This document shows, piece by piece, positions 1-64,000 of a stretch of DNA of 64,000 nt. Source of the DNA: an uncultured Acidobacteriota bacterium (GTDB taxonomy: Bacteria > Acidobacteriota > Thermoanaerobaculia > UBA5066 > Gp7-AA6). The stretch lies in assembly GCA_963775725.1 (NCBI GenBank), contig CAVZKA010000002.1:1253004-1317003 (forward strand), in the 5' to 3' direction. Made by a program: the position numbers and the translations under genes. How positions within the stretch are numbered: the first letter of the stretch is position 1; every line of letters begins with the position of its first letter. The notes under the pieces were generated by a model. The model saw only the letters and a program-made list of their open reading frames with translations, was not told the origin of the DNA and ran no database searches.

Positions 1-1
1 G

Positions 2-1291
2 ACCGCGGGCCGCGACATCGGCTGGGAGGACTTCCTCGAGGGCGGGCACGGGGAAAGCGGAGAGCACGTTCCGATGGAGTCCAACGAGCCGGCCTTCATC
101 CTCGCGACCTCGGGCACGACCGCCAAGCCGAAGCTGGCGGTGCACACGCACGGCGGCTACGCGGTGCACATCGCGAGCATGGCCCGCTGGTGCTTCGGCC
201 TCAAGTCCGATGACGTCTGGTGGTCGACGTCCGACATCGGCTGGATCGTCGGGCACAGCTACATCGTCTATGCGCCGCTGCTGGCAGGGTGCACGACGCT
301 CGCCTACGAGGGGGCGATCGACCATCCTGATCCCGAGACAGTGTGGAAGATTGCCGAGGATTTCGGCGTGACCGGCATGTTCACGTCTCCCACGGCCGTT
401 CGCCTGCTGATGCGTTACGGCGAAGCGCCGGCGCACCGGCACGATCTCGCGAAGCTCGAGCGGGTGTTCTGCGCCGGGGAAGTGCTCAACGCCCCCGCCT
501 GGGAGTGGCTCCAGGAAAGGGTTTTCCGCGGTCGGGTTCCGGTGATCGACCACATGTGGCAGACGGAGACGGCGGGCCCGGTGTTCGGCAATCCCTACGG
601 CATCGCCATGTTGCCGATCAAGCCGGGCTCGGCGACCGTCGCCCTGCCCGGGATCGACGCCGCGGTGGTCGCCATGGATGGAACACCCTGCGGCACCGGA
701 GAAAAGGGGATCATGGTGGTTAGGCGTCCGTTCCCGGGCCTGACGGCGTCGCTCTGGGGAGAGGCGGAACGGTACGGCCGCGACTACTGGGAGAAGATCC
801 CCGGCGTCTACTGCACCGGGGATTCGGCCCACGTGGACCAGGACGGGTACGTGTGGTTTGCGGGACGGGCCGACGAGCTGATCAAGATCGCGGGGCATCG
901 CATCGGAACGATCGAGGTCGAGACGGCCTGCCTCCAGCACTCGGCGGTGGCCGAGGCCGGCGTGACGGGGCGTCCCGATCCGCTTCGGGGCGAAGTCATC
1001 GCGGCCTTCGTCGTCCTCAAGCAGGGCCACGTTCCGTCCGACGGCTTGAGGCAGGACCTTCTCGAAACGGTCCGGCGCGAGCTCGGCCCGGTCGCGGTGA
1101 TCGGGGACCTCAACTTCGTCAACTCGCTACCGAAGACCCGTAGCGGCAAGATCATGCGCCGCGTTCTGAAGGCCGTCACGCTCGACATGGAGCCCGGCGA
1201 CATCACCACGATCGAGGACGAAGGCTCGGTCGAAGAAGCCCGGGACGCCTGGAGCGCCATGCGCGACCAGGTGCGCGCGAACCGGACCTGA
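2..1291 (+). CDS. AMP-forming acyl-CoA synthetase (acetyl-CoA synthetase family), 5'-truncated by the window edge
   Basis: The frame is open from nt 2. It contains the TSGTTAKPK AMP-binding motif and a C-terminal PKTRSGKIMRRVL motif typical of Acs-family enzymes. It is a paralog of the acs at 9255. Confidence 0.85.
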   Translation, partial: TAGRDIGWEDFLEGGHGESGEHVPMESNEPAFILATSGTTAKPKLAVHTHGGYAVHIASMARWCFGLKSDDVWWSTSDIGWIVGHSYIVYAPLLAGCTTLAYEGAIDHPDPETVWKIAEDFGVTGMFTSPTAVRLLMRYGEAPAHRHDLAKLERVFCAGEVLNAPAWEWLQERVFRGRVPVIDHMWQTETAGPVFGNPYGIAMLPIKPGSATVALPGIDAAVVAMDGTPCGTGEKGIMVVRRPFPGLTASLWGEAERYGRDYWEKIPGVYCTGDSAHVDQDGYVWFAGRADELIKIAGHRIGTIEVETACLQHSAVAEAGVTGRPDPLRGEVIAAFVVLKQGHVPSDGLRQDLLETVRRELGPVAVIGDLNFVNSLPKTRSGKIMRRVLKAVTLDMEPGDITTIEDEGSVEEARDAWSAMRDQVRANRT

Positions 1292-1298
1292 AAGATAT

Positions 1299-1324
1299 CG
1301 GGCGGGAGCCGTTGCTCCCGCCCG
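1299..1324. terminator. GC-rich hairpin between convergent genes (CGGGCGGGAGC-cgtt-GCTCCCGCCCG)
   Basis: An 11-bp perfect stem lies between the acs-like stop (1291) and the porin-like stop (1338). The flanks are U-poor, so it is a terminator or mRNA stabiliser candidate. Confidence 0.4.
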
Positions 1325-1337
1325 AGACGCCGGAGCT

Positions 1338-2594
1338 CTAGAAGTTGTAGAGGCCCGACAGCGCCAGCTGGGTGGAGTGGCGCTGGGTCTCGAGTGCTCC
1401 GACGGAGAGCTTGTCGTAGATGTACTCGAAGCCGAAGGCGAGGGGGCCGCACTTCCAGCGCAGCATCCCGGCGTATTGGATGTTCTTCATGCGGCCGGCC
1501 GCTCCGACCGCGGCAAGGACGTCGGAGTTCTTCGGGTTGTCGATGCCCCAGAAGCCGAAGAGCCCCCAGTTCTTCGTGATATCGAACCCGAGCTGTGCCC
1601 AGCCTCCCTGGCCCTGGATCTTGCCGAACTGGGTGATCATCCCGAACTGCTGGCCGATCGAGTGCCCCGTGTAGCCGTTGCCCTGGATGAGGACCGGCCC
1701 GAGTTGGAACTTGGCCCCGATCTCCACCGCAGAACCCGTGAGCTTGTCGTTCGTGACGCCCGGGCCGCAGGGGTTCGGGGTCGCGCCGCAGCCGGAGGCG
1801 CCGGCCCCGGAAAGGTCCTTTTCGTCGATGTGGCCGACCAGGTAGAAGCCCCACGTGCCGGTGTCGCCGGCCTTACCGCCGATGTTGGCGCGCAGCTCGA
1901 ACTGTGGCCAGGTGGCATTTCCGGCGGTGAGCCAGTTGACGCAGTTGCTCGTCGTGTCGCAGGCCGGTCCGTTCCACGATCCGGACATCACGGCGAACAC
2001 CACGTCGGCCGAGACCGGCGAGCTCTTGTCCGTCAGCTTCTGGGTGACGAAGAGGCCCGGGAAGCGCCAGCCGATGTCGCCGGCCGAGCCGTAGCCGAGC
2101 GGAAATGCGATGTGCGAAAGCGAAACGGCGGTGTTGCCAAAGAGCGGCGACCAGTTCTGGCCGAGCTGAATGGTCGTGCTGCCGTTGGAGACGCTGAGGA
2201 AGCCAAGGCGCAGGCGGGGCACCGGCTGCTGGTCGACGAAGGCGCTGTTCGTGCTGCTGCCGAACCCGCCGAAGAAGTCCATCTCGACCGTGCCGCCGGC
2301 CTTCCAGTCGCCGAGGATCTTGGGGCCGTCGAAGACGAGCGTGAGCCGGGTGTTTCGAATGTCGCCGCCGCCGAACCAGCAATCGACCTCGCACTGTGCT
2401 CCGGCCGGGAACTCGGCGTTCTGGCCGTTGCCGAACGTCGTGCTCTGATTCTGGGCGAAGGCGGTGACGCTGACGAATCCCTTGAGCGTGAGGGTTCCGG
2501 CGCCGCCCAGCTGAACCGTTGCCTGGGCCGAAGCGACGGTCGCCACGAGAAATGAGCATGCCAGGATGACCGTTGAGCGGACCACTGACCTCAT
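1338..2594 (-). CDS. putative outer-membrane beta-barrel porin-like protein
   Basis: It has an N-terminal signal peptide (MRSVVRSTVILACSFLVATVASAQA) and a Gly/aromatic-rich body ending in a C-terminal aromatic residue (…LYNF). A strong AAGGAGGGG RBS sits upstream. Confidence 0.6.
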   Translation of the reverse strand: MRSVVRSTVILACSFLVATVASAQATVQLGGAGTLTLKGFVSVTAFAQNQSTTFGNGQNAEFPAGAQCEVDCWFGGGDIRNTRLTLVFDGPKILGDWKAGGTVEMDFFGGFGSSTNSAFVDQQPVPRLRLGFLSVSNGSTTIQLGQNWSPLFGNTAVSLSHIAFPLGYGSAGDIGWRFPGLFVTQKLTDKSSPVSADVVFAVMSGSWNGPACDTTSNCVNWLTAGNATWPQFELRANIGGKAGDTGTWGFYLVGHIDEKDLSGAGASGCGATPNPCGPGVTNDKLTGSAVEIGAKFQLGPVLIQGNGYTGHSIGQQFGMITQFGKIQGQGGWAQLGFDITKNWGLFGFWGIDNPKNSDVLAAVGAAGRMKNIQYAGMLRWKCGPLAFGFEYIYDKLSVGALETQRHSTQLALSGLYNF

Positions 2595-2836
2595 TGACCC
2601 CTCCTTGTCCTTACGGAATCAGGAATGCGTCGGTGCGGCGAGCCGTCGCCGGGACGCGGGGCGTTCGCTGGCGAACGGCGTCAGGGAGGGCGGGTCATGG
2701 GCCGGTCGAGAGACAGCCTTCTCATTCCCGCCCCGTTGCGGGAGCCGAGGACGCCGTTGCGGGCCGTCGCTTTCGCATCCCCTTTTTCGACCAGTTCAAC
2801 ACTACCTTAACTTCCCCGCCGCCGTCGCGGTTTTTC

Positions 2837-3688
2837 TCACTTGACCGAGCCGAACGTGAACCCGGCTATGAACCGGTCCAGGAAGAGGTTGTAGGCGAAG
2901 CCGATCGGCAGGCTCGTGATCAGGCAGGCGGCCATCAGGGAGCCCCAGTAGTAGACGTCGCCTCGAACCAGGTAAATCGGAACCCCGACCCCGACCGTCT
3001 GGTGAGCCGCGGACGAGATGAAGGTCAGGGCATAGACGAACTCCTGAGTCACCAGCGTGAACGAGAAGATGACCACCGTGAGGATGCCCGAGACGGAGAT
3101 CGGAACCATGAGCCGGAAAAACGCCTGGAAGCGGGTCAGGCCGTCGACCATGGCGGCGTCCTCGAGCTCCCTCGGGATCGACTTGAAGAAGCCCATGAGG
3201 AGCCACGTCGAGAACGGGATCGTGAAGCTCGGGTAGACGACCACGATCGACCAGATCGTGTCCTGCAGGCCGAGGGTCGCGACGACGCGCGAGAGGGGCA
3301 GGAACAGGAGGGTCGGCGGCACCAGGTAGGTCAGGAAGATCGCGATGCCGAGGCGCTCGCCCCAGGGGCCCGTGAGCCGGGCCAGGGCGTACGCCGCCGG
3401 CACGGCCAGGAGCAGCGTGATCGCGACAACGAGCGTGCCCGCCATCGCCGTGTTCCAGAGCCAGCGGGGAAACAGGGTTTCCGTGAAGAGCAGGCGCAGG
3501 TGATCGAGCGTGGGCGGCTCGTTGAAGAGGAAAGGGTTGTTCTCGAGGTTGTAGAGATCGCTCGTGCGCTTGAAGCTCGTGATGAGCATCCAGTAGAAGG
3601 GAAATGCGAGGCCCGCCGAGAAGGTGACGAGGATCGCCCAGCGGAGCGCGACCGCCAGCGCGAGCCTGGGTCGGCGTCCGATCCCCAT
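2837..3688 (-). CDS. carbohydrate ABC transporter permease (MalG/CUT1-like)
   Basis: It has six TM segments and an EAA-like loop, and is last in the SBP-ATPase-permease-permease operon. Confidence 0.85.
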   Translation of the reverse strand: MGIGRRPRLALAVALRWAILVTFSAGLAFPFYWMLITSFKRTSDLYNLENNPFLFNEPPTLDHLRLLFTETLFPRWLWNTAMAGTLVVAITLLLAVPAAYALARLTGPWGERLGIAIFLTYLVPPTLLFLPLSRVVATLGLQDTIWSIVVVYPSFTIPFSTWLLMGFFKSIPRELEDAAMVDGLTRFQAFFRLMVPISVSGILTVVIFSFTLVTQEFVYALTFISSAAHQTVGVGVPIYLVRGDVYYWGSLMAACLITSLPIGFAYNLFLDRFIAGFTFGSVK

Positions 3689-4537
3689 CTAACCGACCTC
3701 CGCGCGGTGGGCCGTCCGGAGCATCCTCCAGGCGACGAGGAGCAGGATCGGCAGCAGGAAGATCGAGATCGCCGCGCCCTCGGCGAGGTCGCTGCCGAGA
3801 ACGCCGGTGAAGAAGGCGAGCGACGGCAGAACCTGGGTCGTGTCGTAGGGGCCACCCCGCGTCAGGATGTAGATCACCGTCATGTCGGTGAAGGTGAAGA
3901 CGATGCCGAAGAGCAGCGCCACGTTGATGATGGGCAGGAGCATCGGAAGGGTGATCTGGAAGAGGGTCCGGAAATAGCCGGCGCCGTCGACCGCGCAGGC
4001 TTCGGGAATGTCCCTGGGGATGGCGGTCCAGCCTGCGAGGAGGATGACCGTGGCGAACGGAAGCACGTGCCACGTGTGAACGAGGATGACCGAGATCATC
4101 GCCAGCGTCGGTTCGCCCAGCCACATCGGCGGCGAGAACTCGTTGACGAGGTGCAGGCGGATGAGGACCCAGTTGATGACGCTGTACAGGGAGTCGAGGA
4201 TCCACTTCCAGCCGATCGATCCGATCGACACGGGGGCCACCCAGGGCAGGATGACGAGGAAGCGAATGACTCTCCGGCCCCGGAAGGCGTCCTTGAGGAC
4301 GAGCGCGAGAACGTTGCCGAGGACGAGCACGAGGATCTGGGAACAGACGGTGAAGACGATCGAATTGCCGAGGGCCCGGCGAAACGCCGGGCTCTCGAGC
4401 ACGGAGGAGAAGTTGGCCAGGCCCACGAAGTGATATCCGGTCGAGCCGACCTTGACGTCCCCGACGGCGTAGTAGAAGGCCAGCAGAAAGGGCACCCCGA
4501 CGACGGCGAGCACGTACAGGATGGCCGGGAGGAGCAT
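3689..4537 (-). CDS. carbohydrate ABC transporter permease (MalF/CUT1-like)
   Basis: The real start (MLLPAILYVLAVVG…) is internal to the long track ORF 3689..5266. The upstream part of that ORF is Arg-rich wrong-frame read-through of the ATPase gene. Confidence 0.85.
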   Translation of the reverse strand: MLLPAILYVLAVVGVPFLLAFYYAVGDVKVGSTGYHFVGLANFSSVLESPAFRRALGNSIVFTVCSQILVLVLGNVLALVLKDAFRGRRVIRFLVILPWVAPVSIGSIGWKWILDSLYSVINWVLIRLHLVNEFSPPMWLGEPTLAMISVILVHTWHVLPFATVILLAGWTAIPRDIPEACAVDGAGYFRTLFQITLPMLLPIINVALLFGIVFTFTDMTVIYILTRGGPYDTTQVLPSLAFFTGVLGSDLAEGAAISIFLLPILLLVAWRMLRTAHRAEVG

Positions 4538-4575
4538 GGCCGGCCCCAGCCAGCCCTGCCGCAGGCGGCGCGGTT

Positions 4576-5616
<1,041 letters not shown>

Positions 5617-5623
5617 GCCGGCG

Positions 5624-6964
5624 TCACTTCCACTTGTCGAAGATCCGCTTGATCTCCTTCTCGGCCGCTCGGGCCGAGTCCTCGGGGGACAGCACGTCCT
5701 GCGCCGCCTTGGCGAACATGGTCGGAATCACGAAGGTGTTGAAGACCTCGTCGATGGCCGCGGTCGCGTAGCCGGGATAGCCCACGTTGGTGGCCCAGTC
5801 GAGGACGTTGGCCAGCACCTTGTACTTGTCGGGGGGATTGGCCTTGGGATCGTTGGATATCTGCTGCGCCAGGTTCGGCACCGTCGAGGGGAAACAGGGG
5901 AAGTTGTAGAACTCGCTTGCCTTGAAGGCCGCCTCGAAATTGTCGATCAAGTCCACCAGGAACTTTTTGGCCCCTTCCTTGTTCTCCGCGAAGTCCCAGA
6001 TGACGTAGCAGTCCATGACGTGCTCGGCGGCGATCCGGCGCACCGGGCCCTTCAGGGCCGGGGACACCCAGATTTTCGCGGACATGTCGGGGTTGTCCTT
6101 CTCGGCCGTTCGCGTCACGGAGATCGCATTGCAGACGAAAGAGAGCTTGCCGGCGAGGATGCCCCGGTTGTTCGAGGAGGGGTCCCACGTGTACACCTCG
6201 GCCGTCTCCGTCTCCTTGTAGAGGGAGCGCATGTACTTGATGGCCTCGATGGTCTCCTTGGAGTAGATCGAGACGTTGCCGGCCGCGTCCTGCACGGATC
6301 CGCCGAAGGACCACAGGAGAGCGCGCATCGCCATGTTCGTGTCGAGCTCCTGGGAGAGGCCGACGCCGACGGGGTTTCCGAACTGGTCCTTGATCTTCTT
6401 GCCGCCGACCCGCAGGTCCTCCCAGGTGTCGGGCCCGTTGGGATAGCCCACTTTCTCCCAGAGGTCCTTTCTGTAGTTGCCGGGATCGGGCACGAATGAA
6501 TCGGAGAAGGCGAAATACTTCTTGCTCTTCGGGTTCAGGGTCGACTTTTCCGCCAGCCCGATCATCTTCCCGTGCTTCTTTTCGACGGTCTCGTAGATCT
6601 CGCGGTGGTCGATGACTTGCTTCTCGTACGCGGCCGGCGGAGAGAGGAACATGAAGAGGTCGTGGCCCTTGTGGGCCGCGACCTCGGCGGCAGCCCGGGC
6701 GTTGACCTCTCCGATCGCGATGTGGTCGACGATGACCTCCGTGTCGTTCTTCTGGCCCCATTCCTTGGTGAAGACCCCGTCGAACCACTTGTCGTATCCG
6801 GGGACGAAGTGGCTCCACTGGACGATCTTCAGAGTCTTGCCGGCCGCGCGGGCGCGGTCCGGAAAGAGAAATGCCGGCCCCCCGGCCGCCAGGGCCCCCG
6901 CCCCGGCCAGCTTCGCGAAGCTCCTCCGAGTCATGCCCCGATTTCGCCTGGCAGACATGGTCAC
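5624..6964 (-). CDS. ABC transporter substrate-binding protein (extracellular solute-binding family 1) with Tat-type signal
   Basis: The N-terminus RRSFAKLAGAGALAAG is a twin-arginine signal, and the body has the SBP_bac_1-like fold composition. Confidence 0.85.
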   Translation of the reverse strand: MTMSARRNRGMTRRSFAKLAGAGALAAGGPAFLFPDRARAAGKTLKIVQWSHFVPGYDKWFDGVFTKEWGQKNDTEVIVDHIAIGEVNARAAAEVAAHKGHDLFMFLSPPAAYEKQVIDHREIYETVEKKHGKMIGLAEKSTLNPKSKKYFAFSDSFVPDPGNYRKDLWEKVGYPNGPDTWEDLRVGGKKIKDQFGNPVGVGLSQELDTNMAMRALLWSFGGSVQDAAGNVSIYSKETIEAIKYMRSLYKETETAEVYTWDPSSNNRGILAGKLSFVCNAISVTRTAEKDNPDMSAKIWVSPALKGPVRRIAAEHVMDCYVIWDFAENKEGAKKFLVDLIDNFEAAFKASEFYNFPCFPSTVPNLAQQISNDPKANPPDKYKVLANVLDWATNVGYPGYATAAIDEVFNTFVIPTMFAKAAQDVLSPEDSARAAEKEIKRIFDKWK

Positions 6965-7007
6965 CTCCCACCTGTACCTCCCGCGCGGGGGTGTCCCGCG
7001 CCGGAGG

Positions 7008-8606
7008 TCAGAAATCTTGCTGGATGTCCCGGTCCTTCGTCTCCCGAATGAAGAGGCTGCCGATGACGAAGCTCATCAGCGCCACGACGATGGGGTACCA
7101 GAGGCCCGCGTAGATGTTGCCCCTCGTCGCCACCATCGCGGTCGCCAGCAGCGGCAGCATGCCGCCGAACCAGCCGTTTCCGATGTGGTACGGCAGGGAC
7201 ATCGACGTGTAGCGGATGCGGGTCGGGAAGAGCTCGACGAGGAAGGCGGCGATCGGGCCGTAGACCATGGTCACGTAGACCACCATGATTACGAGGATCA
7301 GGATCGTCATGGTCCAGTTGATGGCCGACTTGTCGATGGTCGCGGGATACCCCGAATCCTTCAGGGCCGCCTTGTACTTGTCCTCGTTCCAGCCATGGAG
7401 CTCGATCGCCCCGATCTTCGTGATGACGGTCTCGTCGCCAACCGCCGGAAGCTCCTGGAACGACAGGCCGTTCTTGGTCAGGAAGTCTCTGGCCTTGTCG
7501 CAGTCCGAGTAGCGCGTCTTCGGCGTCGGAAAGATGTGCATCGAGCAGTCGCTCGCCGCAACGCTGACGGGCGTCGAGGCCGCGTACTGCTCCAGGGCCG
7601 GGTTGACGTAGTGCGTCAGGCCCTTGAACAGCGGGAAGTAGGTCAGCGCGGCAACCAGGCAGCCCACCATGATGATCCACTTTCGCCCGATCTTGTCCGA
7701 GAGCCAGCCGAAGAAGATGAAGAAGGGCGTTCCGATGACGAGCGAGATGCCGATCAGGTAGTACGTGGTCAGGTAGTCGACCTTGAGATAGAGCGTGAGG
7801 AAGAAGAGCGCGTAGAACTGGCCCGTGTACCAGACGACGCCCTGCCCCGCGGTGGCGCCGACGAGGGCCAGGATGACGACCTTCAGATTCGACCACTTGG
7901 TGAAGCTGTCGGTCAGGGGGGCCTTGGAGCCCTTGCCCTGGGACTTCATTCTCTGGAAGACCGGCGACTCCTGCAGTTTCATCCGGATGTAGACGGAAAA
8001 GGCCAGCAGAATGACGGAAACAAGGAAGGGTACGCGCCAGCCCCAGCTCTTGAAGACTTCGGCGGGCATTTTGACGCGGCACACGCCGATGACGATCAGA
8101 GCCAGCAGGAGGCCGAGTGTTGCGGTCGTCTGGATCCAGGACGTGTCGTAGCCGCGCTTGCCATGGGGGGCGTGCTCGGCGACGTACGTCGCGGCGCCGC
8201 CGTATTCGCCGCCGAGGGCGAGACCCTGGAGCAGGCGCAGGGCAACGAGCAGGATGGGGGCCATGAAGCCGATCGAGGCGTAGGTCGGCAGCAGGCCGAC
8301 GGCGGCCGTCGAGGACCCCATGACGACGATCGTGACCAGGAAGGTGTACTTGCGGCCGACCAGGTCTCCGATTCGGCCGAACACCAGGGCGCCGAAGGGC
8401 CGCACGAGGAATCCGGCGGCGTAGGCGACGAACGACGAGAGCAAGGCCGCGGTGGAATTGCCGGGCGGGAAGAAGAGCGCCGCAAAGAAGGGCGCAAGGG
8501 TCGCGTACAGGTAGAAGTCGTACCACTCGAAGACGGTTCCCAGGGACGAGGCGAAAATGACTCTTTTTTCTTCGGGGGCGAGGGCTTCCGCTGCGGCTTT
8601 CTCCAT
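7008..8606 (-). CDS. MFS transporter, metabolite:H+ symporter (MHS/ProP/KgtP-like) family
   Basis: It has 12 TM helices and the MHS motifs GRIGDLVGRK and GWLSDKIGRK. The start was chosen at MEKAAAE (8606), which has a GGGAGGAA RBS; the longer track ORF to 8960 is upstream read-through. Confidence 0.85.
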   Translation of the reverse strand: MEKAAAEALAPEEKRVIFASSLGTVFEWYDFYLYATLAPFFAALFFPPGNSTAALLSSFVAYAAGFLVRPFGALVFGRIGDLVGRKYTFLVTIVVMGSSTAAVGLLPTYASIGFMAPILLVALRLLQGLALGGEYGGAATYVAEHAPHGKRGYDTSWIQTTATLGLLLALIVIGVCRVKMPAEVFKSWGWRVPFLVSVILLAFSVYIRMKLQESPVFQRMKSQGKGSKAPLTDSFTKWSNLKVVILALVGATAGQGVVWYTGQFYALFFLTLYLKVDYLTTYYLIGISLVIGTPFFIFFGWLSDKIGRKWIIMVGCLVAALTYFPLFKGLTHYVNPALEQYAASTPVSVAASDCSMHIFPTPKTRYSDCDKARDFLTKNGLSFQELPAVGDETVITKIGAIELHGWNEDKYKAALKDSGYPATIDKSAINWTMTILILVIMVVYVTMVYGPIAAFLVELFPTRIRYTSMSLPYHIGNGWFGGMLPLLATAMVATRGNIYAGLWYPIVVALMSFVIGSLFIRETKDRDIQQDF

Positions 8607-9254
8607 CTGGTTCCTCCCTAAAACTTCCGCCACATGAATCCAGAACCGGGCCGTCGGAAATCGTTGACGGTCCGGCCAACAAGATGGGTTGCCGGTGAGA
8701 GGCGAGGCAGCCGGGGGGCTTTCGCGGATCCTCGTGCCGGCAGGGCCGCTGCCCGGCAACGAGTCGGCTCGAAGGGCGCGCTGGCGATATGGCGAGAAGC
8801 CATCGGTCCCGGCACCTCGATATTGTTCGCAGTCTTTTTTAAAAGGGCGACCCGTGTCAAGGGTAAGTCGCGTCATCCCTGCCGAGCGGGACCCGAATCG
8901 GCCGGGGGGTAGCTGATGGCCGCGACCCCGGCCGTTGCGTCCGGCTTGAAGGGGTAACATTGTGGCGCTCTGACCGGATCGCGGTCTTGCCGTAGAAAGG
9001 AATCGCCATGGCCGACGCCGCCGAGAGGCTCCTCGAAGCCTTGCTTCACGAGAAGCTCCGGCTCGCCCGTCCAGCCCGGGCCTGCGCGTGCCCCCGCGGC
9101 GTCCGCGATCTTTCCGCGGCTTCGGCCCCGTCCCCGTGATGCATTTTCACCATGCCGGCGCGCGCGCAAGCCGTACGCTGCACCCGGTGGGCACCGAACC
9201 CAGGACCGGGTGAGCCTCGCTCAACGATCGAAGCAAAGTGACGGAGGCAGAGTC

Positions 9255-11360
9255 ATGGCAGATTCGAAGATGACGCCGGCGGTTGCGGAAACGACCGAGC
9301 ATCAGATTGCGGTTCACTGGAAGGAAGAGGAGTACTTCAACCCTCCGGCCAGCTTCGTCGCCCAGGCCAACCTGAGAGATGCCTCGGTCAACGAGCGCTT
9401 CGCCGAGAAGAACTTCCCGAAGTGCTTCGAAGAATACGCGGACATGCTCACCTGGTACAAACGGTGGGACACGGTGCTCGACACCAGCGATCCGCCGTTC
9501 TGGAAGTGGTTCGTGGGCGGGAAGATCAACGCCTCCTTCAACTGCGTGGACCGCCACCTCGAGAAGTACAAGAACAAGGCGGCTCTGATCGCCGTCCCGG
9601 AGCTGGAGAACGAGGACCCGGTCACCGTCACGTACCAGGAGCTCTTCGTCCGGGTCAACGAGTTCGCCGCGCTCCTGCGCGACTTCGCGGGCTTGAAGGC
9701 CGGCGACCGGGTGACGATCCACATGCCGATGGTCGCGGAGCTGCCCGTGACGATGCTCGCATGCGCGCGCCTGGGGGTGATCCATTCGGTGGTCTTCGGC
9801 GGGTTCAGCGGGGAGGCCTGCGGTCTGCGCGCGGCCGATTCCGGCAGCAACGTCCTGATCTACATGGACGGCTACTACCGCAGCGGCAAGATGATCGACC
9901 ACAAGGCGTCGGCGGAGATCGCGGTGGCCACGGCGGAGAAGGAAGGGCAGACGATCGACAAGGTCCTCGTGTGGAGGCGCTACCCCGGCAAGTACTGCTC
10001 GGCCGCGCCCATGGTGAAAGGGCGCGACTTCTTCGTGGACGACCTTATCGGCAACTACCGCGGCAAGCGCGTCGAGCCCGTGCCGATGGACGCGGAGGCA
10101 CCCCTCTTCCTGATGTACACGAGCGGCACGACCGGCAAGCCCAAGGGCTGCCAGCACCGGACGGGCGGCTACCTCGCCTATGTGACGGGGACCTCGAAGT
10201 ACATCCAGGACATCCACCCGGAGGACGTCTACTGGTGCATGGCGGACATCGGCTGGATCACCGGGCACTCGTACATCGTGTACGGACCCCTGGCGCTGGC
10301 GGCGACGTCGGTCATCTACGAGGGCGTCCCTTCGTACCCCGACGCGGGCCGCGTATGGCGCATCGCCGAACGCCTCGACGTGAACATCTTCCACACGTCT
10401 CCGACGGCCATCCGCATGCTGCGCAAGGCGGGACCCGAAGAGCCGAAGAAGTACCACTACCGCTTCAAGCACATGACGACGGTCGGCGAGCCGATCGAGC
10501 CCGAGGTCTGGCGGTGGTACTACGACGTCGTCGGCAAGCGTGAGGCCGTGATCGTGGACACCTGGTGGCAGACCGAGAACGGCGGGTTCCTGTGCTCGAC
10601 GAAGCCCGCGCTCGATCGGATGAAGCCCGGAAGCGCCGGACCGGGCATGCCCGGCATCTACCCGATCATCAAGGACGAGCAGGGCCAGGATGTCGCCCCG
10701 GGTTCCGGAAAGGCCGGCAACATCTGCATCCGCAACCCCTGGCCGGGCATTTTCCAGACGATCTGGGGCGACCGCGAGCGCTTCGTCCGCCAGTACTATT
10801 CGAAGTACTGCAAGAACACGCAGAGCAAGGACTGGCACGACTGGCCGTACTTTGCGGCCGACGGGGCGGTCCTGCCCGCCGACGGATACTTCCGGATTCT
10901 GGGCCGCGTGGACGACGTCATCAACGTGGCGGGGCACCGGCTGGGCACCAAGGAGCTCGAGTCGGCCTGCCTCACCGTGGAGGAGGTCGCGGAGGCCGCG
11001 GTCGTCCCGGTGGCGGACGAGGTCAAGGGTCGGGTTCCCGAGGTTTACATCGCCCTCAAGCCGGCATACGCGCCGAGCAAGGAGATCACCGACAAGGTGA
11101 TCGCGACGATCGAGACGATGATCGGCAAGATCGCGCGTCCGCGCAAGGTCCACATCGTCCCGGACATGCCGAAGACCCGGTCGGGGAAGATCATGCGGCG
11201 GGTCCTGGCCGCCATCTCGAACACGCTGGACACCGGCGACATCACCACGCTCGCCAACCCCGACGTGGTCGAGCAGATCCGCGTCGCCGTCCAGGGCAAG
11301 GAGAAGGTGGCGACCAGGGAAGGGCCCGAAGACCTGAAGCAGTTCGGCAAGGAAGAGTAG
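9255..11360 (+). CDS. acs: acetyl-CoA synthetase
   Basis: It matches Acs across its full length: YTSGTTGKPKG, and C-terminal PKTRSGKIMRRVLAAI…DTGDITTLANPDVVEQ, which closely matches the E. coli Acs C-terminus including the acetylatable Lys. A GGAGG RBS precedes the MADSKM start. Confidence 0.95.
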   Translation: MADSKMTPAVAETTEHQIAVHWKEEEYFNPPASFVAQANLRDASVNERFAEKNFPKCFEEYADMLTWYKRWDTVLDTSDPPFWKWFVGGKINASFNCVDRHLEKYKNKAALIAVPELENEDPVTVTYQELFVRVNEFAALLRDFAGLKAGDRVTIHMPMVAELPVTMLACARLGVIHSVVFGGFSGEACGLRAADSGSNVLIYMDGYYRSGKMIDHKASAEIAVATAEKEGQTIDKVLVWRRYPGKYCSAAPMVKGRDFFVDDLIGNYRGKRVEPVPMDAEAPLFLMYTSGTTGKPKGCQHRTGGYLAYVTGTSKYIQDIHPEDVYWCMADIGWITGHSYIVYGPLALAATSVIYEGVPSYPDAGRVWRIAERLDVNIFHTSPTAIRMLRKAGPEEPKKYHYRFKHMTTVGEPIEPEVWRWYYDVVGKREAVIVDTWWQTENGGFLCSTKPALDRMKPGSAGPGMPGIYPIIKDEQGQDVAPGSGKAGNICIRNPWPGIFQTIWGDRERFVRQYYSKYCKNTQSKDWHDWPYFAADGAVLPADGYFRILGRVDDVINVAGHRLGTKELESACLTVEEVAEAAVVPVADEVKGRVPEVYIALKPAYAPSKEITDKVIATIETMIGKIARPRKVHIVPDMPKTRSGKIMRRVLAAISNTLDTGDITTLANPDVVEQIRVAVQGKEKVATREGPEDLKQFGKEE

Positions 11361-11428
11361 CGCGGGATCGGAGTCCGGCTCTCGGGCTCGTTCCGCCCGG
11401 GTCTTTCCGGATGGAAGGGGGCCGGGTC

Positions 11429-12058
11429 ATGCTGGTACGGGACATCATGAGGCGGCCGGCCGTCGCCGTCACGGGCGACGCCACCCTGCGGGACGCGTAT
11501 CGCACGATGCAGCAGCACGGGATCCGCCACCTGCCCGTGCGCGACGGCGAGACGCTCGTCGGCGTGGTCACCGATCGGGATCTGCGGCTGGCGACAAGCG
11601 CCCTGGCCGCTTCGCCGCTTTCGCCGGACCGCCGGGTCGCCGAGGTGATGTCTCGAAACCCCGAGACGGCCGATCCGGGGGATCCGGTCGAGGACGCCGC
11701 GCGCACCATGCGCCAGAAGAAAATCGGTTGCCTTCCGGTCCTGGACGGCGGACGCCTGGTCGGCATCATCACGGGGCTCGACCTGCTGGATGCGCTGCTG
11801 CGGATGACCGGCGTGGACAAGCCCTCGGGGCGCCTCGAGGTGCGTCTTCCGGACCGACCCGGCGAGCTCGCCCGCCTCATGGGCTTCTTCGGCGAGCGCG
11901 GCCTGAACGTCCACTCGGTCCTGACCCACCCCGACAGCGCCGCAAACGTGCGGGTCGTCCTGCGGGTGGGGTCGATCGAGACACGACTGCTCGCCGACGC
12001 GCTGCGGCGTTCGCAGTTCGAGGTCGTGTGGCCGCCCGAGAAGCCATGGCCTCGGTGA
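11429..12058 (+). CDS. CBS-pair plus ACT domain protein (AcuB-like)
   Basis: Two CBS motifs are followed by a C-terminal ACT-like domain. It sits between acs and the acuC-like gene. An alternative start lies at 11411. Confidence 0.8.
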   Translation: MLVRDIMRRPAVAVTGDATLRDAYRTMQQHGIRHLPVRDGETLVGVVTDRDLRLATSALAASPLSPDRRVAEVMSRNPETADPGDPVEDAARTMRQKKIGCLPVLDGGRLVGIITGLDLLDALLRMTGVDKPSGRLEVRLPDRPGELARLMGFFGERGLNVHSVLTHPDSAANVRVVLRVGSIETRLLADALRRSQFEVVWPPEKPWPR

Positions 12059-13179
12059 TCTACCACCCGGCCTACCGGAACTACAGCTTCGGAGAGAACC
12101 ACCCTTTCAGCCCGGTCCGCGTGGACATGACGCTCGACCTCCTGCGGGCGTTCGGCCACGAGGTCCGGACCGTCGCGCCCGAGCCCGCCACGCGCCAGGA
12201 AATCCTCGGCGTCCATGAGGACTACTACATCCGCCGGGTGGAGGAGCTCTCGGCGGGCCGGGACGTGCCGGACTGCCAGGACTACGGCCTCGGCACGCCG
12301 GACACTCCCGCCTTCCGCGGCATGGACGAAGCGGCGCGGTGGCACGTGGGGGGCACGCTCGCCGGGGCCCGCCGGATCTGTGAGGCGGGCGAAAAGCGCG
12401 TCCTCCAGCTCGGCGGAGGGCTCCACCATGCCCGGAGGAACTTCGCGTCGGGTTTCTGCATCTACAACGACCTCGCGGTAGCGATCGATTGCCTGACCCG
12501 GCACGGTCTCTGGGTTGCCTACATCGACATCGACGTCCACCATGGCGACGGGGTCCAGCAGATCTTCTACGAGGACCGGCGCGTGATGACGATCAGCTTC
12601 CACGAGTCGGGCAGGGCTCTTTTTCCCGGGACCGGCGACATTCACGAACTGGGCTCGGGCGTGGGCCGCGGCCTGAAACTCAACGTGCCGCTCGAGCCCC
12701 TCACCGAGGGGGCCAGCTACCTCGAGGTCTTCGAAGAGGTGGTGCCGCTCGCCCTCTCGCGCTTTCGGCCGGGCGTGCTGGTCGTCCAGGCCGGCGCGGA
12801 CGCCCACTTCGACGACCGGCTCGCCGACCTGATGCTGACGACCCGCGATTACGAGAGGATCTTCCGCCGCATCCTGGAGTGGGCCGACGCGTTCACCGCG
12901 GGGCGAGTCCTCTTCACGCTGGGAGGCGGCTACTCGCTCTTCGCCGCGCCGCGGGTCTGGGCAATGCTGTACCTCCTGATCCACGGCCTGCCGGTCGCCG
13001 CCGAGATCCCGGAGATCTGGCGCCGCCGCTGGAGAGAGGTTCTCAGCAACGAGCCGCCCAGGGCCTTTCACGACGCAAACCCGCTCGGTGCCGACATTCC
13101 GAACCGCGAGGAGATCGCTCATCGCAACCGGCAGGTGGCGCAGCGGCTCCTCGAGGCCGCCCGCCCGTACTGGTCCTGA
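12046..13179 (+). CDS. acuC: histone-deacetylase-family protein deacetylase (AcuC-like)
   Basis: The N-terminus MASVIYHPAYRNYSFGENHPFSP and the HDAC zinc-site residues (DIDVHHGDG) are present. Its start overlaps the acuB-like stop, suggesting translational coupling. Confidence 0.9.
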   Translation: MASVIYHPAYRNYSFGENHPFSPVRVDMTLDLLRAFGHEVRTVAPEPATRQEILGVHEDYYIRRVEELSAGRDVPDCQDYGLGTPDTPAFRGMDEAARWHVGGTLAGARRICEAGEKRVLQLGGGLHHARRNFASGFCIYNDLAVAIDCLTRHGLWVAYIDIDVHHGDGVQQIFYEDRRVMTISFHESGRALFPGTGDIHELGSGVGRGLKLNVPLEPLTEGASYLEVFEEVVPLALSRFRPGVLVVQAGADAHFDDRLADLMLTTRDYERIFRRILEWADAFTAGRVLFTLGGGYSLFAAPRVWAMLYLLIHGLPVAAEIPEIWRRRWREVLSNEPPRAFHDANPLGADIPNREEIAHRNRQVAQRLLEAARPYWS

Positions 13180-13202
13180 CCGAAATCTATAATCGGGAGC
13201 CC

Positions 13203-15671
13203 ATGTTCCAGATCATCGCCGAGGGCCGGGGGTACAGCGAGTACGTCCTGCTGCGCGACGGCGAGAGCGTGCTGCTGCGCACGGCCACTGCCGACGACAT
13301 CCCCGCGGTCGAAGCCCTCATGAGGTCCGTCTCGCCGGAGGCCCTGCAGTTGCGGTTCATGGGCGCGGTGGCCTACGTCTCGCGCAGCGCGGTCGAGTTC
13401 ATGTGTACGGGCGAGTCCCGCGACCGCCTCTCCCTGCTCGCCATCGCGGGCCGCGACGAGGCCGCTCGGGTCGCCGGAATCGGCACCTACACTTCGATCG
13501 GTGTCGGGGGACGGGCCGAGGTGGCCTTTCTCGTCCAGGACGAGTTCCAGGGCCGCGGCATCAGCACACTCCTGCTCGAGCGTCTGGCCGGCATCGCCGC
13601 GGGCGCCGGCTTCACCGGGTTCGAGGCCGAGGTGCTCTACGAAAACCAGGCCATGATCAACGTCTTCCGGGACTCCGGATTCGAGGTCCACCAGGCGGCC
13701 CTGGGCGGCTCCAGCCTTCACATCGAGTTCCCGGTGGGCGGACCGGAGTCCCTGCGCGAGCGGACGGAGTTGCGGGAGCGCATTGCGACCGCCAACTCGA
13801 TCGCCCCGCTGCTCCGGCCCCGCGCGGTCGCGGTCATCGGCGCTTCGCGGGATCCCGCCGCCGCGGGCAGCCTGATCTTTCGGGCGATCCTTCGAAGCAA
13901 TTTTGGCGGCACGGTGTATCCGGTCAACAACCAGACGGCGTCGGTGCACGGCGTCCGCGCGTACGCGTCCTCGCGAGATCTTCCGGAGCCGCCGGAGCTC
14001 GCCGTCATCGCCGTGCCGGCCCGCAACGTCCTCGAGGCGGCCGCGGAGGCCCTGCAGGCCGGCGCACGGGGCCTGCTCGTCGTGACCGCGGGCTTCGCCG
14101 AGAGCGGTCCGGAAGGCGCGGCCCTCCAGAAGGCGCTCGTCGAGCTCGTGCGCTCCCATGGCGCCCGGCTGATCGGCCCCAACTGCCTGGGCCTGATGAA
14201 CACCCATCCGGACGTCCGATTGAACGCGAGCCTCGCGCCCCTGCTCGCTCCGCGGGGGCGGATCGGCTTCTACTCGCATTCGGCCGCGCTGGGACTCGTG
14301 ATCCTCGATTACGCCGCCGAGCGCGGCCTCGGCTTCTCCACGTTCGTCTCCGCCGGCAATCGCGCCGACGTGTCCGGCAACGACCTCCTCCAGTTCTGGG
14401 AGGAGGACGCGGCCACAGACATCGCCCTGCTCTATCTGGAGACGTTCGGCAATCCCCGCCGGTTCGCGCGCATCGCGCGCCGGATCGGGTACCGCAAACC
14501 GGTCCTGTGTGTGAAGGGCGCGCGCAGCCGCGCGGGCGGCGACGTCGCGCGCGCACACATCGCGGCGGTCGCGCAGAGCGACACGAACGTCGAGTTGTTG
14601 TTCCGGCAGGCCGGCGTGATCCGCGCGGACACGCTGGAGGAGATGTTCGACGTGGCCGTGCTGCTGGCCCATCAGCCTCTGCCGCGCCGTAACCGCGTCG
14701 GCATCGTCAGCAATTCCGGCGGCGTCCTGACGATCTGCGCCGACGCCTGCGACACGCACGGGCTCTCCGTCGGCTCGGGCGCGGCGATCGACCTCGGGCC
14801 GCTCGTGCCGGTGGACGCTTACGAGCGAGCGGTCCACCAGACCCTGGAGCGCGACGACGTGGACGCGCTAATCGCGATCCACGCCTGTATCGGCGACTGC
14901 AATCCGAAGGTCGTGGGCCGCGCGATTCGCCGCGGCGTTCTGCGCGCCGAGCGCCGGACCGGCCTCTCCAAGCCGACGCTGCTCTGCCTGATCGGCGGAG
15001 CCGCGGACGTTCAAGCGCACCGGGACGAGGACGCGCGGTCCACGGCGTCCCGACGCGTGTTTCCTTCCTACCGGTTTCCCGAGTCCGCCGCCCTGGCCCT
15101 GTCCCGGGCGGTGCAGTACGCGGCCTTTCGAAGCCGGCCGGCCGGGCGCCTGCGCTGGTACGAAGACGTGGACGCCGTGGCGGCCCGGCAGGAGGTCATG
15201 GGGATGCTGGACACCACCTCCGCCGACGTTCTGCGCGTGGAGGGCGAGTCCGCCCGCAAGCTGCTGGGCTTCTTCGGAATCCGCGCCGAGACGGCCCCGG
15301 CGGCGTCTCCAGTCGCTCGAGCCGAACGACTCCGCCTCGAGGTCGCCTCCGATCCGAGCTTCGGGCCCCTGCTTCGCCTTCGCCCGCCCGGAGCGCTTCC
15401 GGTGGTTCGCATCACCCCGCTGACGGACAACGACATCCGGGAAATCGTAGAGGCCGCACACCTGCCCGGGGATTGCGGCATCGAGGAGCTGCTCGGACGC
15501 GTGTCCCAGCTGATCGAGGAGTTGCCGCGGGTGAGCGGCATGGAGGCGGACCTCGTCTGCGCCGGGGTCGGTGGGGCCGCGCTCCTCGCGGAGGTCCGCA
15601 TCGCGTTTTTCGTGCCGCGCTCTTCGCCGGCTCACGCGGCTTCGAGGCAGCCGGGCGCGAAGACGACTTGA
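13203..15671 (+). CDS. protein lysine acetyltransferase Pat (N-terminal GNAT plus NDP-forming acyl-CoA-synthetase-like/CoA-binding domains; Streptomyces PatA-type domain order)
   Basis: A GNAT motif (QGRGISTLLLE) sits at the N-terminus. CoA-binding and succinyl-CoA-synthetase-like ATP-grasp domains follow (VAVIGASRDP…, LIGPNCLG). The start MFQIIAEG lies 23 nt after the acuC stop. Confidence 0.85.
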   Translation: MFQIIAEGRGYSEYVLLRDGESVLLRTATADDIPAVEALMRSVSPEALQLRFMGAVAYVSRSAVEFMCTGESRDRLSLLAIAGRDEAARVAGIGTYTSIGVGGRAEVAFLVQDEFQGRGISTLLLERLAGIAAGAGFTGFEAEVLYENQAMINVFRDSGFEVHQAALGGSSLHIEFPVGGPESLRERTELRERIATANSIAPLLRPRAVAVIGASRDPAAAGSLIFRAILRSNFGGTVYPVNNQTASVHGVRAYASSRDLPEPPELAVIAVPARNVLEAAAEALQAGARGLLVVTAGFAESGPEGAALQKALVELVRSHGARLIGPNCLGLMNTHPDVRLNASLAPLLAPRGRIGFYSHSAALGLVILDYAAERGLGFSTFVSAGNRADVSGNDLLQFWEEDAATDIALLYLETFGNPRRFARIARRIGYRKPVLCVKGARSRAGGDVARAHIAAVAQSDTNVELLFRQAGVIRADTLEEMFDVAVLLAHQPLPRRNRVGIVSNSGGVLTICADACDTHGLSVGSGAAIDLGPLVPVDAYERAVHQTLERDDVDALIAIHACIGDCNPKVVGRAIRRGVLRAERRTGLSKPTLLCLIGGAADVQAHRDEDARSTASRRVFPSYRFPESAALALSRAVQYAAFRSRPAGRLRWYEDVDAVAARQEVMGMLDTTSADVLRVEGESARKLLGFFGIRAETAPAASPVARAERLRLEVASDPSFGPLLRLRPPGALPVVRITPLTDNDIREIVEAAHLPGDCGIEELLGRVSQLIEELPRVSGMEADLVCAGVGGAALLAEVRIAFFVPRSSPAHAASRQPGAKTT

Positions 15672-15719
15672 CGAGACGCGACGGGCCGCCGCGCGAAATC
15701 GGGGAGGCCTGGAGAGATT

Positions 15720-16871
15720 TTGGGTCCCCCGACGGCTGCCCGCCGTACAATCGAAGCAGTGAAAGCATCCGGAAGCGTTCTGGACGGCCAGATTCTTGGC
15801 CGGCTTGATCGCTGGCGGAAGGCACGCGCCGTCTTCGTCCGGCCCGACGGGCTGGAGGCCGAGCGCGCTGTCGCCGCGGCGTTCGGTCGGGCCTGGGTGC
15901 GCGCGCCCATGTACGGGCGGGCGAGGCGCCTGCTCGTTGAGCGCACGCCCGAACAATTCCTCGAGGACCTCGAGAAGGGCCTCGGGGCCCTGGCCGACCG
16001 CGTGCGCGTGGCGCCCGAGGACCCGCGCCAGACCAAGTGGGACGCCATGAGCCGGCTGACGCCGCTGCCGCGCGCCCGCGAGGAAGTCCAGGCGCTCTGG
16101 CTCGCCGACGAGCTGACGATGGGCGAGTTCTCCGTCGAGTTCCAGCCGATCTTCGATCTCGCGACCGGCGGCATCATCGGGTACGAGGGTCTGCTGCGCG
16201 GACGCGGGCCGGACGGGAACATGCGGCTGGCCGCCGACATCTTCCCGGCCGCCGAGTCGCTCCACCTCGAGCGGACCTTCGAGCGCTTTTCCTGGACCTG
16301 CGTGCTCGAGGCGGCGAAGAGTCTTCCGGACGAAGCGCTCCTCTTTCTCAACATCAACCCCAAGCTCATCGAGCGCTCGGAGCACGCGCTCGTCGCGCTC
16401 GGCGAAGAGACCGAACGGCGCGGCGTGCCGTTCTCGCGCCTGGTCCTCGACCTCGTCGAGGTCGAGACGCTGCCGTCGCCTCCGGATCTCGCGCCGGCGC
16501 TGACGGTGCCCCGCGATCTCGGCGCCGTGATCGCGCTCGACGACGTCACCTCGGGCTATGGCACGCTCCAGTTCTGCCACGCCCTGCAGCCCGAGTGGAT
16601 CAAGGTGGACAGCGAGGTCACGCGCGGCATCGCGCAGGACCCGCGGCGCCGCGCGATTCTGAAGTTCCTCTCGGACCTCGGCAAGGAATTCGCGTTCCGG
16701 CTCGTCGCCGAAGGCATCGAAACGGCCGAGGATCTCGACGTCTGCGCGGCCGAGGGCGTCGGCGCGGCGCAGGGGTATTTCCTCGCCCGGCCCGCGGCCG
16801 AGCCGCCGGCCGCCACATCCGCTTTCACGGCCTGGATGGCCGCCCGTCCCGACACCCTTCGTTCCGCATAG
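15720..16871 (+). CDS. EAL-domain protein (putative c-di-GMP phosphodiesterase), standalone
   Basis: EAL-domain motifs are present (EFQPIFDL, YEGLLRG with EGL in place of EAL, DDVTSGYG, EGIETAEDL). It has a TTG start with a GGAGAG RBS, and the exact start is uncertain. Confidence 0.6.
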   Translation: MGPPTAARRTIEAVKASGSVLDGQILGRLDRWRKARAVFVRPDGLEAERAVAAAFGRAWVRAPMYGRARRLLVERTPEQFLEDLEKGLGALADRVRVAPEDPRQTKWDAMSRLTPLPRAREEVQALWLADELTMGEFSVEFQPIFDLATGGIIGYEGLLRGRGPDGNMRLAADIFPAAESLHLERTFERFSWTCVLEAAKSLPDEALLFLNINPKLIERSEHALVALGEETERRGVPFSRLVLDLVEVETLPSPPDLAPALTVPRDLGAVIALDDVTSGYGTLQFCHALQPEWIKVDSEVTRGIAQDPRRRAILKFLSDLGKEFAFRLVAEGIETAEDLDVCAAEGVGAAQGYFLARPAAEPPAATSAFTAWMAARPDTLRSA

Positions 16872-16875
16872 CGCC

Positions 16876-17300
16876 TTGAGCCGAGGACCACTCTCCGCTC
16901 CCGTCGGCGCGTCGAGCGCGGCTCAAAGTGTCCGCATCGACGTCTGGCTCGACGTCGCCTGCATCTTCCCGACCCGCTCGCAGGCCAAGGCCGCGTGCGA
17001 GGGCGGAAAGGTGGACGTCGCGGGCGCGCGGGCCAAGCCCCATCGCGAGGTCCGGGTGGGCGAGCGGGTCGGCGTTTCGGGGCGCGACGGGACGCGGCGC
17101 GAGCTCGTCGTGCGCGGCATGGCGCGAGCGCTCGATTCCGAAAGCAGAGGCGCGCAAGCTCTACGAGGACGTGACGCCGGCCGCCGGCGCCCGAGGTGGT
17201 CGAGGCACGGAGGCTCGACCGCATGCTCGCCCCGCGCGGCGACGCCGGACGGCCCGACAAACGCGAGCGCCGCGAGCGGCGTAAGCTCAAGGGCTGGTGA
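16876..17300 (+). pseudogene. Hsp15/S4-domain RNA-binding protein homolog interrupted by two apparent +1 frameshifts
   Basis: The N-terminal S4 domain is in frame 1 (VRIDVWLDVACIFPTRSQAKAACEGGKVDV…). The middle (RERSIPKAEARKLYEDVTP) is in frame 2. The C-terminus (EVVEARRLDRMLAPRGDAGRPDKRERRERRKLKGW*) is in frame 0, ending at 17300. All three segments align to Hsp15. Confidence 0.55.
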
Positions 17301-17355
17301 GGGCCCCGCGGACCTCGTCGAATCGCGGCTAGACTCGGCACATGCGCGATCGCCA

Positions 17356-17706
17356 ATGCACGCTCGCCGCCTGTTGCCGGCGTCGTCGCTCTGGCCCTCG
17401 CGCCGGCTGCGCAGACGCAAACGGCCGCGCCGACGCCGTCGAAGCCGCGATCGGCCGAGGAGACAGCGAAGTCGATCGCCGCGCGCTGGAAGACCGCTGC
17501 TCGGCCTCTCCGACGAGCAGACCGCGCGAGTTCGAGGCCTGGCGCTCACGCCGAGCGAAAAGACCGCGGAGGCGAAGGCGGCCGCCGGCGGTGATGCGGC
17601 GAGGCTCCAGGAGGCAATGGCGGAGATCTTCAAGCAGCGCCAGGCCGCCGTCGAGAAGATCCTGACGCCGCCCCAGTGGCAGCAGTACGACGGGTTACAT
17701 GGCTAG
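17356..17706 (+). pseudogene. LTXXQ-motif (Spy/CpxP-like) periplasmic protein with apparent compensating frameshifts
   Basis: The start MHARRLL and the C-terminus (LLGLSDEQTARV…LTPSEK…LTPPQWQQY) are in frame 1. The clean signal peptide (PVAGVVALALAPAAQ/TQTAAP…) is in frame 0 between them. Confidence 0.45.
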
Positions 17707-17773
17707 GGCGCGCGAACAGGCGGCCGCAAGCCGGCCCCCGGCGCCTTCGAAGCCTCCGGCGTAGACTCCCGCC

Positions 17774-18061
17774 ATGGATTTCGAAGTCCTCTGCCCCTGC
17801 TGCAACGCGCGCCTGAAGGTGGACGCCGACCTCAAGGCGGTCATCGACCACGAGGCCCCGAAGACGCCGCGAAAGTACGCCTCCGTGGACGACGCCCTCG
17901 GGGCCCTGAAGGGGGCGGACGAGGAGCGCGAGAAGAAGTTCGCGGCCTCGATCGAGGCGGAGAAGTCGAAGAAGGACGTGCTCAACAGGAAGTTTGCCGA
18001 GCTCTTCGAGAAGACGAAGGGCGATACGTCCAAGCCCGTCCGCGACATCGACCTGGATTGA
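17774..18061 (+). CDS. small zinc-ribbon (CPCC…) protein with charged C-terminal tail
   Basis: MDFEVLCPCCNARLKV… is followed by a Lys/Glu-rich helix. Its composition is protein-like, unlike the overlapping antisense ORF. Confidence 0.5.
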   Translation: MDFEVLCPCCNARLKVDADLKAVIDHEAPKTPRKYASVDDALGALKGADEEREKKFAASIEAEKSKKDVLNRKFAELFEKTKGDTSKPVRDIDLD

Positions 18062-19974
18062 ACCGGCCCCTCCGCCGCCGCGCCGTCGGAATCCTCGCGG
18101 CGGCGGTCCTTCTCTGCCTCTGGCCCGCCGCGGCGCGTGCCTGGATCTACTCGGAGCACCGGCAGATCACGGCGCGCGGGATCGAGACGCTCGACCGGGA
18201 GCGGCGCGACGAGCTCGACGGTCTGTGGCAGAGCGCGCGGGAGGGCCACGCGGCCCGGCTCTGCGCGGCGGTCGATGCCGGCGACCAGGGAGGGCGGCCC
18301 ACCTGCATCGATCTGGCCTCCTGGCCCTCGATCAACGGAGATCATGCGTGTTCGCCGGACGAGATGCTGCGGGTCATCCTCGACAGCGACTGGATCCTCG
18401 ACGTCGCGCGCATTGCGGCGAAAGCCGGCGCCAGCATCGCGAGAGCGCGCACGGAGAGCGAGCGGCGCAACGCCCAGATGAACGGGGACCTCGGGTTGGA
18501 ACGGGCCGATCTCGACTACAGCACGCGCGCGGGGGCCAACAACGCGCACCACCTGCTTCCGCGCTCCGGCGGCGATCTCGGCCAGTACATCGCGGACGTC
18601 GTCCGCGCGGGCGCCGCGCCCAACGTCATCGGGCTCTTCGTGACCTTCCATGCGGCGGCCCTGGAGCGGGCATCGGCCCCTCCGCCGGTGTCCGCCTCGC
18701 CGGCCGAGCGCGCGGCACGGCTCCGGCAGATCCTGGCGCTCGAGACCTTCGCGCTCCACTTCCTGGAGGACGCCTTCGCCGCGGGGCACGTCGCCGGATC
18801 GTGGGGAACGACCGCGGAGCGCAAGGGAACGCACGACTATTACAACCAGCATGGCGTCGAGGCGGATACCTGGGACAACGAGCCCGTGATCCTTTTCGGG
18901 GACGCACACATGCGCTCGCCCGACCTCGAGCGCGCCGCCGAAGCCGTTCGCGTCTCGTGGGAGCAGCTGCTTGCGGCGTTCGTGCCGGAATCCGCGGTCC
19001 GCTGCGACGCCATTGCGGTCGTTGTCCCCGAAGACGTCCGGTCGGGAGCCTTCGACGCCTGCACGGCCGCGGCGATGCCGGGTTGGATCGTGCCTCCGGC
19101 GATCGAAGACGACCTCACGCAGATCGTGCGCCGGACTCCCATCCCGTTCCGCGGGCAGGGCTACGCGTCTCTTCCCCGGTTCCGCGCCGAGATCGGGCCG
19201 TTCGTCGGCATCGCGAGCGGCGTCATCGCGGAGGGCGCCGACGGAGGCTTCTCCGCGAACCGGGAGGGCGGGGCGGCGGGCTCGCTCGACCTCGGGCTCC
19301 GGTTCGGGTACGGCATCGACGCGCTGCTCGGCGATTCCGGCGACGGCCTCGTCTTCGTGCAGGGCGGAATTCTCCTGCAGTCCCGGTCCACCGGCGGCTG
19401 CGGGACCGACTGCCCGCCCGATCCGATCCTCTCCCAGTTCGTGCCGGGGCTGCCGGCGCGCTCCGCCCTGAACTTCCGCCTGCGCGTGCCGTTCTGGCTC
19501 ATCCCGGGCGATCTGGTTCTCGCCGCTCCGGTCCTCGCCCTTGCGAACCCGAAGCTGCTCGAGAAGATGGCGATCGTGGCCTCCGACGGCGGCCTGATCC
19601 CGTGGCAGACGAAGCTTTCGACGCCCATCGGGTCGCTGCAGTTCGTGGCGGGGCGCGAGCTGGGAGTCAACCTGTTCGGATACCTCGGTGGAGAAGACGC
19701 GTTCCTCGCGGTGTCGGGGCGCGGTCCGAGCGGCGCCCCGATCTTTCAGCCCGTCGAGGTCCGTTCGATCGAATGGAACTTTCCGATCCTGGAGCTGCGC
19801 CCGCTGCGGGAGTACGGCACCCGGTATAGCTTCTCGACGCTGGTGCAGTTCGGCGCCGGCTTCGACACGCCGTTCGATGCGCAGTCGCTCGTGCCCGGTC
19901 AGCCGGTTCCGCCCTTGAAGACGCGCTATTTCGGTTTCGTGCGGGTCTTCTTCGACGGCCGCCGGTACTTCTAG
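18058..19974 (+). CDS. secreted protein with N-terminal zinc-dependent phospholipase C / P1-nuclease-like domain
   Basis: A signal peptide is followed by a predicted mature N-terminal Trp (AAARA/WIYSEH…), as in PLC/P1 nucleases. The domain has His-rich metal-site candidates (HFLEDAFAAGH). The C-terminal half is Gly-rich and beta-rich, ending RRYF. Confidence 0.6.
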   Translation: MNRPLRRRAVGILAAAVLLCLWPAAARAWIYSEHRQITARGIETLDRERRDELDGLWQSAREGHAARLCAAVDAGDQGGRPTCIDLASWPSINGDHACSPDEMLRVILDSDWILDVARIAAKAGASIARARTESERRNAQMNGDLGLERADLDYSTRAGANNAHHLLPRSGGDLGQYIADVVRAGAAPNVIGLFVTFHAAALERASAPPPVSASPAERAARLRQILALETFALHFLEDAFAAGHVAGSWGTTAERKGTHDYYNQHGVEADTWDNEPVILFGDAHMRSPDLERAAEAVRVSWEQLLAAFVPESAVRCDAIAVVVPEDVRSGAFDACTAAAMPGWIVPPAIEDDLTQIVRRTPIPFRGQGYASLPRFRAEIGPFVGIASGVIAEGADGGFSANREGGAAGSLDLGLRFGYGIDALLGDSGDGLVFVQGGILLQSRSTGGCGTDCPPDPILSQFVPGLPARSALNFRLRVPFWLIPGDLVLAAPVLALANPKLLEKMAIVASDGGLIPWQTKLSTPIGSLQFVAGRELGVNLFGYLGGEDAFLAVSGRGPSGAPIFQPVEVRSIEWNFPILELRPLREYGTRYSFSTLVQFGAGFDTPFDAQSLVPGQPVPPLKTRYFGFVRVFFDGRRYF

Positions 19975-19977
19975 GCC

Positions 19978-20931
19978 CTACGCCTTCTGGTAGGCCATCT
20001 CGCGCAGGAGCGCGATCCGCCGGGCGATCGGCGGGTGGGTCGAAAAGAGGCTCGCGAACCTCCCCTCCCTCTGATCGGGCGGGCCCCCGCGCGGATCCTC
20101 GATGCAGAGGTGCGCGATGCCCTGCTTGATCGAGGGGGTCGGCGCGACCGCGGCGGCGATCTTCTCGAGCGCCGAGGCGAGCGCCAGGGGATTGCGTGTG
20201 AGCTCCGCTCCCGAGGCGTCGGCCAGGTACTCGCGCTGGCGCGAGACGGCGAGCGAGACGATCTGCGCGATGATCGGCGCGAGCACGATCGAGACGACCC
20301 AGAATATGGCGAAGAGGATCCCGAGCCCCCCTCCGCCCCCGCCGTTCGAGCTCCGGCGGCGGCCGCCCCAGCCGAGGCCCCGGCGGCTCCAGTCCGAGAG
20401 CAGCAGGATCGCGCCGGCCAGGGCGGCCACGACCGTCATGAGGCGCACGTCGTAGTTCCGAACGTGCGACAGCTCGTGGGACACGACGCCCTGCAGCTCG
20501 TCGCGGTCCAGCTTCTCGAGCAGCCCGCGCGTCACGGCGATGGACGCCTTCTCCGGGCCGCTCCCGGTGGCGAAGGCGTTGGGGTCCGAGTCCGGGATGA
20601 TGTAGATGGCCGGCTTCGGGATCCCGCCGGCGATCGCGATCTCCTCGACGACGTTCTCGAGCTGCCTCTGTTTCGGGTCGGATGGGTCGAGGGCAACGGC
20701 CGAGGCCGACTCGAGAACCGCCCGGTCGCCGCCGTGGAGCGACCACCAGGCCGACATGCCGCCGAAGGCGAGCGCGCCGAGCGTCGCGAAGGGGATCCCC
20801 GGAGAGAAGCCGCCGGCGTAGAGCACGCCGTCGGCGCCCAGGCCGACCAGCACGAGCAGCAGGACGAAGCCCGCGATGAAGAGGCGCGTGTTGGTGAGGT
20901 TGCGCTTTTGCTGGTCGAGGAGGTTGGTCAA
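19978..20931 (-). CDS. htpX: M48 family protease HtpX
   Basis: It has the HELSH zinc motif, TM segments and a Gly-rich insert. It is paired with an upstream lemA. Confidence 0.9.
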   Translation of the reverse strand: MTNLLDQQKRNLTNTRLFIAGFVLLLVLVGLGADGVLYAGGFSPGIPFATLGALAFGGMSAWWSLHGGDRAVLESASAVALDPSDPKQRQLENVVEEIAIAGGIPKPAIYIIPDSDPNAFATGSGPEKASIAVTRGLLEKLDRDELQGVVSHELSHVRNYDVRLMTVVAALAGAILLLSDWSRRGLGWGGRRRSSNGGGGGGLGILFAIFWVVSIVLAPIIAQIVSLAVSRQREYLADASGAELTRNPLALASALEKIAAAVAPTPSIKQGIAHLCIEDPRGGPPDQREGRFASLFSTHPPIARRIALLREMAYQKA

Positions 20932-20932
20932 C

Positions 20933-21526
20933 TCAAGACTTGGTCTGGTCCGACCGCACGTTCAGGTCCACCTTCGGCACCGCGCGCTCCGCCTCGTCCT
21001 TGATCTCGTAGAGCTCGACCGGCTGGAAGTGGAACGTCTGCGCGATCAGGTTGTCGGGGAAGAGCTGCTGCGCCGTGTTGAAGCGCGTCGCGATGTCGTT
21101 GTAGAACTGGCGCGCGAAGCCGATCCGGTTCTCCGTCGAAGAGAGCTCTTCCATCAACGTTTTGACCTGCTCGTTGGCCTTGAGCGTCGGGTAGTTCTCG
21201 GCCAGGGCGAAGAGGCGCGACAGTGTCTGGGTCAGCGCGTTTTCCTTGTCGGCGGTGTCGGCCACGCCGCGCGCCGCGACGGCGGAGTTGCGCGCCTGGA
21301 TCACCTTCTCGAGGGTGTCCTGCTCGAACTGCATCTCGCCCTTGACCGCCGCAACGAGGTTCGGGATCAGGTCGTGCCGGCGCTTCAACTGGACGTCGAT
21401 CTGCTTCCAGCCGTTGCCGACCTGGTTGCGCAGCGAGACGAGGTTGTTGTACCGCCAGATCGCCCAGATCGCGCCGAAGACCGCGATCACGACCAGAAGC
21501 GTCAAGCACCCCCCGATTGCGGCCAT
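20933..21526 (-). CDS. lemA: LemA family protein
   Basis: The N-terminal TM is followed by conserved LemA motifs. It ends 1 nt before the htpX start. Confidence 0.85.
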   Translation of the reverse strand: MAAIGGCLTLLVVIAVFGAIWAIWRYNNLVSLRNQVGNGWKQIDVQLKRRHDLIPNLVAAVKGEMQFEQDTLEKVIQARNSAVAARGVADTADKENALTQTLSRLFALAENYPTLKANEQVKTLMEELSSTENRIGFARQFYNDIATRFNTAQQLFPDNLIAQTFHFQPVELYEIKDEAERAVPKVDLNVRSDQTKS

Positions 21527-21588
21527 CTTGTCGGTGTCCCTCTATGACTATCTACGAAAGCCGGGGGCCAGTGTTCTCGTCTGTCGTC

Positions 21589-22716
21589 TCAGGCATTTAG
21601 CCCCTGCCGCAGCTCCCGCGCCAGGATCTCGACTCCCGAGCGGGTCCCGCCCGTCAACTTCTCTTTCCAGACGGTCTCCGTCTCGAAGCGGCGGTCGCCG
21701 ATCGACTCCGCCCACGGGCGCAGCGCGGCGTCGAGCTCTCCGCCCGACCATACGTCGCCGCCGCGCTTGCGGACCATGGCGATGACGTAGGGCACGATGC
21801 GGATGAAGGCCCGCAGGGAGGTCGAGCTCTTGATCGAGTACTTGCGGCCCGCGAAGGCCGTCGGGAAGGCGCGGGCCGCGGCCTTGAAATAGTTGAGAAA
21901 GAAGCGCCGCGAGTTCTCGCGGAACTCCCGCGCGATCCGACCGCCGGCCGTGTCGATCGCGGCGAAGACGTCGCGCAACTCGTCGGCGAGCGAGGCCTGG
22001 GTGACCGACCCCTTGCCGATGCCGAGGACCTTGATCGACCCCTTCAGCGGCGAGCCCTCGTCCTCGTTGAGCGTCCGGATGACGTCGTGGGCGGCGGCGA
22101 GGTTGTCGTCGCGGTAGAGCCGCCGGCCGGCGAGCGAGATCAGGTGCGACGGATTCAGCTTCGTGTGCTTGCTGTTGATCGTGACGAAGAGCTCGACCAC
22201 CTGATCGGCCGTCAGGTTGTCGAAGACCACGGCCGGCACCTGGAAGTCCTTCAGGCTGTGGTTCTCGGCCAGCTGGTGGAGGGCGAGAAGGCGGTGCTGC
22301 CCGTCGAGGGCGCGCAGGATCCCCGACTCCTCGGGCAATTTCAGCGATCCGGCGTCCGACCGGCCGCTCGAGGGGGAGAACTCCAGGCGCTTCTCCGAGA
22401 CGAGCAGGACGCTGCCCGGGATGGCCGGCAGGGTGCCCGAGTCGGCGCATTGGAGGTAATAGGCGACGAGCTCGTCGATCTTTTTCTTGATGATCGGGCG
22501 CTGGAAGGCCTGCTCCGAGGCGGAAATCCGACGCTCCAGGAACTCCCAGTTGACCTTGCCTTTCGCGACCTTGGACTTGCCCCGCGTCGTCTCGCTGCCG
22601 GGTCCGAAGGAGAGGACCTCGAACCCGACCAGGGATTGCAGGTCCGCCCCCGAGAGCAGGGCCTCGTAGAACCGTACGCCGAACTGGTTCAGGCGAAGCG
22701 AGGGAACCGAGATCAT
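21589..22716 (-). CDS. DGQHR-domain protein (DndB-like / ParB-Srx fold family)
   Basis: It carries the diagnostic ALDGQHRLLAL motif. The start MISVPSLRL has a GGAGGT RBS; the track ORF upstream of it is read-through. Confidence 0.8.
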   Translation of the reverse strand: MISVPSLRLNQFGVRFYEALLSGADLQSLVGFEVLSFGPGSETTRGKSKVAKGKVNWEFLERRISASEQAFQRPIIKKKIDELVAYYLQCADSGTLPAIPGSVLLVSEKRLEFSPSSGRSDAGSLKLPEESGILRALDGQHRLLALHQLAENHSLKDFQVPAVVFDNLTADQVVELFVTINSKHTKLNPSHLISLAGRRLYRDDNLAAAHDVIRTLNEDEGSPLKGSIKVLGIGKGSVTQASLADELRDVFAAIDTAGGRIAREFRENSRRFFLNYFKAAARAFPTAFAGRKYSIKSSTSLRAFIRIVPYVIAMVRKRGGDVWSGGELDAALRPWAESIGDRRFETETVWKEKLTGGTRSGVEILARELRQGLNA

Positions 22717-22849
22717 GGCCACCTCCAAGCCCCGTTCCTTGCGGTCGTCCGGCCGGGCCCGAATCCCGGTCCGGGGCGGGGAAAGGGTATACCGGCCACC
22801 CCGGATTTGAGCCATGAGAAACGGGGAGTTTGGCCGGGGGGGGCGGCGG

Positions 22850-23194
22850 TCAGGGCGGGGCCACCGACTTCCAGTCCTCGCCGGCCATCATCTGGGCGTG
22901 GATCCGGCCGGCGCCAATCAGGATGCCCTTCAATTCGGCAGTCAGGATCGAAGCCAGCTCGGCGAGCGTTTCGGGCCGGGCGACCGGTACCGAGCATTCG
23001 ACCGTGGATTGGCCGAGGGAGGCGAAAAACGGGGAGGGGCGCCGGGTCCAGTCCGAGTCGCTCCGGCGGTGCTTGGTCATGAGGAAGGCGGCCAGGCGCC
23101 TTTCGTCCCAAGGCTCGGCCATCGTCCAGCAGAAGTTGGCCCGAAGACCCTTCTGTTCGGCCGTGGGCGTGTCGTTCGCGAGGCCAATCGACAT
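22850..23194 (-). CDS. hypothetical small protein (114 aa) upstream of and co-oriented with the DGQHR gene
   Basis: The translation is protein-like (MSIGLANDTPTAEQKGLRANFCWTMAEPWDERRLAAFL…), whereas the overlapping plus-strand frames are Gly/Arg junk. The RBS is weak. Confidence 0.35.
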   Translation of the reverse strand: MSIGLANDTPTAEQKGLRANFCWTMAEPWDERRLAAFLMTKHRRSDSDWTRRPSPFFASLGQSTVECSVPVARPETLAELASILTAELKGILIGAGRIHAQMMAGEDWKSVAPP

Positions 23195-23236
23195 GAACCG
23201 CCATAAAAGATAGCATCCCCGCGTTCGATCAACGCT

Positions 23237-23986
23237 GTGAAAAAAGCACTGTTTACAGGCTTTCTGCTCTGCGCCGGCGCCGCGGGCGCCGCCCGGGGCC
23301 AGGACAAGTCCTACGCCTCCCACCTGATGGTCGACCAGGAAGTGGTCGTGGCGTCCCGCATCGGCGGGATCGTCGAGACCATCGCCGTCGACCGCGGAAG
23401 CGCGGTCACGGCCGGCCAGGTGCTCGCCACGCTGGATCCGCGCGAAGCCGACGCCAACGTCCGCGAGGCCAAGGAAGACATGGAGCTGGCGAAGGCGGAT
23501 TTCGACCGGGCGCGGTCGCTGACGGAGTCCAAGGTCATGAGCACGGCCGACCTCGACCAGAAGAAGGCGCAGTACGCGGTCGCAGTGGCGCGGTGGGAGA
23601 AGGCCAAGACGCTGCGCGACTACACCGTCATCCGCGCGCCGTTTGCGGGCGTCGTCACCGAGAAGTACGCGCGGATCGGCCAGAAGGTGATCGAGGACAA
23701 GAACGAGCCGCTCTTCAAGATCACCGCCGTCGAACCCCTGCTCGCGCGCGTCTACCTGCCCGAGGAGGACCTGTTGCACGTGAAGCTCGGGGAGCGCGTC
23801 GACGTCGTCGCCGATCATTTTCCCGATGTGAAGACCACCGGGGAAGTCCAGTTCATCAGCCCGGCCCTGGATCCCGCGAGCGGCACGTTCCAGGTCGTCA
23901 TCCGCGTTCGGCGGGAGGCCGCGCGGGCCGTGCTGCGGCCCGGCCTCGCGGTCAAGATCCGTTTCACGCGAGTCCCCGCCCGCTGA
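23237..23986 (+). CDS. HlyD/RND-adaptor (membrane-fusion) family periplasmic protein, short
   Basis: It has a signal peptide, a coiled-coil segment and beta-barrel/lipoyl-like motifs. A GTG start is predicted. Confidence 0.75.
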   Translation: MKKALFTGFLLCAGAAGAARGQDKSYASHLMVDQEVVVASRIGGIVETIAVDRGSAVTAGQVLATLDPREADANVREAKEDMELAKADFDRARSLTESKVMSTADLDQKKAQYAVAVARWEKAKTLRDYTVIRAPFAGVVTEKYARIGQKVIEDKNEPLFKITAVEPLLARVYLPEEDLLHVKLGERVDVVADHFPDVKTTGEVQFISPALDPASGTFQVVIRVRREAARAVLRPGLAVKIRFTRVPAR

Positions 23987-24005
23987 CGCGCGCGGGGACA
24001 GCGCC

Positions 24006-24710
24006 ATGGCCGCACCCTCGTCGCGTTCCCCCTCGAAGCTGCGGTCGACGCGCGACAAGGTCCTCGTCCACGACATCAAGAACATCTCGTTTCGCCTGAG
24101 GCTGCTGCTCTCCAACCTCGACGACCACTGGCAGGACCCGGAGTTTCGCAGGACCGTCCGCGAGCTGCTCGCATCCACGGCGGAGCGGCTGGAAGTCCTC
24201 GTCGGCCGTTTCGCGGCCCACGAGGATGCCGTGCTCATCAAGGTCGCGCTCGACCTCAACGGGCTCCTGCGGGGCGTGGCGGAGAAGCCCGCGCGCAGGG
24301 GGCAGCCGGCGCGCAGCCCGAAGCGCAAGCTCGCCCTCGGGACGGTGCCGCGCATCTGGGGCGACCCGTTCTATCTCGGCGACGCCCTCGCGAGCCTGCT
24401 CGAAAACGCGTTCGAGGCCGCCGGGCCCGAGGGAACGGTGCTCCTGCGCAGCTACGCCGGCGGGACCGCGCGGAGTCCCCGCGTGCTCGTCGAGATCATC
24501 GACAACGGGGCCGGGATGACGCCCGAGTTCCTGCGCGACCGTCTCTTCAAGCCCTTCGAAACCACGAAGCCGGGAGGCGTCGGGCTGGGCCTCGCGACGG
24601 CGAGCCAGATCGTCCGCTTCCACCGCGGAACCCTGCGGGTCCTCTCGCACCCGGGCGGCGGCACGCTCGTGCGCCTCTCCTTCCCCGCGATCGCGGCGGA
24701 GCCGGCATGA
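24006..24710 (+). CDS. cytoplasmic sensor histidine kinase (HisKA + HATPase_c only)
   Basis: It has an H-box (VLVHDIKNISFRL), an N-box and a G-box (DNGAGM, GGVGLGL). It has no TM or sensor domain. Confidence 0.85.
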   Translation: MAAPSSRSPSKLRSTRDKVLVHDIKNISFRLRLLLSNLDDHWQDPEFRRTVRELLASTAERLEVLVGRFAAHEDAVLIKVALDLNGLLRGVAEKPARRGQPARSPKRKLALGTVPRIWGDPFYLGDALASLLENAFEAAGPEGTVLLRSYAGGTARSPRVLVEIIDNGAGMTPEFLRDRLFKPFETTKPGGVGLGLATASQIVRFHRGTLRVLSHPGGGTLVRLSFPAIAAEPA

Positions 24711-26086
24711 GCGCGCCGGCCGACCGGGCGCTCGGCCGCATCGTGATCGTGGACGACGATCCATTTCTCGTCGAGCAGCTGACGTGGGCCCTGAAGGGTC
24801 GGTTCGCCGTCTCGTCGGCGCGGGACGCGGCGCAGGGGCGCGCGCTGTGTGACTCGGAGCCCGACCTCTATCTCTTCGACCTGCGCCTGCCGCCATCCAA
24901 CGAGGTGCAGGAGGGGCTCGAGCTGCTGCGCCACGCCCGCCGCCGCGACCCGGAGGCGACGGTCGTCATCATGTCGGGAGAAGGCGAGCGCGCCCACGCG
25001 CTCGAAGCCATTGCCCTCGGGGCATTCGACTTCTTCCAGAAACCCGTGGATCCGGCCGAGCTCGTCGTCATCCTCGAGCGGGCGCTCGAGCGGCGCCGTC
25101 TGGTGATGGAGAACCGGGAGCTGCGCCGTGAGGCGGGCGCCGCTCAGGGATCCCCGCAGCTGATCGGCCGCAGCCCGGCGTTCCGGCGGATGTTGAAGGA
25201 GATCGAAAAGGTCGCGGCGAGCAGTGCGACCGTGCTGATCCAGGGCGAGAGCGGCTCGGGCAAGGAGCTCGTGGCCCGCTCGCTGCACGCGGGCAGTCCC
25301 CGGCGCGATCGGGCTTTCGTCGCGGTCAACGTCGCGGCGCTGCCGGAGTCGCTCGCCGAATCGGAGCTCTTCGGCCACGAGAAGGGGGCCTTCACGGGAG
25401 CCGTGGCTTCCCGCCCCGGCCGCTTCGAGCTGGCCCAGGGGGGCACGCTCTTTCTCGACGAGATCGGGACCCTGTCGGCCGCCACCCAGTCCAAGCTCCT
25501 GCGCGCGATCGAGAGCCGGGAGATCGAGCGCTTGGGCGGCCGCCGGCCGATCGCCGTCGACTTCCGCCTGGTCTCGGCGACCAACGAGGACCTCGCGGCG
25601 CGCGTCGCGGCCGGCAGCTTCCGAGAGGACCTCTTCTACCGGATCAACACGATTCCGATTGCGGTCCCCCCGCTGCGGGAGCGGCCGGGGGACCTCGCGA
25701 TCCTGGCCGAGCACTTTCTCGCGAAGTTCTCCGCGCGCGAAGGCAAGACGGGCAAGCGCCTGTCGGCCGCGGTCCTCGAGCGCCTCGAAGCGCATCCGTG
25801 GAGGGGCAACGTCCGGGAGCTCGCGCATGCGATCGAGATGCTCGTGCTCTTCTCGGACGCGGAGGAGATCGGGCTCGACGATCTGCCGAGGGCGCTGCGG
25901 GAGGAGGCGCCGGGGAGCGGGCGTGAGGCACCGCCGAAGGCGTTCGCGCAAGCCGTCGAAGAATACGAGCGAACGCTCCTCTCGCACGCCATCACGGCGG
26001 CTGGCGGCGTGAAGGCGGAAGCCGCGAGACGGCTGGGCCTGGATGCGAATCAGATCAAGTACCTCTGCCGGAAGTACGGTTTGTAA
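24707..26086 (+). CDS. sigma54-dependent response regulator (NtrC family)
   Basis: A receiver domain is followed by an AAA+ domain with GESGSGKE, the GAFTGA motif and an Arg finger, then a C-terminal Fis-type HTH. Its start overlaps the kinase stop (ATGA). Confidence 0.9.
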   Translation: MSAPADRALGRIVIVDDDPFLVEQLTWALKGRFAVSSARDAAQGRALCDSEPDLYLFDLRLPPSNEVQEGLELLRHARRRDPEATVVIMSGEGERAHALEAIALGAFDFFQKPVDPAELVVILERALERRRLVMENRELRREAGAAQGSPQLIGRSPAFRRMLKEIEKVAASSATVLIQGESGSGKELVARSLHAGSPRRDRAFVAVNVAALPESLAESELFGHEKGAFTGAVASRPGRFELAQGGTLFLDEIGTLSAATQSKLLRAIESREIERLGGRRPIAVDFRLVSATNEDLAARVAAGSFREDLFYRINTIPIAVPPLRERPGDLAILAEHFLAKFSAREGKTGKRLSAAVLERLEAHPWRGNVRELAHAIEMLVLFSDAEEIGLDDLPRALREEAPGSGREAPPKAFAQAVEEYERTLLSHAITAAGGVKAEAARRLGLDANQIKYLCRKYGL

Positions 26087-26217
26087 GCGCGGCGGGATTA
26101 AAAATTCACCCGCGGAGTGGGTAAAGTTTCAACCATGCGCTCGTCTGCGAATCGGAATCTCGCTCGTAACCATTTGAAAACAAAAGGTGGGGTTCCTCCG
26201 CCCGGTCGCCCGCGGCC

Positions 26218-26232
26218 TGGCCCCGATCTTGC
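26218..26232 (+). promoter_or_regulatory. sigma54 (-24/-12) promoter TGGCCC-N5-TTGC
   Basis: It has exact consensus spacing (GG at 26219-20, GC at 26231-32). It lies 31 nt upstream of the repeat-protein ATG and directly downstream of the sigma54 activator gene. Confidence 0.7.
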
Positions 26233-26262
26233 CCTTATGGTCTGGCAAGGGAGGAAACAAAA

Positions 26263-26838
26263 ATGGGTAACGAAGTGAAGATCAAGCTCACGGATGCGCA
26301 GAAGGCCAAGATTCGCCAGGCCACGGGTCGCGATCTGCCCGAGATTCGCGTGGAGACGTTCGGCAACTCGCCGGCGGTCTCGGCCGCCACGAAGTCGGTT
26401 TCGGCTCGCGCGGCCGGCAAGTCGATCGCGGGGCGTGCGGCCGGCAAGTCGATCGCGGGGCGTGCGGCCGGCAAGTCGATCGCGGGACGTGCGGCCGGCA
26501 AGTCGATCGCGGGGCGCGCGGCTGGCAAGTCGATCGCGGGACGTGCGGCCGGCAAGTCGATCGCGGGGCGCGCGGCTGGCAAGTCGATCGCGGGACGCGC
26601 GGCTGGCAAGTCGATCGCGGGACGCGCGGCTGGCAAGTCGATCGCGGGACGCGCGGCTGGCAAGTCGATCGCGGGACGCGCGGCTGGCAAGTCGATCGCG
26701 GGACGCGCGGCTGGCAAGTCGATCGCGGGACGCGCGGCTGGCAAGTCGATCGCGGGACGCGCGGCCGGCAAGTCGATCGCGGGACGCGCGGCCGGCAAGT
26801 CGATCGCCGGCCGGGCCGCTGGCAAGGCCGCGTTCTAA
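26263..26838 (+). CDS. tandem decapeptide-repeat protein: 45-aa N-terminal region plus 16 x (AGKSIAGRAA)
   Basis: A strong AGGGAGGAAAC RBS precedes the start. The N-terminus MGNEVKIKLTDAQKAKIRQATGRDLPEIRVETFGN is followed by 16 near-perfect in-frame repeats. There is no signal peptide. Confidence 0.75.
   Translation: MGNEVKIKLTDAQKAKIRQATGRDLPEIRVETFGNSPAVSAATKSVSARAAGKSIAGRAAGKSIAGRAAGKSIAGRAAGKSIAGRAAGKSIAGRAAGKSIAGRAAGKSIAGRAAGKSIAGRAAGKSIAGRAAGKSIAGRAAGKSIAGRAAGKSIAGRAAGKSIAGRAAGKSIAGRAAGKSIAGRAAGKAAF
26403..26822 (+). repeat. perfect 30-bp coding tandem repeat, about 16 copies
   Basis: The unit gcggccggcaagtcgatcgcggggcgtgcg repeats with only synonymous or near-synonymous variation. 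Confidence 0.95.
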
Positions 26839-26861
26839 GCGACCGATCCCTGGTACCTCGA

Positions 26862-26892
26862 GCGCCCCGCACACGCGGGGCGCTTTCTTTTT
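26862..26892 (+). terminator. rho-independent terminator of the repeat-protein gene
   Basis: The hairpin GCGCCCCGC-acac-GCGGGGCGC is followed by TTTCTTTTT. The opposite strand has no U-tract. Confidence 0.7.
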
Positions 26893-26904
26893 GGGGAGAC
26901 TCCG

Positions 26905-29100
26905 CTACCAGGCCACCGACTGCACCCAGCGCTTCACGATGCGCCAGCTACGGGAGGCATACGAAGCCCGACGGCCGTGGATCTTGGCGTAGCCGACCAT
27001 GCCCGGCAGCAGCGTGCCGTCGGCGTTGTCGAACGTCGCGAGCGCGACGAACTGCTCCGGGCGTTCTCCCGGCGCCGCGGGGTCCTCTCCGGCACGTGCC
27101 GTCGCGGGACTGGCCAGCGTCGCGGGCGAGATCGAGGTGATCGTGCCGCGCGCCGGCGCCATCCTCCCGCGGAAGAGCGCGGTGACCGTGTCCTTCGGCG
27201 CGAGGTCGTCGAGCAGCCGTTCGGTCACCGCGAGGTCGGCGCGGAGGCGGTCCACCTCGCCCACCTCGGCGAGCAGAGTGCCCGCCGGCACGGACCGGCC
27301 CTCGAGGTCGCGCAAGTGCGCCGTGAGCATGCGTCCCGCGATCGGACTGCGCACGACGAGCCGGTCCTCCCGCACCCGATCGCTCGTCAGGGCGGCGTCG
27401 ACCGACCTGCTCTTCCGCTCGGACTCGAAGACGTCGCCGGCCTGCGCGTCCTGGCGGGCCCGGCCCACCTGGCCGTCGAGCCGCTGCCGCTCGCTCGTGA
27501 GCCGGGCCAGCTTCTCTGCCAGCGCGGGGCTGGCGAGCCGGAAGACGGGCTGGCCGGCCGCGACGCGGTCGCCTTGCTGGACGAGCACCTGCGTGACGAC
27601 GGCGTCTTCCGGCGCCTCGAGCCGCACCGTGGCCACGGGCCTCAACTGCGCGGAGGCGCGGAGCGTGCGGCGGCTCCAGGGCAGGAAGAAGAGGAGGGCG
27701 AGGACCGCGGCGGCGGCCAGGAGTCCCGTGCGGACGCGCGGCGACATGAGCAGCTCCTTCTTGTCGAGGTAGAACAGCTGCGCCGTGCGCGTCACGAGGC
27801 GCACCCGCTTGCGGAAGAGCCGGTACATCGTCACGACGACGAGGATGACGGCCCAGTTCGGGAAGAAGTGGTTGTAGAGGTTGAAGAAGAGCCCCCCGAT
27901 GAATCGCATGATCACCGCGACCCAGGCGAGCGCGAGCGTCCCGAAGACCCAGTAGATCCGGCGCTTGCGCCGCGACGCCGGCGGGACCTCGACGGGCAGG
28001 TGCAGGACCTTCTTCTGGAAGACGGCGCCGATGTAGCGGAACGACTCCTCGCGCAGGTCCGGGATCTCGACGATCGAGGACAGCGCGTAGTAGCCGTCGA
28101 TCTTGATCAGGGGATTGATGTTGAAGAAGACGGTGGAGACGCCCGTGAAGAGCACGGTCTTGAAGGCGATCTCGTGGAGCAGCGTGTCCGGGTACGAGGC
28201 GACCCACACGACCGTCGCCACCGAGCACATGAAGGCCTCGACGTAGATGCCGGCCGTCGTGACCCAGAGCCGGTGCCACTTGTTCTCGAAGAGGACCGAG
28301 TCGGTGGTGTCGCAATAGAAGGCGGGCGTGAAGTACAGCAGCGCGATCCCGATGTCGTGGACGTCGCCGCCGTAGATCTTGACCCCGTAGGCGTGGGCGA
28401 ACTCGTGGATGAGCCCGATGAAGGTGAGGATGAAGAAGAACTGGAAGACGTCGAGCAGGGGCTTGGACGTCAGGGCGTAGAGCTCCATCGTCCCGTTCCA
28501 GACCACGTCCCAGTGGATCATGATGACGCCGAAGGCCCAGGCGTTGAAGACGAGCGCGGCCGCCACGACGGGCGGGGTCCAGATCCAGCGGACGTACTTC
28601 ACCGTCCGATCGAGGAACCGGTTGGGATCGAGGACGTGGAAGAGCAGGAAGAAGGGGTTGAAGCCCTCGGCCTTCTCCTCGGCCGCCCGCTGGCGCGCGT
28701 TCCGGCTCTTCGCGAGCAGGGTCAGGTTGCGCTCGGCGACGGTCTGCGCGAGCAGGTCCATCGCGCGCAGCATCTCGAAGTACTCGAGCACGAGGGCCAT
28801 CTCCACCTTTTCGGCGGGGAAGCGCTCCTGGTACTCGGCCTGGATCTCCTCGAGCGTCCGCGTGCCGTCGAAGAGGGCGATGAGTCCCCACTCGTCGTCC
28901 TCGAAGTTGTAGTACTTGGTCGCCTCCGGGTTCTTGACGACCCACTTGACCTCGGAGAGCTGAACGACCCTCCGGATCACGGCGTCCGGGCGGATCGCCG
29001 GCCGATTGCTCCCGGCGCCGCGTCGGGCGGCGAGGGCGACGGCGCCTTCTTCGGGGCGCGTGGCGGACAGGAGCCGGGAAGGGCGCGCTTCGGCGTTCAC
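26905..29100 (-). CDS. fusion protein: PqqD-like (RRE) domain + M50 site-2-protease domain + HlyD-family adaptor domain
   Basis: The N-terminus has a PqqD-like segment (WGLIALFDGTRTLEEIQAEYQERFPAEKVEMALVLEYFEMLRAMDLL). The polytopic M50 core has HEFAH and NINPLIKIDG. A TM and a coiled-coil/beta HlyD region follow. Its GTG start overlaps the upstream stop (GTGA). Confidence 0.8.
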   Translation of the reverse strand: MNAEARPSRLLSATRPEEGAVALAARRGAGSNRPAIRPDAVIRRVVQLSEVKWVVKNPEATKYYNFEDDEWGLIALFDGTRTLEEIQAEYQERFPAEKVEMALVLEYFEMLRAMDLLAQTVAERNLTLLAKSRNARQRAAEEKAEGFNPFFLLFHVLDPNRFLDRTVKYVRWIWTPPVVAAALVFNAWAFGVIMIHWDVVWNGTMELYALTSKPLLDVFQFFFILTFIGLIHEFAHAYGVKIYGGDVHDIGIALLYFTPAFYCDTTDSVLFENKWHRLWVTTAGIYVEAFMCSVATVVWVASYPDTLLHEIAFKTVLFTGVSTVFFNINPLIKIDGYYALSSIVEIPDLREESFRYIGAVFQKKVLHLPVEVPPASRRKRRIYWVFGTLALAWVAVIMRFIGGLFFNLYNHFFPNWAVILVVVTMYRLFRKRVRLVTRTAQLFYLDKKELLMSPRVRTGLLAAAAVLALLFFLPWSRRTLRASAQLRPVATVRLEAPEDAVVTQVLVQQGDRVAAGQPVFRLASPALAEKLARLTSERQRLDGQVGRARQDAQAGDVFESERKSRSVDAALTSDRVREDRLVVRSPIAGRMLTAHLRDLEGRSVPAGTLLAEVGEVDRLRADLAVTERLLDDLAPKDTVTALFRGRMAPARGTITSISPATLASPATARAGEDPAAPGERPEQFVALATFDNADGTLLPGMVGYAKIHGRRASYASRSWRIVKRWVQSVAW

Positions 29101-31529
29101 GGAAGAATGGGCCAGACCTTGTTCCAGATGTACCGGACGGGCTTGCGGAAGAGGGCCGTCACGATGCGCCGCGTGCCGACCCGGACCTTGGCGGTTCCGA
29201 GCATGCCGGTCTTGAGCAAGCCGTCGGGATTGGCGATCGCGACCTCGGCGATGAGGAACCGCTCCGGCCCCTCCTCGCGGACGCGGGCGGCGACGCGCTC
29301 GACGGTGCCGCGGAAAGAGCGACCCGGGAACGGATTGAACTTGAGCGTTGCCGCCTGGCCCTTCTGGATGAGGCCGGACTCGGACTCGGGGATCGCGATC
29401 TCTGCCCGGAGCGAGCGGACGTCCGCGACGACGCACAGCTCGGCGCCACGCGCGAGCAGCTGCCCGACGCGCTCCTCGATGCGCGGCGTGATCACCACGC
29501 CGTCCACGGGCGCGCGGAGCTCGGTCTGTCCCAGCCGCTCCTGCCCGAGCGCGAGGCGCGCCTGTGCCTGCTCGCGGCGCTTCGTCGCGTCGTAGAGTGC
29601 GCCCGGGTCCGCGGCGTCGCGGGCGCGCGAGACTTCGCTGTCGGCCACGGCGACGGCCGCGCGCGCCGCGGCGAGGTCGGCCACGTAGCTCTCGTTCCGG
29701 AGGGCGGCGATGAGGTCGCCGGCCTTCACGGCGTCCCCCTCGCGGTGCACGACCGAGGCCACGACGCCGTCGACGAGGGACGTCACGGCGGCCCGGCGCG
29801 CCGGGAGCACCCGGGCGGGCGCTGCGATCCGCAGGGGCCACGGCAGGATGCAGAGCGCGAGCACCGCGGCGGCGATCCCGATCGTCCACCCGCGGCGCCG
29901 GCCCTGCGGCAGCGCGCCGATCTTGCGGCGCTTTTCCAGCAGTGGCTTCCAGAACCCGGCCAGCGGGACCTGCTGGTAGAGCTGGGCGTTGCGCACGGCG
30001 ACGGTGGTCTGGTTGACCAGGATCGAAAGCAGGTCCTGCGTTCCCTCGTCGAAGAGCAGCGCCTCCTTGCTTTCGAATCCGAGCGCGCCGAGCTTCCCCT
30101 CGTCGTCCTTGAGGAGCACGCCGAAGAACGACCGCAGCCCGGTCTCGCGGAAGATCGCGCGGAACTTCTCCTCGGTCTCGGGCCGGTCTGCCGTGAGCTC
30201 GCCGTCTTCGAGCTGGGTCACGGCGGTGTCGGTCCCCGAGAGGAAGACCCACTGGAGGAGACCTTCCATCCTTTGGACATCGGGATCCTGGCGGTTGACC
30301 TCCGTCGCGCCCGAGATGGCGCCCAGGCGCAGCTTGCCCTTGCCGAGGATGGCGATGCCGCAGCGGTCGTACGGGATCAGCGCCGAGGTGGCGTTGACAA
30401 TGGTCTGCATCACCTTGTCGAGATCGAGCGTCGACGTGATCTCGCGGCTGACGGCGAGCAGGGCGTCCAGCTCCTCGACCTTCTTCTCCGCCTCGTACTG
30501 GCGCGCGTTGCGCAGGGCCCGAACGGCCTGGCGGGCGAGGTCGGCCAGCAGCTCCTCGTCCTCGCCGGAGAACTCGGGATGACGGCCGCGCTTGTTCACG
30601 AGGACGAGAGCGCCGATCGAGAGCTCGTCCTCGACGAGCGGGATGGCGAGGACCGAATGGATGGTGTGGCCCTCGTTCTCCGAGGCGAGCTCGTCCGAGG
30701 GGGGGATGCGGTTGCGACGCAGGTTTTCCTGGCCGGCGATGACGTCGCCGACGACCGGGGCGCCCACGGCCGGCGGGGCGTTCTCCACGTCGTAGTTGTC
30801 GTTGACCGCGGTCGCCGCCAGCGCCACGTCTTCGCCGTCGAGCGTCCAGAGGGACGCAACCTCGGCGCTCGTGAAGTCGACCGCCTTGCGGACGACGAGC
30901 TCCGAGAGCTCCTCGAAGTCGATCGTCGAGCCGAACGCCTTGGAGAGATCGTAGAGGTTGGTCAGCCGCTCGATCGCGTGCAGCATGCCGACGGTCTTGC
31001 GTTCCGAGCGCAGCGCTCGGCCGAGGGCGGGCGCCGCCTGCTCGAGGAAGCGCTCGAGCCGGGCCAGCGCATTGTCGGCGTCCGGGATCTCGGTGAAGAA
31101 CAGGGCGAGCAGGCCGACGATCAGCCCCTCGGCCTCGAGCGGCACGGCCAGGCACGCGCGCAGCGTCGCCGGCACGCCGCGCAGGAAGGGGTCGCTCGAC
31201 GTCAGCTCGGCGCCCGTGAGCACGAGCGCCTGCCGGTCGCGCACGAGGTCGTGCACGAACCCGGTCTCGCGCGGCGCCGCCCGCCGCAGCAGCTTCTCGA
31301 CGCCCTTGCCCGACGCGCCGATGCAGAGGAAGAGCGGATTGACGGTGTCGGGCGCCCACAGCAGCGCGGCGTCGGCGCCGGCCATCGAGGCGCTCCAGCG
31401 GGCGGCCCAGCCCGAGGTTTGGGAAAGATTTTCGCAGAGCGCCAGCTCCGCCAGGGCGGATGCTTCGGCTTCGGCGCCGTCCGCCGCGTCGACCGTTTCG
31501 TCCTCGGGCGCTTCGGGTTCGTCCGCCAC
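29097..31529 (-). CDS. triple-GAF-domain sensor fused to HlyD-family adaptor domain
   Basis: Three GAF-like domains are followed by a TM (WTIGIAAAVLALCILPW) and an HlyD-type coiled-coil/barrel domain. A GTG start with a GAAGGAGAC RBS lies 44 nt after the STAS gene. Confidence 0.8.
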   Translation of the reverse strand: MADEPEAPEDETVDAADGAEAEASALAELALCENLSQTSGWAARWSASMAGADAALLWAPDTVNPLFLCIGASGKGVEKLLRRAAPRETGFVHDLVRDRQALVLTGAELTSSDPFLRGVPATLRACLAVPLEAEGLIVGLLALFFTEIPDADNALARLERFLEQAAPALGRALRSERKTVGMLHAIERLTNLYDLSKAFGSTIDFEELSELVVRKAVDFTSAEVASLWTLDGEDVALAATAVNDNYDVENAPPAVGAPVVGDVIAGQENLRRNRIPPSDELASENEGHTIHSVLAIPLVEDELSIGALVLVNKRGRHPEFSGEDEELLADLARQAVRALRNARQYEAEKKVEELDALLAVSREITSTLDLDKVMQTIVNATSALIPYDRCGIAILGKGKLRLGAISGATEVNRQDPDVQRMEGLLQWVFLSGTDTAVTQLEDGELTADRPETEEKFRAIFRETGLRSFFGVLLKDDEGKLGALGFESKEALLFDEGTQDLLSILVNQTTVAVRNAQLYQQVPLAGFWKPLLEKRRKIGALPQGRRRGWTIGIAAAVLALCILPWPLRIAAPARVLPARRAAVTSLVDGVVASVVHREGDAVKAGDLIAALRNESYVADLAAARAAVAVADSEVSRARDAADPGALYDATKRREQAQARLALGQERLGQTELRAPVDGVVITPRIEERVGQLLARGAELCVVADVRSLRAEIAIPESESGLIQKGQAATLKFNPFPGRSFRGTVERVAARVREEGPERFLIAEVAIANPDGLLKTGMLGTAKVRVGTRRIVTALFRKPVRYIWNKVWPILP

Positions 31530-31573
31530 GCGTCTCCTTCGCCCGTGGGCGAGACCCGGGTGTTGGGAACTCC

Positions 31574-31909
31574 CTAGAAGCTCGAGACCGCAGCCTCCAG
31601 GTCTTCGTGGATCTCGAAAACGGAATCGAGCTTCGTCATCTGGAGGAGCTTGCGGACCTGCGGGCCCGCGTGGAGGAGCTTGGCCGAGCCGCCCTCTTTC
31701 TGCGCCAGCGTCAACGCGCGGACGAGGGCGCCGAGGCCCGAGCTGTCGAGAAAGCCGACCGCCGAGAGGTCGACGAGCAGGTTGACCCGGCCCTCTTCGA
31801 GAAGCCGCGTGATCGTCTTCTTGAAGGTCGTCTCGGGCTCGCCGATGACGAGGTCGCCGGTCACGATCAGGATGGTGATTTCCCCGTCTTCGCGGGTGGT
31901 CAGTTCCAT
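31574..31909 (-). CDS. STAS-domain anti-sigma-factor antagonist (SpoIIAA-like)
   Basis: The protein is 111 aa with a conserved phosphorylatable Ser region (GFLDSSGLGALV). Confidence 0.8.
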   Translation of the reverse strand: MELTTREDGEITILIVTGDLVIGEPETTFKKTITRLLEEGRVNLLVDLSAVGFLDSSGLGALVRALTLAQKEGGSAKLLHAGPQVRKLLQMTKLDSVFEIHEDLEAAVSSF

Positions 31910-32089
31910 AAGGTGGGCGGATTATGTCAAACGTCGCGGTCGCTCCGCTACGGGGTCTGCGCCCCTGCGGGGCGCACCGGCGGCCGGCTCGCCCGGATGC
32001 GGGCTCGACCGGACGCCTGACCCCTCCGCTGCGCGACCGCTCCCGCGGCGCGAACCTCCTCCCTTCCATGAGAAGGCCGACCGGCGTCA

Positions 32090-33620
32090 AGGGGGGAGCC
32101 CGGGAGTCGCAGTAGGCAGGGACTGGTTGGAAGCAGACAGAAGTCGTTTCGCCAGGCTTCCATTCGCACTCAGTTCGGCTCGGTAAAGAGCCGGGTGCAT
32201 GGTGGGGTCCAACCAGTCGAGGCGCTGCCATCTCACTAACGGTCTTGCAGTAGCCCGTGGTTGTGGGCTGCGAGAGGACCGAGGGAGGAGTCGCAGTCGC
32301 CGGGACTGGGCGATTGACTTCAGTCATGGACATCGAGATAGGTGACTCTGGTTATCGAAGACTAGGCGGCCGAGACTCTGGTTTTGCGATCCTGGCGGTA
32401 AAGAGGTTCGTAAACTTCGCCGGTGCGCCAGAGGTGATGGAGCAGGACGGCGAGCTTGCGTGAGACGGCAACGATGGCTTTTTTCTTACCGAGCTTTCCG
32501 CCGCGGGAAGAGATGTTCTGTCCGAAGCGGCGCAGATCGCAGTCCGGGCCGAAGGGCCCCAGGATGTAGTGGGCCGCGTTCACGAGAAGCCGGCGCAACC
32601 CCGAGTCCCCCTGCTTGGTGATCCGTCTTTGCGGATCGGAGTGACCCGACTGCTTTCGTCCGGGAACCAGTCCAAGGAAGGCTCCGACTGTCCGACTCTT
32701 CGCGAAGCGCCGTGGGTCGCCCAGAGTCAGGACGAAGGCCAGTGAAGTGATCGGCCCGATGCCTTTGACCTGGCGCAGCAGCCTGGTCTGCGGGTACTGG
32801 TCATCGGCCAGGGTCTCGATCATCTGGCCCAGGGCTTTGATCTGCTCAGTGAGCGAAGCGATTTGCTCGAGCACCGGCAAGAGCACGGGCTCTAAGAGCT
32901 CCGGGATCTGCTTGGAGGCGGTCTTGGAGAAGCAGCTGGTGGAACAGGCCGGAAGCCTCGTCCCGAAGGACTTCACCACGCCACGCACGTGGTTGACCAG
33001 AAGCGTTCGGGCTACGACCAGAGCGTCCCGCGAGCGCAACAGCGCCAAGTCTTTCTGCAACGAAGCATCCCGGTGCTCAACCGGACAGAGCAATGCCGGC
33101 TCGAAGCGAGCCAGCCGCGCCAGGTACATGGCGTCAACCCGGTCATCCTTGCTCGGGTTCTCGTAGATCAGTCGAAGCCTGCGCGAGTTGGCGACGAGGA
33201 CTTCGTGGCCGTATTCCACGAGCTGTCGCGACACCCACGGCGAGTGGGTCCCCGTCTCAAGGGCAATACGCATCGGCGGGCGGTTCGAGAAAACCCTCCT
33301 CAGACCCGCCTCCGTCGTTGCCCCCCGGCCTTCCTCGACGATCTGGCCCTCGGCGTCGAGGATTGCGAATTGACTGAATCGATCTCCAAGATCCAGCCCG
33401 ACCGTCTGTCTTGCCACCTTGCTAAGCTCCCTCATGGCCGATCTCCCTTCTGGGCCTCGAGCCCGTTCCAATGCAGCCTTTTTACAAGGACTGCGCAGGG
33501 AGGTCGGCCTTCTCATCCCATCTCCCTTCGGTCGGGAGACTATTTGCGCCGCGAGGGGATAGAAGCAGTGGGGCTGTTCTTCGGTCCTGCCGTTTCTCGT
33601 CGCGGGGGCGGGCGCGGATT
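32090..33620 (-). mobile_element. IS110-family insertion sequence (boundaries approximate)
   Basis: It encodes a DEDD transposase, and local base composition drops here. Imperfect direct repeats GGAGTCGCAGT…GGGACTGG lie at about 32103 and 32287. Confidence 0.45.
32362..33435 (-). CDS. IS110-family transposase
   Basis: It has the DEDD_Tnp_IS110 N-domain (VGLDLGDRFSQFAILD) and the C-terminal Transposase_20 motifs (IKGIGPITSLAFV, KSRTVGAFLGLVPGRKQSGHSD). Confidence 0.8.
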   Translation of the reverse strand: MRELSKVARQTVGLDLGDRFSQFAILDAEGQIVEEGRGATTEAGLRRVFSNRPPMRIALETGTHSPWVSRQLVEYGHEVLVANSRRLRLIYENPSKDDRVDAMYLARLARFEPALLCPVEHRDASLQKDLALLRSRDALVVARTLLVNHVRGVVKSFGTRLPACSTSCFSKTASKQIPELLEPVLLPVLEQIASLTEQIKALGQMIETLADDQYPQTRLLRQVKGIGPITSLAFVLTLGDPRRFAKSRTVGAFLGLVPGRKQSGHSDPQRRITKQGDSGLRRLLVNAAHYILGPFGPDCDLRRFGQNISSRGGKLGKKKAIVAVSRKLAVLLHHLWRTGEVYEPLYRQDRKTRVSAA

Positions 33621-33631
33621 AGAATTCGGCC

Positions 33632-34636
33632 ATGACTATCGATCGTCGGTCGCTCGTGGCTCTATCCGCGGCTTCGCTTCTGCACGCGCGCCTTTCCCGG
33701 GGGACGACCCCGTCCGCGACCCCATCGAGCAAGGAAATCAAGACGGCGGGGATTCGCCTGATCACGGTCGACGGCAAGTACAAGGTCTGGACCAAGAAGC
33801 TCGGCGCCGGGAAGATCAAGGTCCTGACGCTGCACGGCGGTCCGGGAGTGACGCACGAGTACTTCGAGTGCTTCGAGGACTTCCTGCCGCAGGCGGGCGT
33901 CGAGTTCTATTACTACGACCAGCTCGGCTCGTTCTACTCGGACCAGCCCGACGACAAGAGCCTCTGGACGATCGACCGCTTCCGCGAGGAGGTCGAGCAG
34001 GTGCGCGCCGCCCTCGGGCTCGAGGGCTTCTTTCTCTACGGGCAGTCGTGGGGAAGCATGCTCGCGATCGAGTACGCGCTGAAGTACCAGAAGCACCTGA
34101 AGGGGCTGGTCCTCTCGAGCATGACGGCCTCGATCGCGTCCTACGTCGAGTACGTCAACACGCTGCGCGCGGCGCTGCCGGCCGCGGTCCTCGCGACGCT
34201 CGTCAAGTACGAGGAAAAGGGCGACTACGAGAACCCCGAGTACCAGGCCGTGATGTTCAAGGAGGTCTACGGCCGGCACGTCTGCCGGTTGGATCCCTGG
34301 CCCGACCCGGTCGCGCGGGCGTTCAAGCACATCTCCCCGCAGGTCTACAACACGATGCAGGGCCCGAACGAGTTCGTCGTGACCGGGACGTTCAGGGATT
34401 GGGACCGCTGGAAAGATCTCGCGAGGATCACCGTGCCCACGCTCGTCATCGGCGCCCGGTACGACGAGATGAATCCCGGCGACATCCGGAAGATGGGCAG
34501 GCTCCTGCCGAACTCGCGTGTCGCGATCTGTGAGAACGGAAGCCACCTGGCGATGTGGGACGACCAGGAGGCATACTTCGCGGCCCTGATCGGGTTCCTC
34601 AAGGATGTCGACGGCGGCCGGTTTCGGAAACCATAG
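33632..34636 (+). CDS. proline iminopeptidase-like alpha/beta hydrolase (S33) with Tat-like signal
   Basis: It has an HGGPG oxyanion motif and a GQSWGS nucleophile elbow. The N-terminus is RRSLVALSAASLL. Confidence 0.85.
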   Translation: MTIDRRSLVALSAASLLHARLSRGTTPSATPSSKEIKTAGIRLITVDGKYKVWTKKLGAGKIKVLTLHGGPGVTHEYFECFEDFLPQAGVEFYYYDQLGSFYSDQPDDKSLWTIDRFREEVEQVRAALGLEGFFLYGQSWGSMLAIEYALKYQKHLKGLVLSSMTASIASYVEYVNTLRAALPAAVLATLVKYEEKGDYENPEYQAVMFKEVYGRHVCRLDPWPDPVARAFKHISPQVYNTMQGPNEFVVTGTFRDWDRWKDLARITVPTLVIGARYDEMNPGDIRKMGRLLPNSRVAICENGSHLAMWDDQEAYFAALIGFLKDVDGGRFRKP

Positions 34637-35010
34637 CCGGGACCCGGCATCCAAGGGGTCATGAGAATCCATTTTTTTGGCCCCTCCCGGGAGGACGCCC
34701 GCAGCCGGCACATGTGGGAATTGCTATCCCGCTCGGTCCGACGCAGATCCGGCACTCGCCGTCTCCGCGTACTACGGGGGTGACAGGCGCGGTTCGAAGA
34801 TCTCTTTCCGGATCCCCGGGGGCCGGGAGCGCGAGGCGGTCGAAATTAAGACCGCCTCAGTCGCCGTCGGAAGGGGTTAATATCCCGGCCCATCGGCCCG
34901 CGCCCCTTGGCGGGCCGGCACTCGAATTCGACGCGGGTAACTCGGCGCAGCCATGTCGGCTGGGCCGATTCGCATGGCGCCCCCAAAAGGGGGATGCAAA
35001 GGAGACGAGG

Positions 35011-35418
35011 ATGAAAAAGGGCGATCTGACGACGAAGGCAATCGGACTGGCGATCGCCGGCGTGCTCGCGGGCTCGGGCCTGGCGAGCGCGATGGTGACG
35101 GCGGGAGCGGGCACGTCCGCGAAGGCCGGCGACGAGAAGGCCAAGGACACCAAGGCCGCCTCGGACAAGCACGTCTGCAAGGGCATGAATTCCTGCAAGG
35201 GCACCGGCGGCTGCAAGAGCGGCGACGCGGGCTGCGCGGGCAAGAACTCCTGCAAGGGCAAGGGCGGCTGCGCCTCGGCCGACATGAAGCACTCCTGCAA
35301 GGGTATGAACTCCTGCAAGGGCCAGGGCGGATGCAAGACCGGCGACGGCAGCTGTGCGGGCAAGAACTCCTGCAAGGGCAAGGGCGGCTGCGCGGTTCCC
35401 GTCAAGAAGGCGGCCTAA
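35011..35418 (+). CDS. bufA: bufferin-type RiPP precursor (DUF2282-like, 12 Cys) with Sec signal peptide
   Basis: A signal peptide is followed by two copies of a 6-Cys unit, CKGMNSCKGxGGCKxGDxxCAGKNSCKGKGGCA. An AAGGAG RBS precedes the start. It is followed by DUF692 and DUF2063 genes. Confidence 0.75.
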   Translation: MKKGDLTTKAIGLAIAGVLAGSGLASAMVTAGAGTSAKAGDEKAKDTKAASDKHVCKGMNSCKGTGGCKSGDAGCAGKNSCKGKGGCASADMKHSCKGMNSCKGQGGCKTGDGSCAGKNSCKGKGGCAVPVKKAA

Positions 35419-35433
35419 CTCCATCGCATTTTT

Positions 35434-35455
35434 CCGGGGGCCTTCGGGCCCCCGG
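35434..35455 (+). promoter_or_regulatory. perfect 9-bp GC hairpin (CCGGGGGCC-ttcg-GGCCCCCGG) between precursor and modification-enzyme genes
   Basis: It lies in the 63-nt bufA–bufB spacer and has no strong U-tract. It could be an attenuator or RNA-stability element. Confidence 0.5.
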
Positions 35456-35481
35456 ACTTCTTCCCACCCGGGACCTGAAAC

Positions 35482-36348
35482 TTGAAACCGGAAACACACG
35501 CTCGCAATCGCTGGGGGCTGCCCGATCTCGGCATCGGCGTCGGCCTGCGCACGGTGCATTACCCGCACATCCTCGAGCAAAAGCCAGAGGTCGACTTCTT
35601 CGAGATCCTTTCCGAGAACTACATGGATACCGGCGGGCGTCCGCTCTGGGTGCTCGACCAGGTCTCGGAGCGCTACCCGATCGTGCTGCACGGCGTCTCG
35701 ATGAACATCGGCAGCACGGACCCGCTCGACCGCGACCACCTTTCGAAGTTGAAATCCCTCGCCACGCGCACCCGCGCCGCATGGGTGTCCGATCACCTGT
35801 GCTGGACAGGGGTCGCGGGGCGCAACACGCACGACCTGCTGCCAATGCCGCTGACGGAAGAGGCCCTGCGCCACGTGACGGCGCGCGTGAAGGAGGTCTC
35901 CGAGATCCTGGAGAGGCCGCTGATGCTGGAGAACGCGTCCACGTACGCCGAGTTCGCGTCCTCGTCCATGCCGGAGTGGGAGTTCTTCGCCCGTCTCATG
36001 GAGGACGCCGACTGCGGGATGCTGCTCGACGTCAACAACGTCTACGTCAGCTCCTTCAACCACGGGTTCGATCCGAGGCAGTACCTCGACACGATCGACC
36101 CCGCGCGCGTCACGCAGTACCACCTGGCCGGCCACACGAACAAGGGCACGCACATCATCGACACGCACAACGACCACGTGATCGAAGCGGTCTGGGACCT
36201 CTACCGCCACTCGGTTGCCCGCACGGGCAACGTCGCGACCCTGCTCGAGTGGGACGCCGACATCCCCGAGTTCGGCGTCGTCCACGCCGAGGCCCTCAAG
36301 GCCCGCGCCCACCGGCGAGAGGGGAAGGCCGTTGCCGCCGCCTCTTGA
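35482..36348 (+). CDS. bufB: DUF692 / MNIO (multinuclear non-heme iron oxidative enzyme, MbnB-like) family protein
   Basis: It has a TIM-barrel xylose-isomerase-like fold and the conserved N-terminus LPDLGIGVGLR…HYPHIL plus His/Asp/Glu metal ligands. TTG start. Confidence 0.85.
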   Translation: MKPETHARNRWGLPDLGIGVGLRTVHYPHILEQKPEVDFFEILSENYMDTGGRPLWVLDQVSERYPIVLHGVSMNIGSTDPLDRDHLSKLKSLATRTRAAWVSDHLCWTGVAGRNTHDLLPMPLTEEALRHVTARVKEVSEILERPLMLENASTYAEFASSSMPEWEFFARLMEDADCGMLLDVNNVYVSSFNHGFDPRQYLDTIDPARVTQYHLAGHTNKGTHIIDTHNDHVIEAVWDLYRHSVARTGNVATLLEWDADIPEFGVVHAEALKARAHRREGKAVAAAS

Positions 36349-37177
36349 GTTTCCGCTGCCGCGCATCCAGCGCTGGATGCAGGCGGTCATCGAGCAGCCG
36401 GGCACGGTGGACGAAGCCGTGGAGGCCGCGGCCGCCCGCGCCGAACTCGATCCCGCGGACATCGGCCGCGTGATCCTGCCGTCGAAGACCCTGACGGCCG
36501 TCGAGCGTGTCGGGGTCTACCAGGGCATGTACCTGCTGCGGATGATCGAGGCCCTCGAGGGCGACTATCCCGCCGTGGCCCACCTGCTCGGCGACGAGGA
36601 GTTCGCGGCGCTCGTCACCCGCTACGTCGCCGCGCACCCGTCGGTCAGCTACACGTTCAACCGGCTCGGCCGCGGCTTCCCGGAATTCGTCCGCGCGTCG
36701 AAGGGCGTTCGGCAGAGGGCCTTCGCCGCCGACCTCGCTCGCCTCGAGCTCGCGATCACGGAGGTCTTCGACGCGCCGCAGTCGCCGGCGTGGCCGGCCG
36801 AGCAGATCGCGCGCATCCCGCAGCACGCGTGGGTGGGCGCCGTGTTCCACCCGATCGCGGCCTTCCGTCTTTGCGCGTTCAACCATCCGGTCAACGCGTA
36901 CCTCCAGTCGGTCAAGGAGGAGAATCACGACCACCCGGGCACGGCGCGCCGGACGACCCGGGTCGCCGTGTGGCGCAAGAACTACGAGGTCTGGCGCCTC
37001 GACCTCGGCAAGCCGGCGTACGATTTCCTGGCCGCGCTTGCGAAGGGACGGTCCTTCGGCAAGGCCGTGGCTACCGCGGCGAAGGGGCTCCAGGGCGATC
37101 CCGGCCAGCAGCTCTTCCGCTGGTTGCGCGACTGGGTCGCCGAGGGTATGTTCGCCTCGGTCGACGTTTCGCGGTAG
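36332..37177 (+). CDS. bufC: DUF2063-family partner protein (MbnC/BufC-like)
   Basis: Its start overlaps the DUF692 stop. The conserved DUF2063 N-terminal region is present (RWMQAVIEQPG…YQGMYLLRMIEAL). The start is TTG at 36332 or ATG at 36377. Confidence 0.8.
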   Translation: MPPPLEFPLPRIQRWMQAVIEQPGTVDEAVEAAAARAELDPADIGRVILPSKTLTAVERVGVYQGMYLLRMIEALEGDYPAVAHLLGDEEFAALVTRYVAAHPSVSYTFNRLGRGFPEFVRASKGVRQRAFAADLARLELAITEVFDAPQSPAWPAEQIARIPQHAWVGAVFHPIAAFRLCAFNHPVNAYLQSVKEENHDHPGTARRTTRVAVWRKNYEVWRLDLGKPAYDFLAALAKGRSFGKAVATAAKGLQGDPGQQLFRWLRDWVAEGMFASVDVSR

Positions 37178-37219
37178 CGCGCACTCCCGACGCGGGCAAC
37201 GGCTGTACGCTTCTCCCGC

Positions 37220-39208
37220 ATGGACGTTGCGTCGACTCGGGAATGGCTCGAGGCGGACGGCCTGGGCGGCTTCGCGTCGGGCACCGCCGCCGGGATCCGC
37301 ACGCGGCGCTACCACGCGCTGCTGCTGACCGCGACGAGGCCGCCCACGGGCCGCATGGTGCTCGTCAACGGCTTCGACGCCTGGGTCGAGACGTCCGCCG
37401 GCCGTTTCGCGATCAGCTCGCAGGCTTACGCCCCCGACGTCACGCATCCGGACGGCGCGACGCGCATCGCCGCCTTCGAGCTCGAGCCCTGGCCGCGGTG
37501 GACCTTCGCGCTCCCCGACGGGACCCGCATCGCGCAGGAAATCTTCGTCCCGAAGGATTCCTCCCTGGCCGCCGTGTCCTGGAAGCGCCTTGCGGGTACG
37601 GGAGCGGCGACGCTGACGATGCGGCCGTTCCTGTCGGGCCGCGACTACCACGCGCTCCACCACGAGAACGCGGCGTTCCGGTTTGACGCAGACGAAGAGC
37701 CGGGAGGCCTGCTCGCGTTCCGGCCGTACCCCGACGTGCCCCCGGTCGTGGTGCGCTCGAACGGCTCCTACGACGCCGCGCCCGAGTGGTACCGGAATTT
37801 CTTCTATGCCGAGGAGAAGGCGCGCGGGCTCGACAGCGCGGAAGACCTCGCGTCGCCGGGCACGTTCGGTTTCGATCTCTCGGCCGGCGAGGCCGTCTGG
37901 CTCGCCGCGGCAGAGGGACACGAGGCCGTGCTCGGTGTGGGCGGCGCCGAGGCCGCGCTCGCGGCCCTGCGCTCGGCCGAGCGCCGGCGGCGGGCCTCGC
38001 TCGGCGACCGGCTCGACCGCGCCGCGGACGCCTACCTCGTCCGGCGCGGCTCCGGCCGGACGATCGTCGCCGGATATCCGTGGTTCACCGACTGGGGACG
38101 CGACACGTTCATCGCGCTGCGCGGCCTGTGCCTCGCCACCGGGAGGCTCGCGGAGGCGGAAGGCATCCTGCTCGAGTGGTCCGGCGCCGTCTCGCAGGGG
38201 ATGCTGCCGAACTTCTTTCCCGATGCGGCGAGCGAGCCGGAATTCAACGCGGTGGACGCCTCGCTCTGGTACGTCATCGCCGTGTACGAACACTTCGAAG
38301 CGATGGCCGCCGCGGGGCTCGTGCCTTCACGAACGACCGTGCGCAGGCTCCGGGACGCGGTCGAGGCGATCCTCGCCGGCTACGCCGCGGGCACCCGCTT
38401 CGGGATCCGCGCCGACGGCGACGGCCTGCTCGCCGCGGGTCGGCCCGGCGTGCAGCTGACCTGGATGGATGCCAAGGTCGGCGATTGGGTCGTGACGCCC
38501 CGGATCGGAAAACCCGTCGAGGTGCAGGCCCTCTGGCTGAACGCGCTCTGGATCGCGGGTGCCTTTTCGGACGAGTGGAGGGAGCTCCACGACCGGGGCC
38601 TCGCCTCCTTTCACGAGCGATTCTGGAACGAGGCCGCGGGTTGCCTGTACGACGTCGTCGACGTCGATCACGCGCCGGGAACCGTGGACTCCGCTTTTCG
38701 GCCGAACCAGATCTACGCCGTCGGAGGCCTGCCCTTCGCGCTCGTCGAGGGCGAGCGGGCGCGCCGGATCGTCGACGCCGTCGAGGCGAGGCTCGCGACG
38801 CCGGTCGGTCTTCGCTCGCTCGCGCCGGACGATCCCGCCTACGTCGGACGTTACGAGGGCGGCCCCCGCGAGCGCGACGGCGCCTACCACCGGGGGACCG
38901 TCTGGCCGTATCTGGCCGGCGCGTTCGTGGAGGCCTGGGTCCGCGCGCGGGGCGCAACGGAGGATGCGAAGTCCGAGGCGCGCCGCCGCTTCCTCCCCCC
39001 GCTCATTGCCCATCTCGACGAGGCGGGCCTCGGCCACGTCTCCGAGATCGCAGACGGCGACCCGCCGCACACCCCCCGCGGTTGCCCGTTCCAGGCGTGG
39101 TCCGTCGGCGAGCTCCTGCGGATCGACCGGGTGATCCTGGCGGGGTCAGGTCTGAATTCTTCGGAGTTTGGTCGCCAAGGAGCCGAAGGCCCGAAGCTCC
39201 TGACCTGA
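37220..39208 (+). CDS. glycogen debranching enzyme-like protein (GDE N-domain + amylo-alpha-1,6-glucosidase domain)
   Basis: It has GDE_N and GDE_C motifs (GYPWFTDWGRDTFIAL…). The last about 20 codons are contributed by a palindromic repeat element. Confidence 0.85.
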   Translation: MDVASTREWLEADGLGGFASGTAAGIRTRRYHALLLTATRPPTGRMVLVNGFDAWVETSAGRFAISSQAYAPDVTHPDGATRIAAFELEPWPRWTFALPDGTRIAQEIFVPKDSSLAAVSWKRLAGTGAATLTMRPFLSGRDYHALHHENAAFRFDADEEPGGLLAFRPYPDVPPVVVRSNGSYDAAPEWYRNFFYAEEKARGLDSAEDLASPGTFGFDLSAGEAVWLAAAEGHEAVLGVGGAEAALAALRSAERRRRASLGDRLDRAADAYLVRRGSGRTIVAGYPWFTDWGRDTFIALRGLCLATGRLAEAEGILLEWSGAVSQGMLPNFFPDAASEPEFNAVDASLWYVIAVYEHFEAMAAAGLVPSRTTVRRLRDAVEAILAGYAAGTRFGIRADGDGLLAAGRPGVQLTWMDAKVGDWVVTPRIGKPVEVQALWLNALWIAGAFSDEWRELHDRGLASFHERFWNEAAGCLYDVVDVDHAPGTVDSAFRPNQIYAVGGLPFALVEGERARRIVDAVEARLATPVGLRSLAPDDPAYVGRYEGGPRERDGAYHRGTVWPYLAGAFVEAWVRARGATEDAKSEARRRFLPPLIAHLDEAGLGHVSEIADGDPPHTPRGCPFQAWSVGELLRIDRVILAGSGLNSSEFGRQGAEGPKLLT

Positions 39209-39222
39209 CCCTGGCAGGAAGG
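39142..39222. repeat. palindromic repeat element copy A (GGGGTCAGGTCTGAATTCTTCGGAGT…CCTGACCTGACCC)
   Basis: It shares a 26-nt core (2 mismatches) with copy B at 42349 and terminal inverted repeats with copy C at 46257. It overlaps the 3' end of the debranching-enzyme ORF. Confidence 0.6.
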
Positions 39223-39411
39223 CGTTTCGGGGTCAGATTCCACCCACGATGAACCACGTTCCTTCGCAAAAGGAATCGTTGTGGAGACTCGATCTCCGCT
39301 CAACCACCGCGCGTTCAGTACGACAATCCACCGTTTCTCGGAGGGCAACCCTTTCGGCATCGGTCGCGACTCCGGTTGTGATCTGATCCCCGAAAGAAAG
39401 AGGAGAACACC

Positions 39412-41886
39412 ATGAAGAGGGGTTGGAGAGTGTTTCTGCCAGTCCTGATCCTCGCCCTCGGGGCCGTTGCTCCTCTTGGGGCGCAAGTGGTCACGGGCGA
39501 CCTCGGTTCGCCGAGCGCCACGACGACGATCAGCGGCCAGCAAATCCCTCCTCCGCCTCCCAAATTCGGCGGCGTGATCAAGGAGAGCGCCAGGGACTCG
39601 AAGCCGTGGTGGCCGCCGCGCGTGGTGCCGCCCAAGGGCGCGCCCAACGTGCTCCTCATCATGACGGACGACCAGGGCTACGGCGTCAGCGGCACGTTCG
39701 GGGGCGTGATCCCGACCCCGGCGCTCGACCGCATCGCGAAGAACGGCCTCCGGTACACGGAGTTCAACTCGACCGCGCTCTGCTCGCCGACGCGCGCCGC
39801 GCTGATCACCGGCCGCAACCACCACGCCGTGGGATTCGGCGTGATCTCGGAGCTTTCGACGGGTTACCCGGGCTATGACTCCATCATCGGCCCCGACAAC
39901 GCGACCATCGGCCGGATCCTTTCCGGCAACGGCTACGCGACGTCGTGGTTCGGCAAGAACCACAACACGCCGGGCTTCCAGTACAGCGCCTCGGGCCCCT
40001 TCGACCAGTGGCCGACGGGCATGGGATTCCAGTACTTCTACGGCTTCATGGGCGGCGAGACCGACCAGTGGCAGCCGTACCTCTTCAAGGGCACGTCGCA
40101 GATCTTTCCGTGGATCGGCAAGCCCGGCTACAACCTGACGACCGACCTCGCCGACGAGGCGATCGCCCACATGCAGAGCCTGAACGCGGCGGCGCCCGAG
40201 CAGCCGTTCTTCGTCTACTACGTCCCGGGCGGCAGCCACTCGCCGCACCAGCCCACGAAGGAGTGGATCGAGAAGTTCAAGGGCAAGTTCGACATGGGCT
40301 GGAACAAGATGCGCGAGGAGATTTTCGCCAACCAGAAGCGGCTCGGCGTGATTCCAGCAAACGCGAAGCTGACGCCCTGGCCCTCGGAGCTCCCGACCTG
40401 GGACTCGCTCTCCTTCGACAAGAAGAAGCTCTACGCGCGTCAGGCCGAGGTCTATGCGGCCTACACCGCGTACACGGACTACGAGATCGGCCGCGTGATC
40501 CAGGCCGTCGAGGACATGGGCAAGCTCGACAACACGCTGATCATCTACATCGACGGCGACAACGGCACGAGCCCGGAAGGGACTCTCTCCGGGACGTTCA
40601 ACCAGATGACCGCCTACAACGGCATTCTCGACGTGCCCGAAGCCCTTCAGCTGCTCCACTACGAGGATTGGGGCTCTCCGGCGACCTATCCGCACATGGC
40701 GGTGGCGTGGTCCTGGGCGTTCGACACGCCGTTCAAGTGGACCAAGCAGGTGGCGTCGCATTTCGGCGGCACGAGGCAGGGCCTGGCGATCTCCTGGCCC
40801 GGCCACATCAAGGACGTGGGCGGCATCCGACCCCAGTTCCACCACATCATCGACATCGTCCCGACGATCCTGGAAGCCACGGGCATCAAGGCTCCGGAGG
40901 AGGTCGACGGCATCCAGCAGAAGCCGATCGATGGCGTGAGCATGGTGTACACGTTCAACGCGGAGAACGCCAACGCCCCCTCGACGCGCAAGACCCAGTA
41001 CTTCGAGATGGCCGGCAACCGCGGCATCTACCACGACGGCTGGTACGCGAACACGCACCCGCCGGTGCCGCCGTGGGAGCTGAACGCGAAGTTCCCCGAC
41101 ATCGCGGACTACAAGTGGGAGCTCTACCACCTCGCCGAGGACTACTCCCAGGCCGACGACCTCGCGGCGAAGATGCCGGACAAGCTCAAGCAGATGCAGG
41201 CTCTCTTCCAGCAGGAGGCGGTCAAGTACCAGGTTCTGCCGATCGACAACTCGCAGTTCCAGCGCGCGATCTCGCCGCGCCCGAGCGCCATCGCGGGCAA
41301 GACGGTGTTCACGTACGCGGGTGAGAACCCCGGCATCCCCGTCGGCAACGCTCCGAGCATCCTCAACAAGTCGTTCACGATCAAGGCCGAGATCGAGGTC
41401 CCGTCGGGCGGCGGCGAGGGCATGATCGTGACCGAGGGCGGCCGCTTCGGCGGCTTCGGAATGTACCTGCTCAAGGGTAAACCGGTCTTCACCTACAACC
41501 TCCTCGACTTGGAGCGGTTCCGCTGGGAAGGCGGCGAGGGCGCCCGGGACTGGATGGGCGACTCGCTGAAGGCCGGCAAGCACACGATCGAGTTCAACTT
41601 CCATTACGACGGTCCCGGCATCGCGAAGGGCGGGACCGGCATCCTCATCGTCGACGGCCACGAGTTCGCCACGAAGAAGATCGAGCACACGATTCCGTTC
41701 CTGCTGCCGCCGGACGAGACCTTCGACGTCGGCGTGGATACCCGCACTCCGGTGGACTCGAGCTACGAGATCCCGTTCCGTTTCAACGGAAGGATCGACA
41801 AGCTGACGATCAAGCTCGGACCGTCGCAACTGGCGGAGGCCGACCAGAAGAAGGCGGCGGTCGCGATCGCCCGGGCGTCCGACTAG
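39412..41886 (+). CDS. arylsulfatase-family enzyme (formylglycine-dependent sulfatase), secreted
   Basis: It has a signal peptide, the sulfatase signature CSPTRAALITGR and the metal-binding DDQG motif. Confidence 0.9.
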   Translation: MKRGWRVFLPVLILALGAVAPLGAQVVTGDLGSPSATTTISGQQIPPPPPKFGGVIKESARDSKPWWPPRVVPPKGAPNVLLIMTDDQGYGVSGTFGGVIPTPALDRIAKNGLRYTEFNSTALCSPTRAALITGRNHHAVGFGVISELSTGYPGYDSIIGPDNATIGRILSGNGYATSWFGKNHNTPGFQYSASGPFDQWPTGMGFQYFYGFMGGETDQWQPYLFKGTSQIFPWIGKPGYNLTTDLADEAIAHMQSLNAAAPEQPFFVYYVPGGSHSPHQPTKEWIEKFKGKFDMGWNKMREEIFANQKRLGVIPANAKLTPWPSELPTWDSLSFDKKKLYARQAEVYAAYTAYTDYEIGRVIQAVEDMGKLDNTLIIYIDGDNGTSPEGTLSGTFNQMTAYNGILDVPEALQLLHYEDWGSPATYPHMAVAWSWAFDTPFKWTKQVASHFGGTRQGLAISWPGHIKDVGGIRPQFHHIIDIVPTILEATGIKAPEEVDGIQQKPIDGVSMVYTFNAENANAPSTRKTQYFEMAGNRGIYHDGWYANTHPPVPPWELNAKFPDIADYKWELYHLAEDYSQADDLAAKMPDKLKQMQALFQQEAVKYQVLPIDNSQFQRAISPRPSAIAGKTVFTYAGENPGIPVGNAPSILNKSFTIKAEIEVPSGGGEGMIVTEGGRFGGFGMYLLKGKPVFTYNLLDLERFRWEGGEGARDWMGDSLKAGKHTIEFNFHYDGPGIAKGGTGILIVDGHEFATKKIEHTIPFLLPPDETFDVGVDTRTPVDSSYEIPFRFNGRIDKLTIKLGPSQLAEADQKKAAVAIARASD

Positions 41887-41909
41887 GCTCGAGAGAGCAT
41901 CCACTCGAG

Positions 41910-41946
41910 GGCGGCGTCGGCCGATGCGCCGCCGCCCGTCGTTTTT
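41910..41946 (+). terminator. candidate terminator hairpin after sulfatase gene
   Basis: GGCGGCG-tcggccgatg-CGCCGCC is followed, after 8 nt, by TTTTT. Confidence 0.35.
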
Positions 41947-41958
41947 CGGAGGAATCAA

Positions 41959-42362
41959 ATGAATGAAACGAACCCGGGTCTCTCCGGAAAGACCCTGACG
42001 TTTTCCGCGGTCGTGGAGATCGCAACCGCCGCCGCACTCATCGTCGACCCGGCGTTCGTCGCGAGGCTTCTGCTCGGCGCGGAGGTCGGCGGCCTGGCGG
42101 TCGTGATCGGCCGCTGCTTCGGGCTCGCGTTGCTCGGCCTCGGACTTGGCATGCCTGCCGCAACGCGGCGGTTCTTCGGGCCGGCGCGGGGATGCTGGTC
42201 TACAACGGCCTCATCGCCGGTTACCTCGCCTTCCTGGCGGCGTCCGCCAACCTTCGGGGCCCCCTGCTGTGGCCGGCCGTCGTCCTGCATGCCGCCGTGG
42301 CGCTGCTGCTGACGCGGCCCGCGGGACGGACGGCATCCGCAAATGGATGGGGTCAGGCCTGA
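41959..42362 (+). pseudogene. small hydrophobic membrane protein with one apparent frameshift
   Basis: A strong GGAGG RBS precedes the start. The N-terminus MNETNPGLSGKTLTFSAVVEIATAAALIV… is in one frame and …GMLVYNGLIAGYLAFLAASANLRGPLLWPAVVLHAAVALLL in another. The shift lies in a gggccggcgcgggg run. Confidence 0.5.
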
Positions 42363-42435
42363 AATCTTCGGAGTGTGGGCGGCCGCAGCGCGAGATTCTG
42401 AAGACTCTCGAGTTCTGAACTTGTCAGACCTGCCC
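42349..42435. repeat. palindromic repeat element copy B (GGGGTCAGGCCTGAAATCTTCGGAGT…GTCAGACCTGCCCC)
   Basis: See copy A. It overlaps the stop region of the small membrane-protein gene and lies just upstream of doxX. Confidence 0.6.
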
Positions 42436-42457
42436 CCCATTAGTTCAAGGAGGCGTC

Positions 42458-42919
42458 ATGGGAACACTGCGCCGGTGGATTCACTCGGTCTCGGACAGCC
42501 TTCGCTGGTTGCCGCCGACGGTCGCGCGGCTCACCGTCGGCTGGATCTTTCTCCAGTCGGGCTGGGGCAAGCTCCAGAACCTGCCCAGGGTCGTGGCCTT
42601 CTTCACAGACCTCGGCATTCCCGCGCCGCAGCTCCAGGCGCCGCTCGCGGCGACGGCGGAATTCGTTTGCGGCGCGTTGCTGCTCGGGGGGCTCTTCACG
42701 CGCGTCGCGACCCTGCCGCTGATCGCCACGATGCTGGTCGCCATCCTGACGGCGAAGAAGGCCGACATCCACGAGCTGTCGGACCTCTTCGGCATGGGCG
42801 AGTACCTCTACATCTGCCTCCTGTTGTGGCTCGGAGCCTACGGGGCGGGCCCGTTCTCCCTCGACGCGGTGTTTGCAAAGCGGCTCGAGAGCTCCGCGCG
42901 GCCCCTGCCCGGACGCTGA
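42458..42919 (+). CDS. DoxX-family membrane protein
   Basis: It has an AAGGAGG RBS, four TM helices and DoxX motifs (VGWIFLQSGWGKL). Confidence 0.85.
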   Translation: MGTLRRWIHSVSDSLRWLPPTVARLTVGWIFLQSGWGKLQNLPRVVAFFTDLGIPAPQLQAPLAATAEFVCGALLLGGLFTRVATLPLIATMLVAILTAKKADIHELSDLFGMGEYLYICLLLWLGAYGAGPFSLDAVFAKRLESSARPLPGR

Positions 42920-42946
42920 TCGAGCCCAGTATTTTTCGAAAAACTT

Positions 42947-42978
42947 GCGGCGGCCGCCCCGAGGGGGCGGCCGTTTCG
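42947..42978 (+). terminator. rho-independent terminator after doxX
   Basis: CGGCCGCCCC-gag-GGGGCGGCCG is followed by TTTCG. Confidence 0.6.
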
Positions 42979-43333
42979 CGTGCAAGACGTCCGGTGCGCT
43001 GAAAACGTCCAAAGCGCTGGACTCCGCCCGTTCCACGGTCTCGGTCCTCGCGCGTGAGTCCCGATGAGAAGTGCGCTCGTCGCGCATCGCGAGCATTCCG
43101 TCCCGCGATTCGAGTTCCTCCTGCGCTTCCGTCGCGCTGAACTGCGCGTCCACGAATCTGGATTGCGGCGCCGGGGCGGCCCGGGCGACGCACACCCCGT
43201 CCGCGCGCCTCAGCACCTCGTCCTCCCGTCCCGCCCTCTCGGCCCGTCACGCCCGGTTTTCTGGCGTGGCACCGGCGTTGCTCTCCAGGAGGACGCGCCG
43301 GCACCACGCGCGGCGTAAAGGAGGATCGGCAGA

Positions 43334-46249
43334 ATGAACGCGAAAACGAGATCGAGGCCGGCGACGGCGTGGAGGTGGGCAGCGGCGCTCCTGATGGCCG
43401 CGCTCGCGCTCGCGCCCGTTGTGCAGGCGCAAACGCTGACCGGCAACATCATCGGCAACGTCACGGACGAGCAGGGAGCGCGCCTGCCCGGAGTCATGGT
43501 GACGCTGACCGGCAACGGGGCCAAGAAGACCCAGACGACCGACGCGCGAGGGGAATACCGCTTCCCGAGCCTCTCGCCCGGCGTCTACACCCTCACGTAC
43601 GAGCTCCAGAGTTTCACCTTCGTGACGAAGCCGGACGTGAAGGTCTCGATCGGCCAGAACACGGAGGAGAACACGACCCTCAAGATCTCCAGCATCGAGG
43701 CCACCATCACGGTCTCGGGCGGCGCGGCCCTTCTCGACACCCGCAAGGTCGAGACGGGCGCCGTCGTCGACCAGACGGAGCTCCAGGCGATCCCGACCGC
43801 GCGCGACCCGTGGGTCATCCTCTCGACGGTCCCCGGCGTGCAGCTCGACCGCGTCAACGTGGGCGGCAACGAGAGCGGCCAGCAGTCGACCTACGTCGGC
43901 AAGGGCTCCGACTCGAGCCAGAACACCTGGAACGTGGACGGCGTCACGATCACCGACATGGGCGCCCTCGGCTCGTCTCCGACGTACTACGACTTCGAGT
44001 CGTTCGAGGAGATCCAGGCGTCCACGGGCGGCAGCGACGTCACGGCGGCGACGCCCGGCGTCCAGTTGAACCTCGTGACCAAGCGCGGCACCAACGACGT
44101 GCACGGCTCGGCCCGGTACTATCTGGCCGACGGGAGCCTCCAGTGGAACAACGTCACCCCCCTCGACCAGGCGCAGGGCGTGACCAACGGCGGCAACCGC
44201 ATCAACGAGGTGCAGGACTACGGCGTAGAGCTCGGCGGTCCGCTCTGGAAGGACCGTCTCTGGGCGTGGGGCGCCGCGGGCCGCAACCAGATCAACCTCT
44301 TCAACGCGCAGGGCAACCCGGACAACACGACGCTCAAGGACTACAACGCGAAGGTCAACCTCCAGCTCTTCGATTCGACGTCGCTGATGGGCACCTTCGG
44401 CAACGGCAACAAGGAAAAGATCGGACGCAACGTCAGCTTCTCGCGTCCTCCACCCGCTTCGTGGAACCAGACGGGCCCGACGACGGTCTGGAGGGGCGAG
44501 ATCTCCCAGGTGTTCTCGTCCTCGCTGTTTGCGACGGCGTCTTACTCGTCGGTGTCGAGCGGTTTCTCGCTGACGCCGCAGGGCGGCAACGACGTCAACA
44601 ATCTCTACATCAACGAGCAGGGCCAGTTCATCGGCAGCTACCTGTATGCCGACACGGTCCGGCCCCAGCAGCAGGCCACGGCGAGCGGCTCGTACTTCTT
44701 CAACACGGGCAACGTCGGCCAGGAGCTGAAGTTCGGCTTCAACTACCGCACGACGGACGTGTCGTCGGTTTCGTCCTGGCCGGGTAACGGCAACTACGGC
44801 GACCTCGCCGACTTCAACGCGCCGGCCGCGGTGCTGACGCGGCAGGCCGTCGTCAAGACGAGTCAGCAGTATTTGAGCGGCTATCTCTCGGACACGCTCA
44901 CCCTCGGCAACCTCACCGTGAACCTCGGCGTTCGGTACGACCACCAGGATGGCAAGAACCTGACGTCGGCCACACCGGCCAACCCGGTCGTCCCGGACCT
45001 GCTCCCGGCGGTCACGACGATCGGCGGCCGCACGCCGTTTACCTGGGAGAACGTGGTTCCGCGCATCGGCGCGACCTATGCTCTCGGCGCGGACAACAAG
45101 ACGCTGCTGCGGGCGAGCTACTCGCAGTACGCCGACCAGCTCGGCGCCAACGCCATCTCCTTCGTCAACCCGGGGGCGCTGGCCGGCCTCTACTACTACT
45201 GGAACGACATCAACGGCGACCACGTGATCACGGCCAACGAGCTCGACCTCAACAACCTGCTCGGCAGCTACGGCGTCGATCCGTCGAACCCCGGCTCGTC
45301 GAAATCGCCCAACACCGTGGATCCCAACCTCAAGGCGGGCAAGACCACCGAGGTCATCGGCGGCATCGAGCGCGAGGTCATGCAGGACTTCGTCGTCGGC
45401 GTGAACTACACGTACCGCAAGTACACGGGAGCGCTCTATCCCCACCGGACGGGCCTGACGGAGAACGACTACGAGATCGGCGGCTACCTCACCGGCCGGC
45501 TCGCCAACGGCCAGGAATTCAATCAGCCCTATTACCAGTTGAAGCCGGGAGTCCCCGTTCCCGCGGGCGTCACGCTCGAGAACCGGCCCGACTGGAACAC
45601 CACCTACAACGGCGTCGACCTGACGTTTCAGAAGCGCCTCACGAACAAGTGGCTCATCCGCGGCGGCGGCACCTACCAGAACTGGAACCAGCACGGCGGC
45701 GCGGGGTCCTGCTACGACCCGACGAGCGACCGCGGCGGCAACAACGAGCTCTGGCCCGGAACCCCGATCGGCATCCAGACGGGCTCGACGTGCGCAGGCA
45801 ACGACATCGCGGCCCTGCCCGCGGGGGCCTCGAGCGGTGCGCGCAACGAGGTCTTCCTGAACTCGCGGTGGCTCTTCAACGTCGGCGGCCTCTACCAGCT
45901 GCCGTGGGACTTTTCGGTGGCCGCTAACTTCTTCGGGCGGGAAGGCTATCCGTACGTCAACTACTACCGGTTCGATCCGGGTGACGGCCTCGGCCCCCGC
46001 GACAACATCATCGGAAAGCTCTCGGACACCCGGTACGGCAACGTGTACGAGCTCGACCTGCGCCTCGAGAAGGTGATCAACGTCAAACCGGTGCAGGTCA
46101 CGATCGCGGCGGACATCTTCAACGCGCTCAACCAGGGCACCATCCTCCAGCGCAACGCGAAGGTGAGCGCCGGAGCCGGCGTCTACAACCAGATCATCGA
46201 GATGCAGAGCCCCCGGATCGTGCGCTTCGGCGCGCGGATCAGCTTCTAA
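43334..46249 (+). CDS. TonB-dependent receptor-like outer-membrane protein with N-terminal carboxypeptidase-regulatory-like domain
   Basis: A signal peptide is followed by a CarbopepD_reg-like domain (VTDEQGARLPGVMVTLTGNG…TDARGEYRF), plug-like and barrel regions, and a C-terminal aromatic residue (…ARISF). Confidence 0.85.
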   Translation: MNAKTRSRPATAWRWAAALLMAALALAPVVQAQTLTGNIIGNVTDEQGARLPGVMVTLTGNGAKKTQTTDARGEYRFPSLSPGVYTLTYELQSFTFVTKPDVKVSIGQNTEENTTLKISSIEATITVSGGAALLDTRKVETGAVVDQTELQAIPTARDPWVILSTVPGVQLDRVNVGGNESGQQSTYVGKGSDSSQNTWNVDGVTITDMGALGSSPTYYDFESFEEIQASTGGSDVTAATPGVQLNLVTKRGTNDVHGSARYYLADGSLQWNNVTPLDQAQGVTNGGNRINEVQDYGVELGGPLWKDRLWAWGAAGRNQINLFNAQGNPDNTTLKDYNAKVNLQLFDSTSLMGTFGNGNKEKIGRNVSFSRPPPASWNQTGPTTVWRGEISQVFSSSLFATASYSSVSSGFSLTPQGGNDVNNLYINEQGQFIGSYLYADTVRPQQQATASGSYFFNTGNVGQELKFGFNYRTTDVSSVSSWPGNGNYGDLADFNAPAAVLTRQAVVKTSQQYLSGYLSDTLTLGNLTVNLGVRYDHQDGKNLTSATPANPVVPDLLPAVTTIGGRTPFTWENVVPRIGATYALGADNKTLLRASYSQYADQLGANAISFVNPGALAGLYYYWNDINGDHVITANELDLNNLLGSYGVDPSNPGSSKSPNTVDPNLKAGKTTEVIGGIEREVMQDFVVGVNYTYRKYTGALYPHRTGLTENDYEIGGYLTGRLANGQEFNQPYYQLKPGVPVPAGVTLENRPDWNTTYNGVDLTFQKRLTNKWLIRGGGTYQNWNQHGGAGSCYDPTSDRGGNNELWPGTPIGIQTGSTCAGNDIAALPAGASSGARNEVFLNSRWLFNVGGLYQLPWDFSVAANFFGREGYPYVNYYRFDPGDGLGPRDNIIGKLSDTRYGNVYELDLRLEKVINVKPVQVTIAADIFNALNQGTILQRNAKVSAGAGVYNQIIEMQSPRIVRFGARISF

Positions 46250-46256
46250 ACCACCG

Positions 46257-46280
46257 GGGTCAGGTTGAAACCTGACCCCA
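46257..46280. repeat. minimal palindrome GGGGTCAGG-ttgaaa-CCTGACCCC (copy C of repeat family)
   Basis: It is a perfect 9-bp inverted repeat 8 nt after the receptor stop, with the same termini as copies A and B. Confidence 0.5.
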
Positions 46281-46696
46281 CATGCCATCCACCCGGCGGG
46301 CCCATGCCCGCCGGGCTTTTTCCTGCCCGCGCAACCCTGGCCCTGCCGCGCCGCACCGTCTCACGGGGGTATCCATGAAACGAGCCGCGATTGCCGCCGC
46401 GCGACCGGAAGCCTCCCATCGAGATCGAAGAAGTCGCGCTCCTCGTTCCCGCCGGCCGCTGACGGCGGGCAGGCAGGCGTGGCAAGATATGGTCCCTGAG
46501 CCGAGCACGCCCCGATCGCGCCGCAGCCCGTCCGCCCGCCGAGCGGTTCGACGTCGTTTGCCTTCCGATCATCGACTGGAGCTTCCGGTTCCAGCGCCCC
46601 CAGCAACTGCTCTCGCGCTTCGCCGCCGACGGGCACCGCGTCTTCTACCCGAAGACGGGGTTTGTCGGTCTCGATCGTGAACCCGTCCTCGAGCGG

Positions 46697-49600
46697 GTGG
46701 CCGACGGCGTCTTCGAGATCTCGCTTCCGGGGGAGCACGACTTCGACATCTACGGCCGGACGCTCACCGGCGAGACCCTGGAGCAGGCCTTCGACGCCAT
46801 CGTGGGGCTCGCGGGAGAATGCGGCTTTCTCGACCCAGTGGTCCTGGTGCAGTACCCCTCCTGGGAGCCCCTGGCGCGCGGTCTGCGCGAGGAACTCGGC
46901 TGCCGGGTCGTCTACGACTGCATGGACGAGCACACGGGCTTCGGCACGCACGGCGCGGGCACCGCGGAGGATGAGCGGCGGCTGCTGACCGAGAGCGACC
47001 TCGTGCTCGTCACGTCGCGGCCGCTGCTCGACCGCGTGCGCAGGGTCCGGCCCGACGCGCTGCCGCTCCCGAATGCGGCGGATGCGAAATTGTTCGCCGA
47101 GCTTCCCGCCCGCAGCGCGAGCCCGCTCGCGAAGTACGCGCGCCCGGTCATCGGCTACTACGGCGCGATCGCGGCGTGGTTCGACGCCGGGGCGGTCGCG
47201 CTGGCCGCCCGCAAGCATCCGGATTGGAGCTTCGTCCTCGTCGGCGATACGAAGGGCGCCGCGCTCGAGAGCCTCGCAGGGCGGCCGAACGTCCACTTGC
47301 TCGGTGAAGTGCCCTACGCGGACCTGACCGGCTACGTCGCCGGTTTCGACGTCTGCACGATTCCCTTCCACCGTACGCCGCTGACCGAGGCGACCAACCC
47401 CGTCAAGCTCTACGAGTACCTCGCGACCGGAAAGCCCGTCGTCGCCCGCCGCCTGCCGGAGCTCGAGCCCTACGCCGACGTCCTCGCCCTCTACGACACG
47501 GCCGACGAATTCGTCGCCGCGCTCGAGCGCGTGGTGCGTCAACCCGACGGCGAGGCCGTCGTCGCGAAGCGCCGCAAGATCGCCTTCGAGAACACCTGGG
47601 ACATCCGCTACCGAACCCTTCGCGACAAGTTGGACTCTCTCGCCCCGAGAGTTCTGGAGAACCCCCTCTCCCGGCGGGAGCCGTCCAGCGAAGGCAGACC
47701 CGCGGCAGTAGGCAACGCCGGCCCGGAGGGCCGGCGGTATCGGGAGGGGGTGAGGGGCGCTCCCTCCGGGGATGCCGTCAATGCCCGAGCCCGAGAGATC
47801 CGGCGCCTCGACGCCGTCGTCCGCGAACAGCAGGAGGGCATCGCCTTCCTTCGCGAGGAAGTCGCGGTGCGCGAGCGCATCACGGCCGCGCGGGTCGGCG
47901 CCCTGGAAAAGGAGCTCGAGCGCGAGCGGTCCATCTCGGAGGCCCGGGAACAGCACCTGATCACCGCGCTCGCCGAGCTCCAGCGCTGGGAAACCTCCCG
48001 CCTGGGGCGCCTGCGCAAGGCGGCGGGCCGGTTGCGCGGAGCCGCGGGCCGCGCGACGGCTCCCGGGACCCCGCTCTTTGCCGCCGGCTCGAGGCTCATG
48101 CCGCGCCCCCTCGCGCGCTGGCTGCGGCGCGTGGTGGCCCCGGTTGCGGGGTCCGACGGGCTCGTGCAGCTCGAGGAGCGCTCGGCCGCCCCCGGGCCGC
48201 GCACGACCGACGCCGTCCCGATGGAGCCATCCGGCTGCTACGACGTCGTGGTTTTCTCGATCATCGACTGGGACTTCCGGTTCCAGCGCCCGCAGCAGCT
48301 GGCGACACAGTTCGGCCGCCACGCCCACCGCGTGTTCTATCTCTCGACGACGCAGTTCCTTTCTCCCGGCGGCGCGGCCTGGGGCCTCTCGCGCAAGGCC
48401 GAGCGGGTGGGGGAGCTGCGGATCCGGTCGCGCCGCTCGCTGAACGTCTACAGCGGCAAGCTCGAAGCGGCGGACCTGGACGCACTCGTCGCCTCGTTCG
48501 AGGCGCTCGCGGCCGACCTTTCCATGGGCGACACGGTCTGCCTCGTGCAGATTCCCTTCTGGGGGCCCCTGGCGGACCGGCTGCGCGAGCGCCTGGGCTG
48601 GCGCGTCGTGTACGACTGCATGGACGAGTGGACCAACTTCCCGGGGTTCGGGCAGAGCGTCCTGTCGCTCGAGGAGACGCTCGTCCGCGGCGCCGACGCG
48701 ACCATCGTCTCAGCGGACCGTCTCGAAGAAAAGTGGAAGGCCGCGGCGCCGCGCCTGATCCTCGCGCGCAATGCCATGGACGCCGAGCACTACCGCGCGC
48801 GCTACGGGCCGAACGAACTGCTCGGGAAGGTGCGCCACCCGGTCATCGGATACTACGGCGCGCTTGCGTCGTGGGTGGACGTGCCGCTGCTGACGAAGAT
48901 CGCCGACGCGCACCCGGACGCCACGATCGTCCTCGCGGGCGGCCAGTTCGACCTGGACCTGACGCCGATCGCCTCGCGGCCGAACGTGCGGCTGCTCGGC
49001 CAGCGACCCTACGACGAGATGCCGCAACTCCTGTGGAATTTCGATGCCTGCATCATCCCGTTCCTCGTCAACGACATCACCGAGGCGACGAACCCGGTCA
49101 AGTTCTACGAGTACCTCTACGGCGGCAAACCCGTCGTCGCCCCGGCGCTGACCGAGCTGCTGCCCTACGAAGAGCTGTCGTATCTCGCGCGCGGCCACGA
49201 CGAGTTCCTCGCGCAGATCCGGAAGGCGCTCACGGAGCCGCCCGACGACCCGCGCCGCGCCGCGCGCCGCGAGGTGGCCGAGGAGAACGACTGGGCGCAT
49301 CGCTACGAGGCGATCGACGAGGGGCTTCTCGAAGCGCACCCGATCGTGTCGGTCGTGATCGTCACGTACGGCGGCCTCGAGCTGACGAAGGCGTGCCTCA
49401 AGTCCCTGCTCGAGCGCGAGACGTGGCCGCGCCTGGACGTCGTCATCGTGGACAACGCCTCGTCGGACGGAACGCCCGAGTACCTGGAGCTGGTGGCCGC
49501 CGGCGACGCGCGCGTGCGCTGCGTCTACAACCGCGAAAATCGCGGCTTCGCCGCCGCGAACAACCAGGGGATCGCACTGGCGCTGGGCGAGATCGTCGTC

Positions 49601-50137
49601 CTGCTCAACAACGACACGGTCGTCCCGCCGGGCCTCGTGGGCCGCCTCGTCGGCCACCTGCGCCGCGATGCCACGATCGGCCTCCTGTGCCCGACGACGA
49701 ACTTCTGCGGCAACGAGGCCCGCGTCGAGCCCGACTACGCCGAGGTCGCCGGCCTCCCGTCCTTCGCCGCGCGGCGCGCCCGCGACTTCCGCGGCCGCGT
49801 CTTCGACATCGGCGTCGCCGCGATGTACTGCGTCGCCGCGCGCCGCGCGGTCCTCGACGAGGTCGGGCCCCTGGATGAGGCCTACGGCGTCGGCATGTTC
49901 GAGGACGACGACTTTGCCGTCCGCATGCGCGCGAAGGGCTACCGCGTCGCCTGCGCGGAGGACGCCTACGTCCACCACGTCGGGCAGGGGGCCTTCCGCA
50001 AGCTGTCGCCCGAGGCCTACGACCAGCTCTGGAAGAAGAACCAGGCGTACTTCGAGAAGAAGTTCGGCGTCGCCTGGAAGGCACACGCTCCGCGCGAAGG
50101 CGTCGCGGCGGTGGCGTCGCGGGTGGGAGCGGAGTAG
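46697..50137 (+). CDS. three-domain glycosyltransferase (two internally duplicated GT4-like domains + C-terminal GT2 domain)
   Basis: It has an internal duplication (…IIDWxFRFQRPQQL…VVYDCMDE…ATNPVK(L/F)YEYL…), a coiled-coil linker and a GT2 domain (VVIVTYG…DNASSDGT…). Homologous sequence (FDVVCLPIIDWSFRFQRPQQL) continues upstream in frame to an ATG at 46489, reached via an apparent frameshift. The true start is probably 46489. Confidence 0.85.
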   Translation: MADGVFEISLPGEHDFDIYGRTLTGETLEQAFDAIVGLAGECGFLDPVVLVQYPSWEPLARGLREELGCRVVYDCMDEHTGFGTHGAGTAEDERRLLTESDLVLVTSRPLLDRVRRVRPDALPLPNAADAKLFAELPARSASPLAKYARPVIGYYGAIAAWFDAGAVALAARKHPDWSFVLVGDTKGAALESLAGRPNVHLLGEVPYADLTGYVAGFDVCTIPFHRTPLTEATNPVKLYEYLATGKPVVARRLPELEPYADVLALYDTADEFVAALERVVRQPDGEAVVAKRRKIAFENTWDIRYRTLRDKLDSLAPRVLENPLSRREPSSEGRPAAVGNAGPEGRRYREGVRGAPSGDAVNARAREIRRLDAVVREQQEGIAFLREEVAVRERITAARVGALEKELERERSISEAREQHLITALAELQRWETSRLGRLRKAAGRLRGAAGRATAPGTPLFAAGSRLMPRPLARWLRRVVAPVAGSDGLVQLEERSAAPGPRTTDAVPMEPSGCYDVVVFSIIDWDFRFQRPQQLATQFGRHAHRVFYLSTTQFLSPGGAAWGLSRKAERVGELRIRSRRSLNVYSGKLEAADLDALVASFEALAADLSMGDTVCLVQIPFWGPLADRLRERLGWRVVYDCMDEWTNFPGFGQSVLSLEETLVRGADATIVSADRLEEKWKAAAPRLILARNAMDAEHYRARYGPNELLGKVRHPVIGYYGALASWVDVPLLTKIADAHPDATIVLAGGQFDLDLTPIASRPNVRLLGQRPYDEMPQLLWNFDACIIPFLVNDITEATNPVKFYEYLYGGKPVVAPALTELLPYEELSYLARGHDEFLAQIRKALTEPPDDPRRAARREVAEENDWAHRYEAIDEGLLEAHPIVSVVIVTYGGLELTKACLKSLLERETWPRLDVVIVDNASSDGTPEYLELVAAGDARVRCVYNRENRGFAAANNQGIALALGEIVVLLNNDTVVPPGLVGRLVGHLRRDATIGLLCPTTNFCGNEARVEPDYAEVAGLPSFAARRARDFRGRVFDIGVAAMYCVAARRAVLDEVGPLDEAYGVGMFEDDDFAVRMRAKGYRVACAEDAYVHHVGQGAFRKLSPEAYDQLWKKNQAYFEKKFGVAWKAHAPREGVAAVASRVGAE

Positions 50138-50146
50138 AGTCGCAAA

Positions 50147-51610
50147 ATGGAAGCCCCGGGAGCTCCTATCAGCGCGCCGCGCGATACCACGGCACCTCCG
50201 GATCCGATGGCCGTGAAACGCGCGAACTTCGACGAATATCTGGCCAACGTCGGCGCCGGTACGCTCGTGGCGACCAACAAGCCCGTGCAGCTGCACCTCG
50301 AGGTGAGCTCGCGCTGCAACCTGCGCTGCAAAAAGTGCGGCTTTTCCTGGGACCCGTCGCTGGCGGCGAGCGGCCGCGACCTGCCCTGGCCGATCCTTTC
50401 CCGTATGGACGAGTTCTTTGCGGCCGCCGTCGAGGTGCATACCTTCGGATACGGCGAGATGTTTCTCTACCCGGAGCTCGCGCCGCTCGTCACCGTCCTG
50501 AAGAATCACGGCTGCCGGCTCTCGGGAATCACGAACGGGGTCCTGATCCGTCCGGCGGATGTCGTCTGGCTCGTCGCCTGCGGCTACGACCAGCTCACGT
50601 TCTCGATCGACGGGGCGACGGAAGAGACCATGGACAAGCTCCGCGGGGCGAGCCTCGCAAAGGTCCTCCACGTCCTGCATCTCATCCACGACGAGAAGGA
50701 GCGGCGCAAGTCCGAGTTCCCGCGGATCGTCGTGAACTTCGTGGCGCAGAACGACAACTACCACGAGCTGCCGGAGCTGGCGCGCCAGCTCGCGCCGCTC
50801 GGGGTCTATTTCATGGGAGTGAATCCCCTCCACCACTTCTTCGAGACGGCGGGCGCGTACGGGCCGTACTACGAATCTTTTCGTCTCAGTCGGGCGCCGC
50901 GCGCCGATTTCGAGGAGGCGGTGAGCCAGGCGCGCGCGACCATGGAACCCTCGGGAACCACCTTCCAGAACTTCGTGAACCCGGATTTCGAGTGGGCGGT
51001 GGAAAAGCCGACGGCGGACGGCGCCGTGGCGCTGCACAATCGCAAGCTGCCCGAGGTCCCGACGCTTTCGGAAGCGACGACGGAAGCGACGACGAGCGAA
51101 GGCTTCGTGCAGAACGTCCTGGCGACCGCCGCGACGCCGGCGCTGCCGGTCGCGCTCGATGCCGCGCCTGCCGCCGACCCGACGGTGCTCGCGCCCATGT
51201 ACTGCCACTACCCGTGGACCACGCTGTATCTCTCGGCGGCCGGGAAGGCCCGTGTGTGCTGTTACATGAACGTCCACGAGGACCTCGGCGCGTTCACCGG
51301 GGACGCGAACGTCGGGTCGGCCTGGAACGGCCCGCAGCTTCAATCCGTGCGCGAGCACATCCGCGACGGGCGCGTGCACCCCTCCTGCCGCGAGTGCGTG
51401 GCGCACCGAACCTACGAGGTCCATGCCGCGGCGATGCATCCGATCCGGGTCGAGCTCGGCCTCGTGCCGCCCGCGGCTCCCGAGCCCGAACCCGAAGCCG
51501 CCGCTCCGCCCCCGGAACCTCGACCCGAGGAGACGGGGGTGCTGCGGCGGTTGCTCAGGCGCTGGCGCGGTTCGGTTGGCGACGGATCCGGGCCGCCGTT
51601 CTCGAACTAG
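50147..51610 (+). CDS. radical SAM enzyme with C-terminal SPASM/twitch-type Cys cluster
   Basis: It has the CNLRCKKC (CX3CX2C) motif and a C-terminal Cys cluster (CCYMNVHEDLGAF…CRECVAH). It starts 9 nt after the glycosyltransferase stop. Confidence 0.85.
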   Translation: MEAPGAPISAPRDTTAPPDPMAVKRANFDEYLANVGAGTLVATNKPVQLHLEVSSRCNLRCKKCGFSWDPSLAASGRDLPWPILSRMDEFFAAAVEVHTFGYGEMFLYPELAPLVTVLKNHGCRLSGITNGVLIRPADVVWLVACGYDQLTFSIDGATEETMDKLRGASLAKVLHVLHLIHDEKERRKSEFPRIVVNFVAQNDNYHELPELARQLAPLGVYFMGVNPLHHFFETAGAYGPYYESFRLSRAPRADFEEAVSQARATMEPSGTTFQNFVNPDFEWAVEKPTADGAVALHNRKLPEVPTLSEATTEATTSEGFVQNVLATAATPALPVALDAAPAADPTVLAPMYCHYPWTTLYLSAAGKARVCCYMNVHEDLGAFTGDANVGSAWNGPQLQSVREHIRDGRVHPSCRECVAHRTYEVHAAAMHPIRVELGLVPPAAPEPEPEAAAPPPEPRPEETGVLRRLLRRWRGSVGDGSGPPFSN

Positions 51611-52626
51611 TCGACGGCGCGCAGCCAGAGACTGCCGCCGCCCGGCTTGACGCCCGGTACCTGCGGCACGTACGGCCCGAGGCTCTCGATGTCTGTCTTC
51701 TGCAGGAAGTAGACCCCGAGCAGCACCTCGTACTTCGTGCTGTTGGCCAGCAGCGCGGCGAGCACGTACTGCTCGTTCCAGTAGCAGTAGAACTCCTGCG
51801 ACCAGTACTGCTGGTACTCGAACGGCAGGCAGATGTCGTGGATGTGGACGATCACGCCCTTCGGCAGGCGCGGCAGGATCCGGAGAAGAAGGTGGTTCAC
51901 GTCCGACCCCGTCTTCGTGATGTGCGAGCCGTCGATGAAGAGAATGTCCGATGGCTCGAGATCGAGGAAGACGGAATCCGGCGATTCCTGAACGGGCCGC
52001 GCGACGATCTCGATCGGGCCGTCGAGGTTCCGCAGCCACTCCGGCGCGTTGGGATCGATGCAGAGCACGCCGCCGGTCCCGTTGTCGCGGATCGCCTTGA
52101 GGGCGAGCTTCGTCGAATGCCCCGCGCCGACCTCGACGATCCGCCGGGGCCGGAAACGCCGGATGAGCGAGTAGTAGAGGGACGCGTCGGAATGCCCGAA
52201 CTGATCGTTGCCCCAGTAGAACTGCCGGTCATCGTCCGCGGGCCGTTCGTTCGGCAGTCGGGACAGCTCTTCGGCGAAGCTGGGTGTTTCGCGAAGAAAT
52301 GCTTTCTGCGCCTCGAGATCGAAGGTGCCGCAGTCGGGAAAGGTTCCGGTCCATACCGATGCCGGCAGATCGGCGGGTGCGAAGACCGGGGCGTAGAAGA
52401 AGTCGGGGAAGACCTGGAGGCGCTTCGTCCTGGAGTAGCGATGGAGGTGCCGCAGTGCCGGAGACCAGCCCGGCTGATGAGAGTCGAAGCCGAGGCTGGC
52501 GACCATCGCGTCGTAGAGTTCCACTGAGGTCGGGGGCGGGGCCGGTGGAGGGACGGGGGGCGGCGGCGGAAGGGACGAGGGATCCGCCACGAGGAGTTTC
52601 GATTGTTTCCGGCGCCACCACTTCAT
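51607..52626 (-). CDS. class I SAM-dependent methyltransferase with Pro-rich N-terminal region
   Basis: It has the VEVGAGHST SAM-binding motif. The start MKWWRRK has a GGAGGGAG RBS. Its 3' end overlaps the radical SAM gene convergently by 4 nt. Confidence 0.8.
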   Translation of the reverse strand: MKWWRRKQSKLLVADPSSLPPPPPVPPPAPPPTSVELYDAMVASLGFDSHQPGWSPALRHLHRYSRTKRLQVFPDFFYAPVFAPADLPASVWTGTFPDCGTFDLEAQKAFLRETPSFAEELSRLPNERPADDDRQFYWGNDQFGHSDASLYYSLIRRFRPRRIVEVGAGHSTKLALKAIRDNGTGGVLCIDPNAPEWLRNLDGPIEIVARPVQESPDSVFLDLEPSDILFIDGSHITKTGSDVNHLLLRILPRLPKGVIVHIHDICLPFEYQQYWSQEFYCYWNEQYVLAALLANSTKYEVLLGVYFLQKTDIESLGPYVPQVPGVKPGGGSLWLRAVD

Positions 52627-52663
52627 CGACGGTCTCCCTCCGCGCGTACCAGGCAGTCGCAGA

Positions 52664-54027
52664 CTAGCAGGCCGGCCGTCGTGAAGGCGGCTTCGCGCCT
52701 GCCGATTTTCTCGCCCGCGCAAAGCCGAGCATGGCGACCGCAATGACGGCCGGACTCAGTTGTGCGAGCAGGCGAAAGTAAGCCTGCGCGACGTGAAGAT
52801 CCAGCGGCCAGGTGGTGAAGAGGAAAGGGACGGCAAGCACCATCGTGGCGAGCGATGTCGCAATGGAGAGCGCCTTCGCGCGTGCGCTGCCGCTCGCGAT
52901 GAGAACGATCGCGGCTACGAGGAAGGCCGGCCAGAGGAACCCCCACCGTTGGAAGTGGACCAGCTCGCGAAGGCAGAGACTGGCGACGTGCGGGATCCGC
53001 CCGATCGCCGCGCGCAGATGCGGCGCGTCCAGGGCCGTGTAGACGACATCCGGCGCTCCGCTCCAGCGCACGTAGGCGAGGCGAAGCCCGACGAAGCAGG
53101 CCACGACGACGATGTTTCCGGCCTCTCGCCGGATCCTCGCCGGTAAGCCCCGGGGCGACTCGAGGAGCCAGAAGAGCAGGATCCCTGCGCAGGCCAGAGC
53201 CGCGAGGATCGTGCCCTCCGCCTTGACGGTCGTCAGGCCTCCGATCAGCCACGGCAGTGCGCTGTCGCCGGGTCTGAGGCACGCGGCGACGACGCCCGCC
53301 AGCATCGCCGCCTGCGGCATGTCGGCGTAGGCGCCTGCGGCCGAGCGGGTCGAGAGGCTCGGTACGAGGCTCAGCATCAGCGTGCCCACGGATGCCAGGC
53401 GGGGGGTGGCAGCGCTTCGAAGGGCCGAGAACATCGAGATCAGCATCGACAAGTAGAAAACGGGGAAGACCGGCTTGAGCTTGTCGAAGTCGAAGCCTCC
53501 GCGCAGCAGGCTCACGAGGGCTTCGTCGAGGGGGACCAGCGATGGATAGGGCACGTGCCGAAGTTCATAGACGTCGCCGGGATACCAGTCCCGCGACAGG
53601 CCGCCGCGCACCGAAAGCAGCTGCGCCTTCGACGCCCAGATCTGGAAGCCGTCCCATCCGTAGTTGTACCGAAAATTCAGGGCGGCGAAGCACACGGCGA
53701 CCAATGCCGTCGCGCCCACGGCCAGGCGGGCCGTCGCGTCGAGTGCTTCGAAGGGGGCTGCCTCGGGAGCAGGCCGACGCAGGATCCGCGTCGCCGCGAC
53801 CCACGCGGTGGCGAGCCCCATGAGGACGGCCGTCGCGAACACCGATCCTCGCGGCAGTACCAGCGAGAGCGGGAAGAGCATGGCGGCACACGCCCCCATT
53901 CCCACGAGCAGAGATTCGTTCCACGACGCGACCCGGGTCGATCGCCGTCGCAGCAGGGTCTCGCCGACGCAGCCAAACCCGACCGCGAGCGAGAGGCTGA
54001 TCCCGATCTCCAGCCAGGGGAGCGTCA
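52664..54027 (-). CDS. polytopic integral membrane protein (possible glycosyltransferase-C / polymerase-like)
   Basis: It has more than 10 predicted TM helices. The GTG start overlaps the upstream stop (GTGA). The family is not recognised. Confidence 0.65.
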
Positions 54028-54528
54028 CGGTGAGAGCTCGCCGAACCACACGCGGCTCGGCAAGCCCGGCAGCGTTCCGAGATCCCGGTGCGAGCGAAAG
54101 CCCGGATCGGGCGGCGCAACGCCGAGCGAAATCGCGAAGCGGATCCCATATTGGTCTCGGAGCCTTTTCAACTCGTCGGCCCGGAGGGGCTCGTAACGAA
54201 CGATGAGGATGTGCTCGGGGTAGAACGCCCGCTGCCAGAGTCGCGCGTGCCACGCGTCGACCTTCGTCGCGACGAGCAGGAGCGAGCCGCCGGGCGGAAG
54301 CGACTCCCGAACGGCTGCCATCTGCCCCCGGTCAACGGGGGTGAAGACGCTCGGGCCGGCGTCGCGGAAGGCCACGCGCAGGTCGGCCACGAGCGCGTCC
54401 CCGCCGCTGGCGAGCGACGCGGCGAAGACGATCGCCGCCGCCACGACAACGAGGAGCGATCTCCACCCGGCGGATGGCTGGTGACGATCCCGTGGCCAGA
54501 GAAGAAACACCGGAGGCACTGTGGCCAT
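54025..54528 (-). CDS. hypothetical membrane-anchored protein (167 aa)
   Basis: The start MATVPPVFLLWP is followed by a single TM and then a soluble domain. It is translationally coupled within the operon. Confidence 0.5.
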   Translation of the reverse strand: MATVPPVFLLWPRDRHQPSAGWRSLLVVVAAAIVFAASLASGGDALVADLRVAFRDAGPSVFTPVDRGQMAAVRESLPPGGSLLLVATKVDAWHARLWQRAFYPEHILIVRYEPLRADELKRLRDQYGIRFAISLGVAPPDPGFRSHRDLGTLPGLPSRVWFGELSP

Positions 54529-54566
54529 GATACGCCGCAGAATCGGGGGCGGTGGTCCCGGGTGGC

Positions 54567-55745
54567 TCAGGGCGCCGGCGTCGCCCGATCCGCGTAGGGG
54601 GGCAGAGTCCGGTAGGGACCGTAGGCCCGGATGACGTCGGGCGCGCCGCCGGAGGCCTCGGCATCCTCGAGGAAGAAGGCCGCGATGCGCCGGGCATGCT
54701 CGTCGAGCATCTCGCCCTCGATGTTGGAGAGCATCACGCAGACGAGCCGCGCGTGCGGCACCAGGACGATGGCGGAGCGCCCGCCCACGCCGCGGCCTCC
54801 GTGCCAGAGGACGCGGCGGCCGCGGGCGTCGGTCTCGACGTGCCAGCCGAGGCCGTAGCCCGTGCGGACGCCGGCGCGGGTGACCTGGGTCGTGAACATC
54901 GCGTCGAGGGTCTCGCGACGCAGGATCTCTCCGCGAAGAAGCGCCGCGCCGAAGCGCGCGAGATCTCCCGTCGTCGAGAGCAGGCCGCCGGCTCCCCAGC
55001 GGCAGCTGGTGTCGACCTCGCGCGCGGAGCGCAGGAGGCCGAACCAGCCGCGCTCGTAGAAGAGCGTTCGGCCGGGCAGGAAGCGCCGCGGGTCGTCGAT
55101 CATGGTGGAGCTCATGCCGGTCGGCTCGGCGAGCGACTCGGCCAGCAGGGCGCCGAAGGACTTTCCGGAGGCCGACTCGAGGGCGGCGGACAGCAGCACG
55201 TAGCCGGGCCGCGACTCGGTATAGGCGAGGCCCGGGGGGCGGACGAAGAGTTGGGGGGGCAGCCGCCGCACGGCGTCGCGGGCGGCGGTGCAGGGGGCCG
55301 GCGCATCTTCCTCGTCCTCGAAGTCGCGCGCGCCCGACAGGTGGGCGGCGAGCGAGCGGACCGTCACGGGGAAGCCTCCGTCCTGCACGCCGGGCACGTA
55401 GCGCTGGATGGGGGCGTCGAGGTCGATGCGGCCCTCGTCGGCGAGGCGCGCCATCATCGTGGCGGTCAGCGGCATGGCGACCTCGTAGACCCGGAACTGC
55501 GTGGCGCGAGAGACGGGCCGGTGGCGGTCGACGTCCGCGAAGCCGAAGGCGGTCGACCAGACGATCTCGTTGCCGATGGCGACCGCGACCGCGGTGCCCG
55601 GGTAGAGCTGGAGGACCTCGTCGAGCATCGCCCGCGACCGGTCGATCGCGCGGGCATAGGGCGGCTTGCGGGACTCGCCGCCGACGGTCGACGCGACGAG
55701 CGCCGCGGCGCATGCGAACGCGACGGCCCGGACGCGCGCCTTCAA
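54567..55745 (-). CDS. beta-lactamase/transpeptidase-fold protein lacking the SxxK catalytic motif (putative pseudo-enzyme), secreted
   Basis: It has a signal peptide. It aligns to class C/EstB-type serine hydrolases (TQFRVYEVAMPLTA vs TLFRIASVTKxFTA), with Ser changed to Glu and Lys to Met. The start is uncertain (TTG at 55745). Confidence 0.7.
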   Translation of the reverse strand: MKARVRAVAFACAAALVASTVGGESRKPPYARAIDRSRAMLDEVLQLYPGTAVAVAIGNEIVWSTAFGFADVDRHRPVSRATQFRVYEVAMPLTATMMARLADEGRIDLDAPIQRYVPGVQDGGFPVTVRSLAAHLSGARDFEDEEDAPAPCTAARDAVRRLPPQLFVRPPGLAYTESRPGYVLLSAALESASGKSFGALLAESLAEPTGMSSTMIDDPRRFLPGRTLFYERGWFGLLRSAREVDTSCRWGAGGLLSTTGDLARFGAALLRGEILRRETLDAMFTTQVTRAGVRTGYGLGWHVETDARGRRVLWHGGRGVGGRSAIVLVPHARLVCVMLSNIEGEMLDEHARRIAAFFLEDAEASGGAPDVIRAYGPYRTLPPYADRATPAP

Positions 55746-56935
55746 GCGGGACTCGCGATCCGCGCGACCACGACGCGCTCCGGCGCGGCGTGCGAAAACG
55801 CGGAAGCGGGCGCGGCGACGAGGGGGATGCTCATCGCCACCTCGCAGCCGAGGCCCGGGGCGCCGCGGAACGCGAACTCGTGGTCCTCGCCGTAGAGCAG
55901 CTCCAGCCGGTCGCGCGTGTTGCGCAGGCCGACGCCCTCGCCGCCGCCGCGCCGACCCCCCTCGGGCGGCCCCGGTCCGTCGTCGCGTACCAGCAGCGAC
56001 AGGCGCCCGAGCCCGGCGCGCCGCACGCGCACCTCGACGGTCCCGGCGCCCGGCTTGGCGGCGATGCCGTGCTTGATCGCGTTCTCGACGAGGGGCTGCA
56101 GGATCAGGTTCGGCACCAGTGCTCCGCCCAGGTCCTGCGGGACGTCGAGCCGCACGGTCAGCCGGTCCTGGAAGCGCGTCTTCTGGATCTCGAGGTAGAC
56201 CTCGAGCAGGTCGAGCTCCCGGCGCAGCGGGATCAGGTCGTTCGTCTCGTTCTGCAGCGAGAGCCGCAGCAGGTCCGCCAGGCGCACGACCGTGCGGCTC
56301 GCCGCTTCGCCGTCCCGGAAGACGAGCGGCAGGATGCTGTTCAACGTGTTGAACAGAAAGTGCGGATGGAGCTGCATCTTCAGCGCTTCCAGGCGCGCGC
56401 TCGTCAGCCGCGTCTCGAGCTGCGAGGCGCGCAGCTCGCGCTCGCGCGAGAGCGTCGCGTACTGCAGCATCCACGTCGCGCCGACGATGCTCCAGAAGGT
56501 GATGAAGTGGGTCGGGAAGGCGAGCGGCAGGAGTTGCCGGACGCCCGCGAGCTGCACCGCCGGGACGGCCGGAAAGCCCATGAGCAGCGGATAGGCCAGC
56601 TGATACGCCGCGCAGTGCAGGACCGGAAACGCGAACGACGCGAGGCCGAGGAAGCCGATCGGGCCCACCCACTGCTCCTGCGCCGGCATGCAGCGGCGCG
56701 CGATCCACACGATCGTGGGGGTGAAGGCGGCCCAGATGTACGCGGCGAGCAGGCACTGCGCCAGCGCCTCCCACAGGCCGAACTCCAGCCGGCGCAGCTG
56801 GTACGGGTCGGAGAAATACCGGTCGGCCGCGCGGAAGAGGCCGACGAGCGTCCAGGCGGCGAGGACCCACACCGTGGCCCGGGCGCGCGCGGCCGCGCGG
56901 CGCGAGCGAGCGGAGGCCCAGGCCGCAGTCCTCAC
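55742..56935 (-). CDS. LytS/YehU-family sensor histidine kinase (paralog 2)
   Basis: It has 5TM-like N-terminal helices, a His_kinase (PF06580-type) region (LKMQLHPHFLFNTLNSI) and HATPase_c. Its GTG start overlaps the upstream stop. Confidence 0.8.
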   Translation of the reverse strand: MRTAAWASARSRRAAARARATVWVLAAWTLVGLFRAADRYFSDPYQLRRLEFGLWEALAQCLLAAYIWAAFTPTIVWIARRCMPAQEQWVGPIGFLGLASFAFPVLHCAAYQLAYPLLMGFPAVPAVQLAGVRQLLPLAFPTHFITFWSIVGATWMLQYATLSRERELRASQLETRLTSARLEALKMQLHPHFLFNTLNSILPLVFRDGEAASRTVVRLADLLRLSLQNETNDLIPLRRELDLLEVYLEIQKTRFQDRLTVRLDVPQDLGGALVPNLILQPLVENAIKHGIAAKPGAGTVEVRVRRAGLGRLSLLVRDDGPGPPEGGRRGGGEGVGLRNTRDRLELLYGEDHEFAFRGAPGLGCEVAMSIPLVAAPASAFSHAAPERVVVARIASPA

Positions 56936-58116
56936 GCCGCGCCCTCCGCGGCGAGGACCGCCGGCGCGGCCGAGAGGGGCAGCGCGACGAGCACGGTCTG
57001 TCCCTGCGGCCGATCGGACACGGCGACCGCGTGGAGGCCCGGGTAGAGCAGGTCGAGGCGCAGTCTCGTCTTCTGGATGAAGGACTCGTCGATCGGGGCC
57101 GCGGCGCACGCGGGATCGAACGGCGCGGCGCGGACCTCGAGCCGCAGCGTCTCGGGCTCGAGCCGCGCAAGGATCGCGACCCGCGCGCCGCCCGCGTGTC
57201 CGCCGGCGCCGCTCGCGATCGCGCCCTCGACCAGCGGCAGCAGGAGCAGGCTCGGCACGGCCGCGTCGAGGGCCTCCTCCTGGATCTCGAAGGAGACCGC
57301 GAGCCGGTCCTTCAGCCGCGTCTGCTCGATCTGGAGGTAGAGGCGGATGTACTCGAGCTCTTTCTTGAGCGGCACGAGCTCGGTCGCCTCGTTGTAGAGG
57401 GCGAGGCGCAGCAGGTCGCCGAGCTGGACCACCGTGCGGGCGGCCGCCCGCGGCTCCGTGCGGATGAGCGGCGGGATCGTCGCCAGCGCGTTGAAGAGAA
57501 AGGGCGGGTCCAGGCGCAGCTTCAACGCCTCGAGCTGCGTGCCGACGAGCTCGCGCTCGAGCTCCGAGGCCTGCAGCTCCTTCTCGCGGTACGTGTGAAA
57601 GTCGTCGATGCCCCACGTCACGCCGGCGATGCCGAAAAAGGTCGCCAGGCGCGCCGCGCCGCCGAAGGAGAGCGTTGCCATGAAGGTCGCGAAGAAATCC
57701 GGCGAGCGCTCGGCCGCGTCGACGGTCTGCCAGAACAGGTTCGTGACGACCAGGTGCGCGAGCGCCGCCGCGATCCCGGCTGCGAGCAGCAGCGGCACGG
57801 TGCGCAGGATGCGCGCCCGGCGCGGCCGCAGCCGTCGCGCGATGCGCATCACGGCTGGCGTCATCACGGCCCAGATGGCGGCCGCCACGAAGCTCGCCGC
57901 CAGCGCCACGCCCCACGGCAGCGCCAGGCGCGGCTGGAGGGAGGGCCCCCGCAGGTAGCGCTGGGTCGCGACGAAGAATGCCACGCCGCTCCACACGAGC
58001 GTGATCTCGAGCGCGCCCTGCCAGCGCCCCGTCGGCAGACGCGCGGGCGCGGACGTCCTCCGGGGCCGCGGTGCCCCGTCGATCTCGACCCGACGCTCCG
58101 CCGCCGCGCCCTGCAT
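56932..58116 (-). CDS. LytS/YehU-family sensor histidine kinase (paralog 1)
   Basis: It has the same architecture (LKLRLDPPFLFNALATI) and starts 4 nt after the lytTR regulator stop. Confidence 0.8.
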   Translation of the reverse strand: MQGAAAERRVEIDGAPRPRRTSAPARLPTGRWQGALEITLVWSGVAFFVATQRYLRGPSLQPRLALPWGVALAASFVAAAIWAVMTPAVMRIARRLRPRRARILRTVPLLLAAGIAAALAHLVVTNLFWQTVDAAERSPDFFATFMATLSFGGAARLATFFGIAGVTWGIDDFHTYREKELQASELERELVGTQLEALKLRLDPPFLFNALATIPPLIRTEPRAAARTVVQLGDLLRLALYNEATELVPLKKELEYIRLYLQIEQTRLKDRLAVSFEIQEEALDAAVPSLLLLPLVEGAIASGAGGHAGGARVAILARLEPETLRLEVRAAPFDPACAAAPIDESFIQKTRLRLDLLYPGLHAVAVSDRPQGQTVLVALPLSAAPAVLAAEGAA

Positions 58117-58120
58117 GCGT

Positions 58121-58888
58121 CTACACGGCGAGGCGGCGGAAATCCTTCAGGCGGTCGCGGTAGGTGCTCGAGAGGGTCAGGCGCGTCCCGTCCTTCAGCG
58201 TCACAGCGTAGTCGCCGTTGAACCAGGGATGCATCTCGCGGATTCGTTCGATGTTGACGATCGTGGAGCGGTGGATGCGGAAGAAGTGCTTCGGGTCCAA
58301 CCGCGCCTCGATGCCCGTCGTGGTCTCGTGGAAGACGTAGACCTCCTTGCCGACGTGCAGCCGCACGTTGTTGCGCGAGGACTCGATCCAGTCGATGTCG
58401 GCCACGCGCAGGAAGACGCTGCGCTCGTCCTTCTTGATGAGAAGCCACTCCGGGTAGGTCCGTTCGCGCTGGATGTCCTCGAGCAGGGCGTGGAGGGCCA
58501 CCTTGAGGTCCTTGGACGAGCTCTTGTCGACCTCGCCGCGCGCGCGCTCCATGGCCTCGTGCAGGCGCTCGCCCGAGAACGGCTTCATCAGGTAGTCCAC
58601 CGCGTGCGCCTCGAAGGCCTTGAGCGCGTAACGGTCGAACGCTGTGATGAAGATGACGGCCGGGAGGACAGCCGGGTCGAGGCTCGCCAGCACCCCGAAC
58701 CCGTCGAGCCCCGGCATCTGGACGTCGAGGAGCACGAGGTCCGGCTTCTGCTCGGTGATGGTCCTGACGGCCTCGAACCCGTCGCCGCACTCCCCGATGA
58801 TCTCGACGTCGGCCTCGTCCTGGAGCCCGTTGCGCACCCACTCGCGCGCGAGGGGCTCGTCGTCCACGATCAAAGTCCGGATCCTCAT
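58121..58888 (-). CDS. LytTR-family response regulator
   Basis: A receiver domain (LIVDDEPLAR…DVQMPGLDG) is followed by a LytTR DNA-binding domain. Confidence 0.9.
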   Translation of the reverse strand: MRIRTLIVDDEPLAREWVRNGLQDEADVEIIGECGDGFEAVRTITEQKPDLVLLDVQMPGLDGFGVLASLDPAVLPAVIFITAFDRYALKAFEAHAVDYLMKPFSGERLHEAMERARGEVDKSSSKDLKVALHALLEDIQRERTYPEWLLIKKDERSVFLRVADIDWIESSRNNVRLHVGKEVYVFHETTTGIEARLDPKHFFRIHRSTIVNIERIREMHPWFNGDYAVTLKDGTRLTLSSTYRDRLKDFRRLAV

Positions 58889-59373
58889 CCCGCACCTCCT
58901 ACGATTTTTTGCAACGTCGCAGTGGCTGATACGTAAGGAAACAGAGGGAGTTACGGTTTATGCCGAACTCCAGAACACCAATATTCCGGACGAAAGGTCC
59001 AAAAACCGGAAGGGTACGGCGATCCCCGACACGGGCGACATGTCGTTGAGGACAAAGGCCGCATTTCGAGGGACGGGCCGACGGGCGCTGCCGGGCGATC
59101 CCGGCGTCCGTCCCGCTGAATATTTTTTCGGCGTCGCCGCCGCGGCCGCCCTGATGCTCCCGGGCAGGGGCTGCGAGGGGGTGCCGTAGGGGGGCGGGGC
59201 GCGTCCCCGCCCCCCTCTGCCACACGGCGGCTCATGCGGACGGTCGCACCCGACCACCAAAGGCAGACCACCCAAGTAGGGAACGCCGGGCAACGCCCGG
59301 CGTTTACGGCCGCCCCGACGGCACCGAAATGCGCCGTATCAACAGCCGTCTTGAAAATGTCGGTGAGCGTGCT

Positions 59374-59910
59374 TTACGACTTGCTCTTCGCGTACGTCCC
59401 GTCGAACTCGACCTTCCAGCTCTTGCCGCCATCGGTCGACGAGTCCCAGAACTGGCGCACCTTTCCGCCGGGCTGCGGGGTCCACGTGATCCGTTGACGC
59501 ACTGTCGCGCCGCCGGCGGCGGGGCTGTCGCCTTCGAGCACCATCTTGCCGCCCTTGAATTCTCCGGTCAGCAGGAGCACCGTGCCGCCGTCGTCCACCC
59601 AGGTCTGGCGCCACTTGTGAGCGCCGGCGTCGAACATGTTGAGGCTCGTCCCGTGCGTCCCGCTCCTTCCGGTCCACTCCTCGCGCAGCGCGCACCCGCC
59701 GAGGATCAGCGTGATGCGGTTGTGGCCGGCCGCCTTGCCTTCGGGCGTCGTGACGTCCCAGTCGCCGAGCCAGAAGTCGAACTGCCGGTGCTGCGGCGTG
59801 GCGCAGGGCTTGGGAGCGGGCGTCGACTGCGGGGGCGGGTCGGAGACGGCGCTGACGTCACCGACCGTCAACGCGAGAACTCCGACGAGGATGTGGGCAA
59901 GGGCGATCAT
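59374..59910 (-). CDS. hypothetical secreted protein (178 aa)
   Basis: It has a signal peptide (MIALAHILVGVLALTVG) and a GGAGGG RBS. The FDFWLGDWDV motif resembles small lipocalin-like/DUF1579-type proteins, a weak match. Confidence 0.6.
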   Translation of the reverse strand: MIALAHILVGVLALTVGDVSAVSDPPPQSTPAPKPCATPQHRQFDFWLGDWDVTTPEGKAAGHNRITLILGGCALREEWTGRSGTHGTSLNMFDAGAHKWRQTWVDDGGTVLLLTGEFKGGKMVLEGDSPAAGGATVRQRITWTPQPGGKVRQFWDSSTDGGKSWKVEFDGTYAKSKS

Positions 59911-60001
59911 CGGCAGTCCCTCCGTCGGCGCAACAGTATGGACCGGACCCGGAACGGGCAAGGTCGCCGGGACGAGGCTCGCAATTGGCGGGACGGGACG
60001 C

Positions 60002-61066
60002 TCAGCTCAAACGCCGGAAAGCATGCGATTTGACGGCGATCCAGACGTCGAGGCCGGGCGTCAGGCCGAGCTCCTCGGCCGAAGCGCGCGTCAGGCGCGC
60101 CGTCCACTCGAGCCCGGCGGCGGCAACCCGCGGCCACGCCGTCGCGCCGGAGATCTCGCACGAGATCACCCTGCCCGGATGGACGTTGCGCGCCGAGATG
60201 CCCTCGAGGGGCCGCGTCGAGACGAGCACGTCGTCCGGAGCGACGGAAAAGACGGCGCCGGCGCCCGGCCGGGCCGACTCGTCGGCGGGGACGGCGAAGA
60301 GCGCCTCGCCGACCTGGAGCGACGCCGTTTCGCGGATCCCCCGCGCCTTCCCGAACGCCCCGGAGAGGATGTTGTCGAAGCGGGCCTCCGGATCCACGAG
60401 CGACATCGAGCGCAGCGCCTCGTCGGGAGCGCCGGCGAACATCACCGCGCCCTCGCGCAGCACGATCGCCTCGCGCGCCACGGCCCGCGCCTCGCCGGCG
60501 TTGTGCGTGACGTAGAGAAAGGGGATCTGCAGCCGGTCGCGGACGCGCAAAAGATACGGCAGGATCTTGCCCTTGAGCGCCGGGTCGACGGCCGCGAGCG
60601 GCTCGTCGAGCAGGAGCAGCCGCGGCTCGGTCGCGATCGCGCGCGCGAGCGCCACGCGCTGGCGCTCGCCCCCCGAGATCGCGGAGGGGAAGCGCGTGAG
60701 CAGCGGGGCGATCTCGAGGATCTCCACGACCTCGTCGAAGAGCGCGGCCGCACCGGCGCCCGGGCGCATCCCGAATCGCACGTTGTTCGCGACGTCGAGG
60801 TGGGGAAAGAGGCAGGAGTCCTGGGGGACGTACCCGACGCGGCGCTTCTCGGGCGGCAGGAACACCCCGGCGGCCGTGTCCATCACGACGTCGCCGCGCA
60901 GCGAGATCCTGCCCGTGGCGCGCGGCCGCAATCCGGCGATCGCTTCGAGCAGCGAGGTCTTTCCCGAGCCCGACGGGCCCAGGACCGCCACGGTGTCGGC
61001 CGTGAGATTGGCCGCGACGTGGAGCCGGAACTGGGGCAGCGGCAGCGTGACGTCGAGCTCGATCAC
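60002..61066 (-). CDS. modC: molybdate ABC transporter ATP-binding protein with C-terminal TOBE domain
   Basis: It has Walker A (GPSGSGKTS) and the ABC signature, plus a C-terminal TOBE/Mop domain. Its GTG start overlaps the modB stop. Confidence 0.9.
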   Translation of the reverse strand: MIELDVTLPLPQFRLHVAANLTADTVAVLGPSGSGKTSLLEAIAGLRPRATGRISLRGDVVMDTAAGVFLPPEKRRVGYVPQDSCLFPHLDVANNVRFGMRPGAGAAALFDEVVEILEIAPLLTRFPSAISGGERQRVALARAIATEPRLLLLDEPLAAVDPALKGKILPYLLRVRDRLQIPFLYVTHNAGEARAVAREAIVLREGAVMFAGAPDEALRSMSLVDPEARFDNILSGAFGKARGIRETASLQVGEALFAVPADESARPGAGAVFSVAPDDVLVSTRPLEGISARNVHPGRVISCEISGATAWPRVAAAGLEWTARLTRASAEELGLTPGLDVWIAVKSHAFRRLS

Positions 61067-61740
61067 GCGGCGGTCTTCTTCGTGCGGCGGCGCGTCAGGA
61101 TCTCGGTCGTCCAGACCGCGGCGAAGGCGATGACGACCGTGACGCCCACCAGGCGCATGGCCGCATCGTCCTGGCCGATGTGGGTGCGCTGGAAGATCGC
61201 GAGCGCCATCGTCTGCGTGCGGCCGGGAATGTTGCCGGCGATCATGATGGTCGCGCCAAACTCGCCGAGCGCGCGCGAGAAGGCGAGGAGCACCCCGACG
61301 AGGATCCCGCGCCACGCGAGCGGCAGGGCGACGCGGCGGAACACGGCGGCCGGGCTGCCGCCGAGCGACCGGCCCATCGCGAGCAGGCGCGGGTCGATCT
61401 CCTCGAAGGCGGTGCGGACCGGCCGCACGAGGAGCGGGAAGGACATGACCGCGGTCGCCAGGACGACGGCCTTCCAGGTGAAGAGGATCTCGATCCCCGC
61501 CCTGTCGAGCAGGCGGCCGAGGGGGCCGGCCCTACGGAGGGCATCGAGCAGCAGGAGGCCCACGGCGGTCGGCGGCAGCACGAGGGGCAGCGACAGCGCG
61601 GTCTCGAGGAACGTGCGCGCGACGCCGCCGCGGCGTGACAGGTGCCAGGCCGCGAAGATCCCGAGCGGCAGGATCAGGAGCGTGGCGATCGCCGCCACGC
61701 GCAGCGTCAGCAGCAGGATCGAGAAGTCGCCGGACGGCAC
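61063..61740 (-). CDS. modB: molybdate ABC transporter permease
   Basis: It has five TM helices and the ModB-type EAA loop (LGEFGATIMIAGNIPG). Confidence 0.9.
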   Translation of the reverse strand: MPSGDFSILLLTLRVAAIATLLILPLGIFAAWHLSRRGGVARTFLETALSLPLVLPPTAVGLLLLDALRRAGPLGRLLDRAGIEILFTWKAVVLATAVMSFPLLVRPVRTAFEEIDPRLLAMGRSLGGSPAAVFRRVALPLAWRGILVGVLLAFSRALGEFGATIMIAGNIPGRTQTMALAIFQRTHIGQDDAAMRLVGVTVVIAFAAVWTTEILTRRRTKKTAA

Positions 61741-61743
61741 CGC

Positions 61744-62496
61744 TTACTTCGCCTCGCGCACGACGAACCCGCGCTTCTTGAATTCCGCAAGCCCGGCGGG
61801 CCCCGCCAGGAACCGGACGAAGGCGGCCGCCGCCCTCGGGTCCTTCGAGGCCGCCACGGGTGCGACGGAGTAGAGGATCTCGGGCCCGTTCGTCACGTCG
61901 AAGGCGATGCGCGCGGACTTCGCGACGGCGGCGTCGGTGCGGTAGACGACCGCAGCCGGGATCGCGCCGCTTTCGACCGCGGCCAGCGCGGCGCGGACGT
62001 CGAGCGTCGGAACGACCTTCGGCTCGATCCTTTCCCAGAGGCCGAGGTCCGAGAGCCACTTCTTCGCATAGATGCCGGCGGGGACCGCCGCCGGATCGGC
62101 GAGCGCAATCTTCGGGAGGTTCGCGAGGTTCTCGGCGGCCTCGATCTTGAGCGTCGAGTCGGCGGGCACGACGACCACGAGGGTGTTCGAGAGGAACTCG
62201 CGCCGGTCGGCGGCCCGGACGAGGCCCGCCTTCTCGAGGGCGTCCATCCTGGCGGTGTCGGCCGAGAAGAACACGTCGGCCGGAGCACCGGCCTGGATCT
62301 CCCGGGCCAGGTCGCTCGAGGCGCCGAACGAAAAGACCGCATTCTCGCCGGTCCTCGCCTCGTATGCCCGGCCGAGGTCCTGCAGGGACTCGCTCAGGCT
62401 GGCGGCGCCGAACACGAGGAGCTCCGGCTTCGGGTCGGCGGCGCGGAGGGCGAATGCGGCGGCGAGGAGCGCGGCGGACGGCAGAAACCTCTTCAT
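61744..62496 (-). CDS. modA: molybdate-binding periplasmic protein
   Basis: It has a signal peptide and ModA-like motifs (LLVFGAASL…ADVFFSA). The longer track ORF upstream is read-through. Confidence 0.85.
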   Translation of the reverse strand: MKRFLPSAALLAAAFALRAADPKPELLVFGAASLSESLQDLGRAYEARTGENAVFSFGASSDLAREIQAGAPADVFFSADTARMDALEKAGLVRAADRREFLSNTLVVVVPADSTLKIEAAENLANLPKIALADPAAVPAGIYAKKWLSDLGLWERIEPKVVPTLDVRAALAAVESGAIPAAVVYRTDAAVAKSARIAFDVTNGPEILYSVAPVAASKDPRAAAAFVRFLAGPAGLAEFKKRGFVVREAK

Positions 62497-62519
62497 CGGT
62501 GTCTTCTTCCCGGTCTTCG

Positions 62520-62927
62520 TCAGGCGCGGATGATCATGACTTCGGTGGCTTTCATCAGGGCGTAGGCGGACGAGCCCGCCTTGAGCCCGAGCTGCTTCAC
62601 GGCGGCCCTCGTGATGATCGCGGTCAGCATCTGGTCCCCGACCCGGAGCGTGACCTCCGCGAGGAGGCCCGACTCGCGGATGCGGGCGACCGTGCCGAGC
62701 AGCTTGTTGCGCCCGCTGATCGCATCCATGCCGACCGGACTCGAAGCCGCCGGAGCGGCGGCGCCGAGGCGCCGGATCTCGCTGGCCGGGATCCGGTGGT
62801 GCCCGCCGGGCGTCCGGACGGAGCGGATGCGCTTCCTGTAGATCCACTGCTTGACCGTCTGGTAGCTGACGCCGAGCAGTTTCGCGGCGTCCGCCGGAGT
62901 GAGGGGGCCCCGCGGGGTCGGTTGCAT
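62520..62927 (-). CDS. ModE-like regulator: MerR/excisionase-type HTH + TOBE (Mop) molybdate-binding domain
   Basis: The N-terminal HTH (LTPADAAKLLGVSYQTVKQWI) is followed by a C-terminal TOBE domain (LLGTVARI…). Confidence 0.75.
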   Translation of the reverse strand: MQPTPRGPLTPADAAKLLGVSYQTVKQWIYRKRIRSVRTPGGHHRIPASEIRRLGAAAPAASSPVGMDAISGRNKLLGTVARIRESGLLAEVTLRVGDQMLTAIITRAAVKQLGLKAGSSAYALMKATEVMIIRA

Positions 62928-63022
62928 CGGCCGGTGATCTTATACGGTTTAATACGATTTTGTTTGCAGAAAGTCGGATGAAAAGAGATGCTCCCGCCCG
63001 GTTCAGAAAAGAAGGAGCATTG

Positions 63023-64000
63023 ATGCGGACGAGAATCCTGGCAACGGTGGTCCTGTTCGGCGCGATGCTCGGCCCGGCGGGTGTCTTGGCCGCAGAAGAG
63101 CGGCCCGAGTCTGCCGCTGCCGTCGAGCAGGACAGGGCGACCGCGGCATCGGCCGAGAAGCCCTGGCCTCCCATCGAATACGTCTACCTGCGGGGAATCG
63201 CCTTTCGAACGCCCGACCGGCTCTTCGAGCTCGCGATCGGGTTCAACCTGCAGGCGCGCTTCACGCACTTCGACTTCGACGCGGTCCCCGGGGCCACCGC
63301 CGACGCGGACGAGTTCCGGATCCGGCGATTCAAGCTCTACGTGACGGGCTATGCGTTCGATCCCAGGCTGACCTACCGGGTGCAGCTCGCGTTCGAGAAC
63401 GTGAACAACACCCGCCTCCTCCTCGACGACGCATGGGTCAACTACAGGTTCACGGATGAGATCGCGGCGCAGATGGGTCAGTCGAAGACGCCGTACAGCC
63501 GCGGCGAGCTCTACAACGACGGTGTCCTCCAGTTTCAGGAGCGCGCGCTGGCCGTCGACACATTCAAGCCGGGACGCGACGCCGGAGCCGGCGTCCTGGG
63601 GTCCCTCTTTGGAGGAAAGCTGGCCTACATGGCGGCCGTGTTCGGCGGCGACGGGCAGAACACGTTGCGCGCGAGCGACCACGTGATGCCCGTGCTGCGG
63701 CTCGTCGCCAACCCGATCGGAAAGATCGCGCCCACGAGCGGGGAGACGGACCTCGAGTGCAGCAGGGATCCGGCGCTGTCCTTCGGCGTCGACGGGTTCA
63801 CGAATACCCTGCGTAAGCTGACGGACGTCGCCTTCGAGCTCAACACCGTCAACTACGCGAGCGCCACCGGCTGGCTCGGCCGCAGCATCGGGCTCTTCAC
63901 GACGGGCGAAGAGGTCTTCGTCGAGTCGGCCAGCGCCGATGTCCAGTTCAAGTGGATGGGTTTCTCGGCGCAGGCGGAGTACTTCGCCGGCCACGCCGAA
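63023..64000 (+). CDS. phosphate-selective porin O/P family protein, 3'-truncated by the window edge
   Basis: A GAAGGAG RBS and signal peptide are followed by a beta-strand-rich sequence with Porin_O_P-like motifs (GFNLQARFTHFDFD…YRVQLAFENVNN). The frame is open to the end of the window. Confidence 0.7.
   Translation, partial: MRTRILATVVLFGAMLGPAGVLAAEERPESAAAVEQDRATAASAEKPWPPIEYVYLRGIAFRTPDRLFELAIGFNLQARFTHFDFDAVPGATADADEFRIRRFKLYVTGYAFDPRLTYRVQLAFENVNNTRLLLDDAWVNYRFTDEIAAQMGQSKTPYSRGELYNDGVLQFQERALAVDTFKPGRDAGAGVLGSLFGGKLAYMAAVFGGDGQNTLRASDHVMPVLRLVANPIGKIAPTSGETDLECSRDPALSFGVDGFTNTLRKLTDVAFELNTVNYASATGWLGRSIGLFTTGEEVFVESASADVQFKWMGFSAQAEYFAGHAE

Follow-up and report, generated by a model that had tools for sequence, protein, structure and literature searches.

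A probable Buf2-type bufferin operon with a duplicated six-cysteine precursor in an uncultured Acidobacteriota genome

Bufferins (captophorins) are the largest group of RiPPs made by MNIO enzymes and represent a recently recognised copper-defence system. The buf2 operon of Caulobacter vibrioides (CCNA_02999-03001; BufA2/BufB2/BufC2), the founding member of the Buf2 (BUF_6/12Cys) branch, consists of three genes, for a signal-peptide precursor built on a 6-Cys framework, for an MNIO and for its DUF2063 partner, and includes no DoxX (PMC11626156, PMC12452194). In Buf2, the central cysteines undergo a mass change of −4.03 Da and the outer cysteines are joined in a disulfide; the system is copper-induced and requires BufB and BufC, but not DoxX (PMC11626156). 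The literature interprets the forms with 12 cysteines, which are approximately 10% of Buf2 members, as duplicated 6-Cys domains. More broadly, PME1-dependent MNIOs install 5-thiooxazoles (PMC13097082). The Buf1/gig-type operons (bufABCD, often with SigF/NrsF) typically end in doxX, and their precursor is a DUF2282 protein with 4 Cys. Oxazolin (Haemophilus hvf), gonophorin and fontiphorin are EGKCG-repeat captophorins made with HvfB/HvfC/HvfX (PMC11252979, PMC13097082), where the DoxX-type HvfX is tied to the class, and methanobactin is made by the MbnA/MbnB/MbnC system.

The DNA analysed here, referred to as the window, is a stretch of 64 kb from an Acidobacteriota genome. It very probably carries a three-gene Buf2-type bufferin (captophorin) biosynthetic operon composed of bufA2 (35011-35418), bufB (35482-36348) and bufC (36332-37177), all on the + strand. 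An earlier note on this DNA had placed the three genes at these same positions and read them as a bufferin-type RiPP operon in which a signal-peptide precursor is followed by an MNIO and its DUF2063 partner, which agrees with the family matches given below, that of BufB lying above its curated cut-off. The nearest relatives of the locus are Thermoanaerobaculia-like MAGs, and the A-B-C order is kept in nearly all of 80 related loci from several phyla. This analysis established the identities and order of the genes, the duplicated 6-Cys architecture of the precursor and the conservation of the operon in relatives. The operon is ordinary for its type and belongs to the known 6/12-cysteine (Buf2) branch, leaving existing knowledge of how the bufferin system works unchanged; it adds a clean 12-Cys, two-domain example of the minority form from an uncultured soil lineage of Acidobacteriota. 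Besides this host, it differs from Caulobacter buf2 in a clade-specific structured 5' leader and in its surroundings. When 10 proteins from the two flanks (19978-32333 and 46697-52743) were scanned against Pfam, no copper-resistance, CsoR/CueR or SigF/NrsF genes were detected, so that copper control is not indicated by this context. An upstream gene of the proline-iminopeptidase family was considered as an accessory and rejected; although syntenic in 12/12 clade loci, it does not occur outside the clade and has spacing and a promoter region of its own, and it was treated as a neighbour.

The bufA2 gene (35011..35418, + strand) starts with ATG behind the Shine-Dalgarno (SD) sequence AAAGGAG (34998-35004) and encodes a precursor of 135 residues. 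It consists of a predicted signal peptide (~35011-35091), a linker, and two 6-Cys units (35167-35286 and 35287-35406). The N-terminus, MKKGDLTTK followed by an 18-residue hydrophobic stretch that ends in ASA and no lipobox, was read by eye as a Sec-type signal peptide. Cysteines are located at 56, 62, 68, 75, 81 and 87 and again at 96, 102, 108, 115, 121 and 127, giving the spacing 6-6-7-6-6 twice, which is consistent with the earlier description of a signal-peptide precursor with 12 Cys in two 6-Cys units. The two 40-residue units are identical at 31 positions and are encoded by a tandemly duplicated 120-nt segment (35167-35286/35287-35406) of 83% identity. When BufA2 was aligned with 55 homologues, each of its 12 cysteines fell in an invariant or at least 90% conserved column. 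Homologues numbered 2458 at E ≤ 1e-5, mostly named "hypothetical" in the database, and 12-Cys precursors were common among the related loci. An AlphaFold2 model built from a 56-sequence alignment (mean pLDDT 47.2, pTM 0.17) was uninformative; hence, it does not confirm the two-domain fold.

The precursor had previously been assigned to DUF2282, an assignment that is withdrawn here. The Pfam scan gave no match to PF10048 (DUF2282, four conserved Cys) at E ≤ 0.01, and the sole Pfam match of BufA2 was a sub-threshold one to DUF7640 (17.3 bits vs 28.1). Instead, BufA2 matched the NCBIfam model NF050166 (BufA2/Buf_6/12Cys) in two stretches with an E-value of 2.5e-16 and 59.7 bits, 0.3 bits under the curated cut-off of 60. 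The family label should therefore be Buf2 (BufA2/Buf_6/12Cys) and not Buf1/DUF2282. Scored singly against the same model, unit 1 gave 41.3 bits and unit 2 gave 35.0 bits, while the precursors of relatives gave 33–65 bits and single 6-Cys units of these lineages 33–45 bits. Such values, together with a full-length score just under the cut-off, indicate a divergent branch of the BufA2 family. The curated NCBI model is thus right at its limit for these lineages, with single units far under its cut-off and homologues called "hypothetical", so that many such precursors stand unnamed in annotations. Relative to Caulobacter, the precursor is distinguished by its two 6-Cys units and its position just under the BufA2 cut-off; relative to Buf1, whose precursor family was not matched, the operon retains the MNIO and DUF2063 pair and the signal-peptide precursor, and would probably share the thiooxazole chemistry and copper-buffering role.

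The bufB gene (35482..36348, + strand) encodes an MNIO (DUF692) maturase and starts with TTG without an obvious SD; the start is likewise TTG or GTG in 9/9 relatives in which it is readable. BufB scored 361.9 bits against NF050167 (MNIO_BufB), above the cut-off of 310, so that the likeness to the Caulobacter system reaches equivalog level. It also matched PF05114 with 364 bits, as anticipated for the DUF692 enzyme, and contains the motifs LHGVS, SDHL, LENAS, LDVNN, YHLAGH, IDTHND and LEWDAD. It remained under the cut-offs of the rival MNIO models, namely HvfB (261.6 vs 360 bits), ApyH (98.9 vs 400), MbnB (TIGR04159; 56.6 vs 325) and ChrH (44.6 vs 600). The closest PDB relative was 3BWW, the MNIO of Histophilus (E 1.5e-51), which connects BufB with the oxazolin group, as would PME1-dependent MNIO chemistry on Cys-rich secreted peptides. 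In contrast to that group, both the HvfB and HvfC models were matched under cut-off here, and the precursor has CKG-type 6-Cys units without EGKCG pentapeptide repeats. Methanobactin shares the MNIO fold and would share an oxidative chemistry that turns Cys into a heterocycle able to bind copper, but differs by the MbnB score given above, by a partner that is MbnC rather than a DUF2063 protein, and by a cleaved leader in place of the signal peptide. Its product is an oxazolone/thioamide used for copper acquisition, whereas that of the present operon would be a thiooxazole used for copper detoxification.

The bufC gene (36332..37177, + strand) encodes the DUF2063 partner (PME1 type), for which the predicted PF09836 match was obtained at 71.5 bits (cut-off 27.2). 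Its start is most likely the TTG at 36332, which overlaps the bufB stop codon (36346-36348) by 17 nt and agrees with the start/stop overlap previously noticed between the last two genes. This start was preferred because it is preceded by GAGAGGGGAAGG at 36318-36329, an SD for the TTG, and because relatives conserve residues 5' of the alternative ATG at 36377. Against the HvfC model, BufC gave a weak full-length match (46.7 bits vs the cut-off of 142; residues 96–308 of the ORF from 36215), and its C-terminal part, expected to be RRE-like, aligned weakly within it. A sequence search of the PDB with BufC gave no match at E ≤ 0.01.

The sole DoxX gene of the 64-kb window (42458..42919, + strand; PF07681, 79.9 bits) starts 5.3 kb past bufC. 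As the earlier gene calls had it, the interval contains a glycogen-debranching-enzyme-like gene (37220..39208, + strand; GDE_N and GDE_C; 42 nt past bufC), a sulfatase gene (39412-41886) and a small membrane-protein gene (41959-42362). The last of these was found here to carry a frameshift. Three genes and two REPIN-type elements thus separate bufC from doxX. The debranching-enzyme gene lies 3' of bufC on the same strand in 7/12 clade relatives, and a generic terminator scan detected no terminator-like site between the two; it may be co-transcribed with bufC, though as a neighbour and not as part of the RiPP system. The earlier expectation that such operons usually end with DoxX applies to buf1, but not to buf2, whose founding operon lacks bufD and for which the order A-B-C-DoxX was found in only 2/80 related loci. 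Across these 80 loci, 53 had no DoxX within the fetched flanks, and 14 had one in or adjoining the operon. The absence of an adjacent DoxX is therefore normal for the Buf2 branch and no sign of disruption.

It had also been proposed that the operon was split by insertion or rearrangement. Among the close relatives, however, the DoxX orthologue is retained in L001, L002, L003 and L009, and in 4/4 of these the debranching-enzyme gene stands between it and bufC; no clade member has DoxX adjoining bufC. The question of whether doxX is normally adjacent was thus answered by the same separated arrangement in relatives, an outcome named beforehand as speaking against a split, the role of DoxX aside. 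A split that took place in this genome is not supported, and the DoxX gene lies outside the bufA2-B-C transcription unit. A related explanation is that it is a displaced bufD, in which an ancestral bufABCD was split by the debranching-enzyme gene and a variable cassette while DoxX still serves the bufferin in trans; we consider this unlikely, yet far from negligible. Against the HvfX model NF050144, the window's DoxX scored 73 bits and its orthologues 73–86 bits, matching or exceeding the 60–70 bits of seven DoxX proteins in or adjoining buf operons and above two unrelated controls (L060, 38.6 bits; E. coli YphA, 40.9 bits). This match is nevertheless under the cut-off of 80, covers the N-terminal half of the model only (positions 1–87 of 165), and was compared with just those two outgroup controls. 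The protein is 44–50% identical to DoxX of Polyangiaceae placed divergently beside buf2 operons, and in five genomes of the clade DoxX follows bufC at a distance of 3–9 kb, in a region that REPIN elements and gene gains and losses indicate to be prone to rearrangement; such synteny is, however, expected without selection between genomes whose BufB is 77–92% identical to that of the window. In the next-closest lineages (L012-L031), DoxX was found only in L027 within fetched flanks of up to 10 kb, and DoxX is dispensable for the modification and function of Buf1 (PMC11626156). A TonB-dependent-receptor-like gene adjoins the window's DoxX, an arrangement also seen in L002 and L003. Since it scores like operon-embedded, RiPP-linked DoxX proteins, it is a possible accessory (BufD/HvfX-like) that could act in trans.

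The palindromes in this region are, as judged from their sequences, REPIN-type elements; the stretch from the debranching-enzyme gene to DoxX, which they mark, is variable. Element A (39135..39219) lies just after the debranching-enzyme gene and supplies the last codons of that gene, element B (42349..42437) lies between the small membrane-protein gene and doxX, and a short third copy of the palindrome occurs at 46256-46279. Element A folds at −50.4 kcal/mol (z −4.45) and element B at −40.8 kcal/mol (z −2.3), within an overall range of −41 to −53 kcal/mol for the hairpins of this type. The termini GGGGTCAGGYCTGAA are common to element A, copy B and the elements in relatives, and the 15-mer core of the palindrome occurs 4 times in the window, where 0.19 would be expected by chance. 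The same termini flank a Y1_Tnp (RAYT) transposase gene in two relatives, L007 (57.1 bits) and L030, where the copy is 79% identical. These elements resemble REP/REPIN sequences mobilised by RAYT (IS200-like Y1) transposases in being palindromic intergenic elements of 70–90 nt with conserved termini after gene ends; they differ in that only three copies, and no RAYT gene, are present within the 64-kb window. The palindromes had been taken to bracket the block between bufC and DoxX. They do flank the cassette of sulfatase and small membrane-protein genes, but not the whole block, and in L002, where the cassette is absent, one 90-nt copy stands at the junction of the debranching-enzyme and DoxX genes.

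The steps by which the operon would act were drawn from the characterised Caulobacter, Fontimonas and Haemophilus systems. In the cytoplasm, BufC would use its RRE-like C-terminal part to present the precursor to BufB, an MNIO that depends on iron and oxygen. In each 6-Cys unit, BufB would oxidise the four middle cysteines, turning them into 5-thiooxazoles with −4.03 Da for each. The modified precursor would then be exported by Sec, the signal peptide being removed after ASA27, and a disulfide would form between the first and last Cys of each unit. The mature peptide would be approximately 108 residues long, and its two domains would carry up to eight thiooxazoles; it is predicted to bind and buffer copper in the periplasm. 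The chemistry previously stated for this class, which was conversion of Cys to 5-thiooxazole with −4 Da per Cys and copper binding, is the published one (PMC11626156, PMC13097082).

Copper is the best-studied case, and the peptide might instead buffer or sense another target, such as a soft metal (Au, Hg, Ag) or oxidative or sulfur stress. The literature mentions fusions of MerC with bufferins, gig operons that are induced by gold, and stresses of other kinds to which DoxX may be linked, and the scanned flanking proteins included no copper genes or regulators. The characterised Buf1, Buf2, oxazolin, fontiphorin and bulbicupramide nevertheless all bind or respond to copper, and the NCBIfam family is named as a copper RiPP, so that a non-copper target appears improbable. 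It is far less probable that BufB makes oxazolone/thioamide pairs as in methanobactin. The two products are isomers with an equal mass change, and earlier work on oxazolin and MovA mistook one for the other; however, alkylation-assisted HMBC and 305-nm absorbance identified 5-thiooxazole in every product of a PME1-dependent MNIO that was studied, and the structure given for oxazolin has been revised (PMC13097082). BufB is moreover an equivalog-level match to BufB and not to MbnB. Two preprints (10.64898/2025.12.15.693703 and 10.64898/2026.06.05.730506) treat 5-thiooxazole as the prevalent MNIO modification, the former with support for bufferins in particular. That the Cys-rich ORF encodes an unmodified periplasmic metallothionein-like protein beside a fortuitous MNIO/DUF2063 pair is barely credible, for although the literature contains many precursor genes that are unlinked to MNIO and may be unmodified, the gene order is conserved across phyla, the spacing is tight and the bufB stop overlaps the bufC start.

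Three side leads come from this locus, namely the structured leader 5' of bufA2, a conserved hairpin of attenuator-like form, and the Tat-like signals of relatives. A candidate −10 box, TAATAT (34878..34883, + strand), is located ~128 nt 5' of the bufA2 ATG, and a TAnAAT-type hexamer stands at the same position in 13/13 clade sequences. TTGACA-like −35 boxes occur at ~17 nt in L003, L004, L005 and L009; the window is without one. No promoter emerged from a generic sigma-70 promoter/terminator scan, and the bufA2-bufB hairpin described below went unflagged in it. The conserved leader (34930..35010, + strand) contains hairpin P1 (34942-34968, loop AUGUC), hairpin P2 (34980-34993, CCCCC-AAAA-GGGGG) and then the SD of bufA2. 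When each clade sequence was folded, this two-hairpin structure was common to 12/13. In P1, 4/9 pairs are changed on both sides, and 85% of its cells are paired, compared with 27–51% when the partners are slid. The covariance model R1 gave 26 matches to the leader motif, and 26/26 were directly 5' of a clade bufA2 ORF. Weaker R1 matches (L134, L135, L138, L147, L128, L119; unrelated metagenome contigs) were rejected as a wider family, for which they are no evidence because they were picked by the analysis's own search pattern. A scan of 34600-35520 at E ≤ 10 for Rfam families gave chance-level matches only. P2 (CCCCC-N-GGGGG) was also considered as a CsoR-type operator and rejected, since in relatives the gap separating its C tract from its G tract ranges from ~2 to 6 nt, more in keeping with the loop of a hairpin than with a fixed site for a protein. 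The ATG in the P1 loop was rejected as the start of an upstream ORF, as it is ATT in four relatives. It is conceivable, though quite unlikely, that this ~85-nt leader, in which the AUGUC-type loop of P1 is invariant, is a new cis-regulatory RNA by which a metal signal, a redox signal or an RNA-binding protein is coupled to bufferin production; if so, it would stand in for SigF/NrsF, the control known from Caulobacter and not found among the scanned flanking proteins.

Between bufA2 and bufB is a GC-rich hairpin (35433..35456, + strand) with a 10-bp stem and a UUCG loop. A GC-rich stem of 10–16 bp is present at this place in 13/13 clade genomes, while the stem sequences differ. Most of these hairpins are followed on the 3' side by a T-rich run; the tail in the window is T-poor. 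The hairpin is a candidate partial terminator (attenuator-like) or transcript stabiliser. The strong SD and ATG of bufA2, the hairpin after it, the SD-less TTG of bufB and the coupled translation of bufC would together yield far more precursor than enzyme. As for the export signal, BufA2 carries KK where many relatives carry a Tat-like RR (RR.F motif). As a smaller possibility, the clade could have switched bufferin export from Tat (RR.F) to Sec (KK).

The precursor gene bufA2 (35011–35418, + strand) encodes a 135-residue product from an ATG start codon preceded by a strong Shine-Dalgarno (SD) sequence, AAAGGAG, at 34998–35004. The N-terminus MKKGDLTTK leads into an 18-residue hydrophobic stretch with ASA at its end, which is followed by a Lys/Ala/Asp-rich linker and two 40-residue units, KHVCKGMNSCKGTGGCKSGDAGCAGKNSCKGKGGCASADM and KHSCKGMNSCKGQGGCKTGDGSCAGKNSCKGKGGCAVPVK, identical at 31 of 40 residues. 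Each unit repeats the same cysteine spacing of 6-6-7-6-6, giving 12 cysteines in all, and at the DNA level the two are a 120-nt tandem duplication with 83% identity. Columns of these 12 cysteines were invariant or nearly so when the product was aligned with 55 homologues; a total of 2458 homologues were obtained at E ≤ 1e-5, most of which are named “hypothetical”. Such 12-Cys precursors make up approximately 10% of the Buf2 bufferins and were modelled as duplicated 6-Cys domains (PMC12452194). A 6-Cys precursor is encoded in one related locus (L003, 3235–3522; BufB identity 87%), where the lone unit has a unit-1-like start and a unit-2-like end, a sequence pattern which suggests that one unit was lost through recombination between the tandem repeats.

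Two bufferin families have been described, namely Buf1 (DUF2282, 4 Cys, bufABCD with DoxX) and BUF_6/12Cys, or Buf2 (PMC11626156). The earlier note had labelled the precursor DUF2282, which proved wrong: Pfam gave no DUF2282 match, and the precursor instead matched the NCBIfam model NF050166 (“BufA2 family periplasmic bufferin-type metallophore”) over both units with an E-value of 2.5e-16 and 59.7 bits, 0.3 bits below the cut-off. Each unit alone scored 35–41 bits, a 6-Cys orthologue 33 bits, and other 12-Cys relatives approximately 64 bits, indicating that the near-miss arises because the model was built around other lineages, not because the precursor belongs to a different family. The remainder of that description at the sequence level, a Cys-rich secreted-type precursor followed by bufB and a DUF2063 gene overlapping the bufB stop codon, was borne out, and profile searches confirmed both of its enzyme labels. 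The product of bufB (35482–36348, + strand, TTG start), which had been called DUF692, scored 364 bits against PF05114 (MbnB_TglH_ChrH) and 361.9 bits against the NCBIfam model MNIO_BufB, over the cut-off of 310, while its scores against the NCBIfam models HvfB, ApyH, MbnB, and ChrH were all under their cut-offs. Its closest solved structure was the Histophilus DUF692 protein 3BWW (E = 1.5e-51), with which it has all of the His/Asp/Glu/Asn-containing motifs in common. We take these motif residues to be the iron ligands of MNIO structures. The partner gene bufC (+ strand) most likely starts at TTG 36332, located behind GAGAGGGGAAGG, which gives a 17-nt overlap with the bufB stop; the residues upstream of an alternative ATG at 36377 are kept in relatives. 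Its product scored 71.5 bits against PF09836 (DUF2063). The locus is hence identified as an Acidobacteriota bufferin operon of the 12-Cys Buf2 type, a further member of an already known family.

The chemistry that the earlier note gave for this family agrees with the literature. In Caulobacter, a shift of −4.03 Da on the central cysteines and a disulfide between the first and last cysteines were reported, both buf operons are induced by copper, and function and modification need BufB and BufC, not DoxX (PMC11626156). Furthermore, 5-thiooxazoles are broadly installed by MNIOs with DUF2063/RRE partners, for which the class name captophorins was proposed (PMC13097082). If the locus follows the Buf2 pattern, thiooxazoles would arise from the inner four cysteines of each unit and a disulfide from the outer pair, so that full modification predicts up to 8 heterocycles and a shift of approximately −36 Da. 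Regarding export, a textbook twin-arginine, Tat-like motif (RR.F...) was found in 47 of the 77 precursor ORFs located beside related BufB genes (loci L012–L079), whereas the clade consisting of the window and its 12 closest loci (L001–L011 and L030) has KK at this position (compared at 35011–35040). The bufferin papers searched for Tat make no mention of it and describe Sec signals.

Expression of the precursor may be favored at several levels. All 13 clade sequences share a candidate promoter box of the TAnAAT type, which reads TAATAT in the window (34878–34883), and transcription probably starts near 34890, 3′ of this box. The predicted leader is approximately 120 nt long, with two conserved hairpins and the SD sequence at its end. 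Its conserved part (34930–35010) lies directly 5′ of bufA2 and contains hairpins P1 (34942–34968) and P2 (34980–34993), both of which were predicted by folding in 12 of the 13 clade sequences. P1 showed compensatory changes in 4 of its 9 pairs and a pairing of 85% versus 27–51% in slid controls; its covariation score was matched by none of 500 shuffles, which is modest support since the sequences are related. A covariance model built on the leader (R1) gave 26 matches, all located before bufA2, in 13 genomes and 13 soil-metagenome contigs, and in each of these contigs a bufA2 ORF beginning MKKGDL... follows. No Rfam family matched the leader. The SD sequence and ATG would allow efficient translation of bufA2. 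Between bufA2 and bufB, each of the 13 clade genomes has a GC-rich hairpin at an equivalent position, with differing stem sequences and, in most, a T-run behind it. In the window (35433–35456), it has a 10-bp stem and a UUCG loop. This hairpin probably terminates or stabilizes much of the transcript; it looks like an attenuator or stabilizer that would raise the precursor-to-enzyme ratio. The bufB start is TTG or GTG without an SD sequence in all nine genomes with a readable start, and translation of bufC is presumably coupled to that of bufB. A Pfam scan of 10 flanking proteins gave no pointer to a copper regulon.

The window contains a DoxX gene at 42458–42919 (+ strand), and the earlier note had regarded DoxX as the usual operon end and suggested that this operon was split from it. 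This was examined on 80 genome loci encoding BufB relatives, the nearest of which are Acidobacteriota/Thermoanaerobaculia MAGs with identities of 92% for BufB and 96% for the precursor. The order proline-iminopeptidase-family gene, bufA2, bufB, bufC was constant in the 12 closest loci, and in seven of them the debranching-enzyme gene (37220–39208 in the window) follows 3′ of bufC on the same strand. A DoxX orthologue (66–89% identity) occurs in four of these 12 (L001, L002, L003, and L009), always beyond the debranching-enzyme gene, 3.0–8.8 kb after bufC, and never adjoining it. To count DoxX placement, every ORF of the 80 loci was then searched with an iterated HMM, and a subset of 48 loci having at least 5 kb on both sides was tallied separately. 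No DoxX was present within the fetched flanks of 53 loci (32 in the subset); it was located in or beside the operon on the same strand in 14 (10), divergent upstream in 6 (2), and distal in 7 (4). The A-B-C-DoxX order was found in two of the 80 loci (L038 and L062). These counts indicate that the lack of an adjacent DoxX is the usual state in this Buf2 branch. The Caulobacter buf2 operon, consisting of BufA2, BufB2, and BufC2 only (PMC11626156), is likewise without a DoxX gene. A split is therefore not supported, since the separated layout also occurs in relatives, an outcome that the earlier note had set out in advance as counting against its idea.

The window DoxX scored 73 bits against the NCBI model HvfX (“Cu-binding RiPP maturation protein”, cut-off 80), and its orthologues in L002 and L009 scored 73.4 and 85.6 bits; seven DoxX proteins within or beside buf operons gave 60–70 bits, and the two controls, the distal DoxX of L060 and E. 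coli YphA, gave 38.6 and 40.9 bits, with every match confined to the N-terminal half of the model. These values point modestly to placement of the window DoxX in a RiPP-associated DoxX subfamily, where it could act in trans. They are no evidence for a former operon.

Other layouts were observed in the same loci. In L062 (11366–12544, an Acidobacteria MAG), the DoxX directly 3′ of bufC carries, fused at its C-terminus, a region with sequence resemblance to methionine sulfoxide reductase MsrA. Six Planctomycetota loci (L051, L059, L061, L063, L071, and L078) share a distinct bufA-bufB-doxX-bufA′-bufC layout, in which both precursor genes have C-terminal extensions. The window proline-iminopeptidase-family hydrolase (33632–34636; TIGR01250, 350 bits) has a Tat-like DRRSLV N-terminus; its gene is found 5′ of bufA2 and co-oriented with it in each of the 12 close relatives and is absent outside the clade, and its position beside bufA2 is probably synteny only. 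Just 5′ of it, an IS110-family transposase gene (32362–33516, − strand) has a counterpart in none of the 80 related loci and is thus a window-specific insertion.

The stretch beyond the debranching-enzyme gene is variable. This gene is followed by an approximately 895-residue GH63/MGH1-hydrolase-like gene, judged by sequence, in L001, L007, and L009; an OMP-like gene precedes DoxX in L001, L003, and L004, and a pair of sulfatase and small-membrane-protein genes is found in L001 and L004. L002 is without those extra genes, and a single 90-nt palindromic element joins its debranching-enzyme gene to DoxX. Palindromic copies A (39135–39219), in which the debranching-enzyme ORF has its final codons, and B (42349–42437) both have GGGGTCAGGYCTGAA termini and flank the sulfatase cassette of the window, exactly at the positions of the relatives’ extra genes. 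A short copy (46256–46279) lies after a TonB-dependent-receptor-like gene. Identical termini flank an IS200-like Y1 transposase (57.1 bits) in L007 (14061–15152) and L030 (13203–14291), and the palindromes are therefore REPIN/RAYT-type elements. They mark a rearrangement-prone stretch, but it lies 3′ of the debranching-enzyme gene and not within a former bufferin operon. Inside the cassette, the small membrane-protein gene (41959–42362) shows a frame change near 42150 relative to the intact orthologue (L004, 19487–19954), which is either the mark of a pseudogene or an error of the assembly. The sulfatase (39412–41886) carries a Cys-type maturation motif, CSPTR, and a radical-SAM/SPASM protein gene is located approximately 8 kb 3′ of it at 50147–51610.
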